In this document: positions 1 through 64,000 of the stretch, piece after piece
Numbering within the stretch: the stretch's first letter is position 1
How the letters are laid out: every line of letters begins with the position of its first letter
NCBI GenBank assembly: GCA_963789115.1
Contig: CAWBJH010000001.1
Coordinates: 969,419 to 1,033,418 of the forward strand
From: an uncultured delta proteobacterium
Lineage (GTDB): Bacteria; Desulfobacterota; Binatia; Binatales; Binataceae
Reading direction: 5' to 3'
DNA length: 64,000 nt
The notes under the pieces: generated by a model
What the model was told of the DNA's origin: nothing
Databases searched by the model: none
The model's input: only the letters and a program-made list of their open reading frames with translations
Program-made: the position numbers and the translations under genes

Positions 1-648
1 AAGGGTGGGCGCCGTGAGTCCGTCGAGCCGGTCGAAAGCGTCGAACTGGGCGATAGCGCCGACCTGCGCGATCAGCGTACCCATCGGCGTGAACGGATAC
101 TTCAGGAGCTCTTCCACCATCGCATCGATGAAGGCCCGGCCGTGCGGTGAGTCGGCGAACTCCTTGCTGCACAGCACCTCGTGCGCGCGCTTGACGGCTT
201 CGGCAACCGTGAGGCCGGGGGGCGGCACGAGCTTCGCGACCGCCTCGGGCGATCCCGGCACGCCGCGGCTCCTCCCGGCAGTAGTGCTCGCCAGCACCAG
301 GCGGGAGACGCGCTCGGGGCGGCTGACGGCGAACTCCTGCCCGATCATGCCGCCCATCGAGATGCCGAAGACGTGGGCGCGTTCCACGCCGGCGTGATCG
401 AGCACGCTTGCGAGATCGGCGGCCATGTCGACGACCGTCCAGGAGCCGCTCGGCTTGTCGCTCTCGCCGGTGCCGCGGTTGTCGATCAGGATGGTCTTGA
501 ACTCGCGCGCGATGAGCTGAATGAAGGGCTCGCCGAAGGCCCGCATCGATCCGCCGAATCCCATCACCAGGGCAAGCGGCGCGCCCGCGCCCCGAATCTC
601 GTAGCGAATCCTGACTCCGTCAGGGCTCTTCGCGAAGTAACGTTCCAT
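1..648 (-). CDS. alpha/beta-hydrolase fold protein (3' end beyond window start)
   Basis: Minus-strand ORF from ATG at 648..646 reads MERYFAKSPDGVRIRYEIRGAGAPLALVMGFGGS...GISMGG (GxSxG nucleophile elbow). It has no stop before base 1, so it is absent from the ORF track. Confidence 0.7.
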   Translation of the reverse strand, partial: MERYFAKSPDGVRIRYEIRGAGAPLALVMGFGGSMRAFGEPFIQLIAREFKTILIDNRGTGESDKPSGSWTVVDMAADLASVLDHAGVERAHVFGISMGGMIGQEFAVSRPERVSRLVLASTTAGRSRGVPGSPEAVAKLVPPPGLTVAEAVKRAHEVLCSKEFADSPHGRAFIDAMVEELLKYPFTPMGTLIAQVGAIAQFDAFDRLDGLTAPTL

Positions 649-808
649 TCAATCTCCTGCGCTTGCGCCGCGACCCCGCCGTGGTGCGGCGATAGTAGCT
701 TTGCGCGGCGCGCACGGTCAAAGCGAAATCCCGGCCCATCGGCTCCTTATGATCGCCATTGTTTTTTGATAACGTTCCGCGCGGGACCGATTTCACGACC
801 TCAGGGCG

Positions 809-1663
809 GTGACGCTCATGCCGACGAGCAAGTTCGCGACGGTGAACGCGCTGAAGCTGCACTTCCTGGACTACGGAGAGGAGGGAAAGCCGCCGCTGAT
901 CTGCATCCACGGGCTTACCGGCAACGCGCACAACTTCGATGCGCTCGCGCTGCACCTTAAGCCCGGCTACCACGCGAGGTCGCTCGACGTGCGCGGTCGC
1001 GGCGACAGCCAGTGGGGCCCGCCGATGGAGTACACGCTGCCCAATTACGTGAGCGACCTGGTCGGCGTGCTCGACGCGCTCGACATCGGGAAGGTCACGC
1101 TGATTGGCACCTCGATGGGCGGCCTGATCTCGATGATGTTTGCCGGCGGATATCCGGATCGCGTCGCGAAGCTGGTGATTAACGACATCGGGCCGGAGTT
1201 AGATCCGGCCGGCGGCCTTCGTATCTCAACCTACACGAGCGAAGCGCCCACCGAGTTTGCGGATCTCGCCGAGGTCGCCGCGTATACCCGCAAAATCTAT
1301 CCGGCGTTCGCGAAAGCTTCCGAGGCCGCGCTGATCGAATGGGTCAAATGGAGCGTCAAGCTCACACCCAACGGCTGCCTGAGATGGAAGATGGATCCCG
1401 CGGTGCGCCGCGCGATGCGTCCGAGCGGCGGCTCGGCATCGCGACCGCCCGATCTGTGGGTGCAATTCACGCGAATCACCGCGCCGATCCTGGTGCTGCG
1501 CGGCGCGGAGAGCGACGTCCTGTCGGCGGCGACGGCGCAGCGGATGTGCCGCGTCCTCAAGGACATACAACTCGTGCAGGTGCCGGGCGTCGGCCACGCG
1601 CCGTCACTGGCCGAGCCCGAATCGCTCGCCGCGATCCACGGCTTTCTTGGCATCGCCGCCTAG
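809..1663 (+). CDS. alpha/beta hydrolase
   Basis: 284 aa. HGLTGN oxyanion-hole region and GTSMGG nucleophile motif. GTG at 809, alternative ATG at 818. Confidence 0.8.
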   Translation: MTLMPTSKFATVNALKLHFLDYGEEGKPPLICIHGLTGNAHNFDALALHLKPGYHARSLDVRGRGDSQWGPPMEYTLPNYVSDLVGVLDALDIGKVTLIGTSMGGLISMMFAGGYPDRVAKLVINDIGPELDPAGGLRISTYTSEAPTEFADLAEVAAYTRKIYPAFAKASEAALIEWVKWSVKLTPNGCLRWKMDPAVRRAMRPSGGSASRPPDLWVQFTRITAPILVLRGAESDVLSAATAQRMCRVLKDIQLVQVPGVGHAPSLAEPESLAAIHGFLGIAA

Positions 1664-1724
1664 CTGCTGCGCGGTTGCGTATCCCAGGGCAGACACGCCC
1701 GCCCCTACAACAAAAGAATTGCGC

Positions 1725-2744
1725 TCAGTGCGGGAACTCGACCATCACCTTGCCCTGGGTGGTCGGCTTGCGCAGCGCCTCGAGCATCGCCGGCACCTGA
1801 TCGACTGGGATGACGTCGGTGATCATCGGCTTGGCGTTGATCCTGCCGGTGGCCAGCGCCGCGATGGTCTCTTCGAACTCGCCGCGGTTGTAGCCCAGCA
1901 CGAAGTCGATGCCGACCTCCTTGAGGATACAGGCGACGGGCGTGATGGTGTCGGGTTCCATGCATACCCCCAGCACCACGACGCGACCCTCCGGCGCGAG
2001 CATCCCGATCGCGGCATCGAGCGTGGATTTCACGCCGATGCACTCGAAGACGATATCCGGCTCGCGCCCGGCAAGCTCCCTGACCTTGCCGGCGGGGTTT
2101 TCCTTGTTGGGATTCACGACTGCGGTTGCGCCGAGCTTCTTTGCGAGCTCGGCGCGTCCTTCAGCCAGTTCGGAAACCACCACGGTCTGCGCACCCCTCG
2201 CCTTGCACCACAGCAGCGTCGCGAGCCCGATCGGCCCGGCGCCCATCACGATACATACGGCGCCCGGCTTGAGCCCGGCGCGATTGACCCCGTGCAGGCC
2301 GACCGAGAGCGGTTCCACCAGGGCGCCTTCGCGCGAGCTTACCTTGTCGGGCAGCTTGAGCAGGCTGCCCGCTCCGCACAGCACGAACTCGGCGTATGCG
2401 CCGGGCAGTTGCCCGAGCCCGAGTCCGCGAATCTCCGCGCATCGCATCCCGAGGCCGCGCAGACAGAACTCACACTGGCCGCACGATATGTAAGGCAGCG
2501 AGGTGACACGCTCGCCAACCTTGAAGCCGCTGACGCCGGGACCGATTTCGTGGATCTCGCCGCAGAACTCGTGCCCCATCACCGTGTTCGGCTCCATCCC
2601 GAAACCGAACTGCACGGCGTGCAGGTCCGAGCCGCAAATCCCGCAATTGTGAACCTTGAGCACGACCTCGCCCGGGCCCGGACTAGGTTTGGGCACCTCG
2701 GCGGTCGCCATTTCGTTCTGCCGTCTGAACACCGCGGCCTTCAT
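1725..2744 (-). CDS. Zn-dependent alcohol dehydrogenase (MDR superfamily)
   Basis: GHEFCGEI zinc motif, CGICGSD, GAGPIGL Rossmann motif. Start trimmed to MKAAVF (ATG 2744); the listed ORF extends 13 codons upstream. Confidence 0.85.
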   Translation of the reverse strand: MKAAVFRRQNEMATAEVPKPSPGPGEVVLKVHNCGICGSDLHAVQFGFGMEPNTVMGHEFCGEIHEIGPGVSGFKVGERVTSLPYISCGQCEFCLRGLGMRCAEIRGLGLGQLPGAYAEFVLCGAGSLLKLPDKVSSREGALVEPLSVGLHGVNRAGLKPGAVCIVMGAGPIGLATLLWCKARGAQTVVVSELAEGRAELAKKLGATAVVNPNKENPAGKVRELAGREPDIVFECIGVKSTLDAAIGMLAPEGRVVVLGVCMEPDTITPVACILKEVGIDFVLGYNRGEFEETIAALATGRINAKPMITDVIPVDQVPAMLEALRKPTTQGKVMVEFPH

Positions 2745-3018
2745 CGCTTGTCCCTCCTGGGCACCGCATTCGAGACTTCCCAAAACGATCGCGGGATGTC
2801 AATCGCGGCTTTGCCCCCCGATCGCGCGTCGGAAGCGGCCCTCAGTGGCCCGCAATGGCCGCCCGGCAGTTGAGTGATGGCTGCGGGCGCGCTTTGCGCC
2901 GCGGCCTTGCCTCGATTTGTGCTCCTCAAGTATGTAAAGGTTCAGGTAGACTCGGAGGCCGGCCCACGTCTTATCGGGGCCAGGCCGACGATACCCGGCT
3001 TGCCAAGCGGAGGAGGCC

Positions 3019-4209
3019 ATGGATTTCAATTACAGCCCGGAGGACGAGGCTTTTCGCCAGCAGCTCAGAAGCTGGCTCGAAGCCAATGTGCCCAGGGACC
3101 GCACCGACCACCCGGTGGACGCGATACGCGAGGAGGGCGAGGAGGGGTGGCAGCGCCGCCTCCAGTGGCATCGCAAGATGCACGAAGGTGGATGGGTCGG
3201 CATTAGCTGGCCCAAGGAGTACGGCGGTCGCGGCGCCTCCCTGATGCAGCAGATCATTTATAATGAGGAGATAGCCCGAGCCCGGGCACCGATGCTCGTC
3301 AACGGACTCGGCATCATGCTGGCCGGTCCCACGCTCATCCAGTGGGGCACCGAAGAGCAGAAGAAGCGTTACGTGCCCAAGATCCTCTCGGCCGAGGAGA
3401 TCTGGTGCCAGGGCTACTCGGAACCCAACGCCGGCTCGGATATCGCCGCGCTGCAGACCCGCGCGATCGAGGAGGGCGACTACTTCATCGTCAATGGCCA
3501 GAAGGTTTGGACCTCCGACGCGCATCACGCCCACTGGTGCATCGTGCTCTGCCGCACCGATCCCGACGCGCCCAAGCACAAGGGCATCAGCTACCTGCTG
3601 GTTGACATGCATAGTCCCGGAGTCGCGGTGCGCCCGCTGGTGCAGATCACCGGCGACAGCAACTTCAACGAGGTCTTCTTCGAGGACGTCAAGGTGCCCA
3701 AGAAAAACCTGGTCGGCGAGAAGAACCAGGGATGGCGGGTGGCGATCACCACCCTGATGTTCGAGCGGGCGGGAATCGGCGGCGGACGCGACTTCTTCGC
3801 CCAGGTCAAGGAGTTGGTCGCGCTGGCCAAGATGGTGCGGCGCAACGGAAGCACGGCGTGGGAAGACTCGAGCGTGCGCCAGAAGCTCGCACAGTTCGCC
3901 TGCGAGGCCGAAGCCTTCAAGTACACCGGTTATCGCCAGCTCACACGCCGGCTAAGAGGCCTGCCGCCTGGACCCGAGGGCTCGATCATGAAGCTCGGCA
4001 CCAGCGAGCTGAATGTGAGGATGAACAACTTCGCGATGGAGCTGCTCGGGCCGTACGGCCAGATCGAGTATAAGGCGCCGTTCGCGATCGACCGCGGACA
4101 GTGGTCGTATCGGATGCTGGCGTCGCGCGCGCTCACTATCGCGGGCGGTACCAGCGAGATCCAGCGCAATATCGTCGGCGAACGCGTGCTGGGGTTGCCC
4201 AAGGGCTGA
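3019..4209 (+). CDS. acyl-CoA dehydrogenase
   Basis: 396 aa, full-length ACAD-like architecture. aggagg 6 nt before ATG 3019. Confidence 0.85.
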   Translation: MDFNYSPEDEAFRQQLRSWLEANVPRDRTDHPVDAIREEGEEGWQRRLQWHRKMHEGGWVGISWPKEYGGRGASLMQQIIYNEEIARARAPMLVNGLGIMLAGPTLIQWGTEEQKKRYVPKILSAEEIWCQGYSEPNAGSDIAALQTRAIEEGDYFIVNGQKVWTSDAHHAHWCIVLCRTDPDAPKHKGISYLLVDMHSPGVAVRPLVQITGDSNFNEVFFEDVKVPKKNLVGEKNQGWRVAITTLMFERAGIGGGRDFFAQVKELVALAKMVRRNGSTAWEDSSVRQKLAQFACEAEAFKYTGYRQLTRRLRGLPPGPEGSIMKLGTSELNVRMNNFAMELLGPYGQIEYKAPFAIDRGQWSYRMLASRALTIAGGTSEIQRNIVGERVLGLPKG

Positions 4210-4236
4210 CGCGAGATCCTGACAGGCGAGAGCGGA

Positions 4237-4269
4237 GGGCAGCCCGCAGCGGCTGCCCTTCTTATTTCC
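4237..4269 (+). terminator. rho-independent terminator downstream of acyl-CoA dehydrogenase
   Basis: 8-bp stem gggcagcc/ggctgccc with loop cgcagc, followed by ttcttatttcc. Confidence 0.5.
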
Positions 4270-4284
4270 TGGAGGTTGCGCGCG

Positions 4285-4836
4285 ATGGACGGAAGACTGG
4301 TGAGACTGCGGGCTTACGAAAAGTCCGACCTGGACGCCGTGATGAAGTGGGTCAACGACGAAGAGGTCAAGCATTTCCTCGGCAGCGGTCCGCTCACCTA
4401 CCCGGTCTCGCGGATCCAGGAAGAGCAGTTCATCGAGATGGCCAACCGCCCCGCCGACGACCGCAAGACCTTCGCGATCGAAACCCTGCAAGGCGAGTAT
4501 ATCGGCGGAATCGACCTGCACGCGATCGACTGGATCTCGCGCCACGCCGAAATAGGTATCGTGATCGGCGACAAGCACTTGTGGGGCAAGGGCTACGGGA
4601 GCGACGCGATGCGCGTGCTGCTGCGGCTGGTGTTCGACAAGATGGGCCTCCATCGCGTGTGGCTGCGGGTCTACAGCTTCAACGAACGCGCCATCGCCTC
4701 TTACGAGAGGTGCGGCTTCAAGCGCGAGGGTGTGCTGCGCGAGCAGCACCTCGCCGATGGCAGGTATCACGATGTAATCGTGATGGGCCTGCTCGAACCG
4801 GAGTACCGGGCAGCTCTCGCGCCGGCCAACCCATGA
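4285..4836 (+). CDS. GNAT family N-acetyltransferase (RimL-like)
   Basis: MDGRLVRLRAYEKSDLDAV... WGKGYGSDAMR acetyl-CoA binding region. ggagg 9 nt before ATG 4285; the ORF track starts at TTG 4276. Confidence 0.8.
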   Translation: MDGRLVRLRAYEKSDLDAVMKWVNDEEVKHFLGSGPLTYPVSRIQEEQFIEMANRPADDRKTFAIETLQGEYIGGIDLHAIDWISRHAEIGIVIGDKHLWGKGYGSDAMRVLLRLVFDKMGLHRVWLRVYSFNERAIASYERCGFKREGVLREQHLADGRYHDVIVMGLLEPEYRAALAPANP

Positions 4837-5025
4837 CCGATGCGGCCGATTCGCCGCGCCGCACGCTCCGCCAGGGAGTCTTTGCCTCCTTCAATAGCGT
4901 CTTCAGATCATCTTCATTTGCCGGTCTCTCGAATATCATGCGTTTTTGCCGATGGTCTCAGCGCGACGCCGCTGCCGGGATTTTCTGCCCGAATCCATCT
5001 CACGCGTGAGCGCCGCAAACCTCCA

Positions 5026-8000
5026 TTATTCGCTCGGGCGTGGCGCGCTTTGGCTGAGGGTGCTTCTGTCTCGATAGACGAGGTAATAGATGAGGGGCAC
5101 CACGATCAGGGTGAACGCAGTCGAAGCGAAGATGCCGAAGATGAACGCCCACGCCAGCCCCGAAAAAATTGGGTCCAGCGTAATCACCGCGGAACCGAGC
5201 ATCGCGGCTCCCGCAGTAAGCGCGATGGGCCGCAGGCGGATCGCGCCTGCTTCCAGAATCGCGTCCTCCAAGCTGAGTCCACGCGCGAGGCCGCGATGAA
5301 TGAAGTCGATCAGAATGATCGAGTTGCGCACCACGATGCCTGCCAGGGCGATCATTCCGATCATCGCCGTCGCTGTGAAGAAAGTGGGATCAGGAAAACC
5401 CGCCACGGGGCGGTTGGTCACCAGGTCGAGCAGGAAGAAGCCCGGCATGATGCCGACGAGGGTAAGCGGAATCGCCGCCATAATGATGAGCGGCATCGCG
5501 AGCGATTCAGTCTGCGCAACCAGCAGCACGTAGATAAAAAAGAGCGCGGCGCCGAAGGCGAGTCCGAGGTCTCGGAAGACCGTTACCGTGATGTTCCACT
5601 CGCCCTCGCCGCTCCAGTCGATCGTATACCCTGACGGCAGCAGACTTCGTGTGTGATGTTCCAGCCAGAGGACTTCGTTCACCGGACTTACGCCGGCGGT
5701 GTCTGCCATTACCATCGCGACCTGCCGCAAGTCCTTACGGTAGATCGGCTGCTCCTCGACGGTGCTTCGAACTTCGCCGAGCTCGCCGAGGGGCACCATA
5801 CTCCCGTCAGACCCGCGGAGCTTCAGCGCCATCAGCCTGCTGGAATCGGAGCGCGCGGCCCGCGGCATCCGGAGTTCGATCACCAGCGGGTCGCGCTCGG
5901 TCTCGGTATGAACGATGTCTACCGCGTCGCCGCCGAGCATCAGCGCGAGAGTCTGCGCGACGTCCGCCGTCGCGATGCCGTGAAGTGCCGCCTTCTCGCG
6001 ATCCAGGACGAATTGCAGGCGCGGTTGGGCAGCGACGGAGAAATCATCGGTATCGACGAGACCGGCGGTGCGATCGAACACGTGCCTGAGCTCGCGTCCA
6101 TAAGCGATGAGCCGTGGGTATTCGGCTCCGGGCGGGCCGTAGATTTCGGCGACGATCGTCTCCAGCACCGGCGGCCCGGGCGGCGCCTCGACGATCTTGA
6201 CCTTCGCGCCATGCTTTCGCGCGATCGCTTCTACCAAGGGCCGGATTCGAAGCGCGATCTGATGTGAGGATTGCACCCGCGCGGTCTTTGCCGCGAGATT
6301 GATCCGAATGTCGGCCTGCCAGGGCGCGCGCCGCACGTAGTAGTGGCGGACCATCCCGTTGAAATCGAACGGGGAGGGAACGCCGGTATAAGACTCGAAA
6401 TCGGTGACTTCCGGCACTCTGCTCAGCAGCCCGTCGAAATCGCGCGTCACCCCATCGGCCGATTCCAACGGCGTACCTTCAGGCATGTCGATTACGAGCT
6501 CCAATTCGCTCTTATTGTCGAACGGCAGCATCTTGACCGGCACCAGGCCGAACACCACGAGCAGGATCGAGACGGCGAGGGCGCCACCCACGCCCAGCAG
6601 GAAAAGTCGCGCTCGCCGGCGATCTTCGAGCAGCGGACGCAGAATCCGCGCGTACCAGCGCCTGATCGTCGCCCCGTCGTCGGGTTTCTCCGCGCCGGAT
6701 GCGGGCGAGTGCTCGCGACCCAGCAGGTGATATGCAGCCCACGGCGTGATCGTGAACGCCACCACCAGCGATGTCAGCATCGCGAGCGGGACGTTGAACG
6801 GCATCGGCCGCATGTACGGCCCCATCATCCCGGTCACGAACAGCATCGGGATAAACGACGCGATGACCGTGAACGTCGCAAGGATCGTGGGCGGTCTCAC
6901 TTCGTCCACGGCGATCAGCGTGGCCTCGCGCCGCGGATGGGTGCCGAGCCGGAAATGACGGTGGATGTTCTCGACGTCGACGATCGGATCGTCGACCAGC
7001 AGGCCCAGTGACAAGATCAGCGCGAACAGCGTGACCCGGTTGATCGTATAACCCGCGATCAGATTGCCTAGCAGCGTGATCGCAAGCGTGATGGGGACCG
7101 CGATCGCAACGATGAACGCCTCCCGCGGCCCCAGCGAAAACGCAAGCAACACCACGATGATTCCGACCGCTACCAGCAGCTCTCTGACCAGTTCGTTCAC
7201 CTTCTCGTTGGCCGTCTCTCCGTAGTTGCGCGTAACGAGAACGTTCACGCTGGAAGGGATGGCCACGCCTTTGAGCGATTCGACCTTGCTGATCAGTCCT
7301 TCGGCCACTGCGACCGCGTTGGTGCCGTGCCGCTTGGCGAACGCGATCGTAACGGCCGGATAAAGCTGCGCGGGATCTCCGAGCGAATACAACTTCAATT
7401 GGCCCGGTTCCTTGAACAGATGTTCGCGGGCCGGGCCGAAGGCAATCGTCGTATACGCATCCGGTTCAGCCGGACCATCGATCACCCGCGCTACGTCGCG
7501 CAGATAGACGGGATGCCGGTCGCGCACTGCAACGACCAGGTTTGAAACCTCGGCTGCGCCCGTGAGAAACGGACCGCTATCGAGAACGTACTCGCGATCG
7601 TTGTGGGCAAAGCTGCCTGCGCGGAGGTTGGCGTCGGCGCCACGAAGGGCGTGCGCTACATCGAGAGGGTCGAGTCCACGGCCGGCAAGGCGGTCGGCAT
7701 CGAGCAGCACGCGAATTCGGCGTGGCCGACCGCCGGCCACGAACGAGCGCCCCGTGTCGGGGACCTCCTGCATACGATGCAATATTTCGTCGGCGACACG
7801 GCGCAGCGCGGGGTCGGTTTCGGTTTTGCTCCACAGCGTAACGTTGAGAATCGGCACGTCGTCGATTCCGACCGGTTTAACGATCCATCCGGTTACGCCG
7901 GGCGGAACCGCATCGCGGTTGGACTCGAGCTTGTTGTAAATCTGCACCAGGCTCTTGATTTGGTCGTAGCCCACGCGGAAACGGACCGTGACCATCGCCA

Positions 8001-8295
8001 TCCCCGGCCGCGACACGGAGTAGATGTGCTCCACCCCCTCCATTTCCCACAGGCGTTTCTCGAGGTTGATGGTGACGAGATTTTCGACTTCGGCGGCGCT
8101 CGCGCCCGGCATCTGAACGATGATGTCGGCGAGCGGTACCGAGATCTGCGGGTCTTCCTCGCGCGGCGTAACCAGCAGTGCTACCACCCCGGCGGCGAGC
8201 GAGGCGACAAGCAGCAGCATCGACAGGTTCGATCCCAGGAACCGGTCGACAATTCGCGCCGTCAGGCCCAGCTCTGCTGGAGCCGTTTCGTTCAC
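5026..8295 (-). CDS. RND efflux transporter permease subunit (HAE1/AcrB family)
   Basis: 1089 aa, 12-TM RND architecture with two large periplasmic loops. GTG start overlapping the stop of the upstream adaptor gene. Confidence 0.9.
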   Translation of the reverse strand: MNETAPAELGLTARIVDRFLGSNLSMLLLVASLAAGVVALLVTPREEDPQISVPLADIIVQMPGASAAEVENLVTINLEKRLWEMEGVEHIYSVSRPGMAMVTVRFRVGYDQIKSLVQIYNKLESNRDAVPPGVTGWIVKPVGIDDVPILNVTLWSKTETDPALRRVADEILHRMQEVPDTGRSFVAGGRPRRIRVLLDADRLAGRGLDPLDVAHALRGADANLRAGSFAHNDREYVLDSGPFLTGAAEVSNLVVAVRDRHPVYLRDVARVIDGPAEPDAYTTIAFGPAREHLFKEPGQLKLYSLGDPAQLYPAVTIAFAKRHGTNAVAVAEGLISKVESLKGVAIPSSVNVLVTRNYGETANEKVNELVRELLVAVGIIVVLLAFSLGPREAFIVAIAVPITLAITLLGNLIAGYTINRVTLFALILSLGLLVDDPIVDVENIHRHFRLGTHPRREATLIAVDEVRPPTILATFTVIASFIPMLFVTGMMGPYMRPMPFNVPLAMLTSLVVAFTITPWAAYHLLGREHSPASGAEKPDDGATIRRWYARILRPLLEDRRRARLFLLGVGGALAVSILLVVFGLVPVKMLPFDNKSELELVIDMPEGTPLESADGVTRDFDGLLSRVPEVTDFESYTGVPSPFDFNGMVRHYYVRRAPWQADIRINLAAKTARVQSSHQIALRIRPLVEAIARKHGAKVKIVEAPPGPPVLETIVAEIYGPPGAEYPRLIAYGRELRHVFDRTAGLVDTDDFSVAAQPRLQFVLDREKAALHGIATADVAQTLALMLGGDAVDIVHTETERDPLVIELRMPRAARSDSSRLMALKLRGSDGSMVPLGELGEVRSTVEEQPIYRKDLRQVAMVMADTAGVSPVNEVLWLEHHTRSLLPSGYTIDWSGEGEWNITVTVFRDLGLAFGAALFFIYVLLVAQTESLAMPLIIMAAIPLTLVGIMPGFFLLDLVTNRPVAGFPDPTFFTATAMIGMIALAGIVVRNSIILIDFIHRGLARGLSLEDAILEAGAIRLRPIALTAGAAMLGSAVITLDPIFSGLAWAFIFGIFASTAFTLIVVPLIYYLVYRDRSTLSQSAPRPSE

Positions 8296-9389
8296 TTGGT
8301 ATCAACTGCGGGGCTGTCGAGGATGACGCGCTGGCCCGCACGAAGCCCGGCGAGGACCTCTACGCGATCGCCAAAACGGCGCCCCAGCGAGACCATCTGG
8401 GTCTGAATTCTTCCTTCAGAAATCACGCGCGCGGTGTCGAGCTGACCCACCTCTTCGATTGCATCGCGCGGCACGGTGAGGACCGTCTCGCTTCCGGTCG
8501 TAAAGGTCGCCCGCGCGAACATTCCCGGCTGGAGATGCTGGCCGCTCGGCAGCGGCGCACGAACTATGAAGCTCCTGCTCGTCGGATCCGAAGCGGGCAC
8601 GATTTCGGTTACTTGCGTGTGGTACTCCACGCCGGTCGCGTCGACCCTGACCTGGAGCAGTGTTCCAGTGTCGATGCTGCGCGCCAGATCCTCGGGCACC
8701 TCCAGTTCGACTCGCAGCGCGTTCTTGTCGTAGAGCCGGACTAGCGGCTTACCCGGCATCGCCATGTCGCCCGGCTCGGCAAGGCGTTCCACGACCACGC
8801 CGTCGACCGGCGAGCGGACGGTTGCATACTCCAACGCCGCGCGCGCCGCTGCGACCGCGGCTTGGGCCTGCGCAACTCTTCCCGTCGCGCCTCGGTACGC
8901 GGCCTCGGCGGCGTCGTGTTCGCTCGCTGTCACGGAGCCGCGCGTGAACAGCGCCGAGAACCGCTTCTCGTCCGCGCTGGCGCGGCTCAGCTCGCCTTGC
9001 GCCGCGGCCAGTTGCCCCTGAGCCTGTGCAACCTGGGCTTTGAGTTCCGCAGCGTTGAGCGCGACGATCGCCTGTCCACGGTTCACCCGGTCACCCGCGC
9101 GGACCCCGACTTCGGTGACGCGCGCAGCGATACGGCTTGCCGCCTCGACCGGGAGCCTCGACTGGATCGAGCCGATCACCTCGCGACGCACGGGGATCTT
9201 CTCACTGAGCACCACTCCGAGCGGGCGGCTTGGAATTTGATCGGCGCTCTGACTGAGCAACCCCGGCTCGATCCTGCCGCCCCGAATCACTCGGACCGCG
9301 AGCCAGAGCAGGGCGATACCGATCGCGGCTGCGAGCAGATAACGCCATCCGGGGCGCACATGGCGCGATTCGGTTAACAGGTCTGCCAT
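8292..9389 (-). CDS. RND efflux periplasmic adaptor (membrane fusion protein)
   Basis: N-terminal TM, coiled-coil hairpin (AQVAQAQGQLAAAQGEL), beta-barrel and MP domains. Start trimmed to MADLL (ATG 9389). Confidence 0.8.
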   Translation of the reverse strand: MADLLTESRHVRPGWRYLLAAAIGIALLWLAVRVIRGGRIEPGLLSQSADQIPSRPLGVVLSEKIPVRREVIGSIQSRLPVEAASRIAARVTEVGVRAGDRVNRGQAIVALNAAELKAQVAQAQGQLAAAQGELSRASADEKRFSALFTRGSVTASEHDAAEAAYRGATGRVAQAQAAVAAARAALEYATVRSPVDGVVVERLAEPGDMAMPGKPLVRLYDKNALRVELEVPEDLARSIDTGTLLQVRVDATGVEYHTQVTEIVPASDPTSRSFIVRAPLPSGQHLQPGMFARATFTTGSETVLTVPRDAIEEVGQLDTARVISEGRIQTQMVSLGRRFGDRVEVLAGLRAGQRVILDSPAVDTK

Positions 9390-9393
9390 TCGT

Positions 9394-10758
9394 TCAGCGC
9401 CCCGATGTCGCCTGCGGCTCCACCCCGCTCGCAAGGTTCAGCGCCGCACGGTCAACCGCCACGCCGACTTGGGCGATAACGAGGCCCATGTCCGCCTCCT
9501 CGCGCGTAGTGTGTGCGTCCAGCACCGCGACGTTGGTGGCGAGGCCGGAGCCGTATCGATCCTCCAATATCTTGAGTGCGCTTGCGGCGTACGCAGTGTC
9601 GCGCCGTGCAACCTCCAACGCCTTTTCGGCGGCGACCAGTGTCCGGTATGCGGTCTCAACCTCGAGCGCCACCGAACGGCGAAGATCGTCGGCGAGTACC
9701 TGCGCGCGCGACCGATCCGCCAGTGCCGCGTCGACCTTTGACTGGGTGGCAAGTCCGTTGAACAAATTCACCCGGCCGGTTACGAGAAGGGCGCTGTTGT
9801 TGCCGGCTCGGGCCAACCGCTCCGAATCGTTCTCATAGACGCCCGCTATTTCGACAGTCGGCAGATAGTCGGCGTGCGAGATGCTGACAGCCTGTTGCGC
9901 CTGCTTGACGCGGGAGTCGACGGCCTTGATTTCGGGCCGCTCCGAAATTGCGCGTGCGACCAAAGCGTCGAGCGGCTCCGGGGGCGGCGCGGGCCCTTCG
10001 AGTTCGGCGGGTTTCTCGAGCGGTGCGAGTCGTTCGTCTTCGTCGCCGAGCGTATGCGCGAGGCTCGCCCACGCGATATTCAGCTGACTCTCAGCCTGGA
10101 TTCGTTGTTGTTCAAGGGTGCCCACCAGGACATAGGTTCTGAGCACGTCGGAGTTGACGACCATCCCGTGCGCAAAAAGATCCTGGGCCTGTGCAAGGTG
10201 AGCGCGCGCCGCCGCCAGCGCACGGCCGACTACCGCTACCCGTTGCTCCGCAAGCACTGCGGTGTAGTACGCCTGAATCACGGCAAACTCTACCCTCTGC
10301 CTGGTTTGGATGACCTGCCAGTGCTCGGCGTCAGCAGCAAATCCCGCCTGGCGATAGGCGGCGATCAGCTTGCCCCCCGCGAAGAGCGGAAACGAAAGGC
10401 GCACCTGGCTCTGAAAGTCCGACAGGAACCCCGGATGGTTGAGAGAATTGACCGCGAAATCGTTCGGTCCGAAATCCTGCTGCAGCAGCAGGTCGGAGAA
10501 AACCTGAACGGGGTTGTCGGTATAGGAGAGATTCTCGCCTGCGTCGAGTCGTGGAATCATCGCGCCACGCGCGACGCTTACTTGGGCCTGCGCAGCTTCG
10601 CTTCCGAAACCCGCGGCTTTGAGGGTGCGGTTGTCCCGCAGCGCAATTGCGGTCGCGTCATCCAGCGAAATCCGCCTCGGTGCCGCGGGCATATCGGCCG
10701 CACGTGCAGCGACAGAAAACAATGCAACCAGGAGCAGCGTTATCGCCGGCCGCAGCAT
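9394..10758 (-). CDS. outer membrane efflux protein (TolC/OprM family)
   Basis: Signal peptide MLRPAITLLLVALFSVAARA and duplicated TolC-like alpha/beta repeats. First gene of the efflux operon. Confidence 0.8.
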   Translation of the reverse strand: MLRPAITLLLVALFSVAARAADMPAAPRRISLDDATAIALRDNRTLKAAGFGSEAAQAQVSVARGAMIPRLDAGENLSYTDNPVQVFSDLLLQQDFGPNDFAVNSLNHPGFLSDFQSQVRLSFPLFAGGKLIAAYRQAGFAADAEHWQVIQTRQRVEFAVIQAYYTAVLAEQRVAVVGRALAAARAHLAQAQDLFAHGMVVNSDVLRTYVLVGTLEQQRIQAESQLNIAWASLAHTLGDEDERLAPLEKPAELEGPAPPPEPLDALVARAISERPEIKAVDSRVKQAQQAVSISHADYLPTVEIAGVYENDSERLARAGNNSALLVTGRVNLFNGLATQSKVDAALADRSRAQVLADDLRRSVALEVETAYRTLVAAEKALEVARRDTAYAASALKILEDRYGSGLATNVAVLDAHTTREEADMGLVIAQVGVAVDRAALNLASGVEPQATSGR

Positions 10759-10769
10759 CGCTCGAACAC

Positions 10770-10997
10770 TCAGGACTGCGCGCGGGCCGCGTCGGGCGCG
10801 CGATGCGCGGCTTCGCCGACGCCGAATTTACGTAGAACGTCTTCCATGAGGCACCAGCGCGTGAGCGCCGACTGAAACAGATTCAGGCCAACGAACAGCG
10901 TGAACCAAAGCCAATACCGGCTGTGGAAGTAGCCGAGCGCCACGCTCACGATGATGAACGTCCCCGCAATCAGGCGAATCCAACGCTCCAGCGACAT
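10770..10997 (-). CDS. small inner-membrane protein, DUF2892/YgaP-like
   Basis: 75 aa, two TM helices, ERWIRLIAG...TRWCLMEDVL pattern. Divergent from the ArsR-rhodanese gene. Confidence 0.55.
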   Translation of the reverse strand: MSLERWIRLIAGTFIIVSVALGYFHSRYWLWFTLFVGLNLFQSALTRWCLMEDVLRKFGVGEAAHRAPDAARAQS

Positions 10998-11109
10998 AGG
11001 AGTCGACCTCCTTTGGTTTAGCTCGTTTTCTCGAAAGCCCCGACCGACGCTTCCGCGACTCCTTGACGAAGGCTTCTTTCTCGATTAATCTATTATTCAA
11101 TATAATTAT

Positions 11110-11850
11110 GTGATTCAGAGCCCCATGTCAAACGAAAACCCAAGCCTCGCGATGTTCGAACATTTCGCGGGGGTTGCGCGCGCGCTGGGACATCCCTATC
11201 GACTTTTATTTCTGCAACTGCTCGGCCAGGGCGAAACCGCCGTCGAGGTTCTCGCAGAGCGCGCCGGCATAACCGTCGGCAACACTTCGCAACACCTCCA
11301 GCGTCTGCGACGCGCGGGGCTCGTCACAGCCCGCAAGCAAGGCCAGAGGGTCCTATACCGGCTTGCGGACGACGCGGTGTTGGACCTGCTGGCGGGACTG
11401 CGGAAAATCAGCGAGCGCAATCTAGCTGAAGCGCGTCAACTCATCCAAGGCTACTTTCGCGAGCGTGACGGCCTGGAGCCCCTGTCGCGCAAGGAGCTCT
11501 TGCAACGGATGAGCTACAAGCAGGTCACGGTTGTGGACGTACGCTCACCCGAAGAGTCCGCGTCCGGCCACTTGCGCGGTGCAGTCAATATTCCGCCGAA
11601 TGAACTGCGGCGACGTTTGAAGGAATTGCCCCCGGATCGGGAGATAGTGGCTTACTGTCGTGGGCCTTACTGCGTCCTTTCGTATGAGGCAGTTGCGCAG
11701 CTTCGGAGCCGCGGGTACAAGGTGTGGCGCCTTGAAGACGGATACCCGGAGTGGAGGGCGGCTGGTCTGCCGCTAGAAGCCTCCGGCGAGTTCGAAGCCG
11801 ATCGTCATCGCGCGAAATCCGCGCGTGTGCGCGGGTTCCCGCAGTCGTGA
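11110..11850 (+). CDS. ArsR-family HTH regulator fused to a rhodanese domain
   Basis: HTH region LGHPYRLLFLQLL...VGNTSQHLQRL, then a rhodanese active-site loop CRGPYC. Confidence 0.8.
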   Translation: MIQSPMSNENPSLAMFEHFAGVARALGHPYRLLFLQLLGQGETAVEVLAERAGITVGNTSQHLQRLRRAGLVTARKQGQRVLYRLADDAVLDLLAGLRKISERNLAEARQLIQGYFRERDGLEPLSRKELLQRMSYKQVTVVDVRSPEESASGHLRGAVNIPPNELRRRLKELPPDREIVAYCRGPYCVLSYEAVAQLRSRGYKVWRLEDGYPEWRAAGLPLEASGEFEADRHRAKSARVRGFPQS

Positions 11851-12023
11851 GGGCACCGGAGAGGCCGCGATACGGACCGGTTCGGGCCGATTCTGCAGCT
11901 TCCCACTGAAAGCCGCAGGCGCGGCGGTCGCGCGCTCGATCGTGACAGCCGCCTTTCGATCCGATGCGGGTGCGCGGCGCGCGCGCTTGGCTCGCCCGGC
12001 TATCGCCTGCTTTGCGCGCCTCG

Positions 12024-12935
12024 CTAGACGCGCTGGATTCGGAAGCCCACCTTGGGGAAGTGAACGACGATCTTGCCGAGGGTCGGCTCCTCCCGCTCGA
12101 TCGCGATTTCGTACGTCGATAGCGCGACGACCGTTCCTCTTACCGCCTCGAAGCCGTAATCATCGGCGGTGACGCTCACCTTCATCCCGGGCTCGAGCCC
12201 ATTGGGGTCGGCCGGGTCCGCGATGACGTGCGTTGGCGAGGCGCTCGCGCGCGCGATCGTGAGCGCCTCGTCGGGATCCATCGGCTGCATGTTGCCGTGT
12301 CCCATCGCGTCGATCCGCTCGAACCATCGCATCAGGCCGGCCGAGCCCTGCACCATCGCGAAGCTCGCGGGCTCGTTGCGCATGAACCACAAGCAATGGA
12401 AGCAGGCCGCATCGGCGAGGCTGAACGCGTTGCCCAGAAGGAACGGCCGATCGAGGAGCTGCCCATCGAGCATCGCCAGGAACGCGCGCACTTGGTTTCG
12501 CGCGTCGGGCGCCGTTTGCAGAAGCTCGGCAAGACTCGCTCCGCCCATCAACTTCTGCCGATCCTCGATAAATTCCTTGGGCATCATCGGCCCCATCTTT
12601 TCGAACACGACCGCGATCACCGACAAGAACAGCCTGCGGTCGGCCCACAGGCCGATCGCGTGGCAGAGCCCCTCGCTGTTGCCGGGGTAGAGCGTCGGGT
12701 CGGGAAAAAGCTCCTCGAGCTTGCGCACGATTATTCCCGTGTCGCAGTAGACGTCCGCCCCGATCTGCATCACCGGAACCCGCCGATAGCCTCCGGTCAG
12801 CGGGGTGAGCTTGGGCTTCGGCATGATCGCAGGCTGATCGACGCCGCGCCAACTCACCCGCTTGTGCGCCAGGATCTTGCGGATCTTCTCCGAGAACGGC
12901 GACATCGCGTAGTGATGAAGGATTATCTCGGCCAT
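12024..12935 (-). CDS. glutathione S-transferase family protein with C-terminal extension
   Basis: N-terminal thioredoxin-like GST domain (ILHHYAMSPFSEKIR) and C-terminal helical GST domain. Start trimmed to MAEIIL (ATG 12935). Confidence 0.75.
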   Translation of the reverse strand: MAEIILHHYAMSPFSEKIRKILAHKRVSWRGVDQPAIMPKPKLTPLTGGYRRVPVMQIGADVYCDTGIIVRKLEELFPDPTLYPGNSEGLCHAIGLWADRRLFLSVIAVVFEKMGPMMPKEFIEDRQKLMGGASLAELLQTAPDARNQVRAFLAMLDGQLLDRPFLLGNAFSLADAACFHCLWFMRNEPASFAMVQGSAGLMRWFERIDAMGHGNMQPMDPDEALTIARASASPTHVIADPADPNGLEPGMKVSVTADDYGFEAVRGTVVALSTYEIAIEREEPTLGKIVVHFPKVGFRIQRV

Positions 12936-13066
12936 GGCATTCCTCTCGATGGCTGGCTGTCGGGGCTGTCTCCGCCTTTCTCTCTCCGTGCGACACCTCA
13001 ATAGCCGATGTAATCCGCGATTGCGAGACGTTGAACCGCACGCCGCCGATACCGTACCTTGCGCGT

Positions 13067-13709
13067 ATGTACGGACATCCCGAGTTCGATCTCTTCGAGG
13101 CCATCTACACGACCCGCTCGATGCGCCGCCTCAAGCCCGACCCCCGTGGCTCCTGAAATAATCATAAAGCTCATTGAGGCGGCCACGATGGGGCCGAGCG
13201 GCAGCAATCGACAGCCCTGGCAATGGATAGTCGTCACTGAAAAGGAAACCCGGGAGCTGGTCGGCGACGGCTACGCCAAGGCGTGGGAGCGCTACCTCGG
13301 TCCCGAAGCTCGCGCGATCCTGGAGAACGAACCGCAAAGCCCGCAGGGCCGGATTCTCAGGTCCGCGCGCTACCTCGCCTATCATATCGCGGAGGTGCCG
13401 GTGCTGATCTTCGCGTGCGTCAAGATCTACGACGACCCGGCGCGTCGGGGGCAGCCGATGGTCAACGCGCTCTTCCCGGCGATCCAGAACTTATGCCTCG
13501 CCGCACGCGCCCACGGGCTCGGCACCTGCATCACGCAGATGCATCGCATGTTCGGTGCAGAAATCGACCGCCGGCTCGGCATACCGCCCGAGTACTCCAA
13601 CGTCGCGCTGATACCGGTTGGGTATCCAAAGGGCCGATGGGGCCGCCCGGACCGCAGGCCGGCAGCCGAGGTCACCTATTGGGAACGATGGGGCGAACGG
13701 CGCACATGA
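13067..13709 (+). CDS. nitroreductase family protein, apparent +1 frameshift in the C5 run at 13141-13145
   Basis: ATG 13067 opens frame 2 giving MYGHPEFDLFEAIYTTRSMRRLKPDP (canonical nitroreductase N-terminus) and stops at 13154. The family continues in frame 0 as VAPEIIIKLIEAATMGPSGSNRQPWQWIVV... to 13709. Confidence 0.7.
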
Positions 13710-13721
13710 TCCGCCGGAGAA

Positions 13722-13934
13722 TCACGTATCGAGCACGGCCAGCACGGCGTTTCTCTGGATCTGATCTCCCGCCTTGACGCGGAATTCGCGGATGCGGCCG
13801 GGCGCCGGCGCCTTGAGCGGAATCTCCACTTTCATCGATTCGATCACCATCACTTCGTCGCCGCGCTCGATCTGCGCGCCGATCTCGACCGAAATGCGAA
13901 GCACCTTGCCGACCGACGGACTGCGTAACTCCAT
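13722..13934 (-). CDS. biotin/lipoyl-attachment domain protein (70 aa)
   Basis: VIESMKVEIPLKAP with the biotinyl-lysine MK motif in a hammerhead-like context. Stand-alone. Confidence 0.65.
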   Translation of the reverse strand: MELRSPSVGKVLRISVEIGAQIERGDEVMVIESMKVEIPLKAPAPGRIREFRVKAGDQIQRNAVLAVLDT

Positions 13935-14194
13935 CCTGTAGGTTTCCTTCCTGCTACTCGTTGACCTTGTAACAAGAACCGCCCATCGCTGCTACGGAAC
14001 CGGCCCGGCCTCACTGCGGGCTGGTTCCTTCGACGTCACGCGATGTCACGCCGCCTTCAGCGGCTTGTACCGAAGTCACGGCACTTCTCCCACCGCCGGC
14101 ATGGAACGCCGCTTGAGTCTCGGCGGGGTTTGGGCGTAGATAGGGCCGGCGATGACCGCGCGCGAGTGTCGGCACCTGCGCGGTCCGCTTGCGC

Positions 14195-15556
14195 ATGAAT
14201 AACTTCATTGCCGCGCGCACGCTCCAGACCTACCCGGTCGGCGCTTATCGATGGCTGATGCTGGGGCTGACCGTGCTCGCCACGATCCTGGCCTCCTACG
14301 AATTTCAACTCGCGCCGCTGCTGCCGATACTGCTGCCCTTCCTGCACATGAGCCATCTCGGCTACGGCTACTTCATCACTTTCATCGTGCTGGTCTCGGG
14401 AGTCTCCGCGTTCGTCGGCGGTCCGCTTGCCGACCGCTATGGGCGCGTGGTCTTGATCGATATCTGCCTCGGCGCGGTGACGATCCTCACTTTCTCCAAC
14501 GTGCTGATCACCGGGGTGGTCTCGTTCGTCCTGATCCGGACCGCGATGGGAATAGTCGGCGGACTGATGGCGGGCGCGGGCGCGGCGCTGGTGCGCGACA
14601 TGTCGCCGCGCCTGAGCCGCGCAACCGCCTTCGGCCTTTTCACGATCGGCCCGGTGGGCGCCAGCTTTCTGGCCAACGCGATCGCGGGTGCGACGCTGCC
14701 GGTCTTCCACACCTGGCAATCGCAGATCTGGATCATGGGGGCGCTGGGCGTCCTGATGTACATCCCGATCCTGCTGTGGCTCAAGGACTTGAGCCCGGAG
14801 CTGCGCCTGCAGGTCTTCCGCAGCGAGATTGCGGCGATGCAGGCCGAGGGGCGGCGCATTCCGAGCGCGGCCGAGATACCGGCCAGCGCGCGCGAGGCGT
14901 TTGCCGCCCTACTCGAGCATGCCGAAGTATGGCTGCTGGTAATCGGCGCCACCGCGAACCTGACGCTTTACTTTGCGATCCAGGCGTTCGGCCCGCTGAT
15001 GTTCACCGAGGCCTATCACTACAGCCCCGCGGTCGCGGCCCGGATGAACGCCAACTTCTGGTTCACCAACCTCGCGGTGCTGATTGTCACCGGAATGGTC
15101 TCCGACCGGCTCGAGTCGCGAAAGCCGATCGCGATCATCGGCGGTATCCTGAGTGCGGCGTTGATGTGGCTGTGGGCTGGAACCTTCGGCCACCAGATCT
15201 CGCCCACGACGGTCCGGGCAATCGCGACGGTGCTGGGATGCGTCCTGGCGGTCGGCTATGTGCCGTGGGCCGCGCAGTTCTCCGAGACGCTCGAGGACGT
15301 GTCGCCGGCATTGCAGGCAACGGGATGGGCGTTTTTCGGGCTGATCGCGCGCGGATGGGTGGCAATCTCGGCGCCGCTCAGCCTGTTCGTCGCAATCCAC
15401 TACGGATGGGGCGCGTGGGTCAGGGTCGCGATGATCGGGATGATTCTCTACGTGGGCGCGATGTGCCTGTCGCGCACGCGCTTCGCGATGTCGAAGGCGG
15501 TTGAGCCGGGCAAAGCCGCCGAGCTCGCCAAGGCCGCCTCCGGCGCCCTGGAGTAA
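14195..15556 (+). CDS. MFS transporter
   Basis: 12 predicted TM segments; GGPLADRYGR between TM2 and TM3. ATG 14195 chosen over the track's TTG 14189. Confidence 0.85.
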   Translation: MNNFIAARTLQTYPVGAYRWLMLGLTVLATILASYEFQLAPLLPILLPFLHMSHLGYGYFITFIVLVSGVSAFVGGPLADRYGRVVLIDICLGAVTILTFSNVLITGVVSFVLIRTAMGIVGGLMAGAGAALVRDMSPRLSRATAFGLFTIGPVGASFLANAIAGATLPVFHTWQSQIWIMGALGVLMYIPILLWLKDLSPELRLQVFRSEIAAMQAEGRRIPSAAEIPASAREAFAALLEHAEVWLLVIGATANLTLYFAIQAFGPLMFTEAYHYSPAVAARMNANFWFTNLAVLIVTGMVSDRLESRKPIAIIGGILSAALMWLWAGTFGHQISPTTVRAIATVLGCVLAVGYVPWAAQFSETLEDVSPALQATGWAFFGLIARGWVAISAPLSLFVAIHYGWGAWVRVAMIGMILYVGAMCLSRTRFAMSKAVEPGKAAELAKAASGALE

Positions 15557-15566
15557 GAATTGTACG

Positions 15567-15593
15567 CCCCCGGCCAAATTGGCGCGCCGGGGT
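15567..15593 (+). terminator. GC-rich hairpin after the MFS gene
   Basis: ccccggc...gccgggg 7-bp inverted repeat with an 11-nt loop. No U-tract, so intrinsic-terminator status is uncertain. Confidence 0.3.
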
Positions 15594-15651
15594 CGTAAAA
15601 GGGGCGGCGCCACCGACAATCTATGCGGCCCTGGACAGAGGGAAGCCACGA

Positions 15652-16284
15652 ATGACCAGCAGCGTTGAACAACTTTTTTGGGGAGGTCCGGGCAGCGTCT
15701 GGTACTGGCACTTTCTGGGTGTGCTCACTGGCCTGTGGTGTGGCTCCATCTTAGGCGCGTTCATAGCGCATTCTGTCAAACTTCTCGGACTGCTCCGAGC
15801 TGAGGCGAGTGGCCAAACAGGCCATGCGAGTGAGACAGTCGGCGCTATCCGCTCGGTGGTTAGCGTTGTCACGGGCGCGGTGCTCGGCCTCTGTGTCGGC
15901 GGCTTGATGGGTGGCTGGCTGCTGTTAGCGTTTGTCCTGTCTCATGTCCCCCTATGGCGCCTTCCCGAAGAACCGCCTTGGATAAATCCGCTAGATAGGC
16001 TGGTTGTATCGGTCCGCATTGACGAAGCGTTTGGCTCTCAAGTGGGTAGGGTGTTCGTGAATATGCGTAACGTGATGACCCAGTATGGCGGGCTCGCCGG
16101 TGGCGTCATCGGTGGTTTGGTCTGGCTGCGCATCGAGGCTGTGGTCGTCGGGACCATTCTCTTCGGAATCATCGCCAGGCTGATGTCTTTCGCCGTCGTG
16201 ATCTTCTGCGGGCGCTTGGCTGAAAGGAGACTCGCACTCAGACATACGGCTACTGCACCGAGCCGCGTGCGGCCGCTAGACTAG
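15652..16284 (+). CDS. hypothetical 4-TM membrane protein (lower-GC islet)
   Basis: 210 aa, several hydrophobic helices. GC visibly lower than flanks and uses tta/ata codons. Confidence 0.5.
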   Translation: MTSSVEQLFWGGPGSVWYWHFLGVLTGLWCGSILGAFIAHSVKLLGLLRAEASGQTGHASETVGAIRSVVSVVTGAVLGLCVGGLMGGWLLLAFVLSHVPLWRLPEEPPWINPLDRLVVSVRIDEAFGSQVGRVFVNMRNVMTQYGGLAGGVIGGLVWLRIEAVVVGTILFGIIARLMSFAVVIFCGRLAERRLALRHTATAPSRVRPLD

Positions 16285-16346
16285 TAGTCGCCATCCGGCG
16301 TCCCGGCGCGCGTCCTGAGCACGCCGAAGCCCGAGGATTAGGAGGT

Positions 16347-16823
16347 ATGCAGCGAGAAGAGGTCAAAAGGAGGCTCTGCAATGCTTTGCGGGAGGTCAAT
16401 GAGAAAGACGCGATTCTTCTTGAGTACGACGTCAGTGAACGCTGTATTGCTTCTCGATTGGCGATGTATCTTCAAGCGCGGTTTCCCGGTCATTCGGTTG
16501 ACGTTGAGTACAACCGCGATGGGGGTGAACCCAAGCGGCTGAACCTGCCCGGGGAGTGCGCGAACCGGTGGGACCGCTATGGCAGCTCTCTTGTGGTGCC
16601 CGACGTGGTACTGCACCGGCGCGGACGTGGGGGTGCTAACCTGCTCGTGCTAGAGTTGAAGAAACTCGGTGATCCCGACGCCTTGGAATGCGATTCCAAG
16701 CGCGTGCGGGCGTTTCGACACACATTCGGGTACACCTTCGGTGCATTGATCGGGTGTGAAACGCGAAAGGGCCATACACCCAGAGTGGCGCTCTCCAAGT
16801 GGTTTGACGACCAAGAACCGTGA
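16347..16823 (+). CDS. hypothetical protein with PD-(D/E)xK nuclease-like motif arrangement
   Basis: 158 aa. E (VDVEYNR) then PD (VVPDVVLH) then ExK (LLVLELKK) spacing typical of the restriction-endonuclease fold. aggagg before ATG. Confidence 0.45.
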   Translation: MQREEVKRRLCNALREVNEKDAILLEYDVSERCIASRLAMYLQARFPGHSVDVEYNRDGGEPKRLNLPGECANRWDRYGSSLVVPDVVLHRRGRGGANLLVLELKKLGDPDALECDSKRVRAFRHTFGYTFGALIGCETRKGHTPRVALSKWFDDQEP

Positions 16824-16832
16824 CTTTATGGG

Positions 16833-18395
16833 CTAGGGCCGCATCGTCCGGGTGCGGATGCCGAGCTGGGTCGGAATGATATTCTCGTAGGCCAGGCGCA
16901 CCCAATCGACCAGTAGCGGGCGCGTGTCGCGCGGATCGATTATCTCCTCGATCCCAAACGCCTCGGCGGTGCGAATCGGCGAGCGTACCGCGTTGAATCT
17001 CTCCTCCAGCTCGCGCCGCAGCTTTTCCGGGTCCGCCGCCGCCGCCAGGTCGCGCTTGTAGGCCGCCTCGATTCCGCCCTCGATCGGGAGCGAGCCCCAA
17101 TCCCCCGACGGCCACGCATAGCGCAGGTTGATCCCGCTCGTGATTCCATGGCCTGCGCCGGCAACGCCGAACGCGCGCCGCACCACGATCGCCACCCACG
17201 GCGTCACGGTCTGGAAGACCGCGTAGAGCGCGCGCACCCCGCGCCGAATCGTCCCCGCCATCTCGGCCTCGCGGCCGATCAGAAAGCCGGGCTGATCGAC
17301 GAAGTTCACCACCGGCAGATGGAACGTGTCGCACATATCGACGAAGCGCACCATCTTGTCCGAGGCCGGCCCGTCGAGCGAGCCGCCGATCTGATACGGG
17401 TCGTTGATCATCACGCCCACCGGGTAGCCGTCCAGGCGCGCGAAGCCGGTTGCCAGCGAAGGGCCGAAGTAGGGCGCGATCTCGAAGAACGAGCCGCGAT
17501 CCATCACCAATTCGACAATCCGCCGGCAATCGTAGCCGTGACGCCGATTACGCGGCACGATCGAAATAAGCTCCTCCTCGCGCCGGCCGGGATCCTCGCT
17601 CGGCGCGATCCGCGCCGCCACCTGCCATACGTTGGAGGGCAGGTAGGAAAGGAAGCGGCGGATTTGCACCAACGCGTCGTCCTCGCTCTCGGCCTCGTTG
17701 TCCACCGCGCCGCTGGCATGAGCGTGGATATCCGAGCCGCCCAACTCCTCCTTGGTCAGGTCCTCGCCCACGCCAAATTTGACCACCGGCGGACCGGCGA
17801 CGAAGAGCTGGCTCGTCCCACGCACCATCACCGAGAAATGCGAGGCCGCTACGCGCGCAGCACCCAGCCCCGCCACCGAGCCCATGCACGCCCCGATGAC
17901 GGGAACCTCCGCCATCAGCTTGACCAGCACGTCGAAGGCCGGATTGGCGGGTACGTAGGTGCGCCGGAGCTTGTCTAGCGAGCGCACGCTGCCGCCACCG
18001 CCCGTGCCGTCGACCAGGCGGACCATCGGGAGGCGCAGCTCATGCGCCATCGTCTCGAAGTACAACTGCTTGCTGCCGATCGAGGCGTCGGCCGCCCCGC
18101 CGCGCACGGTAAAGTCGTCGCCGCCCACGACCACCCGGCGGCCCTCGATTCTGCCGGTGCCTCCGACGAAGTTGGCCGGCATGAAGTCGGCCAGCTTGTC
18201 GCCTTCGTATTTCGGGCTGCCGGCCAGCGCGCCGTATTCGTGGAACGAGCCGGCATCGAGCAGCCGTTCGATCCGTTCGCGGACGGTCAGCTTGCCGCCG
18301 TCATGCTGGCGCTTGATATTTTCCGCCCCGCCCATCCGCCCGGAGATTTCCACGCGGCGGCGGATTTCATCGACTTCATCCTGCCAGTTTTTCAC
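16833..18395 (-). CDS. acyl-CoA carboxylase carboxyltransferase subunit (PccB-like)
   Basis: Duplicated crotonase-like carboxyltransferase halves. Start set at GTG 18395 (MKNWQDEVDEIRRR) preceded by gggagg; the track ORF extends 83 codons upstream without a credible start. Confidence 0.9.
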   Translation of the reverse strand: MKNWQDEVDEIRRRVEISGRMGGAENIKRQHDGGKLTVRERIERLLDAGSFHEYGALAGSPKYEGDKLADFMPANFVGGTGRIEGRRVVVGGDDFTVRGGAADASIGSKQLYFETMAHELRLPMVRLVDGTGGGGSVRSLDKLRRTYVPANPAFDVLVKLMAEVPVIGACMGSVAGLGAARVAASHFSVMVRGTSQLFVAGPPVVKFGVGEDLTKEELGGSDIHAHASGAVDNEAESEDDALVQIRRFLSYLPSNVWQVAARIAPSEDPGRREEELISIVPRNRRHGYDCRRIVELVMDRGSFFEIAPYFGPSLATGFARLDGYPVGVMINDPYQIGGSLDGPASDKMVRFVDMCDTFHLPVVNFVDQPGFLIGREAEMAGTIRRGVRALYAVFQTVTPWVAIVVRRAFGVAGAGHGITSGINLRYAWPSGDWGSLPIEGGIEAAYKRDLAAAADPEKLRRELEERFNAVRSPIRTAEAFGIEEIIDPRDTRPLLVDWVRLAYENIIPTQLGIRTRTMRP

Positions 18396-18688
18396 CAAGT
18401 ACCTCCCGCGCTCCGTTGTCGCGGTTTTGCGGCTCGCGGTTCTTGTTCCCTCGACTACGTGCCTCGCGGTGGCCCGATCGTAGCATTTTCGACCGCCTGC
18501 CTCCCGCGCTGCCAAAGCCCTGAGACCCAACCCTTGGCAGGGCTCAGGGCGTTCGGCTGCGCCGAATGGTTTCTTAACCGGCGCGCGGCCTGTTAGCATC
18601 GAAGGCCGGAAAAATCGCGATGACGGCCGCATCCACAGACGCAATCGCCGGCGCCCGCAGCGCGGCCACGTCGCCTCGCGCGCGCAGC

Positions 18689-20035
18689 ATGAGGCTCAGC
18701 GGATGGGGCCGCTATCCGATCGCGCAAGCGCAGGTCTACCGCCCCGAGAAAATCGCGGAACTGGCCGCGATCGTATCCGGCAACGCGACCAGCCTGATCG
18801 CGCGCGGCGCCGGTAAAGCTTACGGCGACGCGGCGTTGAACGATCGCAACCGGGTGGTCGATATCGGCCGCCTCAACCGGATGTTGAGCTTCGACCCCGC
18901 CACCGGCGTCCTGCGATGCGAGGCGGGAGTGACGCTGGCGGAGATGATCGACGTCTTCCTGCCGCGGGGTTTCTTCCCGTCGGTCACCCCAGGCACCAGG
19001 TTGGTAACCGTGGGCGGCTCGGTCGCTGCCGACGTCCACGGCAAGAACCATCATCGCGACTCCTCGCTCGGCAGTCATGTACTGAGCCTCGACCTGATGC
19101 TCGCCTCGGGCGAGGTGCGCCGTCTCTCGCGCGAGCAGGAGCCGGAGCTTTTCTGGGCGACGATCGGCGGGATGGGACTGACGGGAGTAATCCTCGAAGT
19201 CGAGCTTCGCCTGCACAAGGTCGAGAGCGCATGGATCGAGGGCGAAGTGATTCGCGCCCGGGATCTGGATGAGGCGATCGAGACCTTCGAGCGCTCCGAC
19301 CGCGAGTACGGTTACTCGGTGGCCTGGATCGATTGCGCGAGCCGGTCCGACAGCGGCCGGCTCGGCCGCTCGGTGATCAACCTTGGAAATTTCGCCGCGC
19401 GCCAGAGCCTTGGCGGTATGAAATTAGCCGCTCCGTTTCGCGGCCGGCGCCGGCTTCGCGCTGCGGTGCCGTTCGACCTGCCCAACTTCGCGCTCAGTTC
19501 GCCCACCGTCCGCGCCTTCAACGCCGCCTACTTCGCGCTCCATCGCGGCGGTCGCGGACGCAAGCTGATCGATTACGAAAGCTTTTTCTACCCGCTCGAC
19601 TCGATTCGCAACTGGAACCGCATCTACGGCAAGCGCGGCTTCGTCCAGTACCAGTGCGTGTGGCCGCTCGCCGAGAGTCGCGAGGGACTAATCGAAACGC
19701 TGGAGCAGATCGCGCGCAGCGGGCGCGGCTCGTTCCTGACCGTGCTCAAGAAATTCGGGCCGCAGGAAGGGATGCTATCGTTCCCGATGCCCGGTTACAC
19801 GCTGGCGCTGGACTTCCCGCTCGCAGAGGGACTGTTCTCGTTCCTGGACGGCCTGGATGAGATGGTGCTCAAACGCGGCGGGCGCGTGTACCTGGCCAAG
19901 GACGCGCGGATGAGGCCGGATGTGTTCCGCGCGATGTATCCGAACTTGGCGCGATGGCAGGCGGCCAAGGCCGCGGTCGACCCGAACAACCGCTTCTCGT
20001 CCTCGCTCTCGCGCCGGCTCGCGATGGAGCCCTAA
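18689..20035 (+). CDS. FAD-dependent oxidoreductase, DprE1-like (decaprenylphosphoryl-beta-D-ribose 2'-oxidase family)
   Basis: LSGWGR, ARGAGKAYGD, VTVGGSVAADVHGKNHH, ELFWATIGGMGLTG, YQCVWP and C-terminal AKDARMRPDVFRAMYP...RRLAMEP all match conserved DprE1 blocks (from memory of the M. tuberculosis sequence). Start trimmed to MRLSGWG (ATG 18689). Confidence 0.85.
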   Translation: MRLSGWGRYPIAQAQVYRPEKIAELAAIVSGNATSLIARGAGKAYGDAALNDRNRVVDIGRLNRMLSFDPATGVLRCEAGVTLAEMIDVFLPRGFFPSVTPGTRLVTVGGSVAADVHGKNHHRDSSLGSHVLSLDLMLASGEVRRLSREQEPELFWATIGGMGLTGVILEVELRLHKVESAWIEGEVIRARDLDEAIETFERSDREYGYSVAWIDCASRSDSGRLGRSVINLGNFAARQSLGGMKLAAPFRGRRRLRAAVPFDLPNFALSSPTVRAFNAAYFALHRGGRGRKLIDYESFFYPLDSIRNWNRIYGKRGFVQYQCVWPLAESREGLIETLEQIARSGRGSFLTVLKKFGPQEGMLSFPMPGYTLALDFPLAEGLFSFLDGLDEMVLKRGGRVYLAKDARMRPDVFRAMYPNLARWQAAKAAVDPNNRFSSSLSRRLAMEP

Positions 20036-20098
20036 ATGAAACTGGCTGCCTTCCTATAGTTTTCACCCTCCGGGGGAGACTACAGAGGGGTTAAACCG
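19915..20098 (+). repeat. direct repeat copy 1 (3' end of the dprE1-like gene plus about 60 bp downstream)
   Basis: About 92% identical to 20600-20785. Contains the 16-bp core ctgccttcctatagtt. Confidence 0.8.
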
Positions 20099-20144
20099 CC
20101 TGCCCTCCTATAGTTGCGTTAGGAATTACAGACCGAGGCATAAA

Positions 20145-20597
20145 ATGAAGATCGAATACGCGGTTCTAGCTGATGCGGCTCAAGCAGTTGGCGGCAAGGT
20201 TTTTATCCTTGGTGGCGGGTGGAACGTTTTCCGTGCAGCAAACTATCCCACACCGATCCAGCTTGCCGTCGCGGTCGGGATAGCTTTCACGCTCAACGAG
20301 ATCGGCATCAAATATCCTCTGAGCCTCGTGATCGCGGACGAAGCGGGTGTGCCAATAGTCCCAGAAATGAAAGGGCAAGTAGAAACTGGTCAACTCCCGC
20401 CCGATGCTCCCAAGGGCGTACCGATAAACGTGCCGCTGGCGGTCAACATGAACTTGTCTATTCCCCGCCCCGGCAAATACGGAGTTCTGGTCACGGTTGG
20501 TTCCTCCAAGGCACAACTGTCGTTTGACGCAATCTTCGTGGGCCAGAAGGTGCAGCTCGCGCCTCCTGAGGATTCTGCATTGGAGCGTGGCAACTAA
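20145..20597 (+). CDS. hypothetical protein, cargo of the short insertion
   Basis: 150 aa (MKIEYAVLADAAQAVGGKVFILGGGWNV...), no recognised family. Lower GC than flanks. Confidence 0.45.
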   Translation: MKIEYAVLADAAQAVGGKVFILGGGWNVFRAANYPTPIQLAVAVGIAFTLNEIGIKYPLSLVIADEAGVPIVPEMKGQVETGQLPPDAPKGVPINVPLAVNMNLSIPRPGKYGVLVTVGSSKAQLSFDAIFVGQKVQLAPPEDSALERGN

Positions 20598-20599
20598 AA

Positions 20600-20785
20600 G
20601 CCGGATGTGTTCCGTGCCGATGTATCCGAACTTTGCGCGATGGCAGGCGGCCAAGGCCGCGGTCGGCCCGAACAACCGCTTCTCGTCCTCGCTCTCGCGC
20701 CGGCTCGCGATGGAGCCCTAAATGGAACTGGCTGCCTTCCTATAGTTCTCACCCTGCGGGGGAGACTACAGAGGGATTAATGGCG
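20600..20785 (+). repeat. direct repeat copy 2 (displaced diverged copy of the dprE1-like 3' end)
   Basis: Encodes ...MYPNFARWQAAKAAVGPNNRFSSSLSRRLAMEP* in frame but detached from any gene body. Abuts the dprE2-like start. Confidence 0.8.
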
Positions 20786-21550
20786 ATGGCAGGAGACGGA
20801 CTGGCCGCCGGCGGGATGCGCGTTCTGATTCTCGGGGCGACTTCGCCGATCGCGCGGGCGCTGGCGCTATGCTTCGCGCGCGGCGGCGCGAATCTCTACC
20901 TGGCGGCGCGCGATCGGTCCGAGGCGGATCGAATCGCCGGCGACTTGCGGATACGCGCGCGATGCGATGCGCGCGCCGGCGCGTTCGAGGCCTCCGATTT
21001 CGCGGCGCATCCGGAGTTGCTGCGCCGCGCGATCGAGGAGATGGGCGGCCTCGACGGCGTCGTGCTCGCCTTCGGCACCCTCGGCGACGAGGAGACTGCG
21101 CAGCGCGAGGCCGGCGAGGCGCTGAGCACGATCGGCCAGAACTTTACCGGCGCGGTATCGATCCTCACGCATGTGAGCGAGCATCTGAGCGCTCAGGGCC
21201 GGGGATTCATCATCGTGCTCGGCTCGGTTGCCGGCGACCGCGGCCGCGCAACCAATTACGTCTACGGCTCGGCCAAGGGCGCCCTGGCACTGTTCACGCA
21301 AGGGCTGCGCGCTCGCTTGGCGGGCTCGGGCGTCCACGTGATGACCGTGAAGCTCGGACTGGTGGATACGCGCATGACATGGGGACGCGACGGGGCGCTG
21401 CCGGCGGCCTCGCCGGAAAAGGCGGCCAGGAAAATCTACGCCGCCTGGAGGCGTGGCCGCGAAGTCGTCTACGTGCCGGCCTTCTGGCGCGCGATCATGG
21501 GCGCCGTAAAGATGGTGCCCGAGCGATTCTTCAAGCGGATGAGCTTTTAG
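20780..21550 (+). CDS. short-chain dehydrogenase, DprE2-like (decaprenylphospho-2'-keto-ribose reductase family)
   Basis: LILGATSPIARALA Rossmann motif, NYVYGSAKGAL catalytic YxxxK region, C-terminal VPAFWRAIMGAVKMVPERFFKRMSF resembling the DprE2 tail. Confidence 0.8.
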   Translation: MAMAGDGLAAGGMRVLILGATSPIARALALCFARGGANLYLAARDRSEADRIAGDLRIRARCDARAGAFEASDFAAHPELLRRAIEEMGGLDGVVLAFGTLGDEETAQREAGEALSTIGQNFTGAVSILTHVSEHLSAQGRGFIIVLGSVAGDRGRATNYVYGSAKGALALFTQGLRARLAGSGVHVMTVKLGLVDTRMTWGRDGALPAASPEKAARKIYAAWRRGREVVYVPAFWRAIMGAVKMVPERFFKRMSF

Positions 21551-21705
21551 CCCCGAAAACGTAGTGCCGCAACGTCGTAGCCTAAGCGCACAGCGTGGCC
21601 GACGCGCGCCCATTCGCGCTCAACCGCCGTCGGTGCCGATGCGTCAACCGGCGATGCCGGAATCTCGATTCCGCCTTGATGCAAATCTCAACGCAGCCTC
21701 GACGG

Positions 21706-23160
21706 CTAGTGCGACGGCGGATGTCGGGCCGACCACGGCGCCGCCTGCTCGATTTGCGCGGCAAGACGCAGCAGCAAATCCTCGCGGCCATATGCCGCTA
21801 TGAATTGCACGCCTACCGGCAGGCCGTCGCGCGTCATGTGCAGCGGCAGCGAGATCGCAGGATTGCCGGCGACGTTCCATGGGATCGTGAAGGGGCTGAT
21901 GTCGGCCATCCGGCGTCCGATGTCGCTCGGGTGCTCGTTCTCCCTGAGCTTGAGGGCTCCCAACGCAGGCGCCGGAGTGGCGAGGGTCGCGGTGACGAGG
22001 ATGTCGAATCCGCCGCTCCACCATTGCGCGCTGGCGCGGGTGAACTCGTTGATCCACTCGCGGGCGAGCAGGCACTCGACGGCCGAGACTTGACGGCCGC
22101 GCTCGATGAGGAACCAGGTCCATGGATCGAAGTCGTCGGCGGCGACGGCGCGCCCGAGAATCTTCTCGAGGTCGACGGCAGTCAGCGCTTCGCTGCTGGC
22201 AATTAGCACCCCGATCGGATCGCTGATTCGGTCGTCGTCGAGGATCGCGGGATGGTTCTGCTCGACCTTGTGTCCGAGCGATTCCAGCAGCCTGGCGGCG
22301 CTGCGAACCGCGGCACCGCATTCCTGATCGATCCCCGGATGGAACGACGGCGCGCCATCCATGAATCCGATCCGAAGCGATCCGGGCGCGCAGCCGACCT
22401 CCTCGCGGAAGGGGCGGGCTGCCGCGGGAGCGGTGTAGGGATCGCCCGGCACGTAGCCCGCGACAACGTCGAGCGCCGCGGCGGCGGCGCGAACCGACCT
22501 GACCAGCGCGCCTTCCTCGCCGAGGCCCTGCCAGATATCGGCGTGCGCGGGGCCGATCGAGGTCCTCCCGCGCGAAGGCTTGAGGCCGACCAGTCCGCAG
22601 AATGAAGCGGGGATGCGAATCGAGCCGCCGGCATCGTTGCCGTGCGCGATTGCGACCATTCCCGACGCCACCGCCGCAGCGGCGCCGCCGCTCGATCCGC
22701 CGACCCCGCGCTCGAGATTCCACGGGTTGCGAGTCGCACCCCATGCGCGGGTTTCGGTCGCGATCGACGGGCCCAATTCGGGGATGGTCGTTTGTCCGAG
22801 CGTAATCAATCCGGAGGCGCGAAACTTGGCCGCGATATGGGAAGTGGATCGCGCGACGACCCCGGCCTCCTTGAACGGTTTCCATCCCCAGCTCATCGGC
22901 TCGCCCGCTACCATGTCGGAGAGATCCTTCATCAGGAAGGGAACCCCGCGAAACGCTCCGACGGGGAGCTTGCGAAGATCGGCGGCTTCGGCGCGGGCCT
23001 TGTCGAATCGCGGATAGACGACGCAGTTGATGCGCGGGTTGAGCCGTTCGATCCGTTGGATCGCGGCCTCGACCAGTTCAGTAGGTGTTGCCTTCCCAGT
23101 CGCGACAAGCTCGGCCTGGGCCGTCGCGTCCATGCGCGCGATTTCGTCGGAATTGATCAT
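21706..23160 (-). CDS. amidase (amidase-signature family)
   Basis: GGSSGGAAAAVASGMVAIAHGNDAGGSIRIPASFCGLVGLKPSRG signature. Confidence 0.85.
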   Translation of the reverse strand: MINSDEIARMDATAQAELVATGKATPTELVEAAIQRIERLNPRINCVVYPRFDKARAEAADLRKLPVGAFRGVPFLMKDLSDMVAGEPMSWGWKPFKEAGVVARSTSHIAAKFRASGLITLGQTTIPELGPSIATETRAWGATRNPWNLERGVGGSSGGAAAAVASGMVAIAHGNDAGGSIRIPASFCGLVGLKPSRGRTSIGPAHADIWQGLGEEGALVRSVRAAAAALDVVAGYVPGDPYTAPAAARPFREEVGCAPGSLRIGFMDGAPSFHPGIDQECGAAVRSAARLLESLGHKVEQNHPAILDDDRISDPIGVLIASSEALTAVDLEKILGRAVAADDFDPWTWFLIERGRQVSAVECLLAREWINEFTRASAQWWSGGFDILVTATLATPAPALGALKLRENEHPSDIGRRMADISPFTIPWNVAGNPAISLPLHMTRDGLPVGVQFIAAYGREDLLLRLAAQIEQAAPWSARHPPSH

Positions 23161-23234
23161 TTGGACTCCTTCCAGAGCCGATCTAACGAGACCTGGCAGA
23201 GGCTGCGATTAGAGGACGCTTTATTGACCGGGAT

Positions 23235-23295
23235 TTCCGTTTTGACTCTCCGATTCCAACTCGCCGTATAGAGCAAATGGCCTCGCTCGGCAAGG
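23235..23295. repeat. 61-bp conserved element, copy A (5' leader of amidase gene)
   Basis: tccgttttgactctccgattccaactcgccgtataga... shares 37 identical bp plus flanks with 62184-62244. Confidence 0.7.
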
Positions 23296-23433
23296 TACGC
23301 TCCACGCTTGAGCCTATCGGCAAGCTCGCGCTGGTACGAGTGAATCGGCTTCGAGCCGCTCGCGACCGACCATGCCGCGCTCAAGAAGGCCGTCAAGGCT
23401 GGCCGCATCAAGGCCGAGAAGCTACGAGAGGGC

Positions 23434-24243
23434 CTACCCGCGGCGCATCAGGCGGTTGATTTCAGAATTACTCAAGCTGCCCTCGTTGAACGGCTCAGAG
23501 CGGCCATCGGCGAGGAAGGCCTGGGTCATCGGGTGCATTTTGTTGATCAGGGCCTTGGCGATTCCGGAGCCCGCGCTCAACCGGCGCACGCCCAATTCCC
23601 TCAGTTTGTCCGCAGGCGGAACACCCGGCCAGGCGAGAATATTGAGCGGCAGGACCACGTCGCGGACCAGCCTCCCAATCAATTTCTCCTCGGCGGCGGC
23701 CGGCACAAAAATCGAGTTGGCGCCCGCCTCGCGATAACGACGTGCGCGGGCGACGGTCTCGTCGTAGGCCGCCGCGCCTTCCTTGAGCTTGCGCAGATAG
23801 ACATCGACTCGCGCATTGACCCAGAGATCGACGCCCACCTTCCCGGCGGCGTCCTTCATGCGCCCGATCTTCGCGGCGAGCAGGTCGGAAGAGCCCGCGC
23901 CGTCCTCAACATTGACACCCACGGCGCCCGCATCGACGACGCGCGCCGCGAACTGCCCGGCCGCGTCGGCATCGGGGGCATAGCCGGCTTCAATGTCGGC
24001 CGACACAGGAATGTTGACGACGCGCGCGATCGCGCGAACGGTCGAGAGCAGTACTTCTTGCGGCACCGCCTCGCCGTCGGGATAGCCGTGCGACCAGGCG
24101 ACTGCGGCGCTCGAGGTGGCGATCGCTTTCGCGCCTGCGTGCTCGATGATGCGCGCGCTACCGGCATCCCAGGCGTTCGGCAGGATCAAAAGGCCGTTCT
24201 GGTGAAGTGCGTGAAATGCGCGTGCGGCGCTGGAATTGCTCAT
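23434..24243 (-). CDS. PEP mutase / isocitrate lyase superfamily protein (methylisocitrate-lyase-like)
   Basis: LLILPNAWDAGSARIIE...IEAGYAPDADAAGQ motifs. Start trimmed to MSNSSAARAF. Confidence 0.75.
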   Translation of the reverse strand: MSNSSAARAFHALHQNGLLILPNAWDAGSARIIEHAGAKAIATSSAAVAWSHGYPDGEAVPQEVLLSTVRAIARVVNIPVSADIEAGYAPDADAAGQFAARVVDAGAVGVNVEDGAGSSDLLAAKIGRMKDAAGKVGVDLWVNARVDVYLRKLKEGAAAYDETVARARRYREAGANSIFVPAAAEEKLIGRLVRDVVLPLNILAWPGVPPADKLRELGVRRLSAGSGIAKALINKMHPMTQAFLADGRSEPFNEGSLSNSEINRLMRRG

Positions 24244-24781
24244 TCGGATACCTCCAAACGGAAAGCACAATGGCGCGCCTCGTGCTCCAGCAGCCAGCGC
24301 TTGCGCGACAGGCCCCGCCGCCATAGCCGGTCAATGAGCCGTCGCTGCCGATGACGCGATGGCACGGCACGACGACACCGATGGGATTGCTCCCGTTTGC
24401 AAGCCCCACGGCCCGCACGGCTTTGGGTTCGCCGATACGTTTGGCGAGCACACCATAACTGAGCGTCGTCCCGCCCGCGATGGTGCGGAGCGCATTCCAC
24501 ACCTTGGTTTGGAACGCCGTGCCGGCGAAGGCGACGGGGATCGTGTCGAGTGCGGAGATGTCGCCGTCGAAATAGCGCTCGAGCGCGGCGACGTGCCCGA
24601 AATGATCGCTGCGCGCGACGAGTTCCCGATCGCCGTACCGATGATGAAACAGCTTGCGCCAGTCTTGCGCCTGCTCTTCCCAACAGTGCATACGCAGCGC
24701 GCCCTCGCCGTCCGCAATTAGAATCGCGGTGCCGAGCGGCGTTTTCATCTTGTCGATGAAGAATTTGCGGCATTCAGGCAT
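24240..24781 (-). CDS. ogt: methylated-DNA-protein-cysteine methyltransferase (Ogt), apparent frameshift near 24310-24316
   Basis: PCHRVIGSDGSLTGYGGG active site in one frame. The conserved C-terminal GLSRKRWLLEHE helix appears in another frame immediately after. The frames join at ggcggcgggg. Confidence 0.7.
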
Positions 24782-25391
24782 TGGCGCTCCTTGCATCGGC
24801 TTGCGCCATCCACAGATGTTGCGCTGCATAGGCGCGCCACGGCCGCCAGGCTTCCGCGCGCTGTAGCAGAACTTTCGGCGAAAGCGGGATGCCATTGGCG
24901 ACGGCCGGGCTGCGCAACAGTCCGGCATCGGTGGCAGGAAATGCATCGCTGTCTCCAAGCGCGCGCAGCGCCCAATATTGCGCAGTCCAACCCCCGAAGC
25001 CCGGCAGCGCGGTGAGCCGCGCGAGGACATCATCGCGGGGACGCGCCGGCTCGAGCAGCTTCTTGTCGGCTGCGGCGGCGCGTCCGAGCGCTTGTAATGC
25101 TTGAATGCGCGTGCGGGGCATACCGAACCGGGAAAGATCCGCCGCGACGAGCTGGATGGGCGTTGGAAAAATGTGCGTTAGCTGCTCATGTCCCGTAACG
25201 TCGGGCGTCGCGCGCGAGCCCGCCAGCGCCACCAGCTTGGCGGCGAGACGGCGTGCCGCGATGACGGTGATCTGCTGACCGAGTATGGCCCGCACCGCCA
25301 TCTCGAAACCATCCCAGGCGCCGGGGGCACGCAATCCCGGTCGGCGCGCGACCAGCGGCGCGAACCGATTCGCCGCAGCATCTCGCTTCAC
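24774..25391 (-). CDS. HhH-GPD base-excision DNA glycosylase (AlkA-like, short form)
   Basis: HhH motif region LTALPGFGGWTAQYWALRALGDSDAFP with catalytic Asp context. Stop overlaps the ogt start (ATGCCTGA). Confidence 0.65.
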   Translation of the reverse strand: MKRDAAANRFAPLVARRPGLRAPGAWDGFEMAVRAILGQQITVIAARRLAAKLVALAGSRATPDVTGHEQLTHIFPTPIQLVAADLSRFGMPRTRIQALQALGRAAAADKKLLEPARPRDDVLARLTALPGFGGWTAQYWALRALGDSDAFPATDAGLLRSPAVANGIPLSPKVLLQRAEAWRPWRAYAAQHLWMAQADARSANA

Positions 25392-26749
25392 TTCACAAAC
25401 TGCGGCGATTCACCCTTCGACCAGGGATCGTAGCTCTGCGCGAACACGATCCGCTCGTTGAGCGGCGGATGGCTGTACAGCCAGAACCTGATGAAAGGGG
25501 GCGGAGCGGGATCGGCCAAGTCCACCTCGCCGAGGACCTGGAAGGCCTGCGCCGCGACTTGCGCGGAGTTCGGCACGATCGAGTGGATCGCTTCGAGGCC
25601 GTAAACGTCGGCCTGATGCTCGTAGTAGCGGCTGTAGGCGTTGCCGACCGGCGTCACCAGGAACCCGAACACGGCCGCGAAGAGCATCAGCGCCGGTAGA
25701 GAGGCCCAATCGTCGACCGACCGGATTCCCCATCGCGAACCCCATCGCGCGACCGCCCAGTCGATCCACAGGAACGCCAGATACAGGCCCGCCAGGAAAA
25801 GTGCGGAGCCGAAAACCATCCCCTTCAGGATGTGGCACAGCACGTAATGTCCCATCTCGTGACCGAAGACGAAGAGTATCTCCGGCGTGCTCATCTTCGC
25901 GATCGTGGTGTCATAGACCACCACCCGCTTGGTCGGGCCAAAGCCGGTCACGTACGCGTCGAGCGATTTCATCTTCTCGCTCGCCTTCATCTCCAACATC
26001 CGCTCGGGAGGAATCTTCAGGCCTCCGCGCGCCATCACCCTTTCCATCTCGGCAGCGAGCGCGGGCTGTTTGGCCGCAAGCGGCTCGAAATTGTTGAACA
26101 GCGGCTCGATCACGACCGGGCTCACGACCGCCATCAACACGCCCAGCGGAATCGTGGCGAGCCAGAAGTGGAACCACCATCGCCGCGGGCTGCGCCTTAT
26201 GATCCCGTACAAGATCCAGACCGAGACCGAGTAGATGACGATTGCGACGAACTGGCCTTTGATCGCGTCCCACAACCATGATGGCCAGCCCTGCACCGAC
26301 TGTTCGTACTTCACCGCGAGCCAGTGCCCGTAGGCGCCAAGCGGAAGCCGCGCGATTCCCAGCGTGACGAGCAGTAGCGACGTGAATACGACCGCCTGCA
26401 CGAATCGGAAGCGCGATGCGCGCTCCGCCAGATCGCGGAACTTCGAGCCCCATCCCAAGCCGAGCACAGCCAGCAGAACCAGCGCCTCATACGGGACGCC
26501 TGCGAAGTAGAGCCGATAGCCGGCGCGCGAGTACGCGATCGCTTTCTGGTACTTCTCCTTCGGGAGCGTGTAGCCCCTGGGCTGAGGCGCGGCCGCTGGA
26601 TTTGCGGCTCCGGCGGTTGTTGCTGTGGCTTGCGCCGATTGTCCTGGGGCGTCCGAAGCCCACCCGCGGGCGGCAACGGCGCAGATCGCGATCGCGACAG
26701 CGAGAGCCGGGAGCAAGAGCCGATTCGCGGACGGCGCTCTGAAGGTCAT
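25388..26749 (-). CDS. M48-family zinc metallopeptidase (Ste24/HtpX-like)
   Basis: HEMGHYVLCH zinc-binding HExxH motif and multiple TM helices. Start trimmed to MTFRAPSANRLLLPALAVA. Confidence 0.8.
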   Translation of the reverse strand: MTFRAPSANRLLLPALAVAIAICAVAARGWASDAPGQSAQATATTAGAANPAAAPQPRGYTLPKEKYQKAIAYSRAGYRLYFAGVPYEALVLLAVLGLGWGSKFRDLAERASRFRFVQAVVFTSLLLVTLGIARLPLGAYGHWLAVKYEQSVQGWPSWLWDAIKGQFVAIVIYSVSVWILYGIIRRSPRRWWFHFWLATIPLGVLMAVVSPVVIEPLFNNFEPLAAKQPALAAEMERVMARGGLKIPPERMLEMKASEKMKSLDAYVTGFGPTKRVVVYDTTIAKMSTPEILFVFGHEMGHYVLCHILKGMVFGSALFLAGLYLAFLWIDWAVARWGSRWGIRSVDDWASLPALMLFAAVFGFLVTPVGNAYSRYYEHQADVYGLEAIHSIVPNSAQVAAQAFQVLGEVDLADPAPPPFIRFWLYSHPPLNERIVFAQSYDPWSKGESPQFVK

Positions 26750-26892
26750 GCCGCGGCTTGCGGGGGCACCTGGACACGGACCAGTTTGCACTATACGACC
26801 TCTCGGATGGCAAAACCGATTAGCCCGGATGAGACGAAAAAGGCCCGCGGGCTACCGCCCGCGGGCCCTGAGGCTTCGTCCGCTCAATCGGC

Positions 26893-27891
<999 letters not shown>

Positions 27892-27895
27892 CTGA

Positions 27896-29800
27896 TCAAC
27901 CCTCCAGCGCGCGCGCGATAGGACCGGCGATCTCGCTGATCTTGAACGGCCGGCCCTGGATTTTGTTGCATCCGAACGCGTCGATCAGGTACTCGGCGCG
28001 CACCAACTTGACTAACTGTCCCATATTGGTTTCCGTCACCATCACCTTCTTGAACCGACGCAACACGTCGCCCAAGTCCGGCGGCAGTGGATTCAGGTAG
28101 CGAAGATGCACATGCGAGACTTTCTTACCCTTCGCGCGCACCTGCTTGACCGCCTCGCGGATCGAACCGAAAGTCGAGCCCCATCCGAGCACGACCAGGT
28201 CGCCGCCGTCGGGATCGCCGAAGACCTCGGTGGGCGGAATCTCGCGGGCGATTCCCGCAACCTTGCGAGCGCGCAGCCTCGTCATCATCTCGTTGTTAGC
28301 TGGGGAGTAGCTGACGGTGCCGGTCAGATGCTCGCTGGAAAGGCCGCCGATACGATGTTCGAGCCCGGGCGTGCCGGGAACCGCCCACGGCCGCGAAAGC
28401 GTCTCCTCATCGCGCAGGTAGGGCATGAAGCCGTTGGGGTCGGTGCGAAATTCAACCTTTATCGGCGCCAGCTTGTCGGCATCCGGCACCAGCCAGGGCT
28501 GTGCAGCGTTGGCCAGTTGGCCGTCGGTGAGCAGGATCACCGGGGTCATGTACTTGACCGCGATTCGTACCGCCTCGTAAGCGCAATCGAAGCAGTCGGC
28601 CGGCGTTGCCGCCGCGATCACCGGAAGCGGCGCCTCGCCGTGCCGGCCGTACATCGCCATCATCAGGTCTGCCTGCTCCGGCTTGGTCGGCATCCCGGTT
28701 GAAGGACCGGCGCGCTGGACATCGGTTATCACGATCGGCAACTCGACCTTGACGGCCAGCCCGATGCCCTCGGCCTTCAGGTCCAGCCCTGGACCGGAGG
28801 TGGTGGTGATGCCGATGGCACCGGCGAAGGCCGCGCCAATCGTCGAGCACACGCCCGCGATCTCGTCCTCAGCCTGGAAGGTATAGACGGGGAAATTTTT
28901 GTAGCCGGACAGTTCGTGCAGTATCTCGCTGGCAGGAGTGATCGGATAGGAGCCCAGAAAGAGCGGGCGGCCGGCCTTGGCAGCGGCAGCGACAAAGCCC
29001 AGCGCCGTCGCACTATTGCCGGTGACGTTGCGATACAAACCCGGCTTCAGATGGGCCGGCGGAACCTTGTAGGAGCTGACGAACATCTCGGCGGTTTCGC
29101 CCAGGTGGTAGCCAGCCTTGAACGCGTGAAGGTTGGCCTGAAGGAACTGCGGGGTCTTTTTGAATCGGCTTTCGATCCACGTAATCGTGCTGTCGGTAGG
29201 ACGCTGAAATAGCCACGACAGCAGCCCCAGCACGAAGAAATTGCGGCATCGAAAGACCTCGCGGTTAGAGAGGCCCGAGTCGTGCAAGGCGAGGGTCGTC
29301 AGCCGGGTCAGCTCAACGTCAAAGACCTGAAATTTGTCCAGAGAGTGGTCCGTGAGCGGGTTGGTGGTACAGCCCGCCCGCTTGAGATTGGCCTCGGTAA
29401 ACGCGTCTTTATCGATAATTATCACGCTATTTGGCGCGAGGTCCCCCAAGTTGACCATCAGCGCCGCCGGATTCATCGCGACCAGCACGTTGGGCTCGTC
29501 GCCGGGCGTGAAAATCTCGTTGCTCGAGAAGTTGATCTGGAAGCCGCTGACACCGGCCAGCGTGCCGGCCGGGGCCCGAATTTCGGCGGGATAATCGGGC
29601 AATGTTGCGATATCGTTGCCCGCAAACGCCGATTCCGTCGAAAACTGCATTCCCGTCAACTGCATCCCGTCGCCCGAGTCGCCCGCGAACCGGATTACGA
29701 TCTGGTCGCGTTGCTGCGATGGCTTGCCACTATGGTCAGCCAGATCGAGCTCTTCCTCGGAATCAACGATGGCCCCCGCCGCCTCAGATGTTACAGCCAT
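27896..29800 (-). CDS. korA: 2-oxoacid:ferredoxin oxidoreductase alpha subunit with fused N-terminal gamma-like domain
   Basis: About 630 aa. N-terminal IVIRFAGDSGDGMQLTG (gamma domain) then alpha domains I-III. Start trimmed to MAVTSEAAG (ATG 29800). Confidence 0.85.
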   Translation of the reverse strand: MAVTSEAAGAIVDSEEELDLADHSGKPSQQRDQIVIRFAGDSGDGMQLTGMQFSTESAFAGNDIATLPDYPAEIRAPAGTLAGVSGFQINFSSNEIFTPGDEPNVLVAMNPAALMVNLGDLAPNSVIIIDKDAFTEANLKRAGCTTNPLTDHSLDKFQVFDVELTRLTTLALHDSGLSNREVFRCRNFFVLGLLSWLFQRPTDSTITWIESRFKKTPQFLQANLHAFKAGYHLGETAEMFVSSYKVPPAHLKPGLYRNVTGNSATALGFVAAAAKAGRPLFLGSYPITPASEILHELSGYKNFPVYTFQAEDEIAGVCSTIGAAFAGAIGITTTSGPGLDLKAEGIGLAVKVELPIVITDVQRAGPSTGMPTKPEQADLMMAMYGRHGEAPLPVIAAATPADCFDCAYEAVRIAVKYMTPVILLTDGQLANAAQPWLVPDADKLAPIKVEFRTDPNGFMPYLRDEETLSRPWAVPGTPGLEHRIGGLSSEHLTGTVSYSPANNEMMTRLRARKVAGIAREIPPTEVFGDPDGGDLVVLGWGSTFGSIREAVKQVRAKGKKVSHVHLRYLNPLPPDLGDVLRRFKKVMVTETNMGQLVKLVRAEYLIDAFGCNKIQGRPFKISEIAGPIARALEG

Positions 29801-29946
29801 AGATGCGCTTCTCCTTAGACTTGCAAACCTCTCGGTTGATGTCTCCCGCCTTCGGAAAGAAGGCCGGATTCCGTCAAGGCCGTACTTAACTATAACTAAT
29901 GATCCAAACTCGCGAAAGAGTGCTCGCCTTACGGTTACGAAATCGA

Positions 29947-30234
29947 TTACCGGGCGCGGAAACCGCGAAACTCGCCCCTGAATTCCGACCATTGCTCGTC
30001 AACCTGCGACACTCGCGCCGCCGGGGGCCCTTGCTGCGCCCATGCGGCAAGCGCCTTCAGCGCATCGCGCCTGCCTTCGGCGACAATCTCGACTCGCCCG
30101 TCGAACAAATTGCGGGCCCATCCCGTGAGCGCCAGCGACTGGGCTACGTCGCCTGCCGAGCCGCGGAAAAATACCCCCTGTACTCGCCCGCTGATCAGCA
30201 GGCGCAGCCGCGCGTATTCGTCGGGCACTGCCAT
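29947..30234 (-). CDS. acyP: acylphosphatase
   Basis: 95 aa, VQGVFFRGSA and GWARNLFDGRVE motifs. Confidence 0.85.
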   Translation of the reverse strand: MAVPDEYARLRLLISGRVQGVFFRGSAGDVAQSLALTGWARNLFDGRVEIVAEGRRDALKALAAWAQQGPPAARVSQVDEQWSEFRGEFRGFRAR

Positions 30235-30240
30235 ACCGTG

Positions 30241-32316
<2,076 letters not shown>

Positions 32317-32444
32317 CTAAAGCGGGTTCGTCGATCGGCAAATCTCGCCGCACCCCGGCACTCTCGCGCCGGTAACTCGGACGCCAGCCACCGGGGCAGA
32401 GCCAAATGAGGTCCATCAAATCAACTCGTTGAGTGTGGTGGATT

Positions 32445-33044
32445 CTAAAAGTTGATGTACCTTTCCAAACGCAACGGCTGCACGGCTGCTTTCAGGTATA
32501 CCTCGGCAGTCAAATTGAACTGACCCCAGGCGGCGGTCTGCAGCTGGAAATTGGTCTCTCTGTTCGTGATTTCTCGGGTCGGATCTCGAAAGGTCGGATG
32601 AAGGTGGTAGGCAACCCTGCGGACAGCATCTAAGTCGGAATCGTCCTCACCTTCCAGAGAGATTCGTAGGCGGTAGTACTGGTACTCTCCTTGGTCGAGG
32701 TCTCTAGCCCGCCTGGCAGTGTGAATAAGGTAAAGACGGGAACGGTTAGATTGTAAGTTCGTCGATGCGTCCTTCGCCGTTCCTTCGGGGTATTGCTCGC
32801 TTTGCACTACGGATTCATCAACTGCAGCTGTTCCAACAAGCTCCTTGGCCACGATACGGTGGCCTTCTCCTAGCTTGACACCGCTCGTTCCTGCCTCGAA
32901 GGGGTCACCGGCTTCTACGCGCAGCCGAATGGCGTCCAAGAGCCGCCCTACCGCCCGGCGATATCGAAAAGCCACAGCAGCTATTATTAACGGCCAGGTC
33001 AACGCCTCTAGCGCGGTCTGAAATAGTGGTATCCAGTCCTTCAT
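32445..33044 (-). CDS. membrane-anchored protein with C-terminal YEATS-like domain
   Basis: N-terminal TM (IPLFQTALEALTWPLIIAAVAF). C-terminus RVAYHLHPTFRDPTREITNRETNFQLQTAAWGQFNLTAEVYLK aligns with the eukaryotic YEATS core (VVFHLHESFPRPKRV...[21 protein letters not shown]). GC about 52%. Confidence 0.5.
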   Translation of the reverse strand: MKDWIPLFQTALEALTWPLIIAAVAFRYRRAVGRLLDAIRLRVEAGDPFEAGTSGVKLGEGHRIVAKELVGTAAVDESVVQSEQYPEGTAKDASTNLQSNRSRLYLIHTARRARDLDQGEYQYYRLRISLEGEDDSDLDAVRRVAYHLHPTFRDPTREITNRETNFQLQTAAWGQFNLTAEVYLKAAVQPLRLERYINF

Positions 33045-33092
33045 TAGACACGCACTCTACCGCGTTGCTACCGCAGAAACGAGTCGTTTACC

Positions 33093-33941
33093 TCAAGAAT
33101 TGGTCGCGCCGCTTCGAAGTGCGCGACACGCCTCTTCCACTAAATGCCGCATGGTCGCCCAAGCCTCCGGGGTACCGAACGTTCTTGCAAAAGCGATTAG
33201 CCCATCCATGACGACGGTCTGGACAATAAAGGTGAGCATCCAGCTGTCGCTTTCCAGACCGAACAGATTCTTTATTATCGCGCCCGTCAGAGGTGCCCCC
33301 GGCACCAGGAGCAAGGACGGGTCGCCGCGGAGGGCTTCCTGGCCTCGCATCATTTCGCCGAAGGCATCGAAATATTCCTGGTATCGCGTCTGGGACAACG
33401 CGGAAATCCTCTTGATGGCCACCGCCCACGCCAAACGCGCGTCCTCGCCATCAGGGCGGCCCATGAAATAGATAAACTCATGATATTGATCGAGAAAAGC
33501 GCGCTTTTCCGCAGCGCTTACTTTCGGAACAGCGCGCATAACGCACAGTGTAACCCACCAAAGGTTCAGCACCATGCGTTCGTCCTCATTTGCGTCGCGG
33601 CCTCCCAATTCGGGGGCCAGATCCTTATCTGATCCTAAGCGGCCAATGATCCACTCTGCGAGAGCCTCCTTCCCAAAGGCAAGTTCAGTAAGAGCCTTCA
33701 GACCCTTCTCCGTGCCCTGTTGCGCCTCCAGAAGATCGAGGAGTCCCCGATAGCCCCCTTCGAGCGCCTCTCTCTTGTTCAGCTCACGGAGGGTTTGAAG
33801 GACCGCCGGCCGAGTCTCCCTGTTTGTAATAAGCTCACGAAGCTCGTTAAGGGACTCCGCAGTCTGGATCGGCTGCTCGGCCCAGGAGTCAATTTTCTCG
33901 CCTTCGGCTGCTCCGAACAGACGCCGCAAAAGCTTGATCAC
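33093..33941 (-). CDS. hypothetical alpha-helical protein, operon partner of the YEATS-like gene
   Basis: 282 aa, no recognised motifs. Same strand, 48-bp spacer, same lower GC. Confidence 0.45.
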   Translation of the reverse strand: MIKLLRRLFGAAEGEKIDSWAEQPIQTAESLNELRELITNRETRPAVLQTLRELNKREALEGGYRGLLDLLEAQQGTEKGLKALTELAFGKEALAEWIIGRLGSDKDLAPELGGRDANEDERMVLNLWWVTLCVMRAVPKVSAAEKRAFLDQYHEFIYFMGRPDGEDARLAWAVAIKRISALSQTRYQEYFDAFGEMMRGQEALRGDPSLLLVPGAPLTGAIIKNLFGLESDSWMLTFIVQTVVMDGLIAFARTFGTPEAWATMRHLVEEACRALRSGATNS

Positions 33942-34109
33942 TTCTTTGGAGCTCGTCTACTAAAACTTATCTCAACGGATTATTCGCGAAAGAGGCGGTG
34001 GGGTTCGATCCATTCTGAAGTGGGAGCGGTCGCCCCCGGCGCATGCGGCCCGCCCGCTGCTTTTGCGCAGGTAAGGGTTCTGCTGCTGTCACTACCAGAC
34101 CACCAGGCA

Positions 34110-34802
34110 CTAGCGGCCGTAACCCATCGCTTCCAGAAAATCGTCGAGGCTGTCAAAGCGCATATACAGGTTGCGGCGCTTCTCTTCGCCGATCGTGCTG
34201 CTCGGCTCCACAGCGTAGGCGTGGCCCGGATACACCACGGTCGAGTCATCGAGGTTGCGCAAGGTCTGATTCAGACTGTAGTACATCGCCTCCGGATCCG
34301 AGCCGGGCAGATCGACCCGCCCGCAGGAGCCGACGAACAGCGTGTCGCCGGAAATCAAATTACCGTTGACCAGAAAACACTGCGACCCCGGCGTGTGGCC
34401 CGGGGTGTGCAGGAACTTGACTTCCAGGTTGCCGACCTTGAGGACCTCGCCGGCGTCGACCTTGACGATATCCGAGTCGGACAGTCCGGCTATCTGCCTG
34501 GCACCCTCGGCCTCGTGCTTGTTCAGGTAGACCTTGGCCTTGACCCGCGCGAGCATCTCCGCCGCACCTTTGATGGTGTGACCCATGATCCGGCCGCCGA
34601 GATGGTCGGGATGGTAGTGGGTGATCAGGATTTTGTCGATCTGGTAGCCGTCGCGCTCGGCCAGGTCGCAAATCGTGCCGACCTCCCACGCCGGATCGAC
34701 CACCGCCAGCTTGCGCGTGGCGGGATCTCCGATCAGGTAGACGAAGTTCGCCATCGGGCCAAGCTGGAGCTGGCGGATGTGGATCTGCTGCCGGTTCGTC
34801 AT
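34110..34802 (-). CDS. MBL-fold metallo-hydrolase (glyoxalase-II-like)
   Basis: ITHYHPDHLGG metal-binding motif and HTPGHTPGS. Confidence 0.85.
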   Translation of the reverse strand: MTNRQQIHIRQLQLGPMANFVYLIGDPATRKLAVVDPAWEVGTICDLAERDGYQIDKILITHYHPDHLGGRIMGHTIKGAAEMLARVKAKVYLNKHEAEGARQIAGLSDSDIVKVDAGEVLKVGNLEVKFLHTPGHTPGSQCFLVNGNLISGDTLFVGSCGRVDLPGSDPEAMYYSLNQTLRNLDDSTVVYPGHAYAVEPSSTIGEEKRRNLYMRFDSLDDFLEAMGYGR

Positions 34803-34860
34803 CAGATTCCCTCTGGCTGTTCTTATCGCCCGCTCAGGCGCCTCTCAATCGTCGCGCTGG

Positions 34861-35511
34861 TCAAGATTTTTCCGGCCTGGACGATTTGCGACGCGCCACG
34901 CGTGGCGCCTTGGGATCGATGCGCAGCCCGCGGTCCCACAGGAACTCGGGCTCGCCGAGGCGCTTGGCGACCCATCGCGATTGCACGAACAGATGGTCGC
35001 TCAAGCGGTTGACGTAAATCAGCAACTGGTCGTTCAGCGGCTCCTCGCGCTCGAGCCTCCAGCACACCCGCTCCGCGCGGCGGCATACGGTGCGCGCCTG
35101 ATGCAGGAACGCGTTGAGCATTGCGCCGCCCGGCAGCGTGAAGGATTTCAGCGGTTGAAGCGCGGCCTGCATCCGGTCCATCTCCTGCTCGAGCTTCTCG
35201 ACCTCCGCGCCGCCGATCTTGTGCATGCCTTCATATTCCGCATCGGAGGGGGTGGCCAGTTCGCTGCCGACGTCGAACAGCTCATTCTGGATCCGCCGAA
35301 GCATCTCGGAGTACCACCCGTAGTCGGCGCCGAGTGCCTTTTCAGATTGCGGGAGCAGGGTGCGCACGATTCCCACGATCGAGTTGAGTTCGTCGATCGT
35401 GCCGTAGGCCTCGATCCTGCCGCTGTCCTTGGGCATGCGCGCGCCACCGACCAGTGCCGTCAGGCCTTTATCGCCGGTGCGGGTGTAAATCCGAGTCAGC
35501 CGTATCGCCAT
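34861..35511 (-). CDS. ATP:cob(I)alamin adenosyltransferase, PduO type
   Basis: IYTRTGDKGLT N-terminal motif and the helical bundle characteristic of PduO/MMAB. Confidence 0.85.
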   Translation of the reverse strand: MAIRLTRIYTRTGDKGLTALVGGARMPKDSGRIEAYGTIDELNSIVGIVRTLLPQSEKALGADYGWYSEMLRRIQNELFDVGSELATPSDAEYEGMHKIGGAEVEKLEQEMDRMQAALQPLKSFTLPGGAMLNAFLHQARTVCRRAERVCWRLEREEPLNDQLLIYVNRLSDHLFVQSRWVAKRLGEPEFLWDRGLRIDPKAPRVARRKSSRPEKS

Positions 35512-35615
35512 CTACAGCCCGGCTTTAGCTTATCAAAATCTCGAGTCCGACAGGCGAGTGCCCGCTGCCGCGCCACGACCCCTGGACCCTGATTGCGCCG
35601 CTCGCGCTCGAGGGC

Positions 35616-36551
35616 TCACTCGATGCTCTCCGGTTCGTCGACCACCGGATTCTCAAGTACGCCCAGGCGGCTGATCGCGATGCGCACCAGGTCGCCCGCC
35701 TTGAGCCATTCAGGCGGCCGCCGCGAGGCGCCCACCCCCGCCGGCGTGCCGGTAAAGACCACGTCGCCGGGCTCGAGCGTGAACACCTGCGTGAGGTACT
35801 CGATAATCGCGCCGGGGTTGAAGATCAACTCCGAGGTATTGGAGTTCTGCTTCAACTCGCCGTTGACCCAGGTCTTGATCTCCAGATTGGCGACGTTGCC
35901 GGCCTCGTCGGGCGTAACCAGGTATGGGCCGAGCGGGCCGTGGGTGTCGAAGCCCTTGCCCATCATCCAGGTCGGCGAGTGGAACTGCCAGTCGCGCACC
36001 GAGACGTCGTTGCCGATGGTGTAGCCGGCGATGTAGCGCGGCGCATCGGCGGCCCGCACGCGGCGCGCGCGCCGACCGATCACGAAGCAGAACTCGCCCT
36101 CCCAATCGACCGCGGACGAGACCCGCGGACGCCGGATCGGCATCCCGTGACCGGTGATGCAAGTCGAGAGCTTGGTGAACACCACCGGTTGCTTGGGAAT
36201 CTCCTGTTTCGTTTCGGCCGCGTGATCGCGATAGTTGAGCCCAATCCCGAGCACCTTGGGCGGGCGGCGAATCGGCGCCTCCAGCGCGAAGCCCGGCTCG
36301 CGCATGCCGAATACGATCCCGCGTTCGACCGCCTGCTCGCGATCGCGTTGCACCAGCTCGATCCCGGCGGCCAGCGCCCGGCGCGCATTGGCGAGCGCCG
36401 CCTCTGCGCCGCCCAGCAGCGCGAGCATGTCGTCGGGCACCGGCGCCGCGCCGCGAAGCGATCCGGCGCGGGCGAGGTCGATGACCTCGGCTTCACCGTT
36501 GGTCGCGCCCAGTCGGGTAACGCCGCGAAAGGTATAGGTAACCAGTCTCAT
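35616..36551 (-). CDS. fumarylacetoacetate hydrolase (FAH) family protein
   Basis: FAH-fold metal-binding residues and a GDVVFTGTPAGVG-like motif (GDLVRIAISRLGVL). Start trimmed to MRLVTY. Confidence 0.8.
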   Translation of the reverse strand: MRLVTYTFRGVTRLGATNGEAEVIDLARAGSLRGAAPVPDDMLALLGGAEAALANARRALAAGIELVQRDREQAVERGIVFGMREPGFALEAPIRRPPKVLGIGLNYRDHAAETKQEIPKQPVVFTKLSTCITGHGMPIRRPRVSSAVDWEGEFCFVIGRRARRVRAADAPRYIAGYTIGNDVSVRDWQFHSPTWMMGKGFDTHGPLGPYLVTPDEAGNVANLEIKTWVNGELKQNSNTSELIFNPGAIIEYLTQVFTLEPGDVVFTGTPAGVGASRRPPEWLKAGDLVRIAISRLGVLENPVVDEPESIE

Positions 36552-36825
36552 CGCAATAACCTCTTGAACGTCGTCACGGGCGATGCGACTTTTCGCGCGA
36601 AACCGCTCCCAGGTCAACAGGATTCACCTCTGGCACCCGGGCCGGCCGCCGGATCCAGGCCGGATGCTCCGCCGATTCGAGTCGGCATCGCCCCAGGGTC
36701 GGATCTGGATTCTTACGCGCTTGGGTGGTTAACTTGTAGCATAAAGCCGCCCATCACAAGCGGCCCGGATGCGGCGCCTGACGCAACTCGCGAGCCGGCA
36801 CGGGGCGGATAAGCGCATTAGAAAG

Positions 36826-37464
36826 ATGGCGGTGGACGCGCTCATAGTCGATGATTCCGATACCACCCGTGGCATGCTGAGACGCCGACTCGAAGCCATC
36901 GGATGCAACGTGATCGGCGAGGCCTCCAATGCCTCCGAGGCGCTGCAGATTTTCCGCATGAGGACCCCTCACCTGGTGACGCTTGACGTGATGATGCCGA
37001 CGGTGGGCGGCCTGGACGCCAAATCGCTGCTCGCCAGGATCCGCGCCGAAGCGCCCCAGGTGGTGGTGTTCGTGGTCAGCTCCTTCTCAAGGGAGAACCA
37101 GGGGCGGGACTTCCTCGACGCAGGCGCCGCGGATTACCTCCAAAAGCCCTTCATCAATTTCGAAGAGCCTCTCAAAAAAGCTCCAGAACTACTTCCCAGA
37201 ACTCCGCGGCAAGCCCTGAATCGCCCTCTTTGCCCCGGCGATCGCTGCGCCGCCCCGGCAGACCCTCAACAAGCCCTGGGGCGCCCTCCCTTGGGGGTTT
37301 GTAAAGGGACCATCCGAGTCGGGCCTGGAACCGAGGGCGCGCCGGCTGACCGTTGCGGTGGCATTGCCGCCTTGGCTGTTGCAGCGCTGCAAAAGGCGAT
37401 TTCGGCATTGATCGGGAAAACCCGGCGAATTTGCGAGCCGCGTCCGGGCACGGTGCTTGCTTAG
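36826..37464 (+). CDS. single-domain response regulator (CheY-like receiver) with low-complexity tail
   Basis: ALIVDDSDTTR...TLDVMMP...YLQKPF receiver motifs. The last 90 aa are Pro/Ala-rich with an internal nucleotide repeat. Confidence 0.65.
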   Translation: MAVDALIVDDSDTTRGMLRRRLEAIGCNVIGEASNASEALQIFRMRTPHLVTLDVMMPTVGGLDAKSLLARIRAEAPQVVVFVVSSFSRENQGRDFLDAGAADYLQKPFINFEEPLKKAPELLPRTPRQALNRPLCPGDRCAAPADPQQALGRPPLGVCKGTIRVGPGTEGAPADRCGGIAALAVAALQKAISALIGKTRRICEPRPGTVLA

Positions 37465-37494
37465 CACTTTGTCGAGTTTCTATACTAATAGACT

Positions 37495-40400
37495 ATGGAA
37501 ACGGAAGCCTCCACTACTGTCGATCCACGGACCGGCTCCGGTTCCGCTCCGACAGCCGAACTGCGGCCGGTGGCCGAGCTTCAGCGCAACGGGGAGCCCT
37601 CGCCTCTTCAGACAGCGCCGGGCGGATCGAATGTTAAAGCCGACGCGGAGATGCTCGACAAGCCGGTGCTCGTCTTCTTCCGCGTCGGCAGCCTGATAGT
37701 GGCGACATTTCAACTCTCCTACCTGGCGCTGAGTTGGACTTCATACGGGCGACATCTGCCCGCAAACTTGGTCACGCTGAGTTCGCTCAACCTTGGCGTT
37801 GCGGTAATCGGTTTTTTGTTGACCTTCACGCCTTCATTCCGGCACTGGCGGTCGATCACGCTATTGATCTGCTGCGTATGGACAGTCAATGCGGGGCTGA
37901 TGGCGCAGGTCACTAACGAGTTCGATTTCCTGGCTTTCAAGTATGTGCTGCTGATGATCGGGCTCGGCGCGCTCATCCCGTGGGGGTGGGCCTGGCAAGC
38001 CGCCTACAGCGCGGTTACCTTGGCGGCCTACCTGCTTACAGCCGGCATGCCGTACAGCGGGGATTCGCATCAGGCGATGCGATGGCTGGCGTTGCTGACC
38101 GCGGCGGCGCTTGCCCAGATTTCCGTGGCCCTGAGCAGCCGGCGCCGAAAACAGATCGAAGCCGGAGTCCGAAAGCTGCGCGAAGAGGCCACCCATCGCG
38201 ACGCCGTCATCGCCCGGCTCGAGCGGGCGCGCAAACAGTTGGAACAGAGCGAGACCAAGCTGCGCAAGATATTCGAAGCGAGCCCCGATACCATCTCGAT
38301 CCTCAACCTGGCCGACGGTCACTTCATCGATGTCAGCGGGGACTTCGTGGTTACCGGCTACACGCGCAAGGAAGCCGTTGCGACCACCGTCTCCGACCTG
38401 GGCATCTTTGCCACCCGCGAACAGCATCGCAAGTTCGTCAACCTGCTCCGTTCGCGCGGCACGGTGCGCAACTTCGAGGCCGACTTCAGACTCAAAGACG
38501 GCACCATCCGCCCCTGCCTCCTTTCCGGGACCATAATCGAGCTCGACGGCGAGCCCTGCGTGCTCACGATCACCACCGACGTGACACGCCTCAAACGCAC
38601 CGAGCGCGAGTTGATCGCCGCGCGCGAGGCGGCGCTGGCCGCTTCCCGGGCCAAGTCCGAGTTCCTCTCGAGCATGTCGCATGAGATCCGCACCCCGATG
38701 AACGCGATCCTGGGGATGACGGACCTGCTGGCCGAAACCCAACTCGACGAGGAGCAGCGCAAGTTCGCGGATACCATTGCCAGCAACGGCGACGCCTTGC
38801 TCCGGCTCATCAACGACGTGCTGGATCTGGCCAAGGTCGAGAGCGGGCGGCTAACGCTCGAGCATACGGATTTCGATTTGAATGGCGTGACGCGCCAGGT
38901 GGGCGAGGCACTGAGCGTGCGCTGCCATGAAAAGAACCTGGAGTTGGCCGTCCATATCGCGGGGGACGTCCCGACCAGGCTGATCGGCGATCCGCTCCGG
39001 CTGCGCCAGGTGCTGGTGAACCTGATCGGCAATGCGATCAAGTTCACCGAGCGGGGCGAGGTGATCCTGCGGGTCAGCCGGCAGCCCGGCGCGGACGGGC
39101 AGGTCGTGCTCCACTTCTGGGTCTCCGACACCGGGATTGGAATTCCGCCCGACCAGCTCGAAAGCATTTTCTCGGATTTCACCCAGGCCGATGCTTCGAC
39201 CAGCCGCAGGTACGGCGGAACCGGGCTGGGGCTGGCAATCGCAAAGCGGCTGGTGGGGAAGATGCAGGGCAAGATCTGGGCGGAGAGCGAAGTGAGCAAG
39301 GGCAGCGTCTTCCACTTCACCGCCGGATTCGAATTGCAGACCGGCGATCAGCGCGAAGCACCGGTAGCGTCAGCGGCCGATCTGCAAGGGGTCAGAACCC
39401 TGGTGGTGGACGATACCGAGATCAACCGCGTGATCGTGCGCGAGACATTGTCCGCGGCTGGTGCCGAGGTGGGAGAAGCCGACGGTGGTCCGAACGCCCT
39501 GGTCGAGCTGGAACGCGCCTGGCGCAGCGGACGCCCCTACATCCTGCTGATCCTGGACTGCCGGATGCCCGGGATGGACGGGATCGAGCTGCTCAAGATA
39601 ATCCGCGCCTCCGATCGCTCGCGCGAGCTGGTGGTGCTGATGCTGACCTCCGACGACCTCAATACGCAGCTCGCCCGCGCCCGCGAAGCCGGAATCGACG
39701 CCTACCTGGTCAAACCAGTTCGGCGCGAGGAGCTGCTGGCGGCAGCGGCTTGCGCGCTTCACAAGGCCAATCGCAAACGCGAGGCTTCGGCGGCGTCACG
39801 GCGCGCAGCGACGCCGGTGATCCCGGATACGCGTCCGGTTCACATCCTGCTGGCCGAGGACTCGCGCGACAACCGCGCGCTGATAGAGGCTTACCTGAAG
39901 AAGACCCCGTACCTGCTCGACGCCGCTGAGAACGGACAGATCGCGCTGGCGAAGTACAAGACCGGCCAATATGCCGTCGTGTTGATGGACATAAATATGC
40001 CGGTGATGGACGGCTTCCAGGCGCTCGCCGCTATCCGCGAATGGGAACGCAGCCAGAATCGGCGGCCCGTCCCGGTGATCGCGCTCACCGCCTCCGCCTT
40101 CGTCGAAGACGTGCGCAAGGCGCAGGAAGCGGGCTTCCAGATGCATGTCGCCAAGCCGGTCAAGAAGTCCACCCTGCTCGAGGCGCTTCACGAGGTCACC
40201 AGCGCGCAGCAACCGCCCGCAAAGTCCGCCGGCCCCGCCGCGATCGAGGTAGACGCCGACATCCACGACCTGGCGCTGGTCTTCCTCGCTCGAAGGCGGC
40301 AGGAGAGCGGCAAGATCCTTAGCGCGCTGCAACGCGGCGACTTCGACGTGGTCGAACGGTTCGGGCATACGCTCAAGGGCGAGGGCGCGAGCTTCGGGAT

Positions 40401-40578
40401 GGCGCCGGCATCCGAGCTGGGCGCCGAGCTGGAGCTGGCAATGAAACGCAAAGACGCGTCGCGCGCGCGCAGCCTGATCCGGGAAATCGGCGACTACCTG
40501 GGGCGGGTCGAGATCGCTCCGCTGCTCAATCCCGCGCCGACCAACGGCGCCAAGCAGGCTACTTCACGCCCATTCTGA
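37495..40578 (+). CDS. hybrid sensor histidine kinase / response regulator with Hpt domain
   Basis: N-terminal multi-TM sensor, PAS, HisKA (SHEIRTPMNAILG), HATPase (GTGLGLAI), two receiver domains and a C-terminal Hpt (HTLKGEGASFG). Confidence 0.9.
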   Translation: METEASTTVDPRTGSGSAPTAELRPVAELQRNGEPSPLQTAPGGSNVKADAEMLDKPVLVFFRVGSLIVATFQLSYLALSWTSYGRHLPANLVTLSSLNLGVAVIGFLLTFTPSFRHWRSITLLICCVWTVNAGLMAQVTNEFDFLAFKYVLLMIGLGALIPWGWAWQAAYSAVTLAAYLLTAGMPYSGDSHQAMRWLALLTAAALAQISVALSSRRRKQIEAGVRKLREEATHRDAVIARLERARKQLEQSETKLRKIFEASPDTISILNLADGHFIDVSGDFVVTGYTRKEAVATTVSDLGIFATREQHRKFVNLLRSRGTVRNFEADFRLKDGTIRPCLLSGTIIELDGEPCVLTITTDVTRLKRTERELIAAREAALAASRAKSEFLSSMSHEIRTPMNAILGMTDLLAETQLDEEQRKFADTIASNGDALLRLINDVLDLAKVESGRLTLEHTDFDLNGVTRQVGEALSVRCHEKNLELAVHIAGDVPTRLIGDPLRLRQVLVNLIGNAIKFTERGEVILRVSRQPGADGQVVLHFWVSDTGIGIPPDQLESIFSDFTQADASTSRRYGGTGLGLAIAKRLVGKMQGKIWAESEVSKGSVFHFTAGFELQTGDQREAPVASAADLQGVRTLVVDDTEINRVIVRETLSAAGAEVGEADGGPNALVELERAWRSGRPYILLILDCRMPGMDGIELLKIIRASDRSRELVVLMLTSDDLNTQLARAREAGIDAYLVKPVRREELLAAAACALHKANRKREASAASRRAATPVIPDTRPVHILLAEDSRDNRALIEAYLKKTPYLLDAAENGQIALAKYKTGQYAVVLMDINMPVMDGFQALAAIREWERSQNRRPVPVIALTASAFVEDVRKAQEAGFQMHVAKPVKKSTLLEALHEVTSAQQPPAKSAGPAAIEVDADIHDLALVFLARRRQESGKILSALQRGDFDVVERFGHTLKGEGASFGMAPASELGAELELAMKRKDASRARSLIREIGDYLGRVEIAPLLNPAPTNGAKQATSRPF

Positions 40579-41374
40579 CGCGGTAGCTCCAGTACCAGGG
40601 CACGGCCGTATCGCCCAGCACGCGGCCGGCCGACTCGCGCAGCGCCGCAATCCCAATCTCATCCTCGCTGAGACCGTGCTTGAGCAGGCTTGCGACCTCG
40701 CCCTGGCTGAGCGCCAGGCCCACCAGCCGGTCGGCTCCGCCGACCTCGACGTGATGGAGCACGATCTCGTTGACATAGCGGAAGCGGCCGCTCTGCCGGA
40801 TGCGATCGAGATGGCCTTCCTTGCTCCAGCGGCGGACCTCCGGCGCGAACCGGTGTTTGCGCTCGAGTGCGCGAGCGTTGGCGATACAGGCGCTGTAGGC
40901 CTGCTCGACCCGCCAGTTGAGGGTCGGCGGCCAGTCGCAATCGTAGGCTGCGAACACGCCGCCCTCGCGCAGGATGCGTGCGACCTCGGCGAAGGTGCCC
41001 TCGGGTTCCATCCAGTGCAGCGCCTGTGAGCAGGTCACGACGTCGGCGCATCGATCGGGCAACCCGGTGCTTGTCGAGAGCCCGTCGATGAAGCGCACCC
41101 TGGCGCCTTGCGTGCCGGCGCGGCGCTCGGCCTGCCGGCGCATGTCGGCGCTCGGCTCCACGCCGGTAAGCTCCGCCGCGCGCCCGGTCCATATCAGCGT
41201 CGAGAGCCCGCTGCCGCATCCGATATCGACGACCGCGGGATTCGGCGTGGCGGCAAGCTGCGTCAGCACGTCAACGATGATCGTCGGAGGACGCGGCCGG
41301 TAACTGTCGTAGAGCTCTGCGAATCCCGAGAAGCGCTCGACATTGGCCGCGATATGGGGACGATCGTCGCTCAT
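40559..41374 (-). CDS. class I SAM-dependent methyltransferase
   Basis: VVDIGCGSGLST motif I. Start trimmed to MSDDRP. Confidence 0.8.
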   Translation of the reverse strand: MSDDRPHIAANVERFSGFAELYDSYRPRPPTIIVDVLTQLAATPNPAVVDIGCGSGLSTLIWTGRAAELTGVEPSADMRRQAERRAGTQGARVRFIDGLSTSTGLPDRCADVVTCSQALHWMEPEGTFAEVARILREGGVFAAYDCDWPPTLNWRVEQAYSACIANARALERKHRFAPEVRRWSKEGHLDRIRQSGRFRYVNEIVLHHVEVGGADRLVGLALSQGEVASLLKHGLSEDEIGIAALRESAGRVLGDTAVPWYWSYRVRMGVK

Positions 41375-41599
41375 ATGGTCCACGCGTACCCGGCTACATT
41401 GTCACCGCGAGAGCCACATCTGCAAGGTTGAGTCGGCAGGTCTGCCTGAGGTCACGGGCCGGCGGTCCGCCGGATCGTGCCTGATCCGCAGACTGTTCCA
41501 GCAGCGCGGCACCCGAGCAGCAATTTGTCGCGCGCTTGGCAGCTCGCACCGGGCTGTCCAGAGCCGGGAACGGACACTACAATCGGTTGGGTCAGGAGC

Positions 41600-42487
41600 A
41601 TGGCAGCAAACCTCGGAGCGGGGATGGCGGCGCCGACTGCGACATTGCTTATCACCTCGCGCGATCGCGCCGGGATAATCGCGGGCGTATCCAACCTGCT
41701 TTATTCGCAGGGCTGCAATATCATCAACTCCGACCAGCACACCGAGGATGACGACGGCCGGTTTTTCTGGCGAATTTTCCTGCTCAGCGAACGCCTGTCA
41801 CTCGAAGAGTTGCAGGCCGTGCTCGACCAGCGGCTTACCAAGATACTGCCGGATATCGGGATCGCCTGGCAGCTTCACGACAGCGCGCGGCGCGACCGAA
41901 TAGTCATAATGGTGTCGCGGCTGCCGCACTGCATGATGGATCTGCTGAGCCGCTATCGCTTCGGCGAGTTGGACGCCGACGTGGTCGGCGTAGTCGGCAA
42001 CCATCGCGACCTCGATTCCATGGTCAAGGCGTTCGGCGTACCGTTCCTGCATGTCCCGGTCGAAAAGGGACGCAAGCCCGAAGCCGAGGCGAAGCTCCTG
42101 GCGGCGCTAAAGGACTTGCGATGCGATACGGTGGTGCTCGCGCGCTACATGCAGGTGCTCTCGGGAGAGCTGCTGCACGCGTGGGGCAATCCGATTATCA
42201 ACATCCACCACAGTTTTCTGCCCGCCTTCGCCGGCGAGCGGCCCCACAAACAGGCCTACGACCGGGGCGTCAAGCTGATCGGCGCGACCGCGCACTACGT
42301 GACCGAAGTGCTGGACGAGGGACCGATCATCGCGCAGGCGACCACCCCGGTAACGCATCGCGATTCCGTCAAGGAGCTGGCGCGTAAGGGCAAGGACCTG
42401 GAAGTCGTCGTGCTGGCCAGGGCAGTGCGCGCGCATCTGCAAAGGCGCGTGTTGACCCATCACAACCGCACGATCGTGTTCGACTGA
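41600..42487 (+). CDS. purU: formyltetrahydrofolate deformylase
   Basis: ACT domain then formyl-transferase domain with HHSFLPAF and the catalytic NIHHS context. aggag before ATG 41600. Confidence 0.9.
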   Translation: MAANLGAGMAAPTATLLITSRDRAGIIAGVSNLLYSQGCNIINSDQHTEDDDGRFFWRIFLLSERLSLEELQAVLDQRLTKILPDIGIAWQLHDSARRDRIVIMVSRLPHCMMDLLSRYRFGELDADVVGVVGNHRDLDSMVKAFGVPFLHVPVEKGRKPEAEAKLLAALKDLRCDTVVLARYMQVLSGELLHAWGNPIINIHHSFLPAFAGERPHKQAYDRGVKLIGATAHYVTEVLDEGPIIAQATTPVTHRDSVKELARKGKDLEVVVLARAVRAHLQRRVLTHHNRTIVFD

Positions 42488-42532
42488 GCCGGGTGCTGCC
42501 CTACCCCGGCGCCGGCGCCGTGCGATCTTCGA

Positions 42533-43225
42533 TTAGAATCCGCCCTGGCGGAATCGAACTGTAAGCAACGGCAAGGCGTCGGGCGCTTGCCCGCCGATCG
42601 CATCCACCTCCTGAAGCTGCGCCCGATCGCTCAGGATGCGCCAGATGCGTTGCGGGTCGGCGGCGAACACCATCTCGGCCTTGGCCGCCATCGCGTACCA
42701 CGAGCCCTCGAACATCTCCCCGTGGAGTTGGTTCTGCGACCACTGGGCGCGCCCCAGCAATACGTGCAGATCCTTGGCGGAGCCTGGATCCTTGAGCGCC
42801 TCGCCCATTGAGTGCGGATCGTCGCTCAGGTAGATGTCGTCCAGGAGCCGCGTCGCGTTGGGGGGAGCCTGCGCGGCGCGCAGCAACAGGCAGGCCCGGT
42901 CAAGATCCACGGGACCGCCGAAATACGCGTTCTCCGCCCGGTTCTTGACCGCAGGGGCATCGGGGAACAGCTTGCGCAGCGGGATGGTGGTCGGCTTGTT
43001 GATTATAAAGCCTGCTACGAGCGGAGGCTGCGTCACCGGCAGCATCAGGACGACGGACTCCTGGAATAGAGGGTCGGACAGGCTGGGAGTCGCAACCAGG
43101 AAGTAAGGCTGCGCGCTTTCGCTTCGCGCCCGCCGCGGCGCCATCAGCGAGCAGACGAGCGCGATGCAGACGACCGGGATAGCGGCTATCCGCCCGCCCC
43201 GCCCGCGAGAGTCGAAGATCTCCAT
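42533..43225 (-). CDS. YqgE/AlgH family protein (UPF0301)
   Basis: SLSDPLFQESVVLMLPV...GFIINKP...FGGPV motifs. Confidence 0.7.
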   Translation of the reverse strand: MEIFDSRGRGGRIAAIPVVCIALVCSLMAPRRARSESAQPYFLVATPSLSDPLFQESVVLMLPVTQPPLVAGFIINKPTTIPLRKLFPDAPAVKNRAENAYFGGPVDLDRACLLLRAAQAPPNATRLLDDIYLSDDPHSMGEALKDPGSAKDLHVLLGRAQWSQNQLHGEMFEGSWYAMAAKAEMVFAADPQRIWRILSDRAQLQEVDAIGGQAPDALPLLTVRFRQGGF

Positions 43226-43471
43226 ACCCTGCGACGCTTAAGAGTTAGACGCGCTCCCGTCAAGCCCGCGATGTGACGACCGGCCCACCCCTGGCGGGGC
43301 CGCCCGTACCTTTCTTGATATGCTCCTATGGTACATGCCGAGAACATGAAGCGGCAAATCGCCAAAGTCTTCAAGACCGGCCTTCAGATTCAGGACACTG
43401 CTGCCTCAGGCTCCGGGCGCGGGCGCCGCAACATTTGGCGCCCTGATTCTCGGGGCTAACTTGGCAGCGCA

Positions 43472-43990
43472 ATGCTTGATATTCTTGGCCTTATGGCAGC
43501 GCTCGAACCCGGCAGGCAGTTACCGTCTTTCAGGCTCAAGGATCTCGACGGGAAAATCCGCACACGCGAGGAACTGAGCAAAGGCGGCCTCGGGCTCCTG
43601 ATTTTCTACCATCGCGAATGCCCGGTGTGTCAGTTCTCGGCGCCGTTCTTCGGCGCGATCGCGCGGGCGATGGGCTCATCGGCCCAGGTCGGAGTATGGG
43701 GCGTCAGCCAGGACCCTGAGGAGGAGAGCGAGGAGTTCGCACGCCGCAACGAGCTGCGGATGCCGATCCTGGTCGACGAGGATCCCTATCCGGTCTCCAA
43801 CGCCTGCAGGATCACGAACGTGCCGACCCTGTTCCTGATCGACAATCACGGCAAGATCGTGCAAACCTGCGTCGGCTTCGCGAAGGACGACTTCAGCAAG
43901 ATCGCGGAGCAACTGGCTTCAAAGGCCGGCGTCAAGCCGCCCGACCTTTTCGCCGGCCGTTCCGATATCCCTGCGCTCAGACCGGGCTGA
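43472..43990 (+). CDS. thioredoxin-fold redoxin (TlpA/peroxiredoxin-like)
   Basis: CPVC active-site motif in thioredoxin-fold context (LLIFYHRECPVCQ). Confidence 0.75.
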   Translation: MLDILGLMAALEPGRQLPSFRLKDLDGKIRTREELSKGGLGLLIFYHRECPVCQFSAPFFGAIARAMGSSAQVGVWGVSQDPEEESEEFARRNELRMPILVDEDPYPVSNACRITNVPTLFLIDNHGKIVQTCVGFAKDDFSKIAEQLASKAGVKPPDLFAGRSDIPALRPG

Positions 43991-44030
43991 AGCTCCCATA
44001 ACGCGGGCTGAGTTTCAGCCCGCCTCGGGC
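43858..44030 (+). repeat. direct repeat copy 1 (3' end of redoxin gene, stop codon and terminator hairpin)
   Basis: Homologous at nucleotide and protein level to 46600-46775. Hairpin gggctga-gtt-tcagccc at 44005-44021. Confidence 0.75.
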
Positions 44031-44167
44031 GCGCGCGCCGCTAGCTTGCGCGATTCGTTTGCTTGGGAAACGGCGCTTGACTTACGGGCTGTGGGGTAAG
44101 GGCGGCCTTTTGACGAGTTGCCTCGTTCAGCGGGGGCTCCCGATCAAACAAGGACGTAACAAAATCT

Positions 44168-45391
44168 ATGTCCTGGCTACTCGCGCTCGGTCTGCTGCTA
44201 GTTTCAGTTCTGGTCTTCCGTCATCGCTCGCACCGTAGGAATAGCGGTTCCGGTGGCGTGTCGGCGTCAACTGGCCCCTCCGTCTCAGTTTCGATAACCG
44301 GTTCCGGCTCCCATTCCGCACCCGACACGGGCGCTCCGACGACCGTTGTCGGAAGCGACTCCTGGGTTATCAACCCTGAAAGCAGCTTTCCTCTAACGAT
44401 CCGCCCGGCAAACGGAGAAATCGCCCGGCAAATTAAGGCCTTGCTTGACCAAGGTGGCGATAGGCTGAGGCTCAACGAATCCCTTCGATCCCTTATGCTA
44501 AGAGAAGGGGTACGGTGTAAGGAAATCGACGATTACGTCGCCCGTTTCAAACCCGCATACCTCGCAACTGTCGAAACTCTCAAGAAGGCTACGCCCGAGT
44601 GGTCCACCGCGTCGCAGCTCGATCGCGGCGATCTCCTGGAAGAGTTTCGAGCAAAGGCCGTCCAGATGCTTGAGGTCAGCCCGGCTGCGATTTGCGATGT
44701 TCGGACCCTATTTGAATGCGAACCGGACTTCGGGGAGGTACGGAACCTGTTCGTCCGCAATGGGACTGAAGCAATTGATCTTTGCAACCTGTATGGGCGA
44801 TATTCTCAAAATATACGAAAGGTCCACCACCTGCCTGCTGACGACCTATATCGGCGGCCGGACTTTGAAAAGCTTGTTGAAGCCGGCTTAGCGGCTCGCG
44901 GCCTTCAGATTCCTGTTTCGGATATTCTTAATAGTTTAACGCTTAAGGAGCTTCGAGCGGTGGTTGCCGACACCAGCACACCGTTCTTCAAACGGAAAGC
45001 CGAGGCGGTCGAGTACGCCGCGGGGCTCCGTGACATTACCGACCGCCTTGCTAAGGTGATGGCCTTCCGAGAACTGTTTCAACTCCGTCCACTGCCTCAG
45101 AAGCTTTCCGTGGTCGCCTCAGAGCTCTTTTCGGAGCCCGTACTGCAAACGAAAAGGTTTGCACATGAAGCGTCGTGCTTAATCGCACACACGTACGCGA
45201 TGGGTGCGTATGACTTGAGGGACCGGAGCGACCCCGCGCTTGCAAAAATGGCGTTGGGATGGGAGATTAGCGCCGACGACGGCTCATGTCCGATGTGCAG
45301 GAAAGCTGCGGCAAGACTTTACCCGAAGGGAGCCCGCCCGCGCGCACCTTTACACATCGGATGCCGATGCGGCGTCGAAGCAAAATTATAA
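44168..45391 (+). CDS. hypothetical protein: N-terminal TM, Ser/Gly-rich linker, C-terminal Cys cluster (CPMC...CRC)
   Basis: 407 aa, no family recognised. Lower GC. Confidence 0.5.
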   Translation: MSWLLALGLLLVSVLVFRHRSHRRNSGSGGVSASTGPSVSVSITGSGSHSAPDTGAPTTVVGSDSWVINPESSFPLTIRPANGEIARQIKALLDQGGDRLRLNESLRSLMLREGVRCKEIDDYVARFKPAYLATVETLKKATPEWSTASQLDRGDLLEEFRAKAVQMLEVSPAAICDVRTLFECEPDFGEVRNLFVRNGTEAIDLCNLYGRYSQNIRKVHHLPADDLYRRPDFEKLVEAGLAARGLQIPVSDILNSLTLKELRAVVADTSTPFFKRKAEAVEYAAGLRDITDRLAKVMAFRELFQLRPLPQKLSVVASELFSEPVLQTKRFAHEASCLIAHTYAMGAYDLRDRSDPALAKMALGWEISADDGSCPMCRKAAARLYPKGARPRAPLHIGCRCGVEAKL

Positions 45392-45489
45392 TCATCCCGC
45401 GACTTTGTCAGGGCAATGTCCGGTTCGCTGTTGAAATTGAGCAGCGGCTGGATACTAACCTAAGCTGCAGCCTTTTCTATGGGATCGAT

Positions 45490-46428
45490 TCAGGCGCGAG
45501 GATCGTAACCCGGGACCGGCGCAACAGGCATATCGAGGACATCGTGCGAGGAATTCATCGGAAAGATGAACGTCGCCTTCGAGTTGATTTCGATCACTTC
45601 AACCCGATCGGCACCCACGAGTTTCAGCTTGAAGTGAAATGGAGATGTCATCGCGCAACCGAGGTCCTGACGAGCCCGTTTGACCAGCGTGTCGATGTTC
45701 TGTGTCATGTAATCTTGTATTCCGGAAAAGATCCGGCAAGCGTTGTCATGCTGATCGACGACCTCGTCGCTGATCCCGGACATTGCGTATCCCCCACCTG
45801 GCGCACAGTAAACGACCCCGTCGATCTGGGTCGCCGATTGGACGTGGGCGGACCGGAGCTTCTTGATGTCATCGTCGCTAGGCGTCATCTCCAGTGCCAG
45901 CACGCCTTTGGGCCGATAACACTCGATCAGTTTCGGCCAGTTACGATGGATGATTTCCAGCAACCGCTGCCTCGCCCAATCCCCGTGCTCCATGACGTTG
46001 ACGGCGAAAAGTTCATCTGCAGTGACGTACGCGAAGAGTACTGAGCCAGTACGCTGGACGAAGTCGGGTGCATCTCGCTCAGGGGTGGTACCCAGGTGAA
46101 AGTGATGGATGCGCCAGTCGTTCAACAGAGCATCGTTGTAGTCGGGTTGCAGCAGCCCTTTGCTCTGATGCGAGCGCAGGTCGAGGCCCTTGGCCGCCCT
46201 CTTAAGCAGGAGATTAAGGCCGGCGCGATGCTTATAAGGGCAAGTTAGCTCCCGTGACTGAAAGATAGTGCGTACACGCAGCGGGATCACCCGTCGCTGA
46301 ACGTTGTAAAACGCCAGGGAGATTGCCTCCGGCGTCTCGCTCGGCTTCAGAGTATAGCCCATGCTGACCAGTTCAGTCCTTTGCATCTCGCACCAATCGG
46401 CGAGAAAGTTTGCGGTGATTTCGGGCAT
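45490..46428 (-). CDS. hypothetical protein (312 aa from MPEITANF)
   Basis: Convergent with 44168-45391. aggagg before ATG 46428. No family recognised. Confidence 0.5.
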   Translation of the reverse strand: MPEITANFLADWCEMQRTELVSMGYTLKPSETPEAISLAFYNVQRRVIPLRVRTIFQSRELTCPYKHRAGLNLLLKRAAKGLDLRSHQSKGLLQPDYNDALLNDWRIHHFHLGTTPERDAPDFVQRTGSVLFAYVTADELFAVNVMEHGDWARQRLLEIIHRNWPKLIECYRPKGVLALEMTPSDDDIKKLRSAHVQSATQIDGVVYCAPGGGYAMSGISDEVVDQHDNACRIFSGIQDYMTQNIDTLVKRARQDLGCAMTSPFHFKLKLVGADRVEVIEINSKATFIFPMNSSHDVLDMPVAPVPGYDPRA

Positions 46429-46599
46429 CGGCCTCCTTTCCGCTCGAACGAGGCGAGCGGAACCTTCTAGAATGCTCCACCCGAACGTTCCAATCAACCG
46501 GAATTTTCATTTTCAATCCTGAATCGAATTAGAACCGACGCCGGGCGTTTAGCAATTGCGAAGTTCGAGCCCGGTTTTGGGCCAGAAGGCCGGGCTGTA

Positions 46600-46775
46600 C
46601 GTGTAAAGCAGTGGGTCGGGTTCTCGAAGGCCGATTTTCTCGACATCGCGGCCCATCTCCCGCGCGCTTGCGGCGTCAAACCGCCTGATATCTTGGCCGG
46701 GCGAAGCGACATTCCGGCGCTCATACCCGGCTGAAGCTCGCATAACGCGGGCTGAGTCGCAGCCCGCCTCTCGAG
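46600..46775 (+). repeat. direct repeat copy 2 (displaced diverged redoxin 3' end)
   Basis: In-frame remnant VKQWVGFSKADFLDIAAHLPRACGVKPPDILAGRSDIPALIPG* versus the native VQTCVGFAKDDFSKIAEQLASKAGVKPPDLFAGRSDIPALRPG*. Confidence 0.75.
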
Positions 46776-46811
46776 TAGTACGGACGCCCTCCCGCCGGTG
46801 AACGGGGCCCG

Positions 46812-47069
46812 CTAACCGCGGCGGAAGATCGCGAACTCTTCCTCGAACCTGGCGGCGCGTTCCTGGGCCGAGGAAGCGCGCTGGGTGCGCAGGAAGAACT
46901 GCACCAACTCCTCGTGACTCACCCGGCCGGTAGGGCTGACTACCTCGACCAGCTCCTCGATCAGGCCCGGAAACTTTTCGCTCGGGATGTAATAGTGGGC
47001 CCAGCCGAAGTTGCAGTTTCGATGCAGGATTTTGGCGATCGCCTTTTCCAACGCCTCGCGTGTAGTCAT
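46812..47069 (-). CDS. small hypothetical protein (85 aa)
   Basis: MTTREALEKAIAKILHRNCNFGWAHYY... Immediately downstream of and co-oriented with the 47120-48022 gene. Confidence 0.4.
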   Translation of the reverse strand: MTTREALEKAIAKILHRNCNFGWAHYYIPSEKFPGLIEELVEVVSPTGRVSHEELVQFFLRTQRASSAQERAARFEEEFAIFRRG

Positions 47070-47119
47070 TCCCTCGCTCACCTTCTGCACTGACCCAGCC
47101 CCTGCCGTCCGCACCGCCG

Positions 47120-48022
47120 TTAGGCGGATTTCTTTTCGAGCTTGGGCGCCGGCGCGGCAGGCGGGACGTCCTCAGCCCACAGGATCTTCCGATAGTCGAA
47201 CTTGAGTCCCTCGATAACGTTGAACTTGACGATCTCGAAATAGGGCGAGAGGTCAAAGTCGCGCGGCGTGACCAGCGTGGGCGAGACCATTTTGAGCACG
47301 CCGAAGCGGCGGGCGTCAGGCCGCGCGATCAGTCGCCGCAGGCCGCGACCGATCTCGGAAGGCTGCGGCGGCTGATCGAAGCTCGGCACGATCGGAAACT
47401 TGACGCTCCGGAAACAGTCGGCGATCAGGCTCGAGCAAATCACCCGGGTCGGCTCACCGCTGCCGAACTGCAGCACCTTGCGGCCGAAGCGGCGCGGCAC
47501 CAGGCGAAACGGCAGGAAGTAGCGCGCGAGGTCGATGATGTTGCGGATGTCGTAGGTCTCGCCGACCGAGCCGATCGCGCGCTCCAGCGCCAGGCGCAGA
47601 TCGTCCGCCGCCAGATTGTAGGGCCGGCACACCCGAAAATTGAAGTCGCGGTACTTGTCGAGCGTGGAAAGGACCACGCCGCTCTCGACCAGCGCCTCGA
47701 CCAGCAGGTAATTCGCCTCCGCTCCGAATTGCTCGAGCAGCCGGCGCTTGAGCTCCGGATCGCGCTTGAGCGGCTCGTCGCCGACGTAGAGCGCCGAGTG
47801 CGACCAGGAGCTCTGGGTCAGGTACTTGATCACCTCGCTGATGCGCTCGTTGCCCTCCACCAGGACTACATCACCCCTGCGGATGTAGCGCTTGAGGTTG
47901 GCCATCTCGTTCGGAATGTGAAGCCGGTAACGGCTGCGCGGCTCGGTGAGCAGCCGCAGCGCGAAGTTCACGAACTTGCGGCGAAGGTAGGAAAACGGAT
48001 TCAATCGCTTAAGCCAAGCCAT
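47120..48022 (-). CDS. hypothetical protein, possibly permuted papain-fold (YiiX-like) family
   Basis: GDVVLVEG...SSWSHSALYVG then a later Cys (RVICSSLIADCF) resembles the permuted NlpC/P60-like arrangement. Weak, from memory. Confidence 0.4.
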   Translation of the reverse strand: MAWLKRLNPFSYLRRKFVNFALRLLTEPRSRYRLHIPNEMANLKRYIRRGDVVLVEGNERISEVIKYLTQSSWSHSALYVGDEPLKRDPELKRRLLEQFGAEANYLLVEALVESGVVLSTLDKYRDFNFRVCRPYNLAADDLRLALERAIGSVGETYDIRNIIDLARYFLPFRLVPRRFGRKVLQFGSGEPTRVICSSLIADCFRSVKFPIVPSFDQPPQPSEIGRGLRRLIARPDARRFGVLKMVSPTLVTPRDFDLSPYFEIVKFNVIEGLKFDYRKILWAEDVPPAAPAPKLEKKSA

Positions 48023-48145
48023 CGCGCACCAAAAAAGGGCACAGCCTACCGGCGCCTGCTGATCTGACTATAGTGGCCGGCACACCGTTGAAACAAGCGA
48101 GTCGGCGCAAAACCACGCCGGAACCGGGCTTTTCGGCCCGCCCCG

Positions 48146-49207
48146 TCAATTCTCGAACGAGCCGACGATCGCGTAGAACGGTACGCTCAGACTCGGCTGA
48201 GTCGGATCATCGGTGGCGATCGCAAGCGACCCGCGAAGCTGACCGTCAGGGGTGTTTTTCAGCAGCGCGACCGTTATCCTGTATTCCTTGCCGGGTGTAA
48301 TCGGGTCAACCTTCGCCGCCACGCTGTGATTAGTGCTCGACACGCTCAGCACCTTCACCGCGCGATTGGCCGCGTTGCTCAAGCGCAGGATTCGCACCGC
48401 ACTCTGATGGCTCGGCACGATTCCGAACGAGACCTGGGCCGGGTCGAGCGTCAGATCTCCGGTGACCGCTCCGAAGATGTGGACGTCGATTGGCTTGCGG
48501 TTGTTGACTACCTGAATCGAGTCGTCGAATGGACCCACCGGCATCGTCTTGAGCAGCGTCACGTTCAGGATCGCGCCAGGCTTGCCGTCCTTGCGCGGCT
48601 CCTGGCTCACCTTGATGTAGGGGCTGCTGTTGCTGATCGCCCCGACGCGGAAGTCCTTTGCCTTCGCGGCAAGATCGCTGATCACGACTTGCCGGGTTTC
48701 CTCGACCCCATGGCGTACGCTGCCGAACGCAAGCGGCGAGGGCTCCGCATCGACCTCGACGCGAACCACGCCCTGCAGCGTCATGACCGCGTTGGGGGTC
48801 TGCGGATCGTTGGTCATCGCGGTAATCGTGCGTTCGCGATGGCCCTTCTGAAACCGGGTGTCGAAGGTGACGGCGATTTGAGCCTGATCGCCCGGCAGGA
48901 CCTGATTCTTGCTGGGCGCCGCGGCGGTGCATCCGCACGAGGTCTTTACTCCCGATATGATCAGGTCCTTCCGGCCGACGTTGCGGATCGTGAAGATGTG
49001 AGAGACCTTCTGCCCCTCCAGCGCCGTGCCGAAGTCGTACACCGGGTTGACGATCTCGACCTTGGGCTGCCCGGTAGATGAAGTCGAGGCCTGCGGCGCG
49101 GCGGTGACTGCCGCCGCAGGGGTCTGGGGCCAGCACGGGCTGTGGCCCGCAATCGCGAACGTCAGCAATGCCGTCAGCGCGGCAGATCCGATCCAGATTC
49201 GTCGCAT
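48146..49207 (-). CDS. secreted DUF1573-repeat protein
   Basis: Signal peptide, three repeats of the DFG...G......F...N.G...L.I pattern, one carrying SCGCT. Confidence 0.7.
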   Translation of the reverse strand: MRRIWIGSAALTALLTFAIAGHSPCWPQTPAAAVTAAPQASTSSTGQPKVEIVNPVYDFGTALEGQKVSHIFTIRNVGRKDLIISGVKTSCGCTAAAPSKNQVLPGDQAQIAVTFDTRFQKGHRERTITAMTNDPQTPNAVMTLQGVVRVEVDAEPSPLAFGSVRHGVEETRQVVISDLAAKAKDFRVGAISNSSPYIKVSQEPRKDGKPGAILNVTLLKTMPVGPFDDSIQVVNNRKPIDVHIFGAVTGDLTLDPAQVSFGIVPSHQSAVRILRLSNAANRAVKVLSVSSTNHSVAAKVDPITPGKEYRITVALLKNTPDGQLRGSLAIATDDPTQPSLSVPFYAIVGSFEN

Positions 49208-49275
49208 AGGGTAAATTCCGACCTTCGGTGCGGACACCGAATCCATAATATCAAGCCGTGCGTCCGTCCGCGCGG

Positions 49276-50652
49276 TCAAGATACCTTCGCCAGGGTTTGC
49301 GCGGGCGCGGGGGCGGCTTCATAGCGCTCTATGAAATCGGTCGCGAACCTGCCGCTCAGGAAGTCGGGATCCTCCATGATCTTCAGATGGAGCGGGATGT
49401 TGGTCTTGATCCCGTCTATCAGGTACTCGCGTAGCGCGGCGCGGACCCGCGCGATCGCGCTTGGCCGGTCCTCGGCATGCGCGATCAGCTTGGCGATCAG
49501 CGGATCGTAATGCACCGGCACCTTGTAGCCGTCGTAGAGTGCGGTCTCGACCCGCACCCCGAGTCCGCCGGGCGGATGATGGTTCGAGACCACGCCCGGC
49601 GAGGGTATGTGCGTGTCCGGGTCTTCCGCGTAGATGCGGCACTCGATCGCCGCGCCGTCGAACGCGAGGTTGCGCTGCTTGAAGCGCAGCGGCTCGCCGG
49701 CCGCCAGCCTCAGGCTCTCCTTGATCAGGTCGATCCCGGTCACCATCTCGGTCACGCCGTGCTCCACCTGGATGCGAGTGTTCATCTCGATGAAGCAAAA
49801 GGAGCCGTCGGCGGCGAGCAGGAACTCGACCGTGCCGACGTTCGAGTAGCCGACCACCTGCGCGGCGCGGATTGCGGCGCGACCCATCTTGTCGCGCAGC
49901 CGCGGCGTCATCACCGGGCACGGCGCTTCCTCGAGCACCTTCTGATGACGCCGCTGGATCGAGCAATCGCGCTCGCCCAGATGGATCAGGTTGCGGTTGT
50001 AATCGGCCAGGATTTGAAACTCGACGTGACGGACATGCTCCAGGTATTTCTCCAGGTACATCGTGCGAGAGCCGAAGGCGGCCTCGGTCTCGGAGCGGGC
50101 CAGCATGAAGACCCGCGCCATCTCGGCGCTGTCGCGCGCGACCCGCATCCCCTTGCCGCCGCCGCCCGCCGCGGCCTTGATCAGCACCGGGTAGCCGAGC
50201 GATTTGGCGGCGGCCTGCGCGTCGCGCAGCTCGGTCACGCCGTTGCCCTCGCTGCCGGGCAGTACCGGCACGCCGGCGCGCTGCATGATACGACGCGCGC
50301 GCGGCTTGTCACCCATCAGCCGGATATGGCGCGCCCGTGGGCCGACGAATATCAGCCCCGAACGCCCGCAAGCCTCGGCAAAGTCGCCGCTCTCGGAAAG
50401 AAAGCCGTAACCGGGATGGACCGCGTCGGCGCCGTAGGCCATCGCAGTGCTGAGCAGCGCCGGAATATTCAGGTAGCTCTCCTGCGCGGAGGCCGGCCCG
50501 ATACATACCGACTCGTCCGCCATCCTGACGTGCAGCGCGTCCTTGTCGGCGGTGGAATACACCGCGAGAGTGGGAATGCCCAGTTCACGGCAGGCCCGGA
50601 TGATCCGGATTGCGATCGTTCCGCGGTTGGCGACCAGAAGCTTCTTGAACAA
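49276..50652 (-). CDS. accC: acetyl-CoA carboxylase biotin carboxylase subunit
   Basis: MFKKLLVANRGTIAIRIIRACRELG ATP-grasp N-terminus. Full length. Confidence 0.95.
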   Translation of the reverse strand: MFKKLLVANRGTIAIRIIRACRELGIPTLAVYSTADKDALHVRMADESVCIGPASAQESYLNIPALLSTAMAYGADAVHPGYGFLSESGDFAEACGRSGLIFVGPRARHIRLMGDKPRARRIMQRAGVPVLPGSEGNGVTELRDAQAAAKSLGYPVLIKAAAGGGGKGMRVARDSAEMARVFMLARSETEAAFGSRTMYLEKYLEHVRHVEFQILADYNRNLIHLGERDCSIQRRHQKVLEEAPCPVMTPRLRDKMGRAAIRAAQVVGYSNVGTVEFLLAADGSFCFIEMNTRIQVEHGVTEMVTGIDLIKESLRLAAGEPLRFKQRNLAFDGAAIECRIYAEDPDTHIPSPGVVSNHHPPGGLGVRVETALYDGYKVPVHYDPLIAKLIAHAEDRPSAIARVRAALREYLIDGIKTNIPLHLKIMEDPDFLSGRFATDFIERYEAAPAPAQTLAKVS

Positions 50653-50671
50653 GCGCGATGACTCCGAAAGG

Positions 50672-51148
50672 CTACCCGATCTCGACCACCATCAGCGGCT
50701 GTCCGTACTCGACCGGCTGCCCGTTCTCGCACAGGATTTTCACCACCTTCCCGGCGACCTCGGCCTCGATTTCGTTCATCATCTTCATCGCCTCGATGAT
50801 GCACAGGGGCTGGCCCTTTCTGACCATCGCGCCCTCCTCGACAAACCGCGGCGCATCGGGCGCCGGCGCCCGATAGAAGGTCCCCACCATCGGGCTCTGC
50901 ACCATCACCTGGTTGGGGCCAAGCTCGGGCTCGGCCGAGGCGCCCGATGTTGAAACAGCCTGGGACCGCGCGGCCCTCGATGAGATGGCGGGAGCCGTCG
51001 GCGGCCCGGGATGAACCGGGGAATTGCCCGCGCGCTCCGGCGAGCCTCTCACCAGCCGCACCTTGCCCTTCTTGTCCTCGATTTCGAGCTCGACCAGTCC
51101 GTGCTCGCGCATCAGGGCGATCAGCGACTTTATCTCTCGAAGTTCCAT
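50672..51148 (-). CDS. accB: acetyl-CoA carboxylase biotin carboxyl carrier protein
   Basis: [15 protein letters not shown] biotinylation motif. Start at MELREIK (ATG 51148); the track ORF extends far upstream. Confidence 0.9.
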
Positions 51149-51195
51149 CTTCGCCCCCCGGTGCGAAGGCGAGAGCCGGTGCGGCCAGGCCAGGC

Positions 51196-51714
51196 TCAGG
51201 CGCCTACGTTGCGGGCCGACTCCACCAGCGTGCGCGCGGCGCGCAAGGCCAGCATATAGCTTTCGGGGCCGAAACCCATGATGCGTCCGTGGACCACGTC
51301 GGCAATCGTCGACCGGCGGCGCATCGACTCGCGGCGGTAGATGTTCGACAGGTGGATCTCGATCACCGGGACTTCGAGCGCCAGAATTACGTCCCGGATC
51401 GCGATGCTGGTATGGGTGTACGCCGCGGGGTTGATCAGCAACGCGTCGATTCGTCCGCGCGCCAGTTGCAGGCGATCTATAATCGCCCCCTCGCTGTTCG
51501 ACTGGAAGCTCTCGACTTCCAGCCCCAGCTCCTTGCCCAACTCGCGCAGCCTGCGGTCGATTTCGGGCAGTCGGGTGCGCCCGTAAATCTCCACTTCGCG
51601 CTCGCCGATCAGGTTCAGGTTCGGGCCGTGCACAACCAGCACGGTGGCGGGCTTGCCGGGCCGGACATTGGCGGCAGAGCGCGTCGAGGGCAATCCTCTT
51701 AACCTCGTCACCAT
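51196..51714 (-). CDS. aroQ: type II 3-dehydroquinate dehydratase
   Basis: [13 protein letters not shown] and HLSNIYRRE motifs. The true start is possibly internal (GTG). Confidence 0.85.
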
Positions 51715-51858
51715 CCCCGGTCCCTCGCGGCATTCAACCCTACTGTGGCGGCAGTTTCAAGGCGGGGCGAGTCGAACGTGGGTTGGTCGCGCAAAAGAAC
51801 CGGCACCCTTCGAGCGGCCTCAGATTCGAGCGGCCTCAAGAGCAGGCTCCGGCCGGCG

Positions 51859-52737
51859 CTACAAAGGCCCCCCAAGCCGCCTCGCACGAAGCGCCTCTTG
51901 ATAGACCTCGCGACGGCTGCGGTTCTTCAGGCGCGCGATAAGGTCGCTAGCCGCCTTGAGCCCCAAGCCTGCCTCGCGCAGCATCTCGACCGTGATTTCC
52001 GGGCCTTGTGCGCCGGCCACCGGCTCGCCCTCGGCCGGGCGCGCCCCTGCGACGACGAGGGTAATTTCGCCGAGCGCCTGCTCGTCGGCGAAGCGGCGCG
52101 CCAGCTCGCCGAGCGTGCCCCGGATCGCCTCTTCGAAGGTCTTCGTCATCTCACGAACCACCGCCGCGGCGCGATCCTCGCCGAACGCGGTCGCCATCTC
52201 GTTGAGCGTGGCGGCGAGACGCCGCGCTGCTTCGTAGAACACAATCGTGCGGGTCTCACGGGCAAGCGACTTGAGGAACTTGATACGCGCCGACCCCTTG
52301 GGCGGGAGAAATCCCTCGAAGGCGAAACGATCGGTCGCCAGCCCGGCGATGGAGAGCGCGGCCGCGACCGCCGAGGGTCCCGGCACCGCCTTGACGGGAA
52401 TTGCGGCCTCGATCGCGCCGCGCACCAGGCGAAAGCCCGGATCGGAAATCCCGGGGGTTCCCGCGTCGGTCACCAGCGCGACGCGTGCTCCCTCCTTGAG
52501 CCGAGCGACTATCTCCGCCGCACGCCGTTGCTCGTTGTGCTCGAAGTAGCTGAGCAGGGGCTTGCCGATACCGTGCGCGGCCAGCAGCCGCGCAGTTCGG
52601 CGAGTGTCCTCGCATGCGACGAGGTCAACCTCGGAAAGCACCCGGATCGCGCGGACAGTGATATCCTCGGGGTTCCCGATCGGCGTCGCGACGACGTAGA
52701 GCACGCCGCCCGAGTTTTTTCCCGTCGACGAAGCCAT
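51859..52737 (-). CDS. rsmI: 16S rRNA (cytidine1402-2'-O)-methyltransferase
   Basis: LYVVATPIGNPEDIT and tetrapyrrole-methylase fold motifs. Start trimmed to MASSTGK. Confidence 0.85.
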   Translation of the reverse strand: MASSTGKNSGGVLYVVATPIGNPEDITVRAIRVLSEVDLVACEDTRRTARLLAAHGIGKPLLSYFEHNEQRRAAEIVARLKEGARVALVTDAGTPGISDPGFRLVRGAIEAAIPVKAVPGPSAVAAALSIAGLATDRFAFEGFLPPKGSARIKFLKSLARETRTIVFYEAARRLAATLNEMATAFGEDRAAAVVREMTKTFEEAIRGTLGELARRFADEQALGEITLVVAGARPAEGEPVAGAQGPEITVEMLREAGLGLKAASDLIARLKNRSRREVYQEALRARRLGGPL

Positions 52738-52826
52738 CGTATCAGCATCCCCCTTCCCGTCTTTAGCAGTCTGCGCGCCGTGTGAGCCCATCTTCGCGGC
52801 GCGCCCTTGGGGCCCAGGGTTGAAAG

Positions 52827-52858
52827 ATCTTCGGCCTCATCTTTATTTCGGGCGCGGC
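52827..52858. repeat. 32-bp direct repeat DR-left of putative island (also rsmI upstream region)
   Basis: atcttcggcctcatctttatttcgggcgcggc matches 59521-59554 with 2 differences. Confidence 0.75.
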
Positions 52859-52877
52859 CCCGGATCGGCTTTGGATG

Positions 52878-53828
52878 CTAGAACAACGACTGCTGTAAGG
52901 CGACCGGAGCCGGTTCCGCTAACCTGTCAGGCAACGGCTTGAGTTCGTCCTCGAAACGAAACCGACTCGCTTCGAGGTACGGCGCGTGGTGTTCTACGGC
53001 TATCCACTTTCGGCCCTCGCGTTCACAGGCCTCGCCGGTCGTGTTGCTGCCCGCAAACGGGTCAAGCACGAGATCGCCGGGGTCGGTGAGGAACCGAATA
53101 AAGAAGGTCGGAAGCTGAACCGGGAATCGCGCGGGATGAGGCGTCATGTGGTTCAGCTTGCAGAGTTCGAGATAACGTCCGTTTGCGTCGTTGTTGCCGT
53201 GTACCAGGAGATTCGACGGGATCGAACCTCCCCGGTCAGTAAACTTCCTGGTTATTACGTGTCCTGACGGCCGGACCTTTGGACGGTAGCCTCGCTTAAC
53301 CAACCGGTGCATGTCAGGGCTGTATTCGTTCAACACCTTTTGATTGTCGGACTTCGGGTTGGGTGTCTTTGACAACCACCAAAGGCAGTTGACCGCGTCT
53401 TTCACCCTGATCTTTCTGACAGTGACCCACTCCGCCGGCGAGGGGAGCTTAGCGGGGTTGTACCAATAGAACTCCTGTGCGAGGTAAAACCCGACTTCGC
53501 GAACGAGCGCGATCAGCAACTCGAAGTGGTAGAGCGAGCGCGTCGGTTTGCCGGGCGTCCACGCGCCGCCAATGTCGATCACGAAACTGCCGTCGTCGCG
53601 AAGAAGGCGGTGGACCTGGCGAGCAAATGGCAAGAACCATTCGACATACCGGCGCTGGTCGGCGTTGCCGTATTCCTTCTTGAAGTGAAGCGCGTAAGGC
53701 GGTGACGTGAACGCGAGGTTCACGCTCGCGGTCTCAAGGCCGGCCATAAGGGGCAGGGAATCGGCTAAGTAGGCGCGCCCGAGTTTCGTTGCGTAAAGGG
53801 GCTTGGAGGCTTTGAGGGGCGACTGCAC
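52878..53828 (-). CDS. DNA methyltransferase (beta-class N4-cytosine/N6-adenine type, SPPY)
   Basis: Motif IV TSPPY N-terminal and motif [12 protein letters not shown]-terminal. No adjacent restriction gene. Confidence 0.85.
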
Positions 53829-54359
53829 GCCCGCATCAAAGCCGGAATGACGACTGTAGTGCTAGAGACTATAAGTATTACTGATCAGTCACCGGCCGGG
53901 CGGCACGCCGTCGCCGCACCATCCGCCGTCAGCAGCCGGTTCATTTGAGCCGCCGTGGAATGGGACTGGCCACGATGTCCGCTCACGCCGATCCGGGCGC
54001 GCCATTCCAACCCCGGCCCCCTCCACGGAATCTGGGCGCGTGGATTCGCGGGCGAGCGCTCGCGGGCAACCTGCCCGCGTCCGCCGTGTCCGGTCATTTC
54101 TGACACTAACAGATGACTGAAGGGGGGATTTAAAGGAGTAAGCGGAAGGGGTAACTACCAACCAAGCCGCTGGGCTTCGAAAGAGGCTCGGCCCTTTCGT
54201 TTAGGGAATGGGACAACTGGAGTTCTTCGGACTTCGTCGCGATAGTTCGCCTGACTCCGGCGAAAGTAACTGCGCCTCGGAGAGATTACGATTTGGATTC
54301 GTTATGACGGTAGGCCCTGATTTAATTCTGCATCCCCCTTCGCGCCCCCGCCAACGGAC

Positions 54360-55439
54360 TTACTTGTACGCCGCGTAGTCTACGGAGCGCTGACGGGCGC
54401 GCGCATCGTTCCACGCGTTCATGTCGGTCGGCGGCCTGATGATCTCTTCTTGCGGCTTGGCGACCAACTTGATCGCATCCCGCGGGCAGGCCGTCACGCA
54501 CAGCCCGCACCCGATGCAGCGTTCTTTGATCACTTGGTATGTGGTGTCGCCCTCCTCGATGGCCCGGACCTGGCAGCGCTCTTCGAGGCAGATGCCGCAC
54601 CAGTCGCACTCGTCCCCCTCGATCTCCGCACAAAAGTCTGAGTTGACGACGGCGGGCGCATTGAGCTCGTTCATCGCGCGCAACACGTTGCAACAGCATC
54701 CACAACAGTTGCAGATGAAGGTATGCCCGCTCTCCAAGTTGCTTGTGAGATGCACCAAGCCGGCCTCCTCGGCCTCGCGCAGCAGTTGGTACGCCTGCTC
54801 CTTCGAAATCTCGCGTCCCCAGTCGAGAATGAATCCTGCTCCCTCCACCGGGCTGATCGCCAAGCACACCTCATGAGGTTTCTTGCAAGGCTCGGCCAGG
54901 ATGCCGCGTTCCTTCTTGCAGATGCATTCGTTTAAGCGAAAACCCTTGCCGTTCTCGACGATGGCGGAGACCTGCTGGTAGGGCAGGGCCTGGTGCGTGA
55001 CGGGAATTTCCGTCTGGATCGGCAGCGTCCGCATGACGTGCGGCTGGGCGCCGAACAGGTTGCGAGCGAAGTGCGCCATGTACTGCTCGGTCAGCTCGCA
55101 GAATTCGCGGTCCATGCGGCCAACCTGAAACTCCCAAATACCCACCGCCCACGGCTGCATCGCGAACAATTTGATGCTGCCGAAATCGATGCCCAGGAGC
55201 TCACCGCGCCTGGCCATCGACGTCAGCTTCGCCTCGAGCCCGTCCGGCGAGCGCCCTGTCCGCTCGGCAACCTGCCCTGCGGTTTCGAGGCTCAGTTTCA
55301 AATCACAGAACAGCTCGGCCTCGTCGGGCGTGAAGACTTTCTTCAAGAGTTTGATTTCCAGGCCGTCCGGTGTCGCCGGAAACCCGTTGGGAAGCGTATC
55401 CAGCACCTTGGCAACTCTGCGGTAGATCTCGTCAGTCAT
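54360..55439 (-). CDS. Fe-S cluster-binding protein (4Fe-4S ferredoxin-domain plus Cys-rich CNCCGCCC motif)
   Basis: CICKKERGILAEPCKKPHEVC, CNCCGCCC and CIGCGLCVTACP cysteine clusters. Confidence 0.6.
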   Translation of the reverse strand: MTDEIYRRVAKVLDTLPNGFPATPDGLEIKLLKKVFTPDEAELFCDLKLSLETAGQVAERTGRSPDGLEAKLTSMARRGELLGIDFGSIKLFAMQPWAVGIWEFQVGRMDREFCELTEQYMAHFARNLFGAQPHVMRTLPIQTEIPVTHQALPYQQVSAIVENGKGFRLNECICKKERGILAEPCKKPHEVCLAISPVEGAGFILDWGREISKEQAYQLLREAEEAGLVHLTSNLESGHTFICNCCGCCCNVLRAMNELNAPAVVNSDFCAEIEGDECDWCGICLEERCQVRAIEEGDTTYQVIKERCIGCGLCVTACPRDAIKLVAKPQEEIIRPPTDMNAWNDARARQRSVDYAAYK

Positions 55440-55829
55440 GATCTGGCGCCTCCGCCCTTTGGGAATAGTTGGGGATCATGGCGTTTCTTCCTCTTTCGCC
55501 TAGCCCGGGAAGCAGGCCGCGCGGCGCCGCGCCGATCAGTCGCCGGGCATTGAGCAATCGGGATCGCGTCGATGGTGCGATCCTTGGTGATGACGGATCG
55601 AACGGCGCGACTATAAGCAAGAGCCGATCCACTGTCAAGAAAATCTTACCCGTTCAGTACATCGGTGACAACTTTTAGTTGACCCCTTTCGACACACTTG
55701 AGGGATCGGTGGATGCGACGACGCGCATTCGCCCGGCGCTCACGGCCGGCGGACGCGCCAATTCGCAACGGGCGCGCCCCCGCCAGGGAATTTGGCGGCC
55801 TCGTTTCCCGCTCGGGGCCCCCGGCGGCC

Positions 55830-55960
55830 CTCGCTCGCGGCCAACCTGCCCGGATCCAGGATGCCACCTAACCGAGATCGGCGCGCTGAACGCGGCGCTG
55901 CGCGAAGAGTTTGCCCGGCTGAGGCCCGGATCGGCGGCGTCAACCGCACGGCCCGGCAGG
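55830..55960. repeat. GC-rich dispersed repeat, copy A
   Basis: About 80% identical to 60968-61080 (accgagatcg...gcccggctg.aggcccggatcggcggc). Confidence 0.6.
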
Positions 55961-56032
55961 CGGGCCGGGGAGGCCGGCGCGCGTCCCCCCGGCGCAGCGC
56001 CCGTGGGCGGCCTGAAGGCCTTTCGTGCACGG

Positions 56033-56220
56033 TCACACGTAATGCCCCAAGATTGAGGCCGCAACGTCCCTGTGAACGCGTTTGGATTCGTGGAAATGAA
56101 TCTCGGTCTGGTATTGCGGCCATTGTCCGGCATGGCGAATGCGATACACCACCTCGGCCTCGACGGTTTCGATATCTAGCATTGCGTTGTCAACCGACGC
56201 GTCATCATGGCACCAGACAT
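56033..56220 (-). pseudogene. C-terminal fragment of the GIY-YIG gene displaced by the IS insertion
   Basis: Reads (L)DVWCHDDASVDNAMLDIETVEAEVVYRIRHAGQWPQYQTEIHFHESKRVHRDVAASILGHYV* in the same frame as 57514-57762 once the IS and one CTAG copy are removed. Confidence 0.6.
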
Positions 56221-56224
56221 CTAG

Positions 56225-57509
56225 CAGGTTGCGGAAAAACGGATGATTACCATGGCGGGATGTGCTTTCGAGAGTGTTGGCATGGCGTGTGAGGGCGTCG
56301 ATTGAGGTTCAGTTGGTCAAGTGCCCCGGCTCTCCACCCGATTGCGGATGGCTCAGGGAGCTGCCAGCGCCAAATTGCGCATCCTGACCAGATTGTAGGC
56401 GGCCAGCGCGAAGGTGAATATCCAACCGACCCGAGCGACTCCGCGGTGGCGCGCCTTGCGCAGGCCGGCGACAGTTTTGAGCCAGCCGAAGATCTCCTCG
56501 ATGCGTTTACGCTTGTGCTGGCTGATCAGATAGCCGGGATGACGAGTGGTCCTTTCATCAATGATAGTGGACGGCTTGCAGGCAAGGTGCGGGGTGACCT
56601 GGTGATCACGCAACTCCTGAACAAGTTCTTTGCGGTCGTAGCCCTTGTCGGCTCCCAGGGTTACTCGATGCGAGCCTGGGATTTTTTCCACCATCGCGAT
56701 GGCCGCCTCCGGTTCGGCGCGGCCGGTGGCCTGGGTTACGCAGCCTTGGACCGCAATGCCGTTGCGGTTCTCCATCAGCACGTGTCCGGCGTAGCTGAGC
56801 TTGGCCTCCTTGCCTGCACCCTTGCGGGCCAGGCGGGCCTCGGGATCGGTGGTCGATTGGTGAGTGGCGTTGCTGCGCCGCTCACCGTGGAAGTCGACGC
56901 TGGGGTTGCCCGGATCGTCCGGCGGAGTCTTTGGGTCAGCGCCTTTGCGCTTGAAGCTCTTGTGGCTGGCCCAGGCCTCGATCAGCGTGCCGTCGACCGT
57001 GAAATGCTCGTCCGAAAGCAGGCTTTGGGCGCGGGCCTGGTCAACCACCGCGATGAAAAACCCCTCCGCCACCTCGCCCTCAAGCAACCGCTCGCGGTTT
57101 TTGGTGAACACGGTCACGTCCCACACCGGGTCATCGATGCTCAGTCCGACGAACCAGCGGAACAGGAAATTGTAGTCGAGCTGCTCCATCAACAGCCGCT
57201 CACTGCGCACCGTGTACAGCACCTGCAGCAAAAGCGCGCGCAGAAGCTTCTCCGGCGCGATCGAGGGACGCCCGCTGCTGGCGTAAATCGCATCGAAGCT
57301 CGGCCCCAACTTTTCAAGCGCCACATCCGCCATCGCTCGGATCGCTCGCAGCGGATGGTCTTGGGGCACCCGCTGCTCGGCCGATATGTAGCTGAACATC
57401 GCAGACTGCTGGCGATCCGTCCCGCGCATCCTCACACCCTCCTCACACCACCATCGCTGGCTACTCTACATGAGAATCGAATGGGAAACGATCGTTTTTC
57501 CGCATCCTG
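56225..57509 (-). mobile_element. IS5-family insertion sequence with 21-bp imperfect terminal inverted repeats and CTAG target duplication
   Basis: IR-L caggttgcggaaaaacggatg at 56225-56245. IR-R (reverse complement) caggatgcggaaaaacgatcg at 57489-57509. ctag at 56221-56224 and 57510-57513. Confidence 0.8.
56353..57435 (-). CDS. IS5-family DDE transposase
   Basis: 360 aa. MFSYISAEQRVPQDHPLR N-terminus and DDE region typical of the IS5 group. Confidence 0.85.
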   Translation of the reverse strand: MRMRGTDRQQSAMFSYISAEQRVPQDHPLRAIRAMADVALEKLGPSFDAIYASSGRPSIAPEKLLRALLLQVLYTVRSERLLMEQLDYNFLFRWFVGLSIDDPVWDVTVFTKNRERLLEGEVAEGFFIAVVDQARAQSLLSDEHFTVDGTLIEAWASHKSFKRKGADPKTPPDDPGNPSVDFHGERRSNATHQSTTDPEARLARKGAGKEAKLSYAGHVLMENRNGIAVQGCVTQATGRAEPEAAIAMVEKIPGSHRVTLGADKGYDRKELVQELRDHQVTPHLACKPSTIIDERTTRHPGYLISQHKRKRIEEIFGWLKTVAGLRKARHRGVARVGWIFTFALAAYNLVRMRNLALAAP

Positions 57510-57513
57510 CTAG

Positions 57514-57762
57514 GTCTGCTGCGGTGAGATGACGTCGGAAGAGATAGCCATAGTAGCCGCCCTTCCCCTTCGCGTTCCAGCCGAAACGTAGTCGATTGCG
57601 CATATGCTGCTTCGTGACGCCAACATAGATCGGTGTCTTGGCGACGCTAAAAACATACAACTTCGGCTTCTTCGATACGGCGATTCCGGCAAACCTCGGT
57701 GCGACCTCAAAGGCCTTCTCGTCGAAAGTTAGTCGGTATCGGTCAGGTCCGGTGACGCGCAT
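57514..57762 (-). pseudogene. GIY-YIG nuclease-domain gene, N-terminal part (interrupted by IS)
   Basis: KLYVFSVAKTPIYVGVTKQHMRNRL matches GIY-(9-11)-YIG with the downstream conserved Arg. The frame runs into the IS at 57513. Confidence 0.6.
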
Positions 57763-58479
57763 AAGCCAGAAACCCCCACCTTGAACTCTGATTCAGGCTA
57801 GCATGCCCGCCGGTACTATACAGGTACCTGAAACCCCATCCGATTCACCACTTTCTGCGCCTAATTCCGTTCTGGCTAAATCCTGTTGCTACAAGCTCCC
57901 AACCGAACCGTTATGGTCAAGCGCGGTCCGGGATTCGCCAAGACCCAACGCCAAGAAGGAGTTCACGGAATGAAACATGCTGAACAGGTTGTCGAGAACG
58001 AGGACTGGGCACCTTGGGGTGGCGCGGTCTGCGGAGGTGTTGTAAATGACGTCCCGGAGCCGGAGCCCTAACCCCAAAGCAGAGGGCAAAGAAGGCAGCC
58101 AACGAGCGCTACCGGGCGAAGAAGAAGCTGGCCCGCGAGGCCGGGACGAAGGTCACGGGCTCGAAGAAGCGTCGTCCGGCCCGGAAGCCAAGGGGCGGGA
58201 GGCCGGAGAATCCGATCACTCGAACCGAAATGTGGTGCAGGCCGCATAACCGGATGCATCGGCGATCCGAATTCGCGCCGTCCTTCATCAAGCGCAAGGA
58301 CTTTAGGTGCAAGGCCGCGTTCAAGGCGGCTTACGGCGACCGGGGCGCGAAGAAGTAAGCTGCGATGTCCCACGTGCTAGGGGCCGGGGCCGAATGGTTC
58401 CCGGCCCCTTCTCTTTCCGCTAGATTCATGCGGGGACTACCGGCGGGATGGGATTGCGCAAAAGAGAAGGGGCAACAAA

Positions 58480-58956
58480 ATGAAACCCCTGTTTTTCTGT
58501 GGATTGTTGGTGCTCCTGAGCGGCCACGCATGGGCGGAGTGCATACCGTCTCCGGAATGCGTGCAAGCCATAAGGGACACGCCTCTCAACCCACGGACAC
58601 TTGGAGAGAAGTGGGATGCGGAACAAAGAGTGGCCCTAATGTGCAAAGAGTACCGGGAATGCAGAGTAGAGCAGGCGGCTCACGAGGAACAGCAGCGCGA
58701 AAAGCTGCAGCAGATGGAAGAGCGGCGGCAGCAGAAGGAATCATTTGATCGGGAAGTGGATCAGGATGCGGAGGGATGGGTAGAAACCCAGATCAAAGGA
58801 AAAGACCCGAAAGGAATCCGTGAACTGATCGCATCTCAGGAAAACTGGTTAAAAGATCATCCCGCCGCCGAACCTGCACCCGACATGCACGCGCGGATAA
58901 GAAAACTGCGCGACCGGCTTCGCGACATGGAGCGAACGAAACCTGTAGTCCAATGA
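58480..58956 (+). CDS. hypothetical secreted protein (signal peptide, Glu/Gln/Arg-rich helical region)
   Basis: MKPLFFCGLLVLLSGHAWA signal. Lower GC. Confidence 0.45.
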   Translation: MKPLFFCGLLVLLSGHAWAECIPSPECVQAIRDTPLNPRTLGEKWDAEQRVALMCKEYRECRVEQAAHEEQQREKLQQMEERRQQKESFDREVDQDAEGWVETQIKGKDPKGIRELIASQENWLKDHPAAEPAPDMHARIRKLRDRLRDMERTKPVVQ

Positions 58957-59055
58957 AACCAGTCCGGATCACGAAGCTCACGGCCCTGCTCACGGGCTCC
59001 CCGGCCTTTGCGCTCTCCGGCCCTTTCTCGTTGGACGGGGGATCGCGAAGCTCGG

Positions 59056-59514
59056 TTAATGCCGCGCAATCAAGCCGACGACCGTCGCAAAAAGGGTAAC
59101 CAGCGCGACCACACACGTGAAAGCAACCCAGACGTGCGTGCGGTGAATAACATCCCATCCCGCCCCTGTAAGCCGATACATGACGACCATGTTGCTCACA
59201 ATCGGGAAGTTCGGCGGTAGGTCACCGCTTGGCGTGAGCTGCCATTTAGGTATGGCTCTATGGTCTATTGGCTCCGCCCATCCACGAAGATCACAGGTTC
59301 GCAACGCTTCATCAACGCCTTCATCGCTCGTCGGGCCTAGTTCAATGACCCAAGCGTTGCCGGGCTGAAGGATCGTCACGATCCGCTGGCGGGCAAGCCG
59401 CTTCAGCACGCGCCGGATGGCTCGTTCACGTCGGAAGCCAAGAAGAAGATCCATTTCGTCTGAACATAGCCTTGCGGCCCATCCGTTGCCATCGAATGGG
59501 CTAACTGCTATCAA
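59056..59514 (-). CDS. hypothetical protein with C-terminal TM helix
   Basis: 152 aa, TTG start. VWVAFTCVVALVTLFATVVGLIARH anchor. Confidence 0.4.
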   Translation of the reverse strand: MIAVSPFDGNGWAARLCSDEMDLLLGFRRERAIRRVLKRLARQRIVTILQPGNAWVIELGPTSDEGVDEALRTCDLRGWAEPIDHRAIPKWQLTPSGDLPPNFPIVSNMVVMYRLTGAGWDVIHRTHVWVAFTCVVALVTLFATVVGLIARH

Positions 59515-59520
59515 CAGCTC

Positions 59521-59554
59521 ATCTCTTCGGCCCCATCTTTATTTCGGGCGCGGC
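59521..59554. repeat. 34-bp direct repeat DR-right of putative island
   Basis: atctcttcggccccatctttatttcgggcgcggc. Followed directly by a G9 tract (59555-59563). Confidence 0.75.
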
Positions 59555-59566
59555 GGGGGGGGGAGG

Positions 59567-60346
59567 ATGGTGGTCAAGATGGTGACAGTACAGTATCAAG
59601 AACGATTCGTAGCATTCGTCGATATCTGGGGGTTTGGCGATCTGGTGCGTCGGTCCGTTCTTGGCAATGACGGCATCAGCGCCTCGACCGTCCATGACGT
59701 TTTAGACCTGCCGAAGCCGAGCGATGAAGACCAAATCGTGCTTGGGCGGATCGGCGATATTTCAAAGTCCGGGCATTGTATGACTGCATTTTCTGATTGC
59801 GTTGTTATATCGACAGACCTCACCGAGGCCGGACTCATACATCTCGTCGACCACGTCTCAAGAATTGGCTTCCGCCTTCTCAAGATCGGGTACCTCTATC
59901 GCGGTGGCGTAGTCCGGGGACTACTCTGGCATCAGCCCGACAAGGTGTTTGGCCCGGCGCTGATTGAGGCATATCAGATCGAGCGTACCGAACGTTTTCT
60001 GCGAGTGCTCGTCTCCGACGATGTTGTGAAATGGGGACTGGGTTGCGCGAAACCCGTGAACACGATCTTCAGTAGACTCATTCGCAAGGATGACGATGGC
60101 AAATACATGGTTCACGTGCTCAGATACTTCTCGCAATTCGATGATCTCACCAACTTACGAGACAAGATCAGCGAGGTCAGGGACCGGTTCGAGAAGAAAT
60201 TAACTAGGTTGACGCAAAACCAAATGGCCGAGGCGGCGGGAAAGGTATCTTGGTTTCTAAGGTACTTTGATCGGATTACGATCCGACCGAACTTGAACGT
60301 GCCTTTCCCGGCTGTCAGGCCGCTGAAAGCTACTGACGCCCGGTAA
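59567..60346 (+). CDS. class III nucleotidyl-cyclase-like domain protein (stand-alone)
   Basis: FVAFVDIWGFGDL (cf. F.DI.GFT), RIGDISKSGH (cf. TIGDAYMA), GYLYRGGVVRGLLWH...VFGPALIEAYQIE (cf. GIHSGPVVAGVIG...YDVWGDTVNLASRME). The G9 tract forms the RBS. Confidence 0.55.
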   Translation: MVVKMVTVQYQERFVAFVDIWGFGDLVRRSVLGNDGISASTVHDVLDLPKPSDEDQIVLGRIGDISKSGHCMTAFSDCVVISTDLTEAGLIHLVDHVSRIGFRLLKIGYLYRGGVVRGLLWHQPDKVFGPALIEAYQIERTERFLRVLVSDDVVKWGLGCAKPVNTIFSRLIRKDDDGKYMVHVLRYFSQFDDLTNLRDKISEVRDRFEKKLTRLTQNQMAEAAGKVSWFLRYFDRITIRPNLNVPFPAVRPLKATDAR

Positions 60347-60650
60347 GCCTATCTACAAAGCCCGCAAATTCTTCATCTCTACGGTCGGGCGGGATCTTTC
60401 CGAACCCATCCAGTATTTGCTTTTGGAAGGAGCAAGCCGGTTTGCCGTTTTTTAATTTGATTTCCAAGAGCAAGTAGCGATTTGTGCTTGACAACGTGTC
60501 ATAGACCGCCAGCTCACGATTGTTATGCGAGTCCAAGCAGGCACGGTGGGATTCGAGGGTTCGCTCCATGTCAGGGTCGTTGGCGCACTGAGTTAGAGAC
60601 AGAACACTCAAAACGGCACAAGCAAACACACACGCGCGGAGTTTCAACAT
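60330..60650 (-). CDS. small secreted/lipoprotein-like hypothetical protein
   Basis: 106 aa, hydrophobic N-terminus ending LSLTQC. Convergent with and overlapping the cyclase-like gene by 17 bp. Confidence 0.4.
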   Translation of the reverse strand: MLKLRACVFACAVLSVLSLTQCANDPDMERTLESHRACLDSHNNRELAVYDTLSSTNRYLLLEIKLKNGKPACSFQKQILDGFGKIPPDRRDEEFAGFVDRLTGRQ

Positions 60651-60744
60651 TTGGCCCCCAATTTATCACGATGCGCCCTTCGGCTGGTGAGTCTCATTTT
60701 ACGAACCTTCCCCGCTTATCGCGTGCTGCATTGCGCGCGGGCGC

Positions 60745-60804
60745 GGTCGGCGCGCACTTTGAGCGCATCCTAAACTCAAAAGCAGGCTGCTTGCAAAGGG
60801 CGAC
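60745..60804. repeat. 60-bp intergenic repeat, copy A
   Basis: cgcgcactttgagcgcatcctaaactc....gcaggctgcttgcaaagggcg matches 62878-62940 at about 92%. Confidence 0.7.
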
Positions 60805-60877
60805 GTCCTGACGGCGCATCGGGGCGCGCTCGTTTGTGGATGGGGGTTTCGGCAAAATACGGTCGCGCGGTCTGAAT

Positions 60878-60918
60878 GGCCCCCCGCGCCCGCGACCCCC
60901 CGGCCCCCTAGATAAACC
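60878..60918. repeat. C-rich repeat (G-rich on the minus strand), copy A
   Basis: ggccccccgcgcccgcgaccccccggccccctag matches 62359-62400. Confidence 0.6.
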
Positions 60919-60967
60919 AAAGTTTTAGGTTTCCGGGGCTCGTGCTTGCGGCCCGGCGACGTGGGCT

Positions 60968-61080
60968 CACGGACAAGCTGCCGGGATCATCCTGCCTCCT
61001 CGACCGAGATCGCCCCGCACGCGGGCTCTGGCGCGGAAGAGTCGCCCGGCTGCAGGCCCGGATCGGCGGCTTCGGCCACA
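60968..61080. repeat. GC-rich dispersed repeat, copy B
   Basis: Matches 55830-55960. Confidence 0.6.
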
Positions 61081-61560
61081 CGGCGGGGCGTGTGGGGCCG
61101 GTGTTTCGGCTTGACGCAGGGCCGCCCCAGGCCCCGGAGAAGGGCAAGACGGGCCGAACGCGGCGGGCGCGGGCGGGCGTTTGGCGGCCAGGAGAACGCG
61201 CTTCCGGCTCCGTCGTCCCAGGCTGCCGGGCCAAAATCAAAACGGCCTGCGTCCAAGCCTCACCCTCCCTATTTTTGACCCCCGACGTTCATACGCACCA
61301 CGACAGGCGACATAATCGGTCGTAAGTAGCGGGAATCATTAAGGAAAACGCAAGGAAAGAAGATCGAATGCCGGGGCGCGGGCGTGGACGGCCCCGGATC
61401 AAAGCAGGAGGAAATATCCTGGGGTCGTGCGTCCCACTGTGTCTCGTGGGGTTCGTACCCTCCAATACGAGTTTCCGGAAATGATGCACTGCCGGTCAAT
61501 CATTGCCCGGCGACCCCGCACCTCGGACGTGGACTAATGCCCACGTTTCGGGGCTTTTTC

Positions 61561-61637
61561 TGGCGCCCCCTGCGGGATTCGAACCCACGACCCCAGGATT
61601 AGGAATCCTGTGCTCTATCCATCTGAGCTAAGGGGGC
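61561..61637 (-). tRNA. tRNA-Arg (anticodon CCT), CCA encoded
   Basis: Manual fold: acceptor GCCCCCT/AGGGGGC, D-arm GCTC-AGATGGATA-GAGC, anticodon arm CAGGA-TTCCTAA-TCCTG, T-arm GTGGG-TTCGAAT-CCCGC, discriminator G, then CCA. Confidence 0.85.
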
Positions 61638-61763
61638 GCGCATGAAATCAAGGGCTTACGCCGCTTTGACACTTGGCGCAAGGCTTCCAGTCCCCGCCTT
61701 ATGCCCACTTTTCCCGCGATTCGGCTGGGCGCCATTCGCGGCGCTGATATGTTCGTTGTTTGC

Positions 61764-62174
61764 TCATGCGAGGTCGCCTTTGCGGCGGTAAAGGAGCACG
61801 GCTGCTCCCGACGACACGCCGATCGCGACGAAAGGGTAAGGTACAAGGTAGCCCCACGAGTGCTCCTGCATCACCGGGGTGCCATGGTACTTCGCGACGA
61901 ACAGGATCATGTTGACGATCACGTACGCCGCGTAAAAAATCCCGATCGGCAGCGCAAACTTGCGCATCGCCAGGATTCCGTACGCGTACACGGCAAGAAT
62001 CACCCCGAAAATCGGAGCGATGATCATGTTGGGCACGCCCGCAAGCCGCGTGCCCAGGAAGACGAAGCCGACGCCGGCATGATGCGAGAATGGCTTGCTG
62101 AAATTGGAAATCGCCATCAGCGCGAGCAGCAGCGCGAAAATCGTCAAAGTCGCGCCGCGCGATTTATTGGGCAT
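61764..62174 (-). CDS. hypothetical 4-TM membrane protein
   Basis: 136 aa, hydrophobic throughout. Start preceded by ggagg and the conserved 61-bp element. Confidence 0.5.
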   Translation of the reverse strand: MPNKSRGATLTIFALLLALMAISNFSKPFSHHAGVGFVFLGTRLAGVPNMIIAPIFGVILAVYAYGILAMRKFALPIGIFYAAYVIVNMILFVAKYHGTPVMQEHSWGYLVPYPFVAIGVSSGAAVLLYRRKGDLA

Positions 62175-62183
62175 CGCGGATTC

Positions 62184-62244
62184 CTCCGTTTTGACTCTCC
62201 GATTCCAACTCGCCGTATAGACCGAACGGCCTCGCTCTGCAAGG
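62184..62244. repeat. 61-bp conserved element, copy B (5' leader of membrane-protein gene)
   Basis: See 23235-23295. Confidence 0.7.
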
Positions 62245-62358
62245 TTTTAGCCGGTTTTGGTCCACGGTGTTTCCGGCGGCGCGCCGGGGGGGCGGTTTCG
62301 CATCTCAGGGACACACAACGCTTGGAAATGATCCCCGTTGAAAAGGCTCGGCCAAGTT

Positions 62359-62400
62359 GGCCCCCGCGCTCGACCCCCCGGCCCCCCAAGTAATCTGGCC
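62359..62400. repeat. C-rich repeat, copy B
   Basis: ggcccccgcgctcgaccccccggccccccaag. Confidence 0.6.
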
Positions 62401-62430
62401 GATCCGTTTGCGGCGGCGCTGCGCCGACGC

Positions 62431-62832
62431 TTACGCTGTCAATCGCGAGGCCTTTGCGCTCTCACTGCGCGGAGTCAGCACCGCGAGCACGATCGCGACC
62501 ATGAACAGCGCCGGGACGTCGCCGAGCAGATGGCCTCGATGCTCCGGATAGACGAGCGCCTGCACCAGCATGATCGCGCCGTGCACGACGCTGGACCATA
62601 CGGTGAACCAGATGAGGCTCAGATTTTCCAGCGGATTGCGTGACGCGATAATCAGGAAGACGCCGAGCGTCGCATACACGCCGAGGATCATCTGCAGATA
62701 CATCGACTGTCCCGTGTGCCAGGTCCATCCCGAGGGCCACAGTAGCGTGAGCAGATAAATTCCTACGACGAAAATCGCGCCGACCACTACCAGCGCGACC
62801 CGCAGATAGCCGAGCCGATCGCCATTAGCCAT
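62431..62832 (-). CDS. hypothetical 4-TM membrane protein
   Basis: 133 aa, hydrophobic helices. Confidence 0.5.
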   Translation of the reverse strand: MANGDRLGYLRVALVVVGAIFVVGIYLLTLLWPSGWTWHTGQSMYLQMILGVYATLGVFLIIASRNPLENLSLIWFTVWSSVVHGAIMLVQALVYPEHRGHLLGDVPALFMVAIVLAVLTPRSESAKASRLTA

Positions 62833-62877
62833 TTTCCCGTCCTCCCTTACGTGGCAGTCGCCGCGCTCTCGCGCGCG

Positions 62878-62940
62878 CGTCCGGTGCGCACTTTGAGCGC
62901 ATCCTAAACTCTACGGCAGGCTGCTTGCAAAGGGCGGCGG
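62878..62940. repeat. 60-bp intergenic repeat, copy B
   Basis: See 60745-60804. Confidence 0.7.
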
Positions 62941-63075
62941 CCCCGCATCGCGGGGTTGACGGCGATCGGCGGGGACGGAACGATCTATGTCGGCAGTGGA
63001 AACGGATTGGTTGCGGTTCGCTAGCGTCCTGAGTGGGAAGTTCCTTGACAAACTCGCCGATGGACCTTCTTCAAT

Positions 63076-63292
63076 GGCCTCTCCCAGATGGGAGAGGCCG
63101 ACGGTCGCTGCGACCGTCGGGTGAGGGACCGCAGCGTCGTTGCGCCAGCAGCGACATTTGGTTGCGCCCGCGCTTTTTCGCCAGGGCTAACCACGCAACG
63201 GCCGGAGCGCTTCGATCCTCGGCGCCGCGCAGCCAAAATGCGGCGCCGCAAGGCCCCTCACCCCAACCCTCTCCCAGCTTTGCAGGGAGAGG
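63076..63292. repeat. cluster of REP-like palindromes
   Basis: ggcctctccca-ga-tgggagaggcc (63076-63099), ccgacggtcgc-tgc-gaccgtcgg (63098-63120) and ccctctccc-agctttgca-gggagaggg (63266-63292). Confidence 0.6.
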
Positions 63293-63597
63293 GCGAAGAA
63301 GAACTCTCGAGCTTTGGTGCGGAAGTTGCGCAAAGCTCCTGGCAAGCCCGGAGCGGGTTCAAAATTACTCCGCGAACTTCTAACTCAGGGCACTAGCGGA
63401 TTTGCAACGGAGACCCCGAAGTGCCGCGCGAGCGCTTCCTCGGGCCCGCTCCATGACTGTCAGACGCTGGCCCTCAGCCAATTCGAGCCCTCCTCGTTGC
63501 CAAGCGCCCAAGGCGAGTTCTCGGCACCAGCCAGTCCCGCCGGCTTGACGACGCCGCCCGGAAGATCGAGGCTTGACGGCAAAGAGAATTCCGGCCG

Positions 63598-64000
63598 ATG
63601 GACGAATTTCTCAGGACCGTCGTTGCGCGCGCTCGGGCGTGGATCGCTCGCGCACTGGAGATCGGCCGATCGCGGCGCACCCGCAAGATCGGCGTCATCG
63701 TCGGCGCCGTCATCGCGGTTTTCGGAGTCGTCGCCTACTTCGGCGTTCCGATGGTTTTGCGGCACATCCTTACGGGCCAGGTGGCCGCGACGCTGAATCG
63801 CCCCGTGAGCGTGGGCAGGATCGCTTTCAACCCGTACACTCTCAAGCTCGACATCGACAAGCTGCATATCGGCGACCGCGACAGCTCGCAGCCGTTTGTC
63901 GATGTGAGTCACGTGCGCGTCAAGGCTTCGTGGAAATCGATTCTGCGGCTCGCGCCTGTCGTCAGCGAGGTGACGATCGACCGGCCGGCGATTCATATCG
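63598..64000 (+). CDS. AsmA-family/DUF748-like membrane protein (5' part; continues beyond window)
   Basis: ATG 63598. MDEFLRTVVARARAWIARALEIGRSRRTRKIGVIVGAVIAVFGVVAYFGVPMVL... signal-anchor. Open to the window end, so absent from the ORF track. Confidence 0.55.
   Translation, partial: MDEFLRTVVARARAWIARALEIGRSRRTRKIGVIVGAVIAVFGVVAYFGVPMVLRHILTGQVAATLNRPVSVGRIAFNPYTLKLDIDKLHIGDRDSSQPFVDVSHVRVKASWKSILRLAPVVSEVTIDRPAIHI

Follow-up and report, generated by a model that had tools for sequence, protein, structure and literature searches.

Within the window, by which we mean the whole 64,000-nucleotide stretch of a Binataceae MAG analysed here, two small genes, A and B, lie between genes for an MFS transporter and an acyl-CoA carboxyltransferase. 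The locus comprises the following features:

14189..15556, + strand: MFS transporter, a core gene forming the left border of the insertion (Pfam MFS_1, E=2.7e-26)
15557..16832, no strand assigned: genome-specific insertion, 1276 bp long, filling the gap from the MFS stop codon to the stop codon of the convergent carboxyltransferase gene
15652..16284, + strand: gene A, a membrane protein of an ORFan family (210 aa, basic, pI 9.9)
16333..16345, + strand: purine-rich Shine-Dalgarno-like stretch GAGGATTAGGAGG directly before the ATG of B, as read from the sequence
16347..16823, + strand: gene B, a predicted PD-(D/E)xK nuclease of the PD-λ-3A family (158 aa, 18 kDa, pI 8.6)
16833..18644, − strand: acyl-CoA carboxyltransferase, PccB-like, a core gene forming the right border (Pfam Carboxyl_trans, E=2.3e-95); the coordinates give the longest possible ORF, whose actual start is probably further in

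Both co-oriented genes had been called in a first-pass annotation and were recovered here: they are the two ORFs of the islet, with 62 bp between them, and the stop codon of B is separated by 9 bp from that of the carboxyltransferase gene. The immediate surroundings in the window consist of ordinary metabolic genes and contain no defence island.

The locus was compared with 80 metagenome loci or contigs encoding MFS orthologues of 50–82% identity. The arrangement GST (−), nitroreductase NTR (+), biotinyl carrier BCCP (−), MFS (+), PccB (−), FADox (+), SDR (+) is conserved in about 35 of them, and the carboxyltransferase orthologues in syntenic contigs show 81–88% identity. At least 20 related contigs have just 7–10 bp, or an overlap of 4 bp, between the stop codons of the MFS and PccB genes, whereas in the window the distance is 1276 bp; neither A nor B is present in any of the 80 related loci. 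Since the spacer of 7–10 bp has grown to 1276 bp here, and since all the related loci are free of both genes, the region 15557–16832 is genome-specific, horizontally acquired DNA. The site is variable in the lineage. A few related loci have a hairpin-rich spacer of 40–190 bp between the MFS and carboxyltransferase genes, a duplicated MFS paralogue fills the gap in locus L122, and the spacer of L162 also holds another filling. In L083 and L108, which are the closest relatives, the place is taken by a Phd/YefM-like ORF together with permease and methyltransferase genes, and the carboxyltransferase is lacking.

The composition of the islet deviates from that of its flanks, as the first-pass annotation had noted from codon usage and GC. 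The GC3 is 0.659 in A and 0.642 in B, compared to 0.871 in the MFS gene, 0.855 in the carboxyltransferase, 0.841 in the FAD oxidase and 0.856 in the GST gene, with an overall range of 0.76–0.87 among the islet's neighbours. Sliding GC is 0.585–0.60 across 15600–17000 against 0.65–0.69 on either side, a modest dip: ranked among segments of equal size from the 64 kb, the GC of the islet (0.594) comes only at the 11th percentile. It is the contrast in GC3 together with the comparative evidence that makes the islet clear. Signatures of mobility are missing from it. Direct and inverted repeats at its borders are just short ones at chance level, no integrase or transposase ORF is encoded inside, and there is no tRNA target; searches in and around the islet gave no Rfam match, and no promoter or terminator above chance. 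Foreign DNA would have landed in the very short spacer of two convergent core genes, a site where related genomes have other cargo. The locus is a clean natural case of gene insertion into a convergent spacer of 7–10 bp, a hot spot in this Binataceae lineage.

Comparison with homologues indicates that A and B are real genes and not chance open reading frames: B because it has 206 homologues of matching length in a large protein collection, nearly all of them 153–157 aa long and unannotated, and A because three homologues with 45–58% identity align to it without frame-breaking gaps. The start position of B agrees with that of its homologues, and an identical sequence is listed as 'hypothetical protein' in the NCBI annotation.

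The first-pass annotation had assigned neither protein to a known family. For B, Pfam, NCBIfam and PHROGs indeed offer no family, and a profile of the B family retrieved nothing from all PDB sequences. The assessment does not hold for the PADLOC collection, however, where B matches the profile PD-Lambda-3_A (PDLC03986, E=3.1e-27, residues 8–139 against profile positions 18–147 of 159). Consistent with this match, BLASTP aligns B with PD-λ-3A from the E. coli plasmid p22Q34-1 at 39% identity over 143 aa (E=2e-25). An AlphaFold2 model of B built with 32 homologues (pLDDT 87.8, pTM 0.85) contains a helix at residues 31–45, strands at 49–53, 87–91 and 98–106, a helix at 110–127 and a strand at 131–138, and confidently predicts a PD-(D/E)xK fold with an α-β-β-β-α-β core. 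The E...PD...(E)xK spacing that had been noticed in the 158 residues falls on the canonical positions of the model: E31 is in the first helix, P85-D86 stand where the second strand starts, and the third strand bears E103-L-K105. Residues E31, D86, E103 and K105 are kept in 75–78 of 78 family members. In total, the positions that are near-invariant among these 78 sequences are E31, D52, E54, Y55, N56, R57, D86, H90, R92, E103, K105 and D116, and all of them are present in B.

A Foldseek search with the model of B against viral predicted structures (BFVD) returned nine matches with E≤1e-3. Eight of these bear the names of PD-(D/E)xK proteins, namely a Cas4 (6e-5), a haloviral PD-(D/E)XK nuclease (2e-4) and six herpesvirus UL24 proteins, and the ninth is an unnamed protein. 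The matches in the PDB are weak, the best being Cas4 SSO0001 (E=0.015, TM ~0.4), and the other weak ones belong to the same class (tRNA-splicing endonuclease, EcoRI, λ exonuclease). The core fold, the placement of the catalytic residues and the structural similarity to established members agree in assigning B to the PD-(D/E)xK class, as originally proposed, the activity itself being a prediction. As the fold is confidently modelled and all family-invariant residues are intact, the gene looks functional. Residues E31, D86, E103 and K105 would form a classical metal-binding site that cleaves phosphodiester bonds. We infer nuclease activity, a DNA substrate, dimerisation and a role in defence for B; by analogy with other enzymes of its size it is probably a homodimer acting on DNA.

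Four cysteines of B (C33, C71, C115 and C137) are near-invariant only in a clade of soil bacteria. The E. coli PD-λ-3A is devoid of them, and partial combinations occur in the family. Their pattern differs from the C...CxxC...C arrangement of the Cas4/AddB iron-sulfur nucleases. A Cas4-like iron-sulfur cluster was considered for these cysteines and not adopted, as they are clade-specific and occur in partial combinations. In a reading to which we give a small chance, the four residues would make up a metal site with a stabilising or regulatory role in the soil clade.

A scan of species-representative genomes detected 162 relatives of B. They occur in Acidobacteriota, Gemmatimonadota, Nitrospirota and several proteobacterial classes, as well as in Flavobacteriaceae, many Clostridia, Patescibacteria, a Parachlamydia and a Halorubrum. 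Gene neighbourhoods were retrieved for 80 of the 162 genome loci, and 4 plasmid loci and about 10 metagenome loci were inspected. Clustering of neighbours by BLAST at 73 B-family loci revealed no conserved partner beyond lineage-specific cases: a conjugative-element synteny in Flavobacteriaceae, one group of Bryobacteraceae in which the partner is a protein of 311 aa, and two loci with a methyl-directed restriction enzyme of the DUF6998 type. Defence and mobile-element genes are frequent among the neighbours of B relatives; they include OLD/GajA-like ATPase-nucleases, ResIII/DEAD helicases, Schlafen and FRG proteins, S24 peptidases, a BsuBI restriction enzyme, AIPR, SMC-like ATPases, PD-T4-7, a methyl-directed restriction enzyme, IS66 and IS630 elements and DUF433/DUF5615 toxin-antitoxin genes; in one setting the surroundings are ZacA/ZacB next to a TrwC/TraG conjugation module. 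Conjugative plasmids make up 38 of the 49 plasmid records with a B relative. The family thus looks like a stand-alone cassette of the accessory genome with a leaning towards defence islands, which as regards function is guilt by association. This single gene would move as a cassette into variable regions, into defence islands, onto conjugative elements and into stretches rich in IS copies. B is therefore most likely an accessory nuclease of the defence type (or a selfish one).

We considered whether B could instead be a housekeeping nuclease of DNA repair or recombination in the size class of Vsr and Hjc, a role which its 158 residues and its fold class would suit. Some B homologues do adjoin housekeeping genes (tRNA synthetase, QueC or PfkB), but housekeeping synteny was not observed among them, nor any conserved synteny beyond the lineage-specific cases above, and their distribution is patchy. 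B itself has no adjacent Dcm-type methyltransferase, matches neither Vsr nor Hjc nor any family of Pfam or NCBIfam, is absent at this locus from all closely related genomes and has a foreign-looking codon usage. This makes a housekeeping function very unlikely.

The same cassette-like behaviour is compatible with a selfish, homing-type nuclease gene that drives its own spread into intergenic sites and has no part in defence. The ever-changing neighbours of B across many phyla are what such a gene would show; some genomes carry more than one copy of the B-family gene, and the insertion into a spacer of 7–10 bp took place without repeats, integrase or transposase. We nevertheless judge this explanation improbable. 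In the window B entered together with a second gene, A, or beside it. The duplication seen in a Vicinamibacterales genome (L022/L023), where the B homologue occurs twice, lies within an exact multi-gene repeat of 2612 bp and does not concern a lone gene. Homologues of B tend to lie next to defence genes and on conjugative elements, and one of them belongs to a defence system that has been validated. In viral collections the family is nearly absent: there were no B relatives in the 2.9 million viral contigs of IMG/VR, searched with motifs specific to the soil clade, and only one among 50,697 phage records.

The product of gene A is hydrophobic, with 4–5 membrane-spanning segments, which bears out its earlier description as a multi-TM protein. 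It has four long helices (approximately residues 16–53, 58–98, 138–159 and 161–200), glycine-zipper-like GxxxG runs and a conserved loop of ~40 residues (LPEE...P.D.L..S..ID.AFG). No family for A was found in Pfam, NCBIfam, PADLOC or PHROGs, and in this the first-pass annotation was correct. Two homologues were detected among 5.8 billion clusters, and three in an exhaustive HMMER search of 1.84 billion representative proteins, one of which is a C-terminal fragment of 122 aa. The AlphaFold2 model based on the three-sequence alignment is all-helical and poor (pLDDT 54.7), unfit for a structure search.

The genomic settings of the A relatives point away from B. None of the three loci with a relative of A contains a B relative, and at two of them A is followed by a homologous two-helix membrane protein of 69–78 aa (44% identity, E=1e-21), a partner which is absent from the 64-kb window. 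At locus L001 an A homologue adjoins the MFS orthologue in the opposite orientation, together with other small cargo genes. The last 12–15 residues of A in the window are not common to its homologues. This suggests that the unshared C-terminal tail marks the point, immediately ahead of B, where two pieces of separate origin were joined by recombination. Judging from these comparisons, A appears to have come from a different small module, and its place beside B appears to be a secondary juxtaposition and not a conserved two-gene system. A would be an unrelated, lineage-restricted four-helix membrane ORFan brought next to B.

The first-pass annotation had read the pair as a membrane protein plus a minimal nuclease, a layout of abortive-infection and toxin modules. 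Stated fully, A and B would be a new two-gene module in which a membrane sensor, anchor or pore is coupled to the nuclease, either for abortive infection or as a toxin/immunity pair. A and B may have arrived together and may be co-transcribed, because they share one strand, are separated by 62 bp with no terminator predicted between them, have similar GC3 and are jointly missing from all 80 syntenic loci, as a single insertion could explain. Moreover, membrane-tethered nucleases such as SNIPE/PD-λ-1 are known in defence (PMC13190303). The neighbourhoods, however, speak against a module. The A–B pair does not recur in other genomes: relatives of B have no A-like neighbour at the 80 genome loci (of 162), the 4 inspected plasmid loci or the ~10 metagenome loci, and relatives of A keep other company, as does the reversed A homologue of L001. 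Membrane proteins are not enriched among the neighbours of B relatives (10/116, or 8.6%, against a background of 46/576, or 8.0%; Fisher p=0.85), and the non-homologous tail of A also suggests a junction between pieces of separate origin. We therefore regard the two-gene module as unlikely, although the lack of conservation of the pair elsewhere is no proof against cooperation in this genome. What survives of the proposed connection to abortive infection is the homology of B to PD-λ-3A.

PD-λ-3 is a three-gene system of 2759 bp from E. coli ECOR28 (Vassallo et al. 2022, PMC9519451) that acts by abortive infection (PMC9519451; PMC13190303). Its gene A product matches BpuSI_N (92%) and PDDEXK_3 (91%) in HHpred (PMC9519451, supplementary tables), gene B encodes a HEPN protein with AbiJ_NTD3 and Hypoth_Ymh domains, and gene C a β-propeller protein (PMC9519451). 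Reports of the three-gene system are confined to Proteobacteria (bioRxiv 10.1101/2024.10.26.620412). A complete PD-λ-3 is present next to BREX on the E. coli plasmid p22Q34-1, with genes for proteins of 159 aa, 267 aa (TIGR02391) and 477 aa (annotated as 'restriction endonuclease'), the first two of which are confirmed by PADLOC. Using the E. coli proteins as tblastn queries against the whole 64-kb window, we obtained best E-values of 1.7 for PD-λ-3B and 0.96 for PD-λ-3C. The locus has a match to the gene A profile, and neither an adjacent HEPN gene nor an adjacent β-propeller gene. As the HEPN/TIGR02391 gene and the 477-aa β-propeller gene are absent, it is not a PD-λ-3 system.

The homology of B to PD-λ-3A might still reflect a split system, with the HEPN and β-propeller genes at some other place in the genome, the partner search in B's own genome having covered the 64-kb window of a 3.66-Mb contig. 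We find this extremely unlikely: no partner is present within those 64 kb, the E. coli PD-λ-3 genes are contiguous within 2759 bp, and at the 80 genome loci with B relatives there is no PD-λ-3B or PD-λ-3C partner within 6 kb. Because partners are missing at these 80 loci of other genomes, the solitary state is the rule for the B family.

The explanation we favour, and consider probable, is that the islet was horizontally acquired, that B is a solitary, catalytically intact nuclease of the PD-λ-3A type, and that A is an unrelated neighbour. It builds on the insertion observed at the orthologous site, the fold and motif of B, its homology to PD-λ-3A, the missing partners and the lack of co-occurrence of A and B. 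B would be a stand-alone nuclease of ~155 aa in the PD-λ-3A family, which lacks the PD-λ-3 partners here just as it does in nearly every other lineage. What is new at the locus is a solitary member of a family already present in defence databases, together with an ORFan. In other respects the locus is unremarkable and gives no sign of a new mechanism, its contents being one hypothetical nuclease gene and one ORFan.

PD-λ-3A belongs to a far larger, mostly solitary, multi-phylum family without HEPN or β-propeller partners. Because this family is mostly solitary in many phyla and moves via defence islands and mobile elements without its partners, the nuclease may be a self-sufficient module that PD-λ-3 has recruited. 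If true, a self-sufficient nuclease module would guide the dissection of PD-λ-3. In its strongest form, solitary PD-λ-3A-like proteins would constitute an autonomous single-gene family of defence nucleases, of which PD-λ-3 is one elaboration, here maybe coupled to the membrane ORFan A. To this stronger form we give a small chance; such an autonomous family would be widespread in soil Acidobacteriota, Binatota, Nitrospirota, Bacteroidota, Firmicutes and even haloarchaea.

Of the known systems, SNIPE/PD-λ-1 (Saxton et al. 2026) shares with the locus the combination of a membrane element and a nuclease, a superficial likeness. SNIPE is one polypeptide in which a TM segment is joined to DUF4041 and a GIY-YIG nuclease, whereas the window encodes two genes that do not co-occur elsewhere; its GIY-YIG fold differs from that of B, and B has no membrane segment. 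The small PD-(D/E)xK nucleases (PvuII-like type II enzymes, Hjc, Cas4/RecB-type enzymes and UL24) have in common with B the core and the E/PD/ExK layout. Unlike them, B is without a significant match to Pfam, NCBIfam or PDB sequences and has additional invariant residues, namely DxEYNR in the first strand, H90/R92 and D116; no methyltransferase gene adjoins it. PD-λ-3A is found in a proteobacterial host, E. coli, and B in a Binataceae MAG, where it belongs to the soil-bacterial clade with four conserved cysteines. The two proteins agree in length, at 159 and 158 aa, and the invariant motifs ER..., DxEYNR, PD..H.R and ExK are present in both.

The spacers between the MFS transporter and carboxyltransferase genes and between the carboxyltransferase and FAD-oxidase genes are recurrent insertion hot spots, and their cargo varies among the orthologous regions of related contigs (L083, L108, L122, L162, L090, L103 and L111). 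The inserted genes include an MFS paralogue, one for a 1102-aa protein, and a Phd/YefM-like ORF that comes with permease and methyltransferase genes. Downstream of the FAD-oxidase gene the window carries a second low-GC islet, bracketed by direct repeats:

19915-20780: second low-GC islet, containing a DUF6941 ORF
19915-20094: left direct repeat, ~180 nt
20145..20597, + strand: DUF6941 ORF (Pfam E=9e-16)
20600-20780: right direct repeat, ~180 nt

The GC3 of the DUF6941 ORF is 0.60. The repeats, 96% identical, are a duplication of the FAD-oxidase 3' end together with the spacer downstream of it; in related contigs the gap between the FAD-oxidase and SDR genes spans only ~30-250 bp. The islet resembles a small insertion accompanied by a long duplication of its target.

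Compositional deviation is also seen elsewhere in the window:

31.8-33.4 kb: deviant low-GC stretch
32445-33041, - strand: prokaryotic YEATS-domain protein of 198 aa (PF20305, E=1e-21), located in that stretch
43.6-46.0 kb and 56.8-60.1 kb: two more low-GC stretches, with GC as low as 0.53

The 281-aa ORF adjoining the YEATS-domain gene has no Pfam match, and the 150-400-aa ORFs of the latter two stretches match no Pfam family; these two stretches may be further accessory DNA.

Relatives of the insertion's membrane protein (gene A) and of its PD-(D/E)xK nuclease (gene B) have neighbours of their own:

L001 1128-1966 and L002 713-1566: A-type membrane protein and small partner
L006 6001-7440 and L169-L172 5001-6440: B homologue and 311-aa protein, Bryobacteraceae group
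L022 5703-8314 and L023 5703-8314: 2612-bp repeat, 100% identity
L179 4001-4384: unannotated PD-λ-3A-like gene, Klebsiella IncFII plasmid

In both A-type loci the membrane protein is followed by a 69-78-aa two-helix membrane protein, the two copies being homologous (44% identity); the pair makes up a very small, conserved membrane module of two genes. L001 also holds a DUF2283 ORF and a 197-aa ORF without a Pfam match, whose 'GYHGC...GIYFWE' motif looks ADP-ribosyltransferase-like by eye.

The 311-aa protein following the Bryobacteraceae B homologue is conserved (80% identity across loci) and has no family match; it may be a partner specific to this lineage. Both genes are located, in L169, in an island that also encodes a BsuBI restriction enzyme, AIPR and SMC-like ATPases. 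The 2612-bp repeat, present twice in one Vicinamibacterales genome at a separation of 4 Mb, comprises a B homologue and genes for 375-aa and 214-aa proteins, neither with a Pfam or PADLOC match, and may represent an uncharacterised mobile unit.

The PD-λ-3A-like gene of L179 recurs, unannotated, on many Klebsiella and Raoultella plasmids (~20 similar to that of L179). It covers residues 10-139 only and adjoins an IS5 transposase, and is therefore probably a truncated pseudogene.

Follow-up and report, generated by a model that had tools for sequence, protein, structure and literature searches.

The window, the whole 64,000-nt stretch of DNA that was analysed, comes from an uncultured soil bacterium, and the operon concerned is a cell-wall sugar operon. 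Between its dprE1-like and dprE2-like genes lies a small gene, referred to here as the cargo, together with a direct repeat and three copies of a short core. In order of position, the features are:

18620..20035, plus strand: dprE1-like FAD oxidoreductase, 471 aa (Pfam FAD_binding_4 and ALO)
19915..20094, plus strand: repeat copy 1, comprising the native dprE1 3' end (A, 19915-20035), a 9-nt linker and unit U1 (core plus hairpin tail)
20046..20061, plus strand: core copy 1 (CTGCCTTCCTATAGTT), within U1
20095..20115, plus strand: isolated core copy 2 (core proper 20100-20115), only the first ~20 nt of a U unit
20116..20144, plus strand: cargo leader, 29 nt, with a GAGG ribosome-binding site and marginal similarity to resident DUF6941 leaders (p 0.06-0.12)
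20145..20597, plus strand: cargo gene, a DUF6941 protein of 150 aa (Pfam PF22091, E 9e-16), predicted beta-sandwich
20598..20730, plus strand: 133-nt segment found only in the window haplotype, comprising a 2-nt filler 'aa', A' (a second dprE1 3' end, in decay) and the linker
20600..20780, plus strand: repeat copy 2, comprising A', linker and unit U3, its last base being the A of the SDR start codon (20780)
20731..20779, plus strand: unit U3, with core copy 3 at 20732-20747, a small hairpin and the AGAGGG ribosome-binding site for dprE2
20780..21550, plus strand: dprE2-like SDR, 256 aa (Pfam adh_short)

Against the NCBIfam DprE1 model NF053785 the FAD oxidoreductase scored 458 bits, just below the 500-bit cut-off, and the SDR reached 191 bits against the DprE2 model (cut-off 250 bits). 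The SDR carries a 12-aa N-terminal extension; its homologues begin at 20816 and are 244-245 aa long. The dprE1-like stop codon lies at 20033-20035 and is followed by a 59-nt spacer within repeat copy 1, in agreement with the initial annotation, which had taken copy 1 as the native end of the oxidoreductase and copy 2 as reaching up to the SDR start codon.

Duplication of the dprE1 3' end, originally described as flanking direct repeats of about 185 bp, is real and correctly placed. The two copies (19915-20094 and 20600-20780) measure 180 and 181 nt and are 95.6% identical, slightly above the 92% first estimated, with seven substitutions (C>T, G>T, A>G, A>G, T>C, C>G, G>A) and one 1-nt indel. 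Of the eight differences, six, among them a frameshift, L>F and D>G, are confined to copy 2; two of its three coding substitutions are non-synonymous, and its reading frame, read from the sequence, is broken by the frameshift. Judged by this pattern, copy 2 decays like a pseudogene, neutrally, and the dprE1 fragment would be without function.

The 16-nt motif CTGCCYTCCTATAGTT occurs at exactly the three sites reported before, 20046, 20100 and 20732, and at no further site in the 64-kb window even when two mismatches are allowed (0.02 expected). It forms part of a core of ~17-20 nt, itself the beginning of a unit U of ~48-52 nt. In each of the three haplotypes described below, the cargo is delimited on the left by the isolated second core. 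At this left junction 15 of the 16 core nucleotides are conserved, and the following 29 nt are unrelated to U; the idea that they are the degenerate tail of a third U was discarded, as alignment scores were below those of shuffled sequences.

The initial annotation had presented the cargo as a single ORF of lower GC and unknown family. It is indeed the only ORF inside the insertion, and its GC content is ~0.55 against ~0.66 in the flanks; the family, however, is Pfam DUF6941, matched with 58.8 bits (27-bit cut-off) over 114 of the 125 profile positions. There are 186 homologues at E <= 0.001, and among the 120 listed, identity ranges from 63 to 93% and the few with a source name are Binatus/Binataceae. 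As resident DUF6941 genes elsewhere are equally low in GC (0.55-0.60), the value characterises the family and is no evidence of a recent foreign origin. In other Binatia (L083, L084, L088, L211) the resident genes have their own promoters and no cores. The window holds no second DUF6941 copy, the cargo protein had no match in PHROG, PADLOC or NCBIfam, and no mention of the family was found in the literature. An AlphaFold2 model of moderate confidence (pLDDT 68.6) gave only weak beta-sandwich matches in Foldseek (MD-2/MD-1 and the Wzt C-terminal domain; TM 0.36-0.47, E ~1e-3). Another locus of the same genome (L212) was considered as the place, next to and upstream of an acyl-CoA dehydrogenase, that a resident DUF6941 gene had vacated; the idea was given up, as the dehydrogenase at L212 seems to be another paralogue.

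That the cargo gene is an insertion follows from distant Binatia relatives (L001, L002; 63-69% protein identity), in which dprE1 and dprE2 are contiguous, as the initial annotation had expected, with a gap of 16-35 bp that contains neither core nor cargo. Two close relatives, L082 and L210, share the gene, its site and its left junction (U1, core, leader, ORF) with the window, and differ from it and from each other at the right junction. In the window, TAA is followed by 'aa', the 133 nt and then U3. In L082, TAA runs directly into GCTGCC of U3, so that only a ~48-nt core and hairpin unit follows the stop codon. In L210, TGA and a 17-nt spacer precede ATGATGCGC of dprE2, and the repeat, the right-hand core and U3 are all missing. 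In L082 the core, as the directly repeated 17-nt GCTGCCTTCCTAYAGTT, stands at the exact ends of the 482-nt cargo, with the leader abutting the left core and the stop codon the right one. Since L082 and L210 share the gene and the left junction and both are free of the dprE1 3' copy, this copy is unique to the window haplotype, and the ~185-bp duplication does not hold up as a signature of the insertion. Orthologous loci with the gene and without the repeats, proposed beforehand as the finding that would speak against the original interpretation, are thus represented by the closest relatives and not by the distant ones.

All of these sequences are metagenome assemblies, and L082 and L210 are short k141 contigs, so that the repeat copies or the variant junctions could in principle stem from mis-joined reads of co-existing strains. 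We consider such an artefact very improbable. A separately deposited contig (L081; GCA_049279895.1, JBAPPA010000324.1) is 100% identical to window positions 14145-20935, 6.8 kb that span both repeat copies, which, if the two assemblies stem from independent reads, would argue against the assembly collapse that had been named as a caveat; the copies do not collapse because they differ at eight positions, and the variant junctions lie away from shared sequence, where a mis-join in the assembly graph would arise.

Comparison of the haplotypes bears on the order of events. Between the window and L082, dprE1 differs by 4.1% (dS 0.092) and the DUF6941 gene by 4.4% (dS 0.064); cargo and host gene are equally diverged, and the cargo was therefore present before the two split. 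Their dprE1 3' ends differ at four positions, and copy 2 has the window state at all four, which, on these few sites, would put the odds at ~16:1 against a duplication that preceded the split without gene conversion. Variable sites polarised by outgroup fall into two blocks: from 20204 to 20294 L082 agrees with L210, and from 20300 to 20596, including TGA>TAA, it agrees with the window. L082 is thus a mosaic of window and L210 alleles, and the clean split implies that alleles at the dprE1-dprE2 locus recombine. No empty-site allele was found in a close relative by a search via dprE2 homologues, in which the best match was 75% identical. Event order rests on few characters, as three haplotypes are known and two of them come from metagenome contigs of 0.6-1.6 kb.

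From these observations, our preferred reading of the 181-bp repeat is a strain-specific duplication that arose later, at a spot prone to rearrangement, and not the footprint of a mobile element. The explanation we favour, with slightly less than even confidence, is that a long-resident DUF6941 gene would later have gained the 133-nt dprE1 fragment through one-ended repair, primed by homology between U3 and U1 and completed by an illegitimate joint. We infer the following course. Together with a 29-nt leader of its own, the DUF6941 gene would have been captured into the dprE1-dprE2 spacer in the ancestor of a small Candidatus Binataceae clade, and would now be co-transcribed within the operon. 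The locus is structurally polymorphic, with a fixed left junction (~52-nt U, isolated 20-nt core, leader) and a right junction in at least three forms. In an L082-like allele, a break between the DUF6941 stop codon and U3 could have allowed the U3 end to pair with the ~50-nt homologous U1 on a sister chromosome or an incoming allele; synthesis would have proceeded leftward past the paired stretch, through the linker and 125 nt into the dprE1 3' end, and the new strand would have been joined illegitimately to the stop-codon end with the 2-nt 'aa' filler. Such an event, homologous at one end and illegitimate at the other, would be of the SDSA or HFIR type, and would have retained the native dprE2 ribosome-binding site in U3.

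The two ends of the 133-nt segment are as this course predicts. Its right end runs seamlessly into U3, matching the native order A-linker-U, and its left end (TAA, 'aa', GCCGG) lacks homology at the joint, a combination expected for homology-primed copying finished by end joining. In templated insertion or SDSA at double-strand breaks, nearby sequence is copied into the break, seamlessly on the priming side and with short filler opposite; the segment resembles this in both respects, although here the process is read from sequence alone. The order may also have been the reverse, with the window form first and a clean 133-nt deletion in L082, which needs either gene conversion between the copies or all four changes on the L082 branch. 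The later-duplication model gives no account of the isolated core left of the cargo, of the breakpoints at core edges or of a duplication of similar length (~177 nt) in a second island of the window.

This second island, at 43858-46775, does carry the signature noted there before, in a much more diverged state: 43927-44026 and 46671-46770 are 82% identical, and the repeat extends to ~177 nt at ~76%. The duplicated sequence is the 3' end of a redoxin gene. Around PD-T4-7-like homologues elsewhere, no flanking repeats of at least 30 nt were found.

The shared layout and similar repeat length of the two islands favour a primary origin of the duplication, in which a single recombination brought circular or one-end-anchored DNA, with the cargo and ~180 bp homologous to the dprE1 3' end and spacer, into an empty dprE1-U-dprE2 site, and L082 and L210 are later trimmed derivatives. 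A-U1-cargo-A'-U3 would result from a Campbell-type single crossover, and equally from HFIR whose illegitimate joint lies upstream of the anchor; a single crossover leaves exactly a cargo between direct repeats of the upstream gene's 3' end and spacer, and HFIR is a documented way of adding non-homologous genes beside a conserved anchor (PMC3240628; PMC5361080). With 3.3% private change, copy 2 is, within error, as old as the split of window and L082, since which each lineage has diverged neutrally by ~4-6%. We nevertheless judge this origin unlikely, as copies 1 and 2 have the window-specific state in common at four of four positions, L082 would need a microhomology-free 133-nt deletion ending exactly at the stop codon and the core edge, the right junction of L210 (17 unrelated nt, ancestral TGA) is not derivable by simple deletion, and the isolated core is still unaccounted for.

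The locus brings to mind HFIR and the C-terminal displacement arrays of Rhs, CDI and Vibrio T6SS effector-immunity loci (PMC3240628, PMC5361080), in which, too, new DNA is joined by homology on one side and illegitimately on the other, 3' fragments of the conserved upstream gene remain orphaned behind the inserted gene, and neighbouring strains have differing junctions and mosaic alleles. In those arrays, however, the host gene is a polymorphic toxin, whereas here it is a housekeeping-type oxidoreductase, with a single remnant that was apparently copied from the gene on the same chromosome and is not a displaced older tip.

The initial annotation had seen in the repeated core the pattern of a site-specific crossover, and the core triplet and the 17-nt repeats bounding the L082 cargo agree with it. 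Accordingly, the core could be a recombination or cleavage site at which a recombinase encoded elsewhere put a ~0.5-kb cassette (core, leader and ORF) into a spacer of two tandem U units, at the second of them, with the dprE1 duplication as collateral repair at the same cleavage-prone site. A length of 17 nt is typical of an att core. Several breakpoints fall at core edges, the left junction changes from conserved core to unrelated sequence, and a U-like unit, matching at 89% over 46 nt, occurs in one metagenome contig (L148), where it lies between unrelated genes and is oriented oppositely. This was the one true U among 120 matches in a metagenome scan for the 16-mer; the others, and the 19 and 5 matches in viral scans, were chance. 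Further cores and an integrase, which the initial annotation had proposed to seek in the genome, did not turn up: no other core or U was present in the window, in a further 12.9 kb of its genome (L212) or in ~850 kb of retrieved loci, no recombinase was found within the insertion or beside it, and the 64 kb gave no tyrosine integrase in a tblastn search with the integrase of a Binatia island (L213; nothing at E < 1). Added to the resident DUF6941 genes with promoters and without cores, the missing right-hand core of L210, a core symmetry limited to a 6-bp palindrome with no paired recombinase-binding arms, and a U fold no better than shuffled sequence (z-scores -1.4 to +0.9), this makes a core-directed insertion distinctly doubtful. 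A bolder version, that core and U are the target of an undescribed trans-acting Binatia recombinase or nuclease that inserts integrase-less single-gene cassettes into operon spacers and leaves the ~180-nt dprE1 and redoxin 3'-end duplications as repair by-products, we regard as improbable.

As in integrase-less att-flanked islands (CIMEs and decayed integrative islands; PMC5704250, PMC7563491), a recombinase-free cargo lies between direct repeats that include a gene 3' end (181 nt in the window, the 17-nt core in L082), with a short identical core at both ends; unlike them, the element measures no more than 0.5-0.7 kb, neither a cognate integrase nor a parent element was found, the long repeat is a strain-specific feature, and the boundaries vary among related strains, with three right junctions in three haplotypes. 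Integron cassettes are similarly compact, promoterless single ORFs, inserted in the orientation of transcription with the stop codon abutting a repeated site, but here there are no attC R''/L''/L'/R' boxes (RYYYAAC...GTTRRRY, read from the sequence), no GTTRRRY consensus, no array and no significant U fold, and no intI was found. Nor is a transposon, IS or MITE indicated: neither terminal inverted repeats bounding the cargo nor a transposase was found, and a duplication of 17 or 181 nt would be atypical. U is not a high-copy REP/BIME/MITE repeat, having no other copy in 64 kb plus 12.9 kb of genome; looked at as a known RNA family or structured RNA, it gave no Rfam match and unremarkable folding z-scores; and a TR/VR pair of a diversity-generating retroelement was dismissed for lack of an RT and of adenine-specific mismatches.

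If the favoured reading, a later duplication by one-ended repair, is true, the locus would be an ordinary but clearly documented case of an accessory gene settling in an essential-type operon, in which remnants of gene ends left by one-ended recombination look like att sites, a caution for calling islands in MAGs. Wide interest would attach only to the minority reading, core-directed cassette capture in an uncultured phylum: were a core-targeting enzyme at work, it would represent a new gene-capture system, integron-like yet structurally unrelated. For the DUF6941 family, the locus supplies a context, that of a predicted beta-sandwich protein probably co-transcribed with a DprE1/DprE2-like lipid-linked sugar epimerase pair.

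Between the dprE1-like and dprE2-like genes of the Binataceae contig lies a single DUF6941 gene, enclosed by a duplication of the dprE1 3' end. The features of the locus are:

18620-20035, dprE1-like FAD oxidoreductase of 471 aa, with FAD_binding_4 and ALO domains
19915-20094, repeat copy 1, the genuine dprE1 3' end plus 59 nt of spacer
20145-20597, DUF6941 cargo gene (Pfam, E 9e-16), the only ORF between the repeats
20600-20780, repeat copy 2, whose last base is the A of the SDR start codon
20780-21550, dprE2-like SDR gene, downstream of the cargo

The dprE1 product scored 458 bits on the NCBIfam DprE1 model (cut-off 500) and the SDR 191 bits on the DprE2 model (cut-off 250); JGI names the SDR homologues decaprenylphospho-erythro-pentofuranosid-2-ulose 2-reductase. 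The duplication around the insertion and the three-fold core described in the initial annotation were both confirmed: the copies of the direct repeat (180/181 nt, 19915-20094 versus 20600-20780) share 95.6% identity and differ by seven substitutions and a single 1-nt indel, and three sites carry the 16-nt core CTGCCYTCCTATAGTT (20046, 20100 and 20732), with no further copy in the 64 kb at two tolerated mismatches (0.02 expected). The cargo is indeed a single ORF, but its family, initially taken as unknown, is DUF6941. An assembly artefact is highly improbable: window 14145-20935, both repeat copies included, is matched at 100% identity by a contig from another deposited assembly (GCA_049279895.1), which argues against assembly collapse.

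The locus is built from A, the last 125 nt of dprE1, and U, a unit of about 52 nt comprising CTGG, the core, a small hairpin (TCTCACCCTGCGGGGGAGA) and CTACAGAGGGG, which at the dprE2 side provides a ribosome-binding site. The order in the window is A, linker, U1 (the unit beside dprE1), 3-6 nt, core 2 (an isolated core in which U breaks off after its initial ~20 nt), a 29-nt leader, the DUF6941 ORF, TAA, 'aa', A' (the counterpart of A in repeat copy 2), linker, U3 (the unit beside dprE2) and the ATG of dprE2. U had no match in Rfam and folded no better than shuffles. A relationship of the 29-nt leader to the U tail was ruled out, the alignment scoring below shuffled sequence, and its resemblance to leaders of DUF6941 genes elsewhere is marginal (p 0.06-0.12).

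The closest relatives that the genome collection holds at species level, two Binatia (L001 and L002, 68-69% protein identity), have dprE1 and dprE2 contiguous, as had been predicted, with a gap of 16-35 bp and neither a DUF6941 gene nor a core; relative to them, the DUF6941 gene is therefore an insertion. Two short metagenome contigs representing close haplotypes, L082 and L210, were retrieved through the proteins that cluster with the cargo product at 90% identity. L082, 95.3% identical to the window across dprE1 and cargo, has the same A-U1-core-leader-ORF left part; at its right junction TAA is followed directly by GCTGCC... (U3) and dprE2, and the dprE1-end copy is absent. L210 shares the core-leader-ORF order and retains the ancestral TGA stop, which is followed by 17 unrelated nt and immediately by dprE2, with no U3 and no A'. 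Across the three arrangements the left junction is thus constant and the right junction differs in each, and only the window haplotype has the 181-bp repeat. Since L082 and L210 carry the gene without A', the view of the long repeat as a site-specific insertion footprint was not sustained.

The dprE2 start also varies among the haplotypes. An N-terminal extension of 12 aa (MAMAGDGLAAGG, window 20780-20815) is present in the window and L082, homologues measuring 244-245 aa, and 33 in-frame nt near the start, found in both, are missing from L210 (524-530). The 11-mer GCGATGGCAGG has only three copies in the window, in A (19951), in A' (20637) and directly after the dprE2 ATG (20783), with a chance expectation of 0.11.

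Site-specific recombination at the core, the mechanism initially proposed, is unlikely, but for the original capture it has real support: the 482-nt cargo of L082 lies exactly between 17-nt core direct repeats, the core is sharply conserved beside unrelated sequence, and a U-like unit stands between unrelated genes in another metagenome contig (L148). Against this, no recombinase was found, no further cores occurred in the window, in another 12.9 kb of this genome or across ~850 kb of retrieved loci, resident DUF6941 genes lack cores, and scans of metagenomes and viruses for the core gave chance matches only. A core-directed, integrase-less cassette-capture system in Binatia is quite improbable. 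The L148 unit (444-494, minus strand; 89% over 46 nt) comprises core and hairpin with altered stem bases. The soil contig is unrelated and has 58% GC; in it the unit separates two SDR genes, is oriented opposite to them and possibly has a TTCAAC...CTAC direct repeat on either side.

Between the window and L082, dprE1 differs by 4.1% (dS 0.092), DUF6941 by 4.4% (dS 0.064) and the non-coding U1/core region by 12%; cargo and dprE1 diverged together, so the insertion is older than the split of these lineages. At the dprE1-end sites that distinguish window from L082, copy 2 has the window state in all four, while six of the eight differences between the repeat copies, a frameshift among them, are private to copy 2, and two of its three coding substitutions are non-synonymous. 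By sequence comparison, this is the pattern of a putative copy of the window lineage's own dprE1 that later decayed; the alternative would be duplication before the split, followed either by homogenisation through gene conversion or, with a chance of about 1 in 16, by all four changes arising in the L082 lineage. Outgroup polarisation of the ORF showed that L082 shares derived states with L210 at 20204-20294 and with the window at 20300-20596, including TGA>TAA. Given this clean split, L082 is a mosaic of segments exchanged between alleles by homologous recombination.

DUF6941 has 186 homologues at E <= 0.001; among the 120 listed, identity was 63-93%, and the few named by source are Binatus or Binataceae. 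Several large contigs share a recurrent chromosomal setting of Peptidase_C69, DUF6941 and acyl-CoA dehydrogenase (L084/L085, L241; the dehydrogenase side only in L088), in which the resident gene has its own TTGACx-N17-TATGCT-type promoter and neither core nor flanking repeats; L083 and L243 carry the gene in other contexts. Resident copies have a GC of 0.55-0.60, so the low GC of the cargo, correctly noted initially, is a family trait and not a mark of recent import. The ORF is intact in all three haplotypes, and dN/dS was 0.41-0.63 for operon-embedded DUF6941, compared with 0.28 in dprE1 and 0.09-0.25 among the resident copies of Binatus, which indicates relaxed or altered selection after relocation. 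The AlphaFold2 model of the protein is an all-beta sandwich (pLDDT 68.6), with weak Foldseek matches in the PDB (TM 0.36-0.47, E about 1e-3) to lipid- or glycan-binding sandwiches (MD-2/MD-1, Wzt C-terminal domain, GM2 activator); as a lead, not a result, such a likeness would fit an operon for polyprenyl-phospho-sugars. PHROG, PADLOC and NCBIfam searches gave no match, and no literature on DUF6941 was found.

A Campbell-type or homology-facilitated illegitimate insertion-duplication as the primary event, trimmed later, accounts for the architecture and would also cover the similar duplication at a second island, yet L082 would have to have lost 133 nt by an improbably clean deletion, and L210 cannot arise by deletion at all; we regard it as somewhat unlikely. 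At that island (43857-46775) the initially suggested gene-3'-end duplication was recovered as a diverged direct repeat of ~177 nt (76-82% identical), copying the 3' end of an AhpC/TSA-redoxin gene (43472-43990) with its terminator hairpin and enclosing 2.6 kb of lower-GC cargo; no integrase lies within it. In other Binatia, homologues are carried by a tRNA-Thr island that encodes a tyrosine integrase (L213/L214), and the source genome itself has a 72% paralogue within a toxin-antitoxin/DUF559 islet (L212). The island cargo and other window features are:

44168-45391, 407-aa ORF without family, second-island cargo
45490-46497, minus strand, PD-T4-7-like anti-phage gene (PADLOC E 5e-43), second-island cargo
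52878-53828, minus strand, N6/N4 DNA methylase
56353-57435, minus strand, IS5-like DDE transposase (DUF772 + DDE_Tnp_1)
23231-23296 and 62178-62245, short dispersed intergenic repeat pair, 91% identical, with a TTGACT...TATAGA promoter-like motif
60736-60808 and 62870-62942, short dispersed intergenic repeat pair, 88% identical
55820-55952 and 60952-61084, short dispersed intergenic repeat pair, 77% identical

Transposase and methylase both fall where GC is lower (53-61 kb), close to tRNA-Arg(CCT) (61561-61637).

The leading, if still tentative, explanation is that DUF6941 has long belonged to the operon in this clade as an accessory gene and that the dprE1 duplication is a secondary event. 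From the observed haplotypes and statistics we infer an order of events and an enzymology in which an L082-like allele would have broken at the stop-codon/U3 junction, U3 would have paired with U1, its ~50-nt homologue, in either a sister chromosome or an incoming allele, leftward synthesis would have continued past this homology and copied the linker and 125 nt of dprE1, and the break would have been closed by an illegitimate joint with a 2-nt filler. This course of events would explain why the right side is seamless and the left side lacks homology, why the end lies at the U edge, and why copy 2 has lineage-specific states and is decaying. The proposed event belongs with homology-facilitated illegitimate recombination and with the orphaned 3' gene ends known from Rhs, CDI and T6SS loci (PMC3240628, PMC5361080). 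Insertion and core are real, but the long repeat does not represent an att-type footprint; the locus represents accessory-gene capture with a one-ended recombination remnant, a known kind of event.

Follow-up and report, generated by a model that had tools for sequence, protein, structure and literature searches.

We analysed a 64-kb stretch of DNA (hereafter the window) from a metagenome-assembled genome of Candidatus Binataceae, in which a redoxin gene of the AhpC/TSA, TlpA-like type with a CPVC motif lies on the plus strand at 43472-44011 (Pfam AhpC-TSA, 6e-16; Redoxin, 1.7e-9; alignment with homologues), with M8 at 43493 as the more likely start. The 3' end of this gene (~43870-44026) recurs in diverged form at ~46610-46770. 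Similarity is clearest between 43927-44026 and 46671-46770 (82% over 100 nt in a repeat search; E value of 5e-17 when the window was compared with itself by blastn), and a weaker in-frame similarity extends upstream to ~43870 and ~46610, respectively. The two copies are separated by 2,744 bp. The distal copy, whose translation ends in VGFSKADFLDIAAHLPRACGVKPPDILAGRSDIPALIPG followed by a stop codon, is matched by the last 45 redoxin residues in tblastn (63% identity, E value of 2e-14). Within the repeat lies a 32-nt core, of which the 64 kb contain exactly two occurrences (0 expected); the 45-nt block around it is identical at 41 of 45 positions, and no exact match between the copies today is longer than 17 nt. 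The recurrence of the redoxin 3' end beyond a two-gene interval, reported in a preliminary description of this DNA, thus holds at both the DNA and protein levels, although convincing homology covers only ~43-47 codons rather than the 58 proposed there.

The unique DNA between the copies (44027-46593) is missing from related genomes and has a lower GC content than its flanks (56.4% versus 64-65%; GC3 of 0.60-0.69 versus 0.79-0.86). It starts precisely where the conserved block ends and contains two convergent genes, one on the plus strand (44168-45391) and one on the minus strand (45490-46428). Beyond them, the distal repeat (46594-46770, plus strand) lacks a start codon, has an in-frame stop upstream, and is a truncated piece from the 3' end of a foreign redoxin orthologue that carries its own UGA (46732-46734), the extension SSHNAG, a stop codon (46753-46755) and a hairpin (46747-46767). 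It is followed by a spacer (46771-46800) with no counterpart in relatives that have an empty site, as judged by comparison of the junctions; this spacer could be either donor DNA or lineage-specific sequence, and since the 30-40 nt 3' of the distal hairpin lack a counterpart in relatives, the exact junctions are approximate. A small conserved gene of 85 aa (46812-47069, minus strand), which directly adjoins the redoxin gene in relatives, is native and lies outside the insert.

Close relatives were collected by exact-protein look-ups and a metagenome scan; a scan of a genome collection with the redoxin protein gave 147 pattern matches, none of which proved to be a relative by tblastn. Four related contigs (L023, L034, L035, and L036), all derived from other samples, join the position corresponding to 44024 of the window straight to ~46801, and in one of them (L035) synteny extends 2.6 kb downstream at 94.6% identity. 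In all four, the redoxin gene is followed directly by the 46812-47069 gene, which was the comparison suggested in the preliminary description, and the generic REP element named there as an alternative source of the flanking similarity can be ruled out, as this similarity is found only twice in the window. A fifth contig, L019 (an 88% relative), was uninformative as a site comparison because its neighboring genes differ on both sides. Independent assemblies that come from three datasets (L001, L002, L020, L021, and L022) contain the filled site. Because the source is a metagenome-assembled genome, an artefact joining strain variants might be considered, but both junctions are identical in these independent assemblies from different runs and the copies have no k-mer longer than 17 nt in common that could mislead an assembler, which makes such an artefact extremely improbable. 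Hence, ~2.7 kb of foreign DNA has been inserted immediately 3' of the redoxin gene. By contrast with the filled site, the 62 other redoxin loci for which 400 bp or more of downstream sequence was available all lacked a second redoxin 3' end, indicating that the redoxin end is not a recurrent target.

Comparison of the two tails provides evidence for the origin of the distal one. Over 44 codons, the distal and resident tails differ with pS of 0.63 and pN of 0.28, and over the last 20 codons with pS of 0.61 and pN of 0.115. Moreover, a GFSKADFLDIAA motif in the distal copy matches another redoxin lineage (P0053/P0054). One might suppose that a long target site was duplicated in situ and that the distal copy then decayed, and a second insertion in the window, with repeats of 95.6% identity and a frameshifted distal copy, could be read in this way. 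However, near saturation at synonymous sites with few replacements is not expected of a decaying duplicate, and the distal copy carries residues of another orthologue lineage; in-situ duplication, highly improbable as a general account of the locus, is thus refuted for the redoxin repeat. A diversity-generating retroelement was also considered and rejected, as no reverse transcriptase domain was detected and the differences, most of them synonymous, are not confined to adenines but affect all bases. The divergence pattern and lineage-specific residues instead identify the distal copy as a foreign piece of a distantly related redoxin orthologue. The functional proximal end (43870-44026, plus strand) is native, being ~95% identical to the empty-site relatives L023 and L034, as is the rest of the gene. 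Accordingly, nothing was replaced, and the suggestion that the element supplied a replacement gene end does not hold, the working 3' end being the native one and the foreign copy being truncated. When e14 or phage 21 integrates in icd, the 3'-end copy brought by the element becomes the working end of the gene, and an integrase is present. The redoxin locus resembles this arrangement in having a second, silently diverged gene 3' end on the far side of the insert, but differs from it in that the resident gene has kept its native working end, the foreign copy being a dead fragment.

The most conserved part of the repeat appears to be under functional constraint. The annotated end of the redoxin gene is the TGA at 43988-43990, but the true reading is probably ...ALRPG-U-SSHNAG, terminating at the TGA at 44009-44011. 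The segment 43988-44023 (plus strand), which is the proximal copy of the core, comprises this in-frame UGA and a SECIS-like hairpin (stem 44003-44011/44015-44023, loop GUU). The hairpin had been described as a terminator after the redoxin stop codon; however, its 9-bp stem (-30 kcal/mol) is not followed by a U-tract and was not called as a terminator. A TGA is present at the end in all 77 orthologous loci and is followed by a conserved in-frame extension of 4-10 codons with the pattern (G/S)(S/A)(K/R/H)N, in which variation falls at third (wobble) positions, and the predicted homologues all end at the same glycine. The distance between hairpin and UGA is constant across orthologues, with the hairpin located 13-15 nt downstream and a G-rich loop start. 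Among hairpin cells 93% are paired, compared with at most 61% in slid controls, and five of seven hairpin pairs have changed on both sides in a compensatory manner. In the redoxin subfamily to which the window's own gene belongs the stem is nearly invariant, and support for the hairpin there is thus positional. What had looked like a shared stop codon and terminator is probably a selenocysteine (Sec) codon with its insertion hairpin, and the conservation pattern suggests that Sec may indeed be inserted at this UGA.

Several searches bear on this assignment. A search of Rfam at E values up to 10 matched nothing in the region, its sole match (and sole tRNA) in the whole 64-kb window being a tRNA-Arg; NCBIfam selenoprotein models did not match the redoxin; and selA, selB, selC, and selD were not found within the window. 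A covariance model built from the GSKN-type UGA/hairpin alignment, which is too short to capture the longer variant in the window, scored the window copy at 5-7 bits (E value of ~1-3), among chance hits, and a literature search for the UGSK/PGUG motif found nothing relevant. Bacterial thioredoxin-fold selenoproteins have an in-frame UGA with a SECIS just downstream (review PMC13188914), and the redoxin family is similar to them in its invariant TGA, conserved coding continuation, and hairpin 13-15 nt downstream. Unlike in those proteins, the predicted Sec would be located near the C-terminus (...KPG-U-GSKN followed by a stop) in addition to an intact CPVC motif, and not within a CxxU or UxxC motif.

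These observations bear on how the insert may have been mobilized. CIMEs of the ICESt1/ICESt3 family at fda are integrase-less islets bounded by short identical att cores that were made by a known integrase. It is possible, though unlikely, that the redoxin insert is a cis-mobilizable, CIME-like element without an integrase on which a tyrosine or serine recombinase acts in trans, with the block at the redoxin stop serving as the att core. Like CIMEs, it has a small cargo 3' of a conserved gene, direct repeats over the gene end, and no recombinase of its own; direct repeats bound the insert, the block at the junctions is identical at 41 of 45 positions, the insert begins exactly at the block end, and the same layout is observed in the second insertion of the window. 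However, the repeat here is ~100-150 nt long with dS above 1 and overlaps a functional RNA/coding element, and neither a cognate integrase nor a sister element was found. The near-identical 31-bp block spanning the stop, as first described, does exist as a pair (the 32-nt core), but functional constraint on the UGA and SECIS-like hairpin across the redoxin family (77 loci) fully explains its conservation, so that it is weak evidence for an att site. In addition, ~130 nt of extended homology with mainly synonymous divergence would be superfluous for such a site, and neither the element nor a second tail occurs at any of the 62 other redoxin loci. As originally stated, the interval has no integrase: neither of its only two genes encodes a recombinase, and none was detected among the sampled open reading frames of the window. 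In sum, of the features of site-specific elements, direct repeats are present at both ends, but an integrase within the element and reuse of the site elsewhere were not found.

The second insertion (19915-20780, plus strand) also argues against a shared recombinase. Its repeats (19915-20094 and 20600-20780; 95.6% identity over 181 nt) comprise the 3' end of an FAD-oxidase gene and the entire spacer, the distal copy being frameshifted, and enclose a DUF6941 gene at 20145-20597 (Pfam, 9e-16); its GC content is 0.55 versus 0.66-0.68. The similar architecture of the two insertions noted earlier was thus confirmed, but not the recurrent trans-mobilized mechanism proposed for them, as the two pairs of repeats share no core. 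The longest string common to the two insertions is 8-10 nt, and this lack of a shared motif argues against a single trans-acting site-specific recombinase. Including these two, four tail duplications with unrelated repeats and cargo were found in a small sample (two in the window, L003, and L005).

Both inserted genes had been considered unrecognizable, which proved incorrect for the 312-aa protein encoded on the minus strand (45490-46428) but stands in part for the 407-aa protein, a member of a rare and unnamed family. The 312-aa protein was identified by PADLOC and fold comparison as a PD-T4-7 homologue with a RelE/ParE-fold domain: model PDLC04066 matched at 3.6e-43 over nearly its full length (residues 44-295 versus profile positions 47-307 of 337), and a second PADLOC model matched at 5.4e-31. 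The PADLOC run proposed in the preliminary description therefore bore out its suggestion that the cargo might be a defence module. PD-T4-7 is a single-gene anti-phage family with "similarity to toxic proteins", placed in the Abi class (Vassallo et al. 2022, PMC9519451), and the RelE-type fold of the 312-aa protein agrees with this toxin-like/Abi classification. PD-T4-7 homologues are solitary genes, and both a toxin-like domain and a single-gene organization are found here. Unlike the E. coli protein, this homologue belongs to a distant phylum (Binatia) and is known from its sequence. With a RelE-fold toxin domain, which includes conserved histidines H109 and H111, in a protein of 300 aa, it would most likely act by abortive infection through damage to translation or mRNA.

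The 407-aa protein (44168-45391, plus strand) starts with an N-terminal transmembrane anchor (residues 2-23), which a disordered linker joins to a helical body; at its C-terminus is a MuF-type phage zinc ribbon, CPxC...PLHIGCRC. Members of its family are confidently folded and occur in several phyla. The zinc-ribbon motif, CPxC...P(L/F)HIGCRC, is shared with the Mu F/SPP1 gp7 minor head proteins (PF04233), but the resemblance is limited to the last 50-80 residues and the 407-aa family is membrane-anchored at its N-terminus. By hhalign, the MuF match has a probability of 96.5% over only 49 C-terminal columns; 13 of 44 family members touch PF04233 weakly (best 2.6e-5), and the window's protein gives no PF04233 match even at E values up to 1. 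Viral fold matches of the family are almost all MuF-like. Identification as a Phage_Mu_F minor head protein was nevertheless rejected, as the Pfam threshold was not reached and portal or terminase genes were absent from the neighborhood of family members (none in 16 loci). The helical body weakly resembles SAP/winged-helix domains and FAN1, a SAP-TPR-VRR_NUC nuclease that is its best, though weak, match among solved structures; a sequence search of solved structures with the family profile gave no match. In one member of the family, a VRR-NUC nuclease domain is fused to the C-terminus, giving the domain order of FAN1, but the window's protein does not combine a SAP-TPR body with a VRR_NUC catalytic domain and was not accepted as a FAN1-like nuclease.

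It is conceivable that the insert is all that is left of a larger integrative element (prophage, ICE, or IME), which entered the redoxin 3' end with its own integrase and then lost most of its genes by deletion. The MuF-type motif would fit such an origin, Vassallo et al. (PMC9519451) located defence systems chiefly in prophages and other mobile elements or in what remains of these, and a foreign redoxin tail is expected if an element excises imprecisely from an earlier host. However, the 2.6 kb contain no further phage or conjugation genes or pseudogenes and their coding density leaves no room for them, full-length members of the 407-aa family are absent from 2.9 million viral contigs in IMG/VR and their neighbors are not phage structural genes, and no relative examined carries a larger element at the redoxin site. 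We therefore regard such a stump as quite improbable.

Genes of the 407-aa family usually occur alone and often near defence genes; in 16 loci, for which there was no control set, the neighbors included Avs1a, LmuA, SspH, DRT, type IIG RM, HEC-01A, PDC-S05, PDC-S57, mad8, and Abi_C. No linkage of the two cargo families was found elsewhere and no neighbor was common to 14 loci. The genes adjoining the closest 407-aa homologues (L028 and L029) are not PD-T4-7-like, and the view of the cargo as a linked pair was discarded. These genomic contexts suggest that the 407-aa protein is a candidate stand-alone defence gene. It may be a second defence or superinfection-exclusion gene, whose cytoplasmic body looks DNA-binding and which could act as a membrane trap or sensor of incoming phage DNA or portal-associated proteins.

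Taken together, we favor, with moderate confidence, homology-driven over site-specific integration. An islet of foreign DNA with two independent, convergent genes lies directly 3' of the resident redoxin gene in this Candidatus Binataceae genome. The incoming DNA would already have borne the 3' end of a redoxin gene only distantly related to the resident one, and may have entered by homology-dependent recombination, without involvement of a recombinase of its own. The likely anchor would be the sole near-identical stretch of the diverged genes, namely the Sec UGA, the short coding extension, and the SECIS hairpin. Two routes can be envisaged: a circular molecule may have entered by one crossover of the Campbell type, or a donor that was already scarred may have taken part in flanking homologous exchange. 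The resident redoxin is intact, and what remains of the foreign tail is a dead fragment on the far side. Against homology-driven entry, RecA-type crossover is inefficient at ~82-91% identity over 45-100 nt, and exact identity between the copies today extends over 17 nt at most. The explanation as a whole, combining a defence islet, homology-driven entry, and a Sec/SECIS anchor, appears to us slightly more likely than not. A bolder proposal, which we hold only tentatively and consider rather unlikely, is that tail duplications reflect integrase-free cassette mobility and that the 407-aa MuF-motif protein (here and in L003) is a new single-gene anti-phage system. A unit of cargo and the 3' end of some gene would then leave as a circle by recombination between the tails and re-enter any genome with an orthologue of that gene through one homologous crossover in the best-conserved segment, which here would be the Sec-UGA/SECIS block, so that the scar itself would mobilize the cargo. 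Among other members of either cargo family, flanking gene-tail repeats were found in L003 only.

Three aspects of the locus extend beyond this genome. TlpA/AhpC-like redoxins are widespread in Acidobacteriota, Binatia, and their relatives, and their end is routinely called at a TGA that very probably encodes Sec, which has consequences for how selenoproteins of soil bacteria are annotated and counted. The insert, for its part, documents with a filled site and four empty sites what appears to be the entry of defence genes into an ordinary housekeeping locus without recognizable mobile-element machinery. The 407-aa family, pairing a membrane anchor with the zinc ribbon of a phage head protein, is a directly testable defence candidate. 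No mobile element is evident around many defence islets, so the route by which they enter genomes is worth understanding.

The gene called at 43472-43990, a redoxin (Pfam AhpC-TSA, 6e-16), is followed downstream by two convergent genes, encoding a 407-aa protein (44168-45391, plus strand) and a 312-aa protein (45490-46428, minus strand), beyond which its own 3' end recurs. The last ~100 nt of redoxin together with a GC-rich hairpin (43927-44026, proximal copy) are repeated at 46671-46770 (distal copy) with 82% identity (self-blastn of the window, E 5e-17), and weaker in-frame similarity reaches back to about 43870 and 46610, respectively. At the protein level, the last 45 redoxin residues are 63% identical to the distal copy (tblastn, E 2e-14). 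A 32-nt core occurs twice in the window, both times within these repeats (0 expected by chance). GC content is 56% in the interval vs 64-65% in the flanks, and GC3 of the interval genes is 0.60-0.69 vs 0.79-0.86 for their neighbors. The repeat and the GC drop thus bear out the duplicated redoxin 3' end around two convergent genes noted in the preliminary description; of the 58 repeated codons reported there, the in-frame repeat exists, but solid homology covers only about 43-47. Translation of redoxin probably begins with the ATG at 43493 (MAALEPG...), as it does in most homologues, the seven extra N-terminal residues (window 43472-43493) being common to the closest relatives only.

Protein names among the database matches place the window in a Candidatus Binataceae MAG, and comparison with related genomes demonstrates that the interval is a true insertion. 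Four contigs from other samples (L023, L034, L035, and L036), whose redoxin proteins are 87-92% identical to that of the window, are collinear with it to 44024 and resume at about 46801-46807. In these empty sites, 0-13 nt separate the redoxin hairpin from the stop codon of a small gene on the minus strand (46812-47069 in the window), so that this gene directly follows redoxin in relatives, an arrangement the preliminary description had proposed to look for; in L035, synteny (94.6% identity) continues downstream for a further 2.6 kb. Assemblies made independently from three datasets (L001, L002, L020, L021, and L022) carry an identical filled site, and the longest exact run common to both tail copies is 17 nt, which excludes an assembly artefact.

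Compared with the empty-site relatives, the proximal 3' end shows ~95% identity, no different from the remainder of the gene. It is thus native, and the resident redoxin was left whole, which contradicts the earlier proposal that the element supplied a replacement end. Between the two copies, 13 of the last 20 codons differ, 10 of them synonymously (Nei-Gojobori pS 0.61 and pN 0.115 over 20 codons; 0.63 and 0.28 over 44 codons), and further upstream the distal copy carries GFSKADFLDIAA, typical of another redoxin lineage (homologues P0053/P0054, about 61% identical overall). Because divergence is mostly synonymous and these residues belong to the other lineage, the distal copy is a fragment of a distant, once-functional redoxin orthologue that came with the insert. 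A decayed target duplication is ruled out by the same two observations, pS being far above pN.

The end of the gene itself, previously described as a stop codon and terminator, probably has a different meaning. We examined the sequence after the annotated stop in 77 orthologous metagenome loci (36-92% protein identity). This stop is TGA in all 77 (neither TAA nor TAG was found), and an in-frame continuation of 4-10 codons up to a real stop is present in every locus. Most loci share the peptide ...KPG-[TGA]-GSKN*, while the window redoxin, its relatives, and the distal copy have ...RPG-[TGA]-SSHNAG*. The extension varies at third positions (GGC/GGA/GGG/GGT, TCG/TCC/TCA, and AAC/AAT) and shows Lys/Arg swaps needing multiple base changes, as expected for coding sequence. 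In all loci a hairpin begins 13-15 nt past the TGA, with quite different stem sequences; in an alignment of 29 sequences, 93% of cells are paired and five of seven pairs have changed on both sides, whereas sliding the partners as a control reduces pairing to at most 61%. The stem is almost invariant within the window's own subfamily (CUGA-GNN-UCAG), and the hairpin has no U-tract and received no terminator call. The UGA and hairpin lie at 43988-44023 and 46732-46767 in the two copies, with orthologues in loci L034-L113. The simplest reading is that this family is probably an unannotated thioredoxin-fold selenoprotein with Sec near its C-terminus and a SECIS element behind it, in which case the true stop in the window would be 44009-44011. 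All predicted proteins of the family in the database stop at the same glycine, no Rfam family matched the UGA/hairpin region, no NCBIfam selenoprotein model matched the proteins, and the Sec motif does not appear among the motifs that a 2026 review (PMC13188914) lists. The 45-nt block around the core is 41/45 identical between the copies, with synonymous sites just upstream saturated; as this block would be constrained by its UGA/SECIS function, its conservation is no evidence for an att core.

The same layout was found elsewhere. A second insertion, reported earlier at 19915-20785, is real (19915-20780): a 686-bp unit (GC of the insertion, 0.55) carrying a DUF6941 gene (20145-20597) between repeats at 19915-20094 and 20600-20780 (95.6% identical), in which the distal copy of an FAD-oxidase gene 3' end is frameshifted and terminates precisely where the SDR gene downstream has its start codon. 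Two loci retrieved for other reasons also show tail duplications. In L003 (7123-10416; delta-proteobacterial MAG contig_93721), two genes, one for a 423-aa homologue of the 407-aa protein and one for an uncharacterised 249-aa product, are bracketed by an abhydrolase gene on one side and, on the other, by a remnant built from two of its pieces (7260-7306 at 10308-10353 and 7837-7868 at 10372-10403; 91-100% identical), with an AAA_21/DUF4276 pair (PADLOC HEC-01A) 3 kb upstream. L005 (9969-11165) has quite different cargo in a layout like that of redoxin: a Y1 transposase (RAYT-like) gene and four REP-like repeats, flanked on one side by a CyanoTRADDas_TM gene and on the other by its duplicated 3' end (81% identical).

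The two pairs of repeats in the window share no string longer than 8-10 nt, which argues against the single recurrent trans-mobilised mechanism suggested before. Since one architecture is combined with unrelated repeat sequences, homology-dependent integration fits better than a single site-specific enzyme, and we lean slightly towards it. A circle of DNA that bears the cargo plus the tail of a gene could recombine once with the resident gene; alternatively, the whole islet with its scar could move between relatives by flanking homologous exchange, which would explain the 30-40 nt past the distal hairpin that are absent from relatives. The weak point of homology-dependent integration is the low identity on offer to RecA. 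Direct repeats do flank a true insertion, as a site-specific element at a gene 3' end would leave them, but no recombinase was detected in the interval, as stated previously, or among 30 other window ORFs scanned (all low-GC3 ones included), and among 62 other redoxin loci for which downstream sequence is available, not one showed a second tail. In its workings the locus is like an integrase-less islet with att-like repeats, and it superficially resembles e14 and phage 21 in icd, yet it departs from the defining features of both, having no recombinase, no recurrent site, and no element-borne working gene end. That an integrase acting in trans moved the islet, as in cis-mobilisable elements, is accordingly rather unlikely, and that the islet is the stump of a larger element, its recombinase lost, is more doubtful still.

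Other features of the window were also recorded. Another low-GC3 gene run (0.59-0.65) at 32445-35592 includes a prokaryotic YEATS domain (32445-33044; PF20305, 1e-21), its remaining genes matching no Pfam or PADLOC family. Low-GC3 ORFs (0.47-0.61) without family match at 4101-5009, 12160-13104, and 58480-60346 may be further foreign genes or spurious. A solitary type II DNA methyltransferase (52878-53828; PADLOC MTase_II, 4e-118) has a tetrapyrrole-methylase-family gene on one side and a ferredoxin-domain gene on the other, with no restriction enzyme identified beside it. Non-coding-looking direct repeats (67-125 nt, 78-91% identical, no Rfam match) occur at 60736-60802/62870-62936, 23231-23296/62178-62245, and 55833-55952/60965-61084, one pair flanking tRNA-Arg(CCT) (61561-61637).

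Neither cargo protein had been considered recognisable, which holds for the 407-aa protein (no match in Pfam, NCBIfam, or PADLOC) but not for the 312-aa protein, a member of PD-T4-7. A second PD-T4-7-like gene (291 aa, 72% identical) is present in the same MAG (L024, contig JBAPPA010000084.1, 6479-9907), where it shares a small islet with a gene for a DUF559/MTES_1575 endonuclease and with a toxin-antitoxin pair (PIN/PhdYeFM).

In an exhaustive profile search with the 407-aa protein, 538 of 1.84 billion cluster representatives matched (232 of them below 1e-30), most being some 400 aa long. Its family has members in Binatia, delta-proteobacterial MAGs, Terriglobales, Eubacteriales, Bacteroidia, Flavobacteriia, and an ANME-1 archaeon. 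The structure of the 407-aa protein is predicted with confidence (pLDDT 92.9): it opens with an N-terminal transmembrane helix and basic residues, which would place the rest of the protein in the cytoplasm, continues through a disordered linker into a helical body, and closes with a small β-structure at the C-terminus that contains an invariant CPxC...PLHIGCRC motif. Nearly all top viral fold matches are MuF-like minor capsid proteins (E about 1e-3, low TM), PHROG gave only a marginal "head morphogenesis" match, 13 of 44 relatives touch PF04233 (best 2.6e-5), and a phage MuF protein whose gene adjoins a portal-like gene aligned with 96.5% hhalign probability over the last 49 columns only. One member carries a C-terminal VRR_NUC domain. 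No full-length member was found in 2.9 million viral contigs. The protein shares parts with Phage_Mu_F and FAN1-like nucleases but is a member of neither, and we conclude that, although it is no phage MuF protein, it has a zinc-ribbon module in common with that group. No gene neighbor is conserved across the family's loci; 60 neighbors at 15 loci include Avs1a, LmuA, SspH, a DRT reverse transcriptase, a type IIG RM enzyme, HEC-01A, PDC-S05, PDC-S57, and mad8, and Abi_C and an MNT nucleotidyltransferase are present at L028. We conclude that the gene stands alone and belongs to the variable portion of genomes that is rich in defence genes. Tethered to the membrane, its product might sense or trap phage DNA, or proteins associated with the portal, as they enter. 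The finding is real, the most fitting description being a small defence islet gained at a housekeeping locus, and the specific mechanism advanced in the preliminary description has only partial support. Of wider interest are two leads, an unnamed family of membrane-anchored proteins with a MuF motif and the probable C-terminal Sec of the redoxin family.

Follow-up and report, generated by a model that had tools for sequence, protein, structure and literature searches.

A solitary cyclase-fold gene beside an inserted element and its kinship with the PanT toxin of prophage phi52237

The cyclase-fold gene and its surroundings

The 64-kb stretch of DNA analysed here, hereafter the window, carries on its plus strand a coding sequence (59579..60346) for a cyclase-fold protein of 255 residues, which is flanked by two small genes on the minus strand. 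These three genes, a run of nine G residues (G9) upstream of the coding sequence and a nearby tRNA-Arg had been listed in an earlier, sequence-only reading of the same DNA, and direct reading together with ARAGORN located all of them. The frame is open throughout and full length, with neither a frameshift nor an internal stop, and ends with TAA at 60344-60346. A deposited identical protein (P0001) likewise comprises 255 residues and forms a singleton cluster. The 64-kb window holds no paralogue of the gene, and the GC content of the coding sequence is 0.527, as against 0.631 for the window.

Directly 3' of the G9 run the DNA reads AGG ATG(59567) GTG GTC AAG ATG(59579), and ATG 59567 and GTG 59570 are in-frame alternative starts. 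ATG 59579 is the likely start codon, because the resulting length of 255 residues matches that of the deposited protein and because the N-terminus then agrees with those of homologues, which begin 4-8 residues ahead of a Y..R.VAFVDILGF motif. A longer version of 309 residues starting at ATG 59417, which would read G9 in frame as Gly-Gly-Gly, was considered and rejected: it overlaps the divergent upstream gene as well as a 31-nt repeat, and the extension is absent from homologues.

The divergent upstream frame (59056..59514, minus strand) encodes 152 residues, or probably about 132 from an internal ATG; its product ends in a C-terminal transmembrane (TM) helix and has no Pfam match. Downstream, a convergent frame of 106 codons (60330..60650, minus strand) overlaps the 3' end of the cyclase-fold gene by 17 nt. 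Its product is a putative lipoprotein or secreted protein with a signal or lipobox-like N-terminus (LSLTQC) and matches neither Pfam nor PADLOC models; with a GC content of 0.508 it belongs to the same low-GC islet as the cyclase-fold gene. The tRNA-Arg (CCT) gene lies 1.2 kb downstream of the cyclase-fold gene (61561..61637, minus strand; ARAGORN; Rfam tRNA 67.8 bits).

Upstream, the cyclase-fold gene borders an inserted element. A 31-nt direct repeat, present as a left copy (52828-52858) and a right copy (59524..59554, plus strand) identical at 30 of 31 positions, brackets a 6.7-kb insert with an IS element and a DNA methylase; alignment shows that the sequences outside the two copies diverge immediately. 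Between the repeats also lies the divergent frame, which is no partner of the cyclase-fold gene. The right repeat copy, and with it the insertion, stops 25 nt short of the probable start codon. A TTGAAA hexamer (52820-52825) is found just upstream of the left copy and is missing upstream of the right one; the cyclase-fold gene may have lost its native -35 region through the insertion.

The right repeat copy ends exactly where the G9 tract (59555..59563, plus strand) begins. The sequence-only reading had taken this tract for the ribosome binding site of the gene and for a possible phase-variation switch. The former view can be kept in part: the 3' end of the tract merges into GGAGGA (59562-59567), which would be the Shine-Dalgarno sequence for ATG 59579 and which takes in no more of the tract than its final G's. 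A slipped-strand switch might be suspected, since no other homopolymer in the 64-kb window reaches the length of these nine G's directly upstream of a start codon, but we consider it highly unlikely. A single G9/C9 run in the window is what chance predicts (1 observed versus 0.98 expected; at least one in 50 of 100 dinucleotide-preserving shuffles). Because the tract precedes the coding sequence, slippage would leave the reading frame unshifted, and it lies 5' of the "A" of the Shine-Dalgarno core, so a change by one G would spare both GGAGG and its spacing to the start. The distance of 3-15 nt between the tract and the candidate starts leaves no space for a -10 element or a promoter spacer, and the one start that would place the tract within coding sequence, ATG 59417, finds no support among homologues. 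Upstream of 89 homologues, homopolymers occur in three cases, all of them A/T runs, and G/C tracts in none. No promoter-like hexamers flank the tract, and no sigma-70-like promoter was detected upstream of the gene, in scans that are unreliable for a high-GC organism. We therefore regard the G9 tract as incidental, a run that happens to border the 31-nt insertion repeat, rather than as a switch.

Fold and conserved residues

A model of the window protein computed with AlphaFold2 (pLDDT 85.1, pTM 0.82) has a beta-alpha-beta-beta-alpha-beta core, and the class-III-cyclase-like catalytic domain predicted from it spans approximately residues 7-178 (59597..60112, plus strand). When the PDB was searched with Foldseek, the best 50 matches were all class III adenylyl/guanylyl cyclases or class-III-like domains, among them PDB 6yii; the best match reached an E value of 4.8e-5 and a probability of 1.0, and target-normalised TM-scores went up to 0.60. 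As modelled, the fold is of the cyclase-homology-domain type, and the class-III-cyclase-like nature of the protein, initially proposed from motifs, is borne out at the level of structure prediction. The domain is followed by a C-terminal helical hairpin (approximately residues 190-235; 60146..60283, plus strand; DSSP helices 194-217 and 221-239 in the 259-residue numbering), which includes Lys222 and a K..WF..Y.N motif. The proposal of a stand-alone architecture likewise holds, since a fused Pfam domain was found in none of the 139 relatives analysed and in none of the 10 longest members of the family.

The same kinship escapes comparison by sequence profiles. The Pfam model Guanylate_cyc (PF00211) does not match the window protein at E<=1 or any of the 139 relatives at E<=0.01. 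PADLOC defence models do not match the window protein at E<=1 and yield just two marginal, unrelated matches among the relatives, and scans of the window protein and the relatives with Pfam, NCBIfam and PADLOC returned nothing relevant. No cyclase chain was retrieved from the PDB sequences, either by phmmer or with the profile built from the 139 family members. Hence, at the sequence level, the outcome is the one that the sequence-only reading had named as refuting its proposal, namely no significant match to cyclase profiles. An hhalign comparison of the family profile with the catalytic domain of the verified cyclase Rv1625c is weak (probability 9%), and was used for local motif mapping only; in its relaxed form the alignment extends, at low confidence, over the predicted catalytic domain.

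Amidst a mean column identity of only about 21%, a small set of residues is nearly invariant in the family. Asp15 in the motif FVDIWGF (codon 59621..59623, plus strand) is predicted to be the first metal-binding Asp; it is conserved in 138 of 139 members and aligns with the Asp of FADIVGF in Rv1625c. The predicted second metal-binding residue, Asp73 of the FSD motif (59795..59797, plus strand), is present in all 139 members and lies in a beta2-beta3 hairpin between the model strands 71-75 and 78-84 (259-residue numbering). The relaxed alignment, at low confidence, pairs these two residues with the Asp of FADIVGF and of SGD in Rv1625c, respectively. Further downstream, a block that runs from R108-G109 via G114, H118, G125 and A131 to E135 (RGGVVRGLLWH...VFGPALIEAYQIE; 59900..59983, plus strand) consists of residues that are invariant or nearly so. 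Among the 139 members R108 is conserved in 138, G109 in 139, H118 in 137, G125 in 139, E135 in 136 and K222 in 132. The window protein keeps D15, G18, F19, S72, D73, S78, R108, G109, G114, H118, G125, A131, E135 and K222 and deviates at two near-invariant positions, where L replaces P141 (P in 137 of 139) and W replaces L17. These two substitutions could lower its activity.

Of the three "cyclase blocks" from which a cyclase had been proposed, two are real and found family-wide, namely FxDIxGF and RGG..G..H...VFG..A...E. The third, "IGD" (I62-G63-D64 in the 259-residue numbering), is coincidental: it lies in a loop modelled with low confidence and is kept only among close relatives, and the invariant second Asp resides in FSD instead. 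The segment VFGxAxxxAyxlE is paired by hhalign with VWGDAVNVASRME of Rv1625c, which allows the catalytic positions of cyclases to be located in the family. The column equivalent to the transition-state Asn is occupied by V, I, Q, L, M or H, and the one equivalent to the Arg by R, E, H, K, D or Q; the window protein has I in the former and Q in the latter. On this mapping, the Asn/Arg pair of the G-x-x-V-N-x-A-x-R-x-E helix is absent from the family. Base specificity in cyclases rests on a Lys/Asp pair (adenylyl) or a Glu/Cys pair (guanylyl). The column aligned with the base-specifying Lys, four residues before D73, holds T or Q in an alignment of low confidence. A further column, three positions ahead of G125, varies and also falls into a low-confidence region of the alignment; another subunit could supply the partner residues.

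Family, PanT and partner genes

The protein belongs to a very large, unnamed family of approximately 230-300 residues. A profile search retrieved 12,156 cluster representatives (50% identity) at E<=1e-3 and 7,804 at E<=1e-10. PHROG 23933 matches all 139 members and PHROG 21097 matches 125. The distribution of the family is patchy, extends over many phyla and is linked to mobile elements: members occur in prophages, on 39 IMG/VR contigs, on 48 plasmids and in restriction-modification (R-M) loci, and some of the loci are rich in toxin-antitoxin (TA) genes or in genes of conjugative elements. One member adjoins DSR1 and one forms an operon with a type I HsdM, in some subgroups the gene shares an operon with a ParA-like ATPase or with HsdM, and AbiH, ApeA and HsdS occur among the immediate neighbours. 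Defence-gene neighbours are sporadic, amounting by raw count to roughly 10 of 150 immediate neighbours.

The only family member studied so far is PanT, the product of gene 8 (gp8, YP_293707.1) of the Burkholderia prophage phi52237, a moron gene of a P2-like prophage that adjoins the integrase. The family profile of 139 sequences aligns with gp8 at an hhalign probability of 99.9% (E 1.8e-31) over 236 columns, which include both domains and therefore also the region of the C-terminal hairpin. The family HMM scores gp8 at 2.7e-45, and in BLASTP 150 residues align with 32% identity (E 1e-14). By these comparisons the window protein is a full-length homologue of PanT, a link that the sequence-only reading had missed. 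PanT is the toxin of the type II pair PanA-PanT and is neutralised by a Panacea antitoxin; YP_293707.1 is toxic in Escherichia coli, arrests growth when expressed and associates with PanA YP_863932.1 in a complex (Kurata et al. 2022, PMC8832971). It inhibits transcription more than translation and translation more than replication, and induces RelA-dependent ppGpp without depleting ATP; it scores 97% in HHpred against adenylate/guanylate cyclases and was described as a "putative nucleotide cyclase" toxin (PMC8832971). We found no follow-up biochemistry on this cyclase-like toxin in the literature.

The window holds no gene for a Panacea antitoxin; in a tblastn search with two PanA proteins the best E value was 1.2. 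Among the family as a whole PanA was detected at 4 of 133 loci, and more than 95% of the sampled loci are thus devoid of a detectable PanA. All-against-all clustering of the open reading frames within 3.5 kb of the gene in about 85 loci revealed no neighbour common to more than six of them. The frames were picked by a greedy and crude procedure, which missed the true PanA frame at one locus (L008) and lowered the sensitivity of the comparison; it cannot, however, yield a false absence across all of the approximately 85 loci. Among 150 immediate neighbours no Pfam family occurs more often than an HTH (n=4), none of the 25 commonest families is of an effector type, and the PADLOC scan finds no conserved partner either. 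Neither of the two proteins that flank the gene in the window has a homologue among the neighbours of other family genes, and no co-directional gene follows downstream.

Both flanking genes were considered as partners in their own right and rejected. The divergent 152-residue protein, a candidate for a hidden antitoxin owing to a faint tblastn match to PanA (E 8.5), has 11 homologues of about 130 residues, which contain no Pfam domain and never lie beside family members. The convergent putative lipoprotein, a candidate effector, has no homologue near other family members.

Possible functions and comparison with known systems

We give about an even chance to the reading that the gene is a solitary, horizontally acquired accessory gene of the toxin or defence type. 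Family membership, the modelled fold, the conserved residues, the lack of a partner and the mobile or accessory context rest on the comparisons above, and from these we infer catalysis, the toxicity of this particular protein and the way in which it is controlled. Horizontal acquisition is suggested by the GC content of the gene, which is well below that of the window, and by its position beside an inserted element and near a tRNA gene. The enzyme would be a two-metal nucleotidyl-transferase that employs Asp15 and Asp73, with Arg108, His118 and Lys222 as family-specific candidates for contacts to the substrate. When active, it may turn an NTP into a nucleotide product that is toxic or non-canonical, or attach a nucleotide to a target in the cell, and thereby halt macromolecular synthesis. 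Since neither an antitoxin nor an effector gene accompanies the gene, control would be intrinsic, for instance through the C-terminal hairpin or the oligomeric state, or would be exerted at the level of expression. A toxin lacking an antitoxin will hardly persist unless its default state is inactive. The substitutions P141L and L17W, the possible loss of the -35 region, the sporadic adjacency to defence genes and the low identity to PanT (approximately 21-32%) also speak against this reading.

The toxin- or defence-type reading can be extended to the family as a whole, which we do only tentatively: solitary members, which are met on phages and plasmids and in R-M loci and defence islands of many phyla, may constitute a widespread and hitherto unrecognised single-gene abortive-infection or defence system that stays inactive until infection, with the window gene as a functional example. 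Upon infection, such an enzyme, devoid of the Asn/Arg pair and using His118 and Lys222 instead, would produce a novel toxic nucleotide or nucleotidylate components of the transcription or translation machinery.

It is unlikely that the family instead fulfils a non-toxic role on mobile elements or binds nucleotides without catalysis, for example in regulation, in sensing or as a palm-domain enzyme that works on the ends of nucleic acids, in which case the toxicity of PanT would have been derived within the Burkholderia-phage clade that alone needs PanA. The scarcity of PanA (4 of 133 loci) and of any conserved antitoxin-like neighbour would fit such a role, the subgroups operonic with ParA-like ATPases or HsdM hint at other couplings, and non-catalytic, class-III-like ATP-binding proteins do exist, as PDB 6yii among the structural matches illustrates. 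Yet the near-invariance of the metal-binding Asp residues and of R108, H118, E135 and K222 at a mean identity of about 21% is typical of an active enzyme, and carriage by phages and plasmids, together with the defence genes among the neighbours, fits a role in conflict. Also improbable is a silenced or decaying orphan, kept by chance after the 6.7-kb insertion cut off its promoter and substitutions weakened its activity. The end of the right repeat copy 25 nt before the probable start, the TTGAAA hexamer found only upstream of the left copy, the failure to find a promoter-like site, the replacements of P141 and L17 and the singleton status of the deposited protein are what decay would predict; the full-length frame, the complete set of putative catalytic residues and the strong GGAGGA Shine-Dalgarno sequence are not, and promoter scans are a poor guide in a high-GC organism.

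Two signalling roles that had been proposed for the gene fare worse. A Pycsar-like cyclase with its effector elsewhere, or with one of the small flanking proteins in that function, would account for the predicted fold with both metal-binding Asp residues, for the small size without a sensor domain, for the accessory context and for the TM and secreted proteins on either side. We nevertheless judge it very improbable, given that PADLOC and Guanylate_cyc models match neither the query nor its 139 relatives, that the family lacks the Asn/Arg pair canonically used for cyclisation and that no effector gene follows downstream in the window. Moreover, the upstream gene is part of a separately inserted, repeat-bounded element, neither flanking protein recurs beside other family members, and about 85 loci lack a conserved TM, TIR or other effector. 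An ordinary housekeeping cyclase making cAMP or cGMP, suggested by the resemblance of the fold to bacterial and eukaryotic class III cyclases, is hardly credible: the family stays below detection for PF00211 and for the cyclase sequences of the PDB even with the 139-sequence profile, the positions equivalent to Asn and Arg vary, and the one aligned with the adenine-specifying Lys is, on a low-confidence mapping, T or Q. The gene is low in GC, its relatives are patchily distributed on phages, plasmids and other mobile elements, and the sole relative tested, a toxin, acts without depleting ATP.

We conclude that the window gene is very probably neither a cAMP/cGMP signalling enzyme nor a Pycsar component nor a phase-variable locus, but a passenger of the accessory genome that lies next to an inserted element with a DNA methylase and an IS element. 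It represents a family of 12,156 representatives in many phyla, phages and plasmids, which is yet without a Pfam, NCBIfam or PADLOC model. Two points are new: the PanA-dependent, validated toxin is a rare special case in a mostly solitary family, and the predicted catalytic core retains the two-metal site, while the residues that define mononucleotide cyclases are replaced. Both turn a vague "cyclase-like hypothetical" protein into a testable hypothesis in terms of biochemistry and phage defence.

Among known systems, class III cyclases (PF00211: Rv1625c, Pseudomonas aeruginosa CyaB 3r5g, Spirulina CyaC 1wc1) share with the window family the predicted fold, the first Asp in F-x-D-I-x-G-F, the second Asp in the beta2-beta3 hairpin and a G...A...E helix motif after the beta-hairpin. 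The family differs from them in that it lacks a sequence-profile match, the conserved Asn/Arg and regulatory domains, and possesses invariant residues of its own (S72, S78, H118, P141, K222) as well as the extra C-terminal helical hairpin. The Pycsar cyclases PycC are also small cyclase-fold enzymes in accessory or defence contexts; in contrast to these, the window family has no PADLOC match, no adjacent TM/TIR effector and no canonical catalytic pair. CapRel(SJ46) (PMC9712102), which stands for defence proteins of the TA type that are fused or self-contained, offers a functional analogy only. It has an unrelated catalytic fold of the RelA/SpoT type rather than the cyclase type, but is likewise a single polypeptide from a toxin family that is elsewhere paired with Panacea antitoxins, and by analogy the C-terminal extension of the window protein could act as an intramolecular regulator. 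That the hairpin replaces the antitoxin is argued against by the presence of the same hairpin in the PanA-dependent PanT.

PanT itself is the one relative whose activity in cells has been studied. It differs from the window protein by an identity of just 21-32%, by an N-terminal extension of about 40 residues and a beta-hairpin insertion, and by a co-directional DUF4065/Panacea antitoxin gene directly upstream, which the window lacks; toxicity has been demonstrated for PanT alone. Both proteins, however, have the motifs AFVDILGF, FSD and RGG..G..YH...VFGPA...AY..E as well as the C-terminal Lys in common, and both are single-architecture proteins of approximately 250-310 residues encoded on horizontally acquired DNA.

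Gene and surroundings

Direct reading of 58800-61200 reproduces the G9 tract (59555-59563) and the open frame reported in the sequence-only reading; after the tract come AGG, ATG (59567), GTG, GTC, AAG and ATG (59579), in a frame that meets no stop before TAA at 60344-60346. The start of the cyclase-fold gene is placed at 59579, because the deposited protein P0001, identical to the window protein, is 255 aa long; homologues begin 4-8 residues ahead of the motif Y..R.VAFVDILGF. Given this start, GGAGGA at 59562-59567 would be the Shine-Dalgarno sequence, to which the tract contributes just its final G's. A start farther upstream, ATG 59417 (309 aa in a mechanical ORF list), was rejected: the frame thus extended would run into the divergent gene, and homologues show nothing comparable.

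The ORFs and tRNA found also bear out the neighbors described earlier: a convergent 106-aa ORF (60330-60650, minus strand) with a signal or lipobox-like N-terminus, which shares 17 nt with the 3' end of the cyclase-fold gene; a 152-aa ORF in divergent orientation (59056-59514, minus) with a hydrophobic C-terminal helix; and tRNA-Arg(CCT) (61561-61637, minus). On the far side of the tRNA lie a 136-aa multi-TM protein without Pfam match (61764-62174, minus) and a DUF6632 membrane protein (62431-62832, minus; E 1.1e-41), both apparently unrelated to the cyclase-fold gene.

The cyclase-fold CDS (GC 0.527) and the lipoprotein gene (0.508) form a low-GC islet within the window (0.631). Directly upstream, a 31-nt direct repeat, TCTTCGGCCYCATCTTTATTTCGGGCGCGGC (52828-52858 and 59524-59554, 30/31 identical), brackets a 6.7-kb insert, the right copy of which directly adjoins the G9 tract. 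The insert has a lower GC content than the window (0.603), contains no visible integrase and holds an N6/N4 DNA methylase (52878-53828, minus), an Fe-S protein (54360-55439, minus), an IS5/DUF772-type DDE transposase (56353-57435, minus), small ORFs and the 152-aa ORF, which is thus not part of the same DNA segment as the cyclase-fold gene. Imperfect 54-nt inverted repeats (56200-56253 and 57481-57534, 70% complementary) flank the transposase gene; a 98-aa ORF without Pfam match (57466-57762, minus) abuts the right one and may have lost part of its length to the IS element.

GC-rich intergenic direct repeats of 73 nt (60736-60808/62870-62942), 33 nt (60883-60915/62361-62393), 66 nt (55904-55969/61036-61101) and 61 nt (23236-23296/62185-62245), 71-93% identical, cluster around the tRNA-Arg region and also occur elsewhere; they match no Rfam family; REP-like elements or repeated regulatory sequences are possible identities. 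Some 150 nt from the tRNA-Arg gene, a 17-nt stretch (61416-61432) is the reverse complement (16/17) of tRNA-internal positions 61583-61599; being inverted rather than direct, it is not a classical att duplication.

Fold and active site

The window protein matches no family in Pfam, PADLOC or NCBIfam, none of 139 relatives matches a relevant one, and PDB chains gave no match to the protein (phmmer) or to the family profile. An AlphaFold2 model built on 29 sequences (pLDDT 85.1, pTM 0.82) comprises a beta-alpha-beta-beta-alpha-beta core followed by helices, and a Foldseek search of the PDB with it gave nothing but class III adenylyl/guanylyl cyclases or class-III-like domains among the best 50 matches, headed by CyaB (3r5g; E 4.8e-5, probability 1.0). 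The class-III-cyclase-like character proposed from the sequence is thus upheld by the fold but not by sequence profiles.

Residues were mapped by aligning the family profile to the catalytic domain of Rv1625c (100% identical to PDB 4p2x_A residues 66-239). With a low overall hhalign probability of 9%, the confident segment pairs VFGxAxxxAyxlE of the family with VWGDAVNVASRME of Rv1625c, and in a relaxed alignment AFVDILGF falls opposite FADIVGF, and FSD opposite SGD. Among the 139 sequences, the metal-binding aspartates D15 (138/139) and D73 (139/139) are near-invariant, as are R108, G109, G114, H118, G125, A131, E135, P141, S72, S78 and K222. The Asn-equivalent column holds V/I/Q/L/M/H, the Arg-equivalent column R/E/H/K/D/Q, and the column aligned with the adenine-specifying Lys T/Q; the family therefore retains a two-metal site without the residues that define mononucleotide cyclases. 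The presumed "IGD" block (I62-G63-D64 of the 259-aa version) falls where the model is least certain (residues 54-59 below pLDDT 50, the block covering 61-70 averaging 66) and is conserved in close relatives only; the predicted structural equivalent is instead the FSD turn between two strands.

The window protein keeps all conserved two-metal and family-specific residues except P141 and L17. Codon 141 (59999-60001) specifies Leu where 137/139 relatives have Pro, and codon 17 (59627-59629) Trp where 122/139 have Leu; both changes could affect activity.

The family, PanT and possible partners

A word-indexed search of 5.8 billion proteins returned only 29 relatives, all without a Pfam domain. Profile searching of 1.84 billion cluster representatives recovered 12,156 with E<=1e-3, of which 7,804 reach E<=1e-10; almost all measure 230-300 aa, and no extra Pfam domain is seen in the top list's ten longest members. 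Two phage protein groups without assigned function, phrog_23933 and phrog_21097, match 139/139 (best E 1e-42) and 125/139 members, respectively, and tblastn against phage genomes identified gp8 of the P2-like Burkholderia phages phi52237, phiX216, BEK and others.

In phi52237, gp9 (a DUF4065 protein) is directly followed by gp8 (YP_293707.1), with an integrase adjacent. The pair was characterized by Kurata et al. 2022 (PMC8832971), who describe gp8, under the name PanT(Bur. phage), as a toxin and "putative nucleotide cyclase" that HHpred links to adenylate/guanylate cyclases at 97% probability; it is neutralized in complex with the Panacea antitoxin gp9, inhibits transcription more strongly than translation and translation more strongly than replication, and triggers RelA-dependent ppGpp accumulation without ATP depletion (PMC8832971). 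No later literature on the biochemistry of this toxin was found. Profile-profile comparison of the family with PanT gave a probability of 99.9% (E 1.8e-31, 236 columns), taking in the catalytic domain as well as the Lys-containing helices at the C-terminus, and pairwise BLASTP 32% identity over 150 residues (E 1e-14). Judged by these two matches, the window protein is a bona fide PanT-family member.

Family neighborhoods have an accessory or conflict flavor. Members occur on 48 plasmids and 39 IMG/VR viral contigs; some loci are conjugative-element and TA-rich, one contains a Tn3-type resolvase, and AbiH, ApeA and HsdS are among the immediate neighbors. Type I HsdM occurs in three loci, once overlapping the start of the family gene. 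Members are embedded in or abut type I restriction-modification operons in L062, L075 (HsdM 4472-6004, family gene 6001-6759) and L076 (tandem family genes 5944-6807 and 6973-7800, then HsdM 7763-9298). The arrangement recalls PrrC and similar toxins, which ride inside type I R-M loci. L021 likewise carries a tandem duplicate. In Pseudoxanthomonas (L053:4922-5989), a Hominifimenecus species (L066:4913-5965) and Paenibacillus (L068:4901-5968), three distant taxa, a ParA/MinD-like ATPase of about 350 aa (AAA_31, CbiA) is operonic with the family gene and ends at or overlaps its start, which suggests a distinct two-gene subtype. On Agrobacterium tumefaciens plasmid pAtG3_79a (268-4852), a member follows Dsr1 (DSR1), annotated as an anti-phage sirtuin, on the same strand at a distance of 150 nt. 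Outside the source genome, the nearest relative (46% identity) comes from a Nitrospirales MAG (L001/L009, 11193-16928) and is followed by a 396-aa protein, Peptidase_C14 (caspase-like), Y4kD_C, and QueC and TGT homologues, possibly a defense or DNA-modification island.

The 64-kb window holds no Panacea gene (tblastn of two PanA proteins, best E 1.2). A faint match (E 8.5) inside the 152-aa ORF led to a dedicated search; the ORF has no Pfam match, its 11 homologues (about 130 aa) have no Pfam domain and none lies near a family member, and it was rejected as PanA-like. The downstream lipoprotein (60330-60650) has no homologue beside other members. A neighborhood survey for effectors, as the earlier reading had advised, covered 80 genome and 8 metagenome or phage loci and revealed no conserved partner: clustering of all ORFs within 3.5 kb found no neighbor common to more than 6 loci, and the commonest Pfam family among 150 immediate neighbors was HTH (4 cases). 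PanA is detectable in only 4/133 loci, all of Burkholderia-phage type.

Interpretation and comparison with known systems

The evidence is best explained by a solitary member, gained by horizontal transfer, of the PanT-type cyclase-fold family; what is shown are the fold, the conserved two-metal and family residues, full-length homology to a validated toxin, the lack of an antitoxin or effector partner, and a mobile or accessory context. The window protein would be an active nucleotidyl-transferase, the product or modification of which may halt transcription and translation, as with PanT. Because most family members lack a partner, its activity might be restrained by the protein itself or by how strongly the gene is expressed. 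A regulatory or substrate-binding role is conceivable for the C-terminal hairpin, which, since PanT has it too, is not simply a fused antitoxin.

A non-toxic or non-catalytic role of the family is rather unlikely, as near-invariant polar residues point to an active enzyme. The Pycsar-like signaling suggested from the sequence, here with an unlinked effector, is very unlikely, given that neither an effector nor a PADLOC match was found and the Asn/Arg pair is absent. Its counterpart, an ordinary adenylate cyclase or any other cAMP or cGMP cyclase, is scarcely credible in view of the missing profile match, the absent catalytic residues and the mobile distribution.

Two further alternatives concern expression. 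A silenced or decaying orphan would fit an insertion that may have severed the native -35, as a TTGAAA hexamer (52820-52825) closely precedes the left repeat copy, with nothing equivalent ahead of the right one; yet the intact ORF with all putative catalytic residues makes decay clearly improbable. That the G9 tract is a slipped-strand phase-variation switch, as once proposed, is highly improbable. No other homopolymer in the window is as long (the sole other run of at least 7 is G7 at 62286-62292), but dinucleotide-preserving shuffles contain on average 0.98 G9 or C9 runs (at least one in 50/100), and the occurrence of the tract is not surprising for a 63%-GC sequence. Its position is also unsuitable: since it lies outside the CDS and 5' of the Shine-Dalgarno core, gain or loss of a G leaves reading frame, GGAGG and GGAGG-start distance unchanged, and, only 3-15 nt from the candidate starts, the tract cannot serve as a -35/-10 spacer. 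A search around it revealed no promoter-like site, and upstream homopolymers of at least 7 occur in 3/89 homologous genes, all A/T runs.

The interest of the solitary PanT-type gene sits in its family, which is large, absent from standard domain and defense libraries, non-canonical in its active site and possibly a single-gene defense factor. Defining features of each of a canonical class III cyclase, a Pycsar system and a PanAT module were looked for and are lacking at this locus, and all three are rejected; in phi52237 a Panacea gene stands next to PanT, whereas the window has none. The locus is a new, partner-less form of a known but barely characterized toxin family, and one ordinary instance of it.
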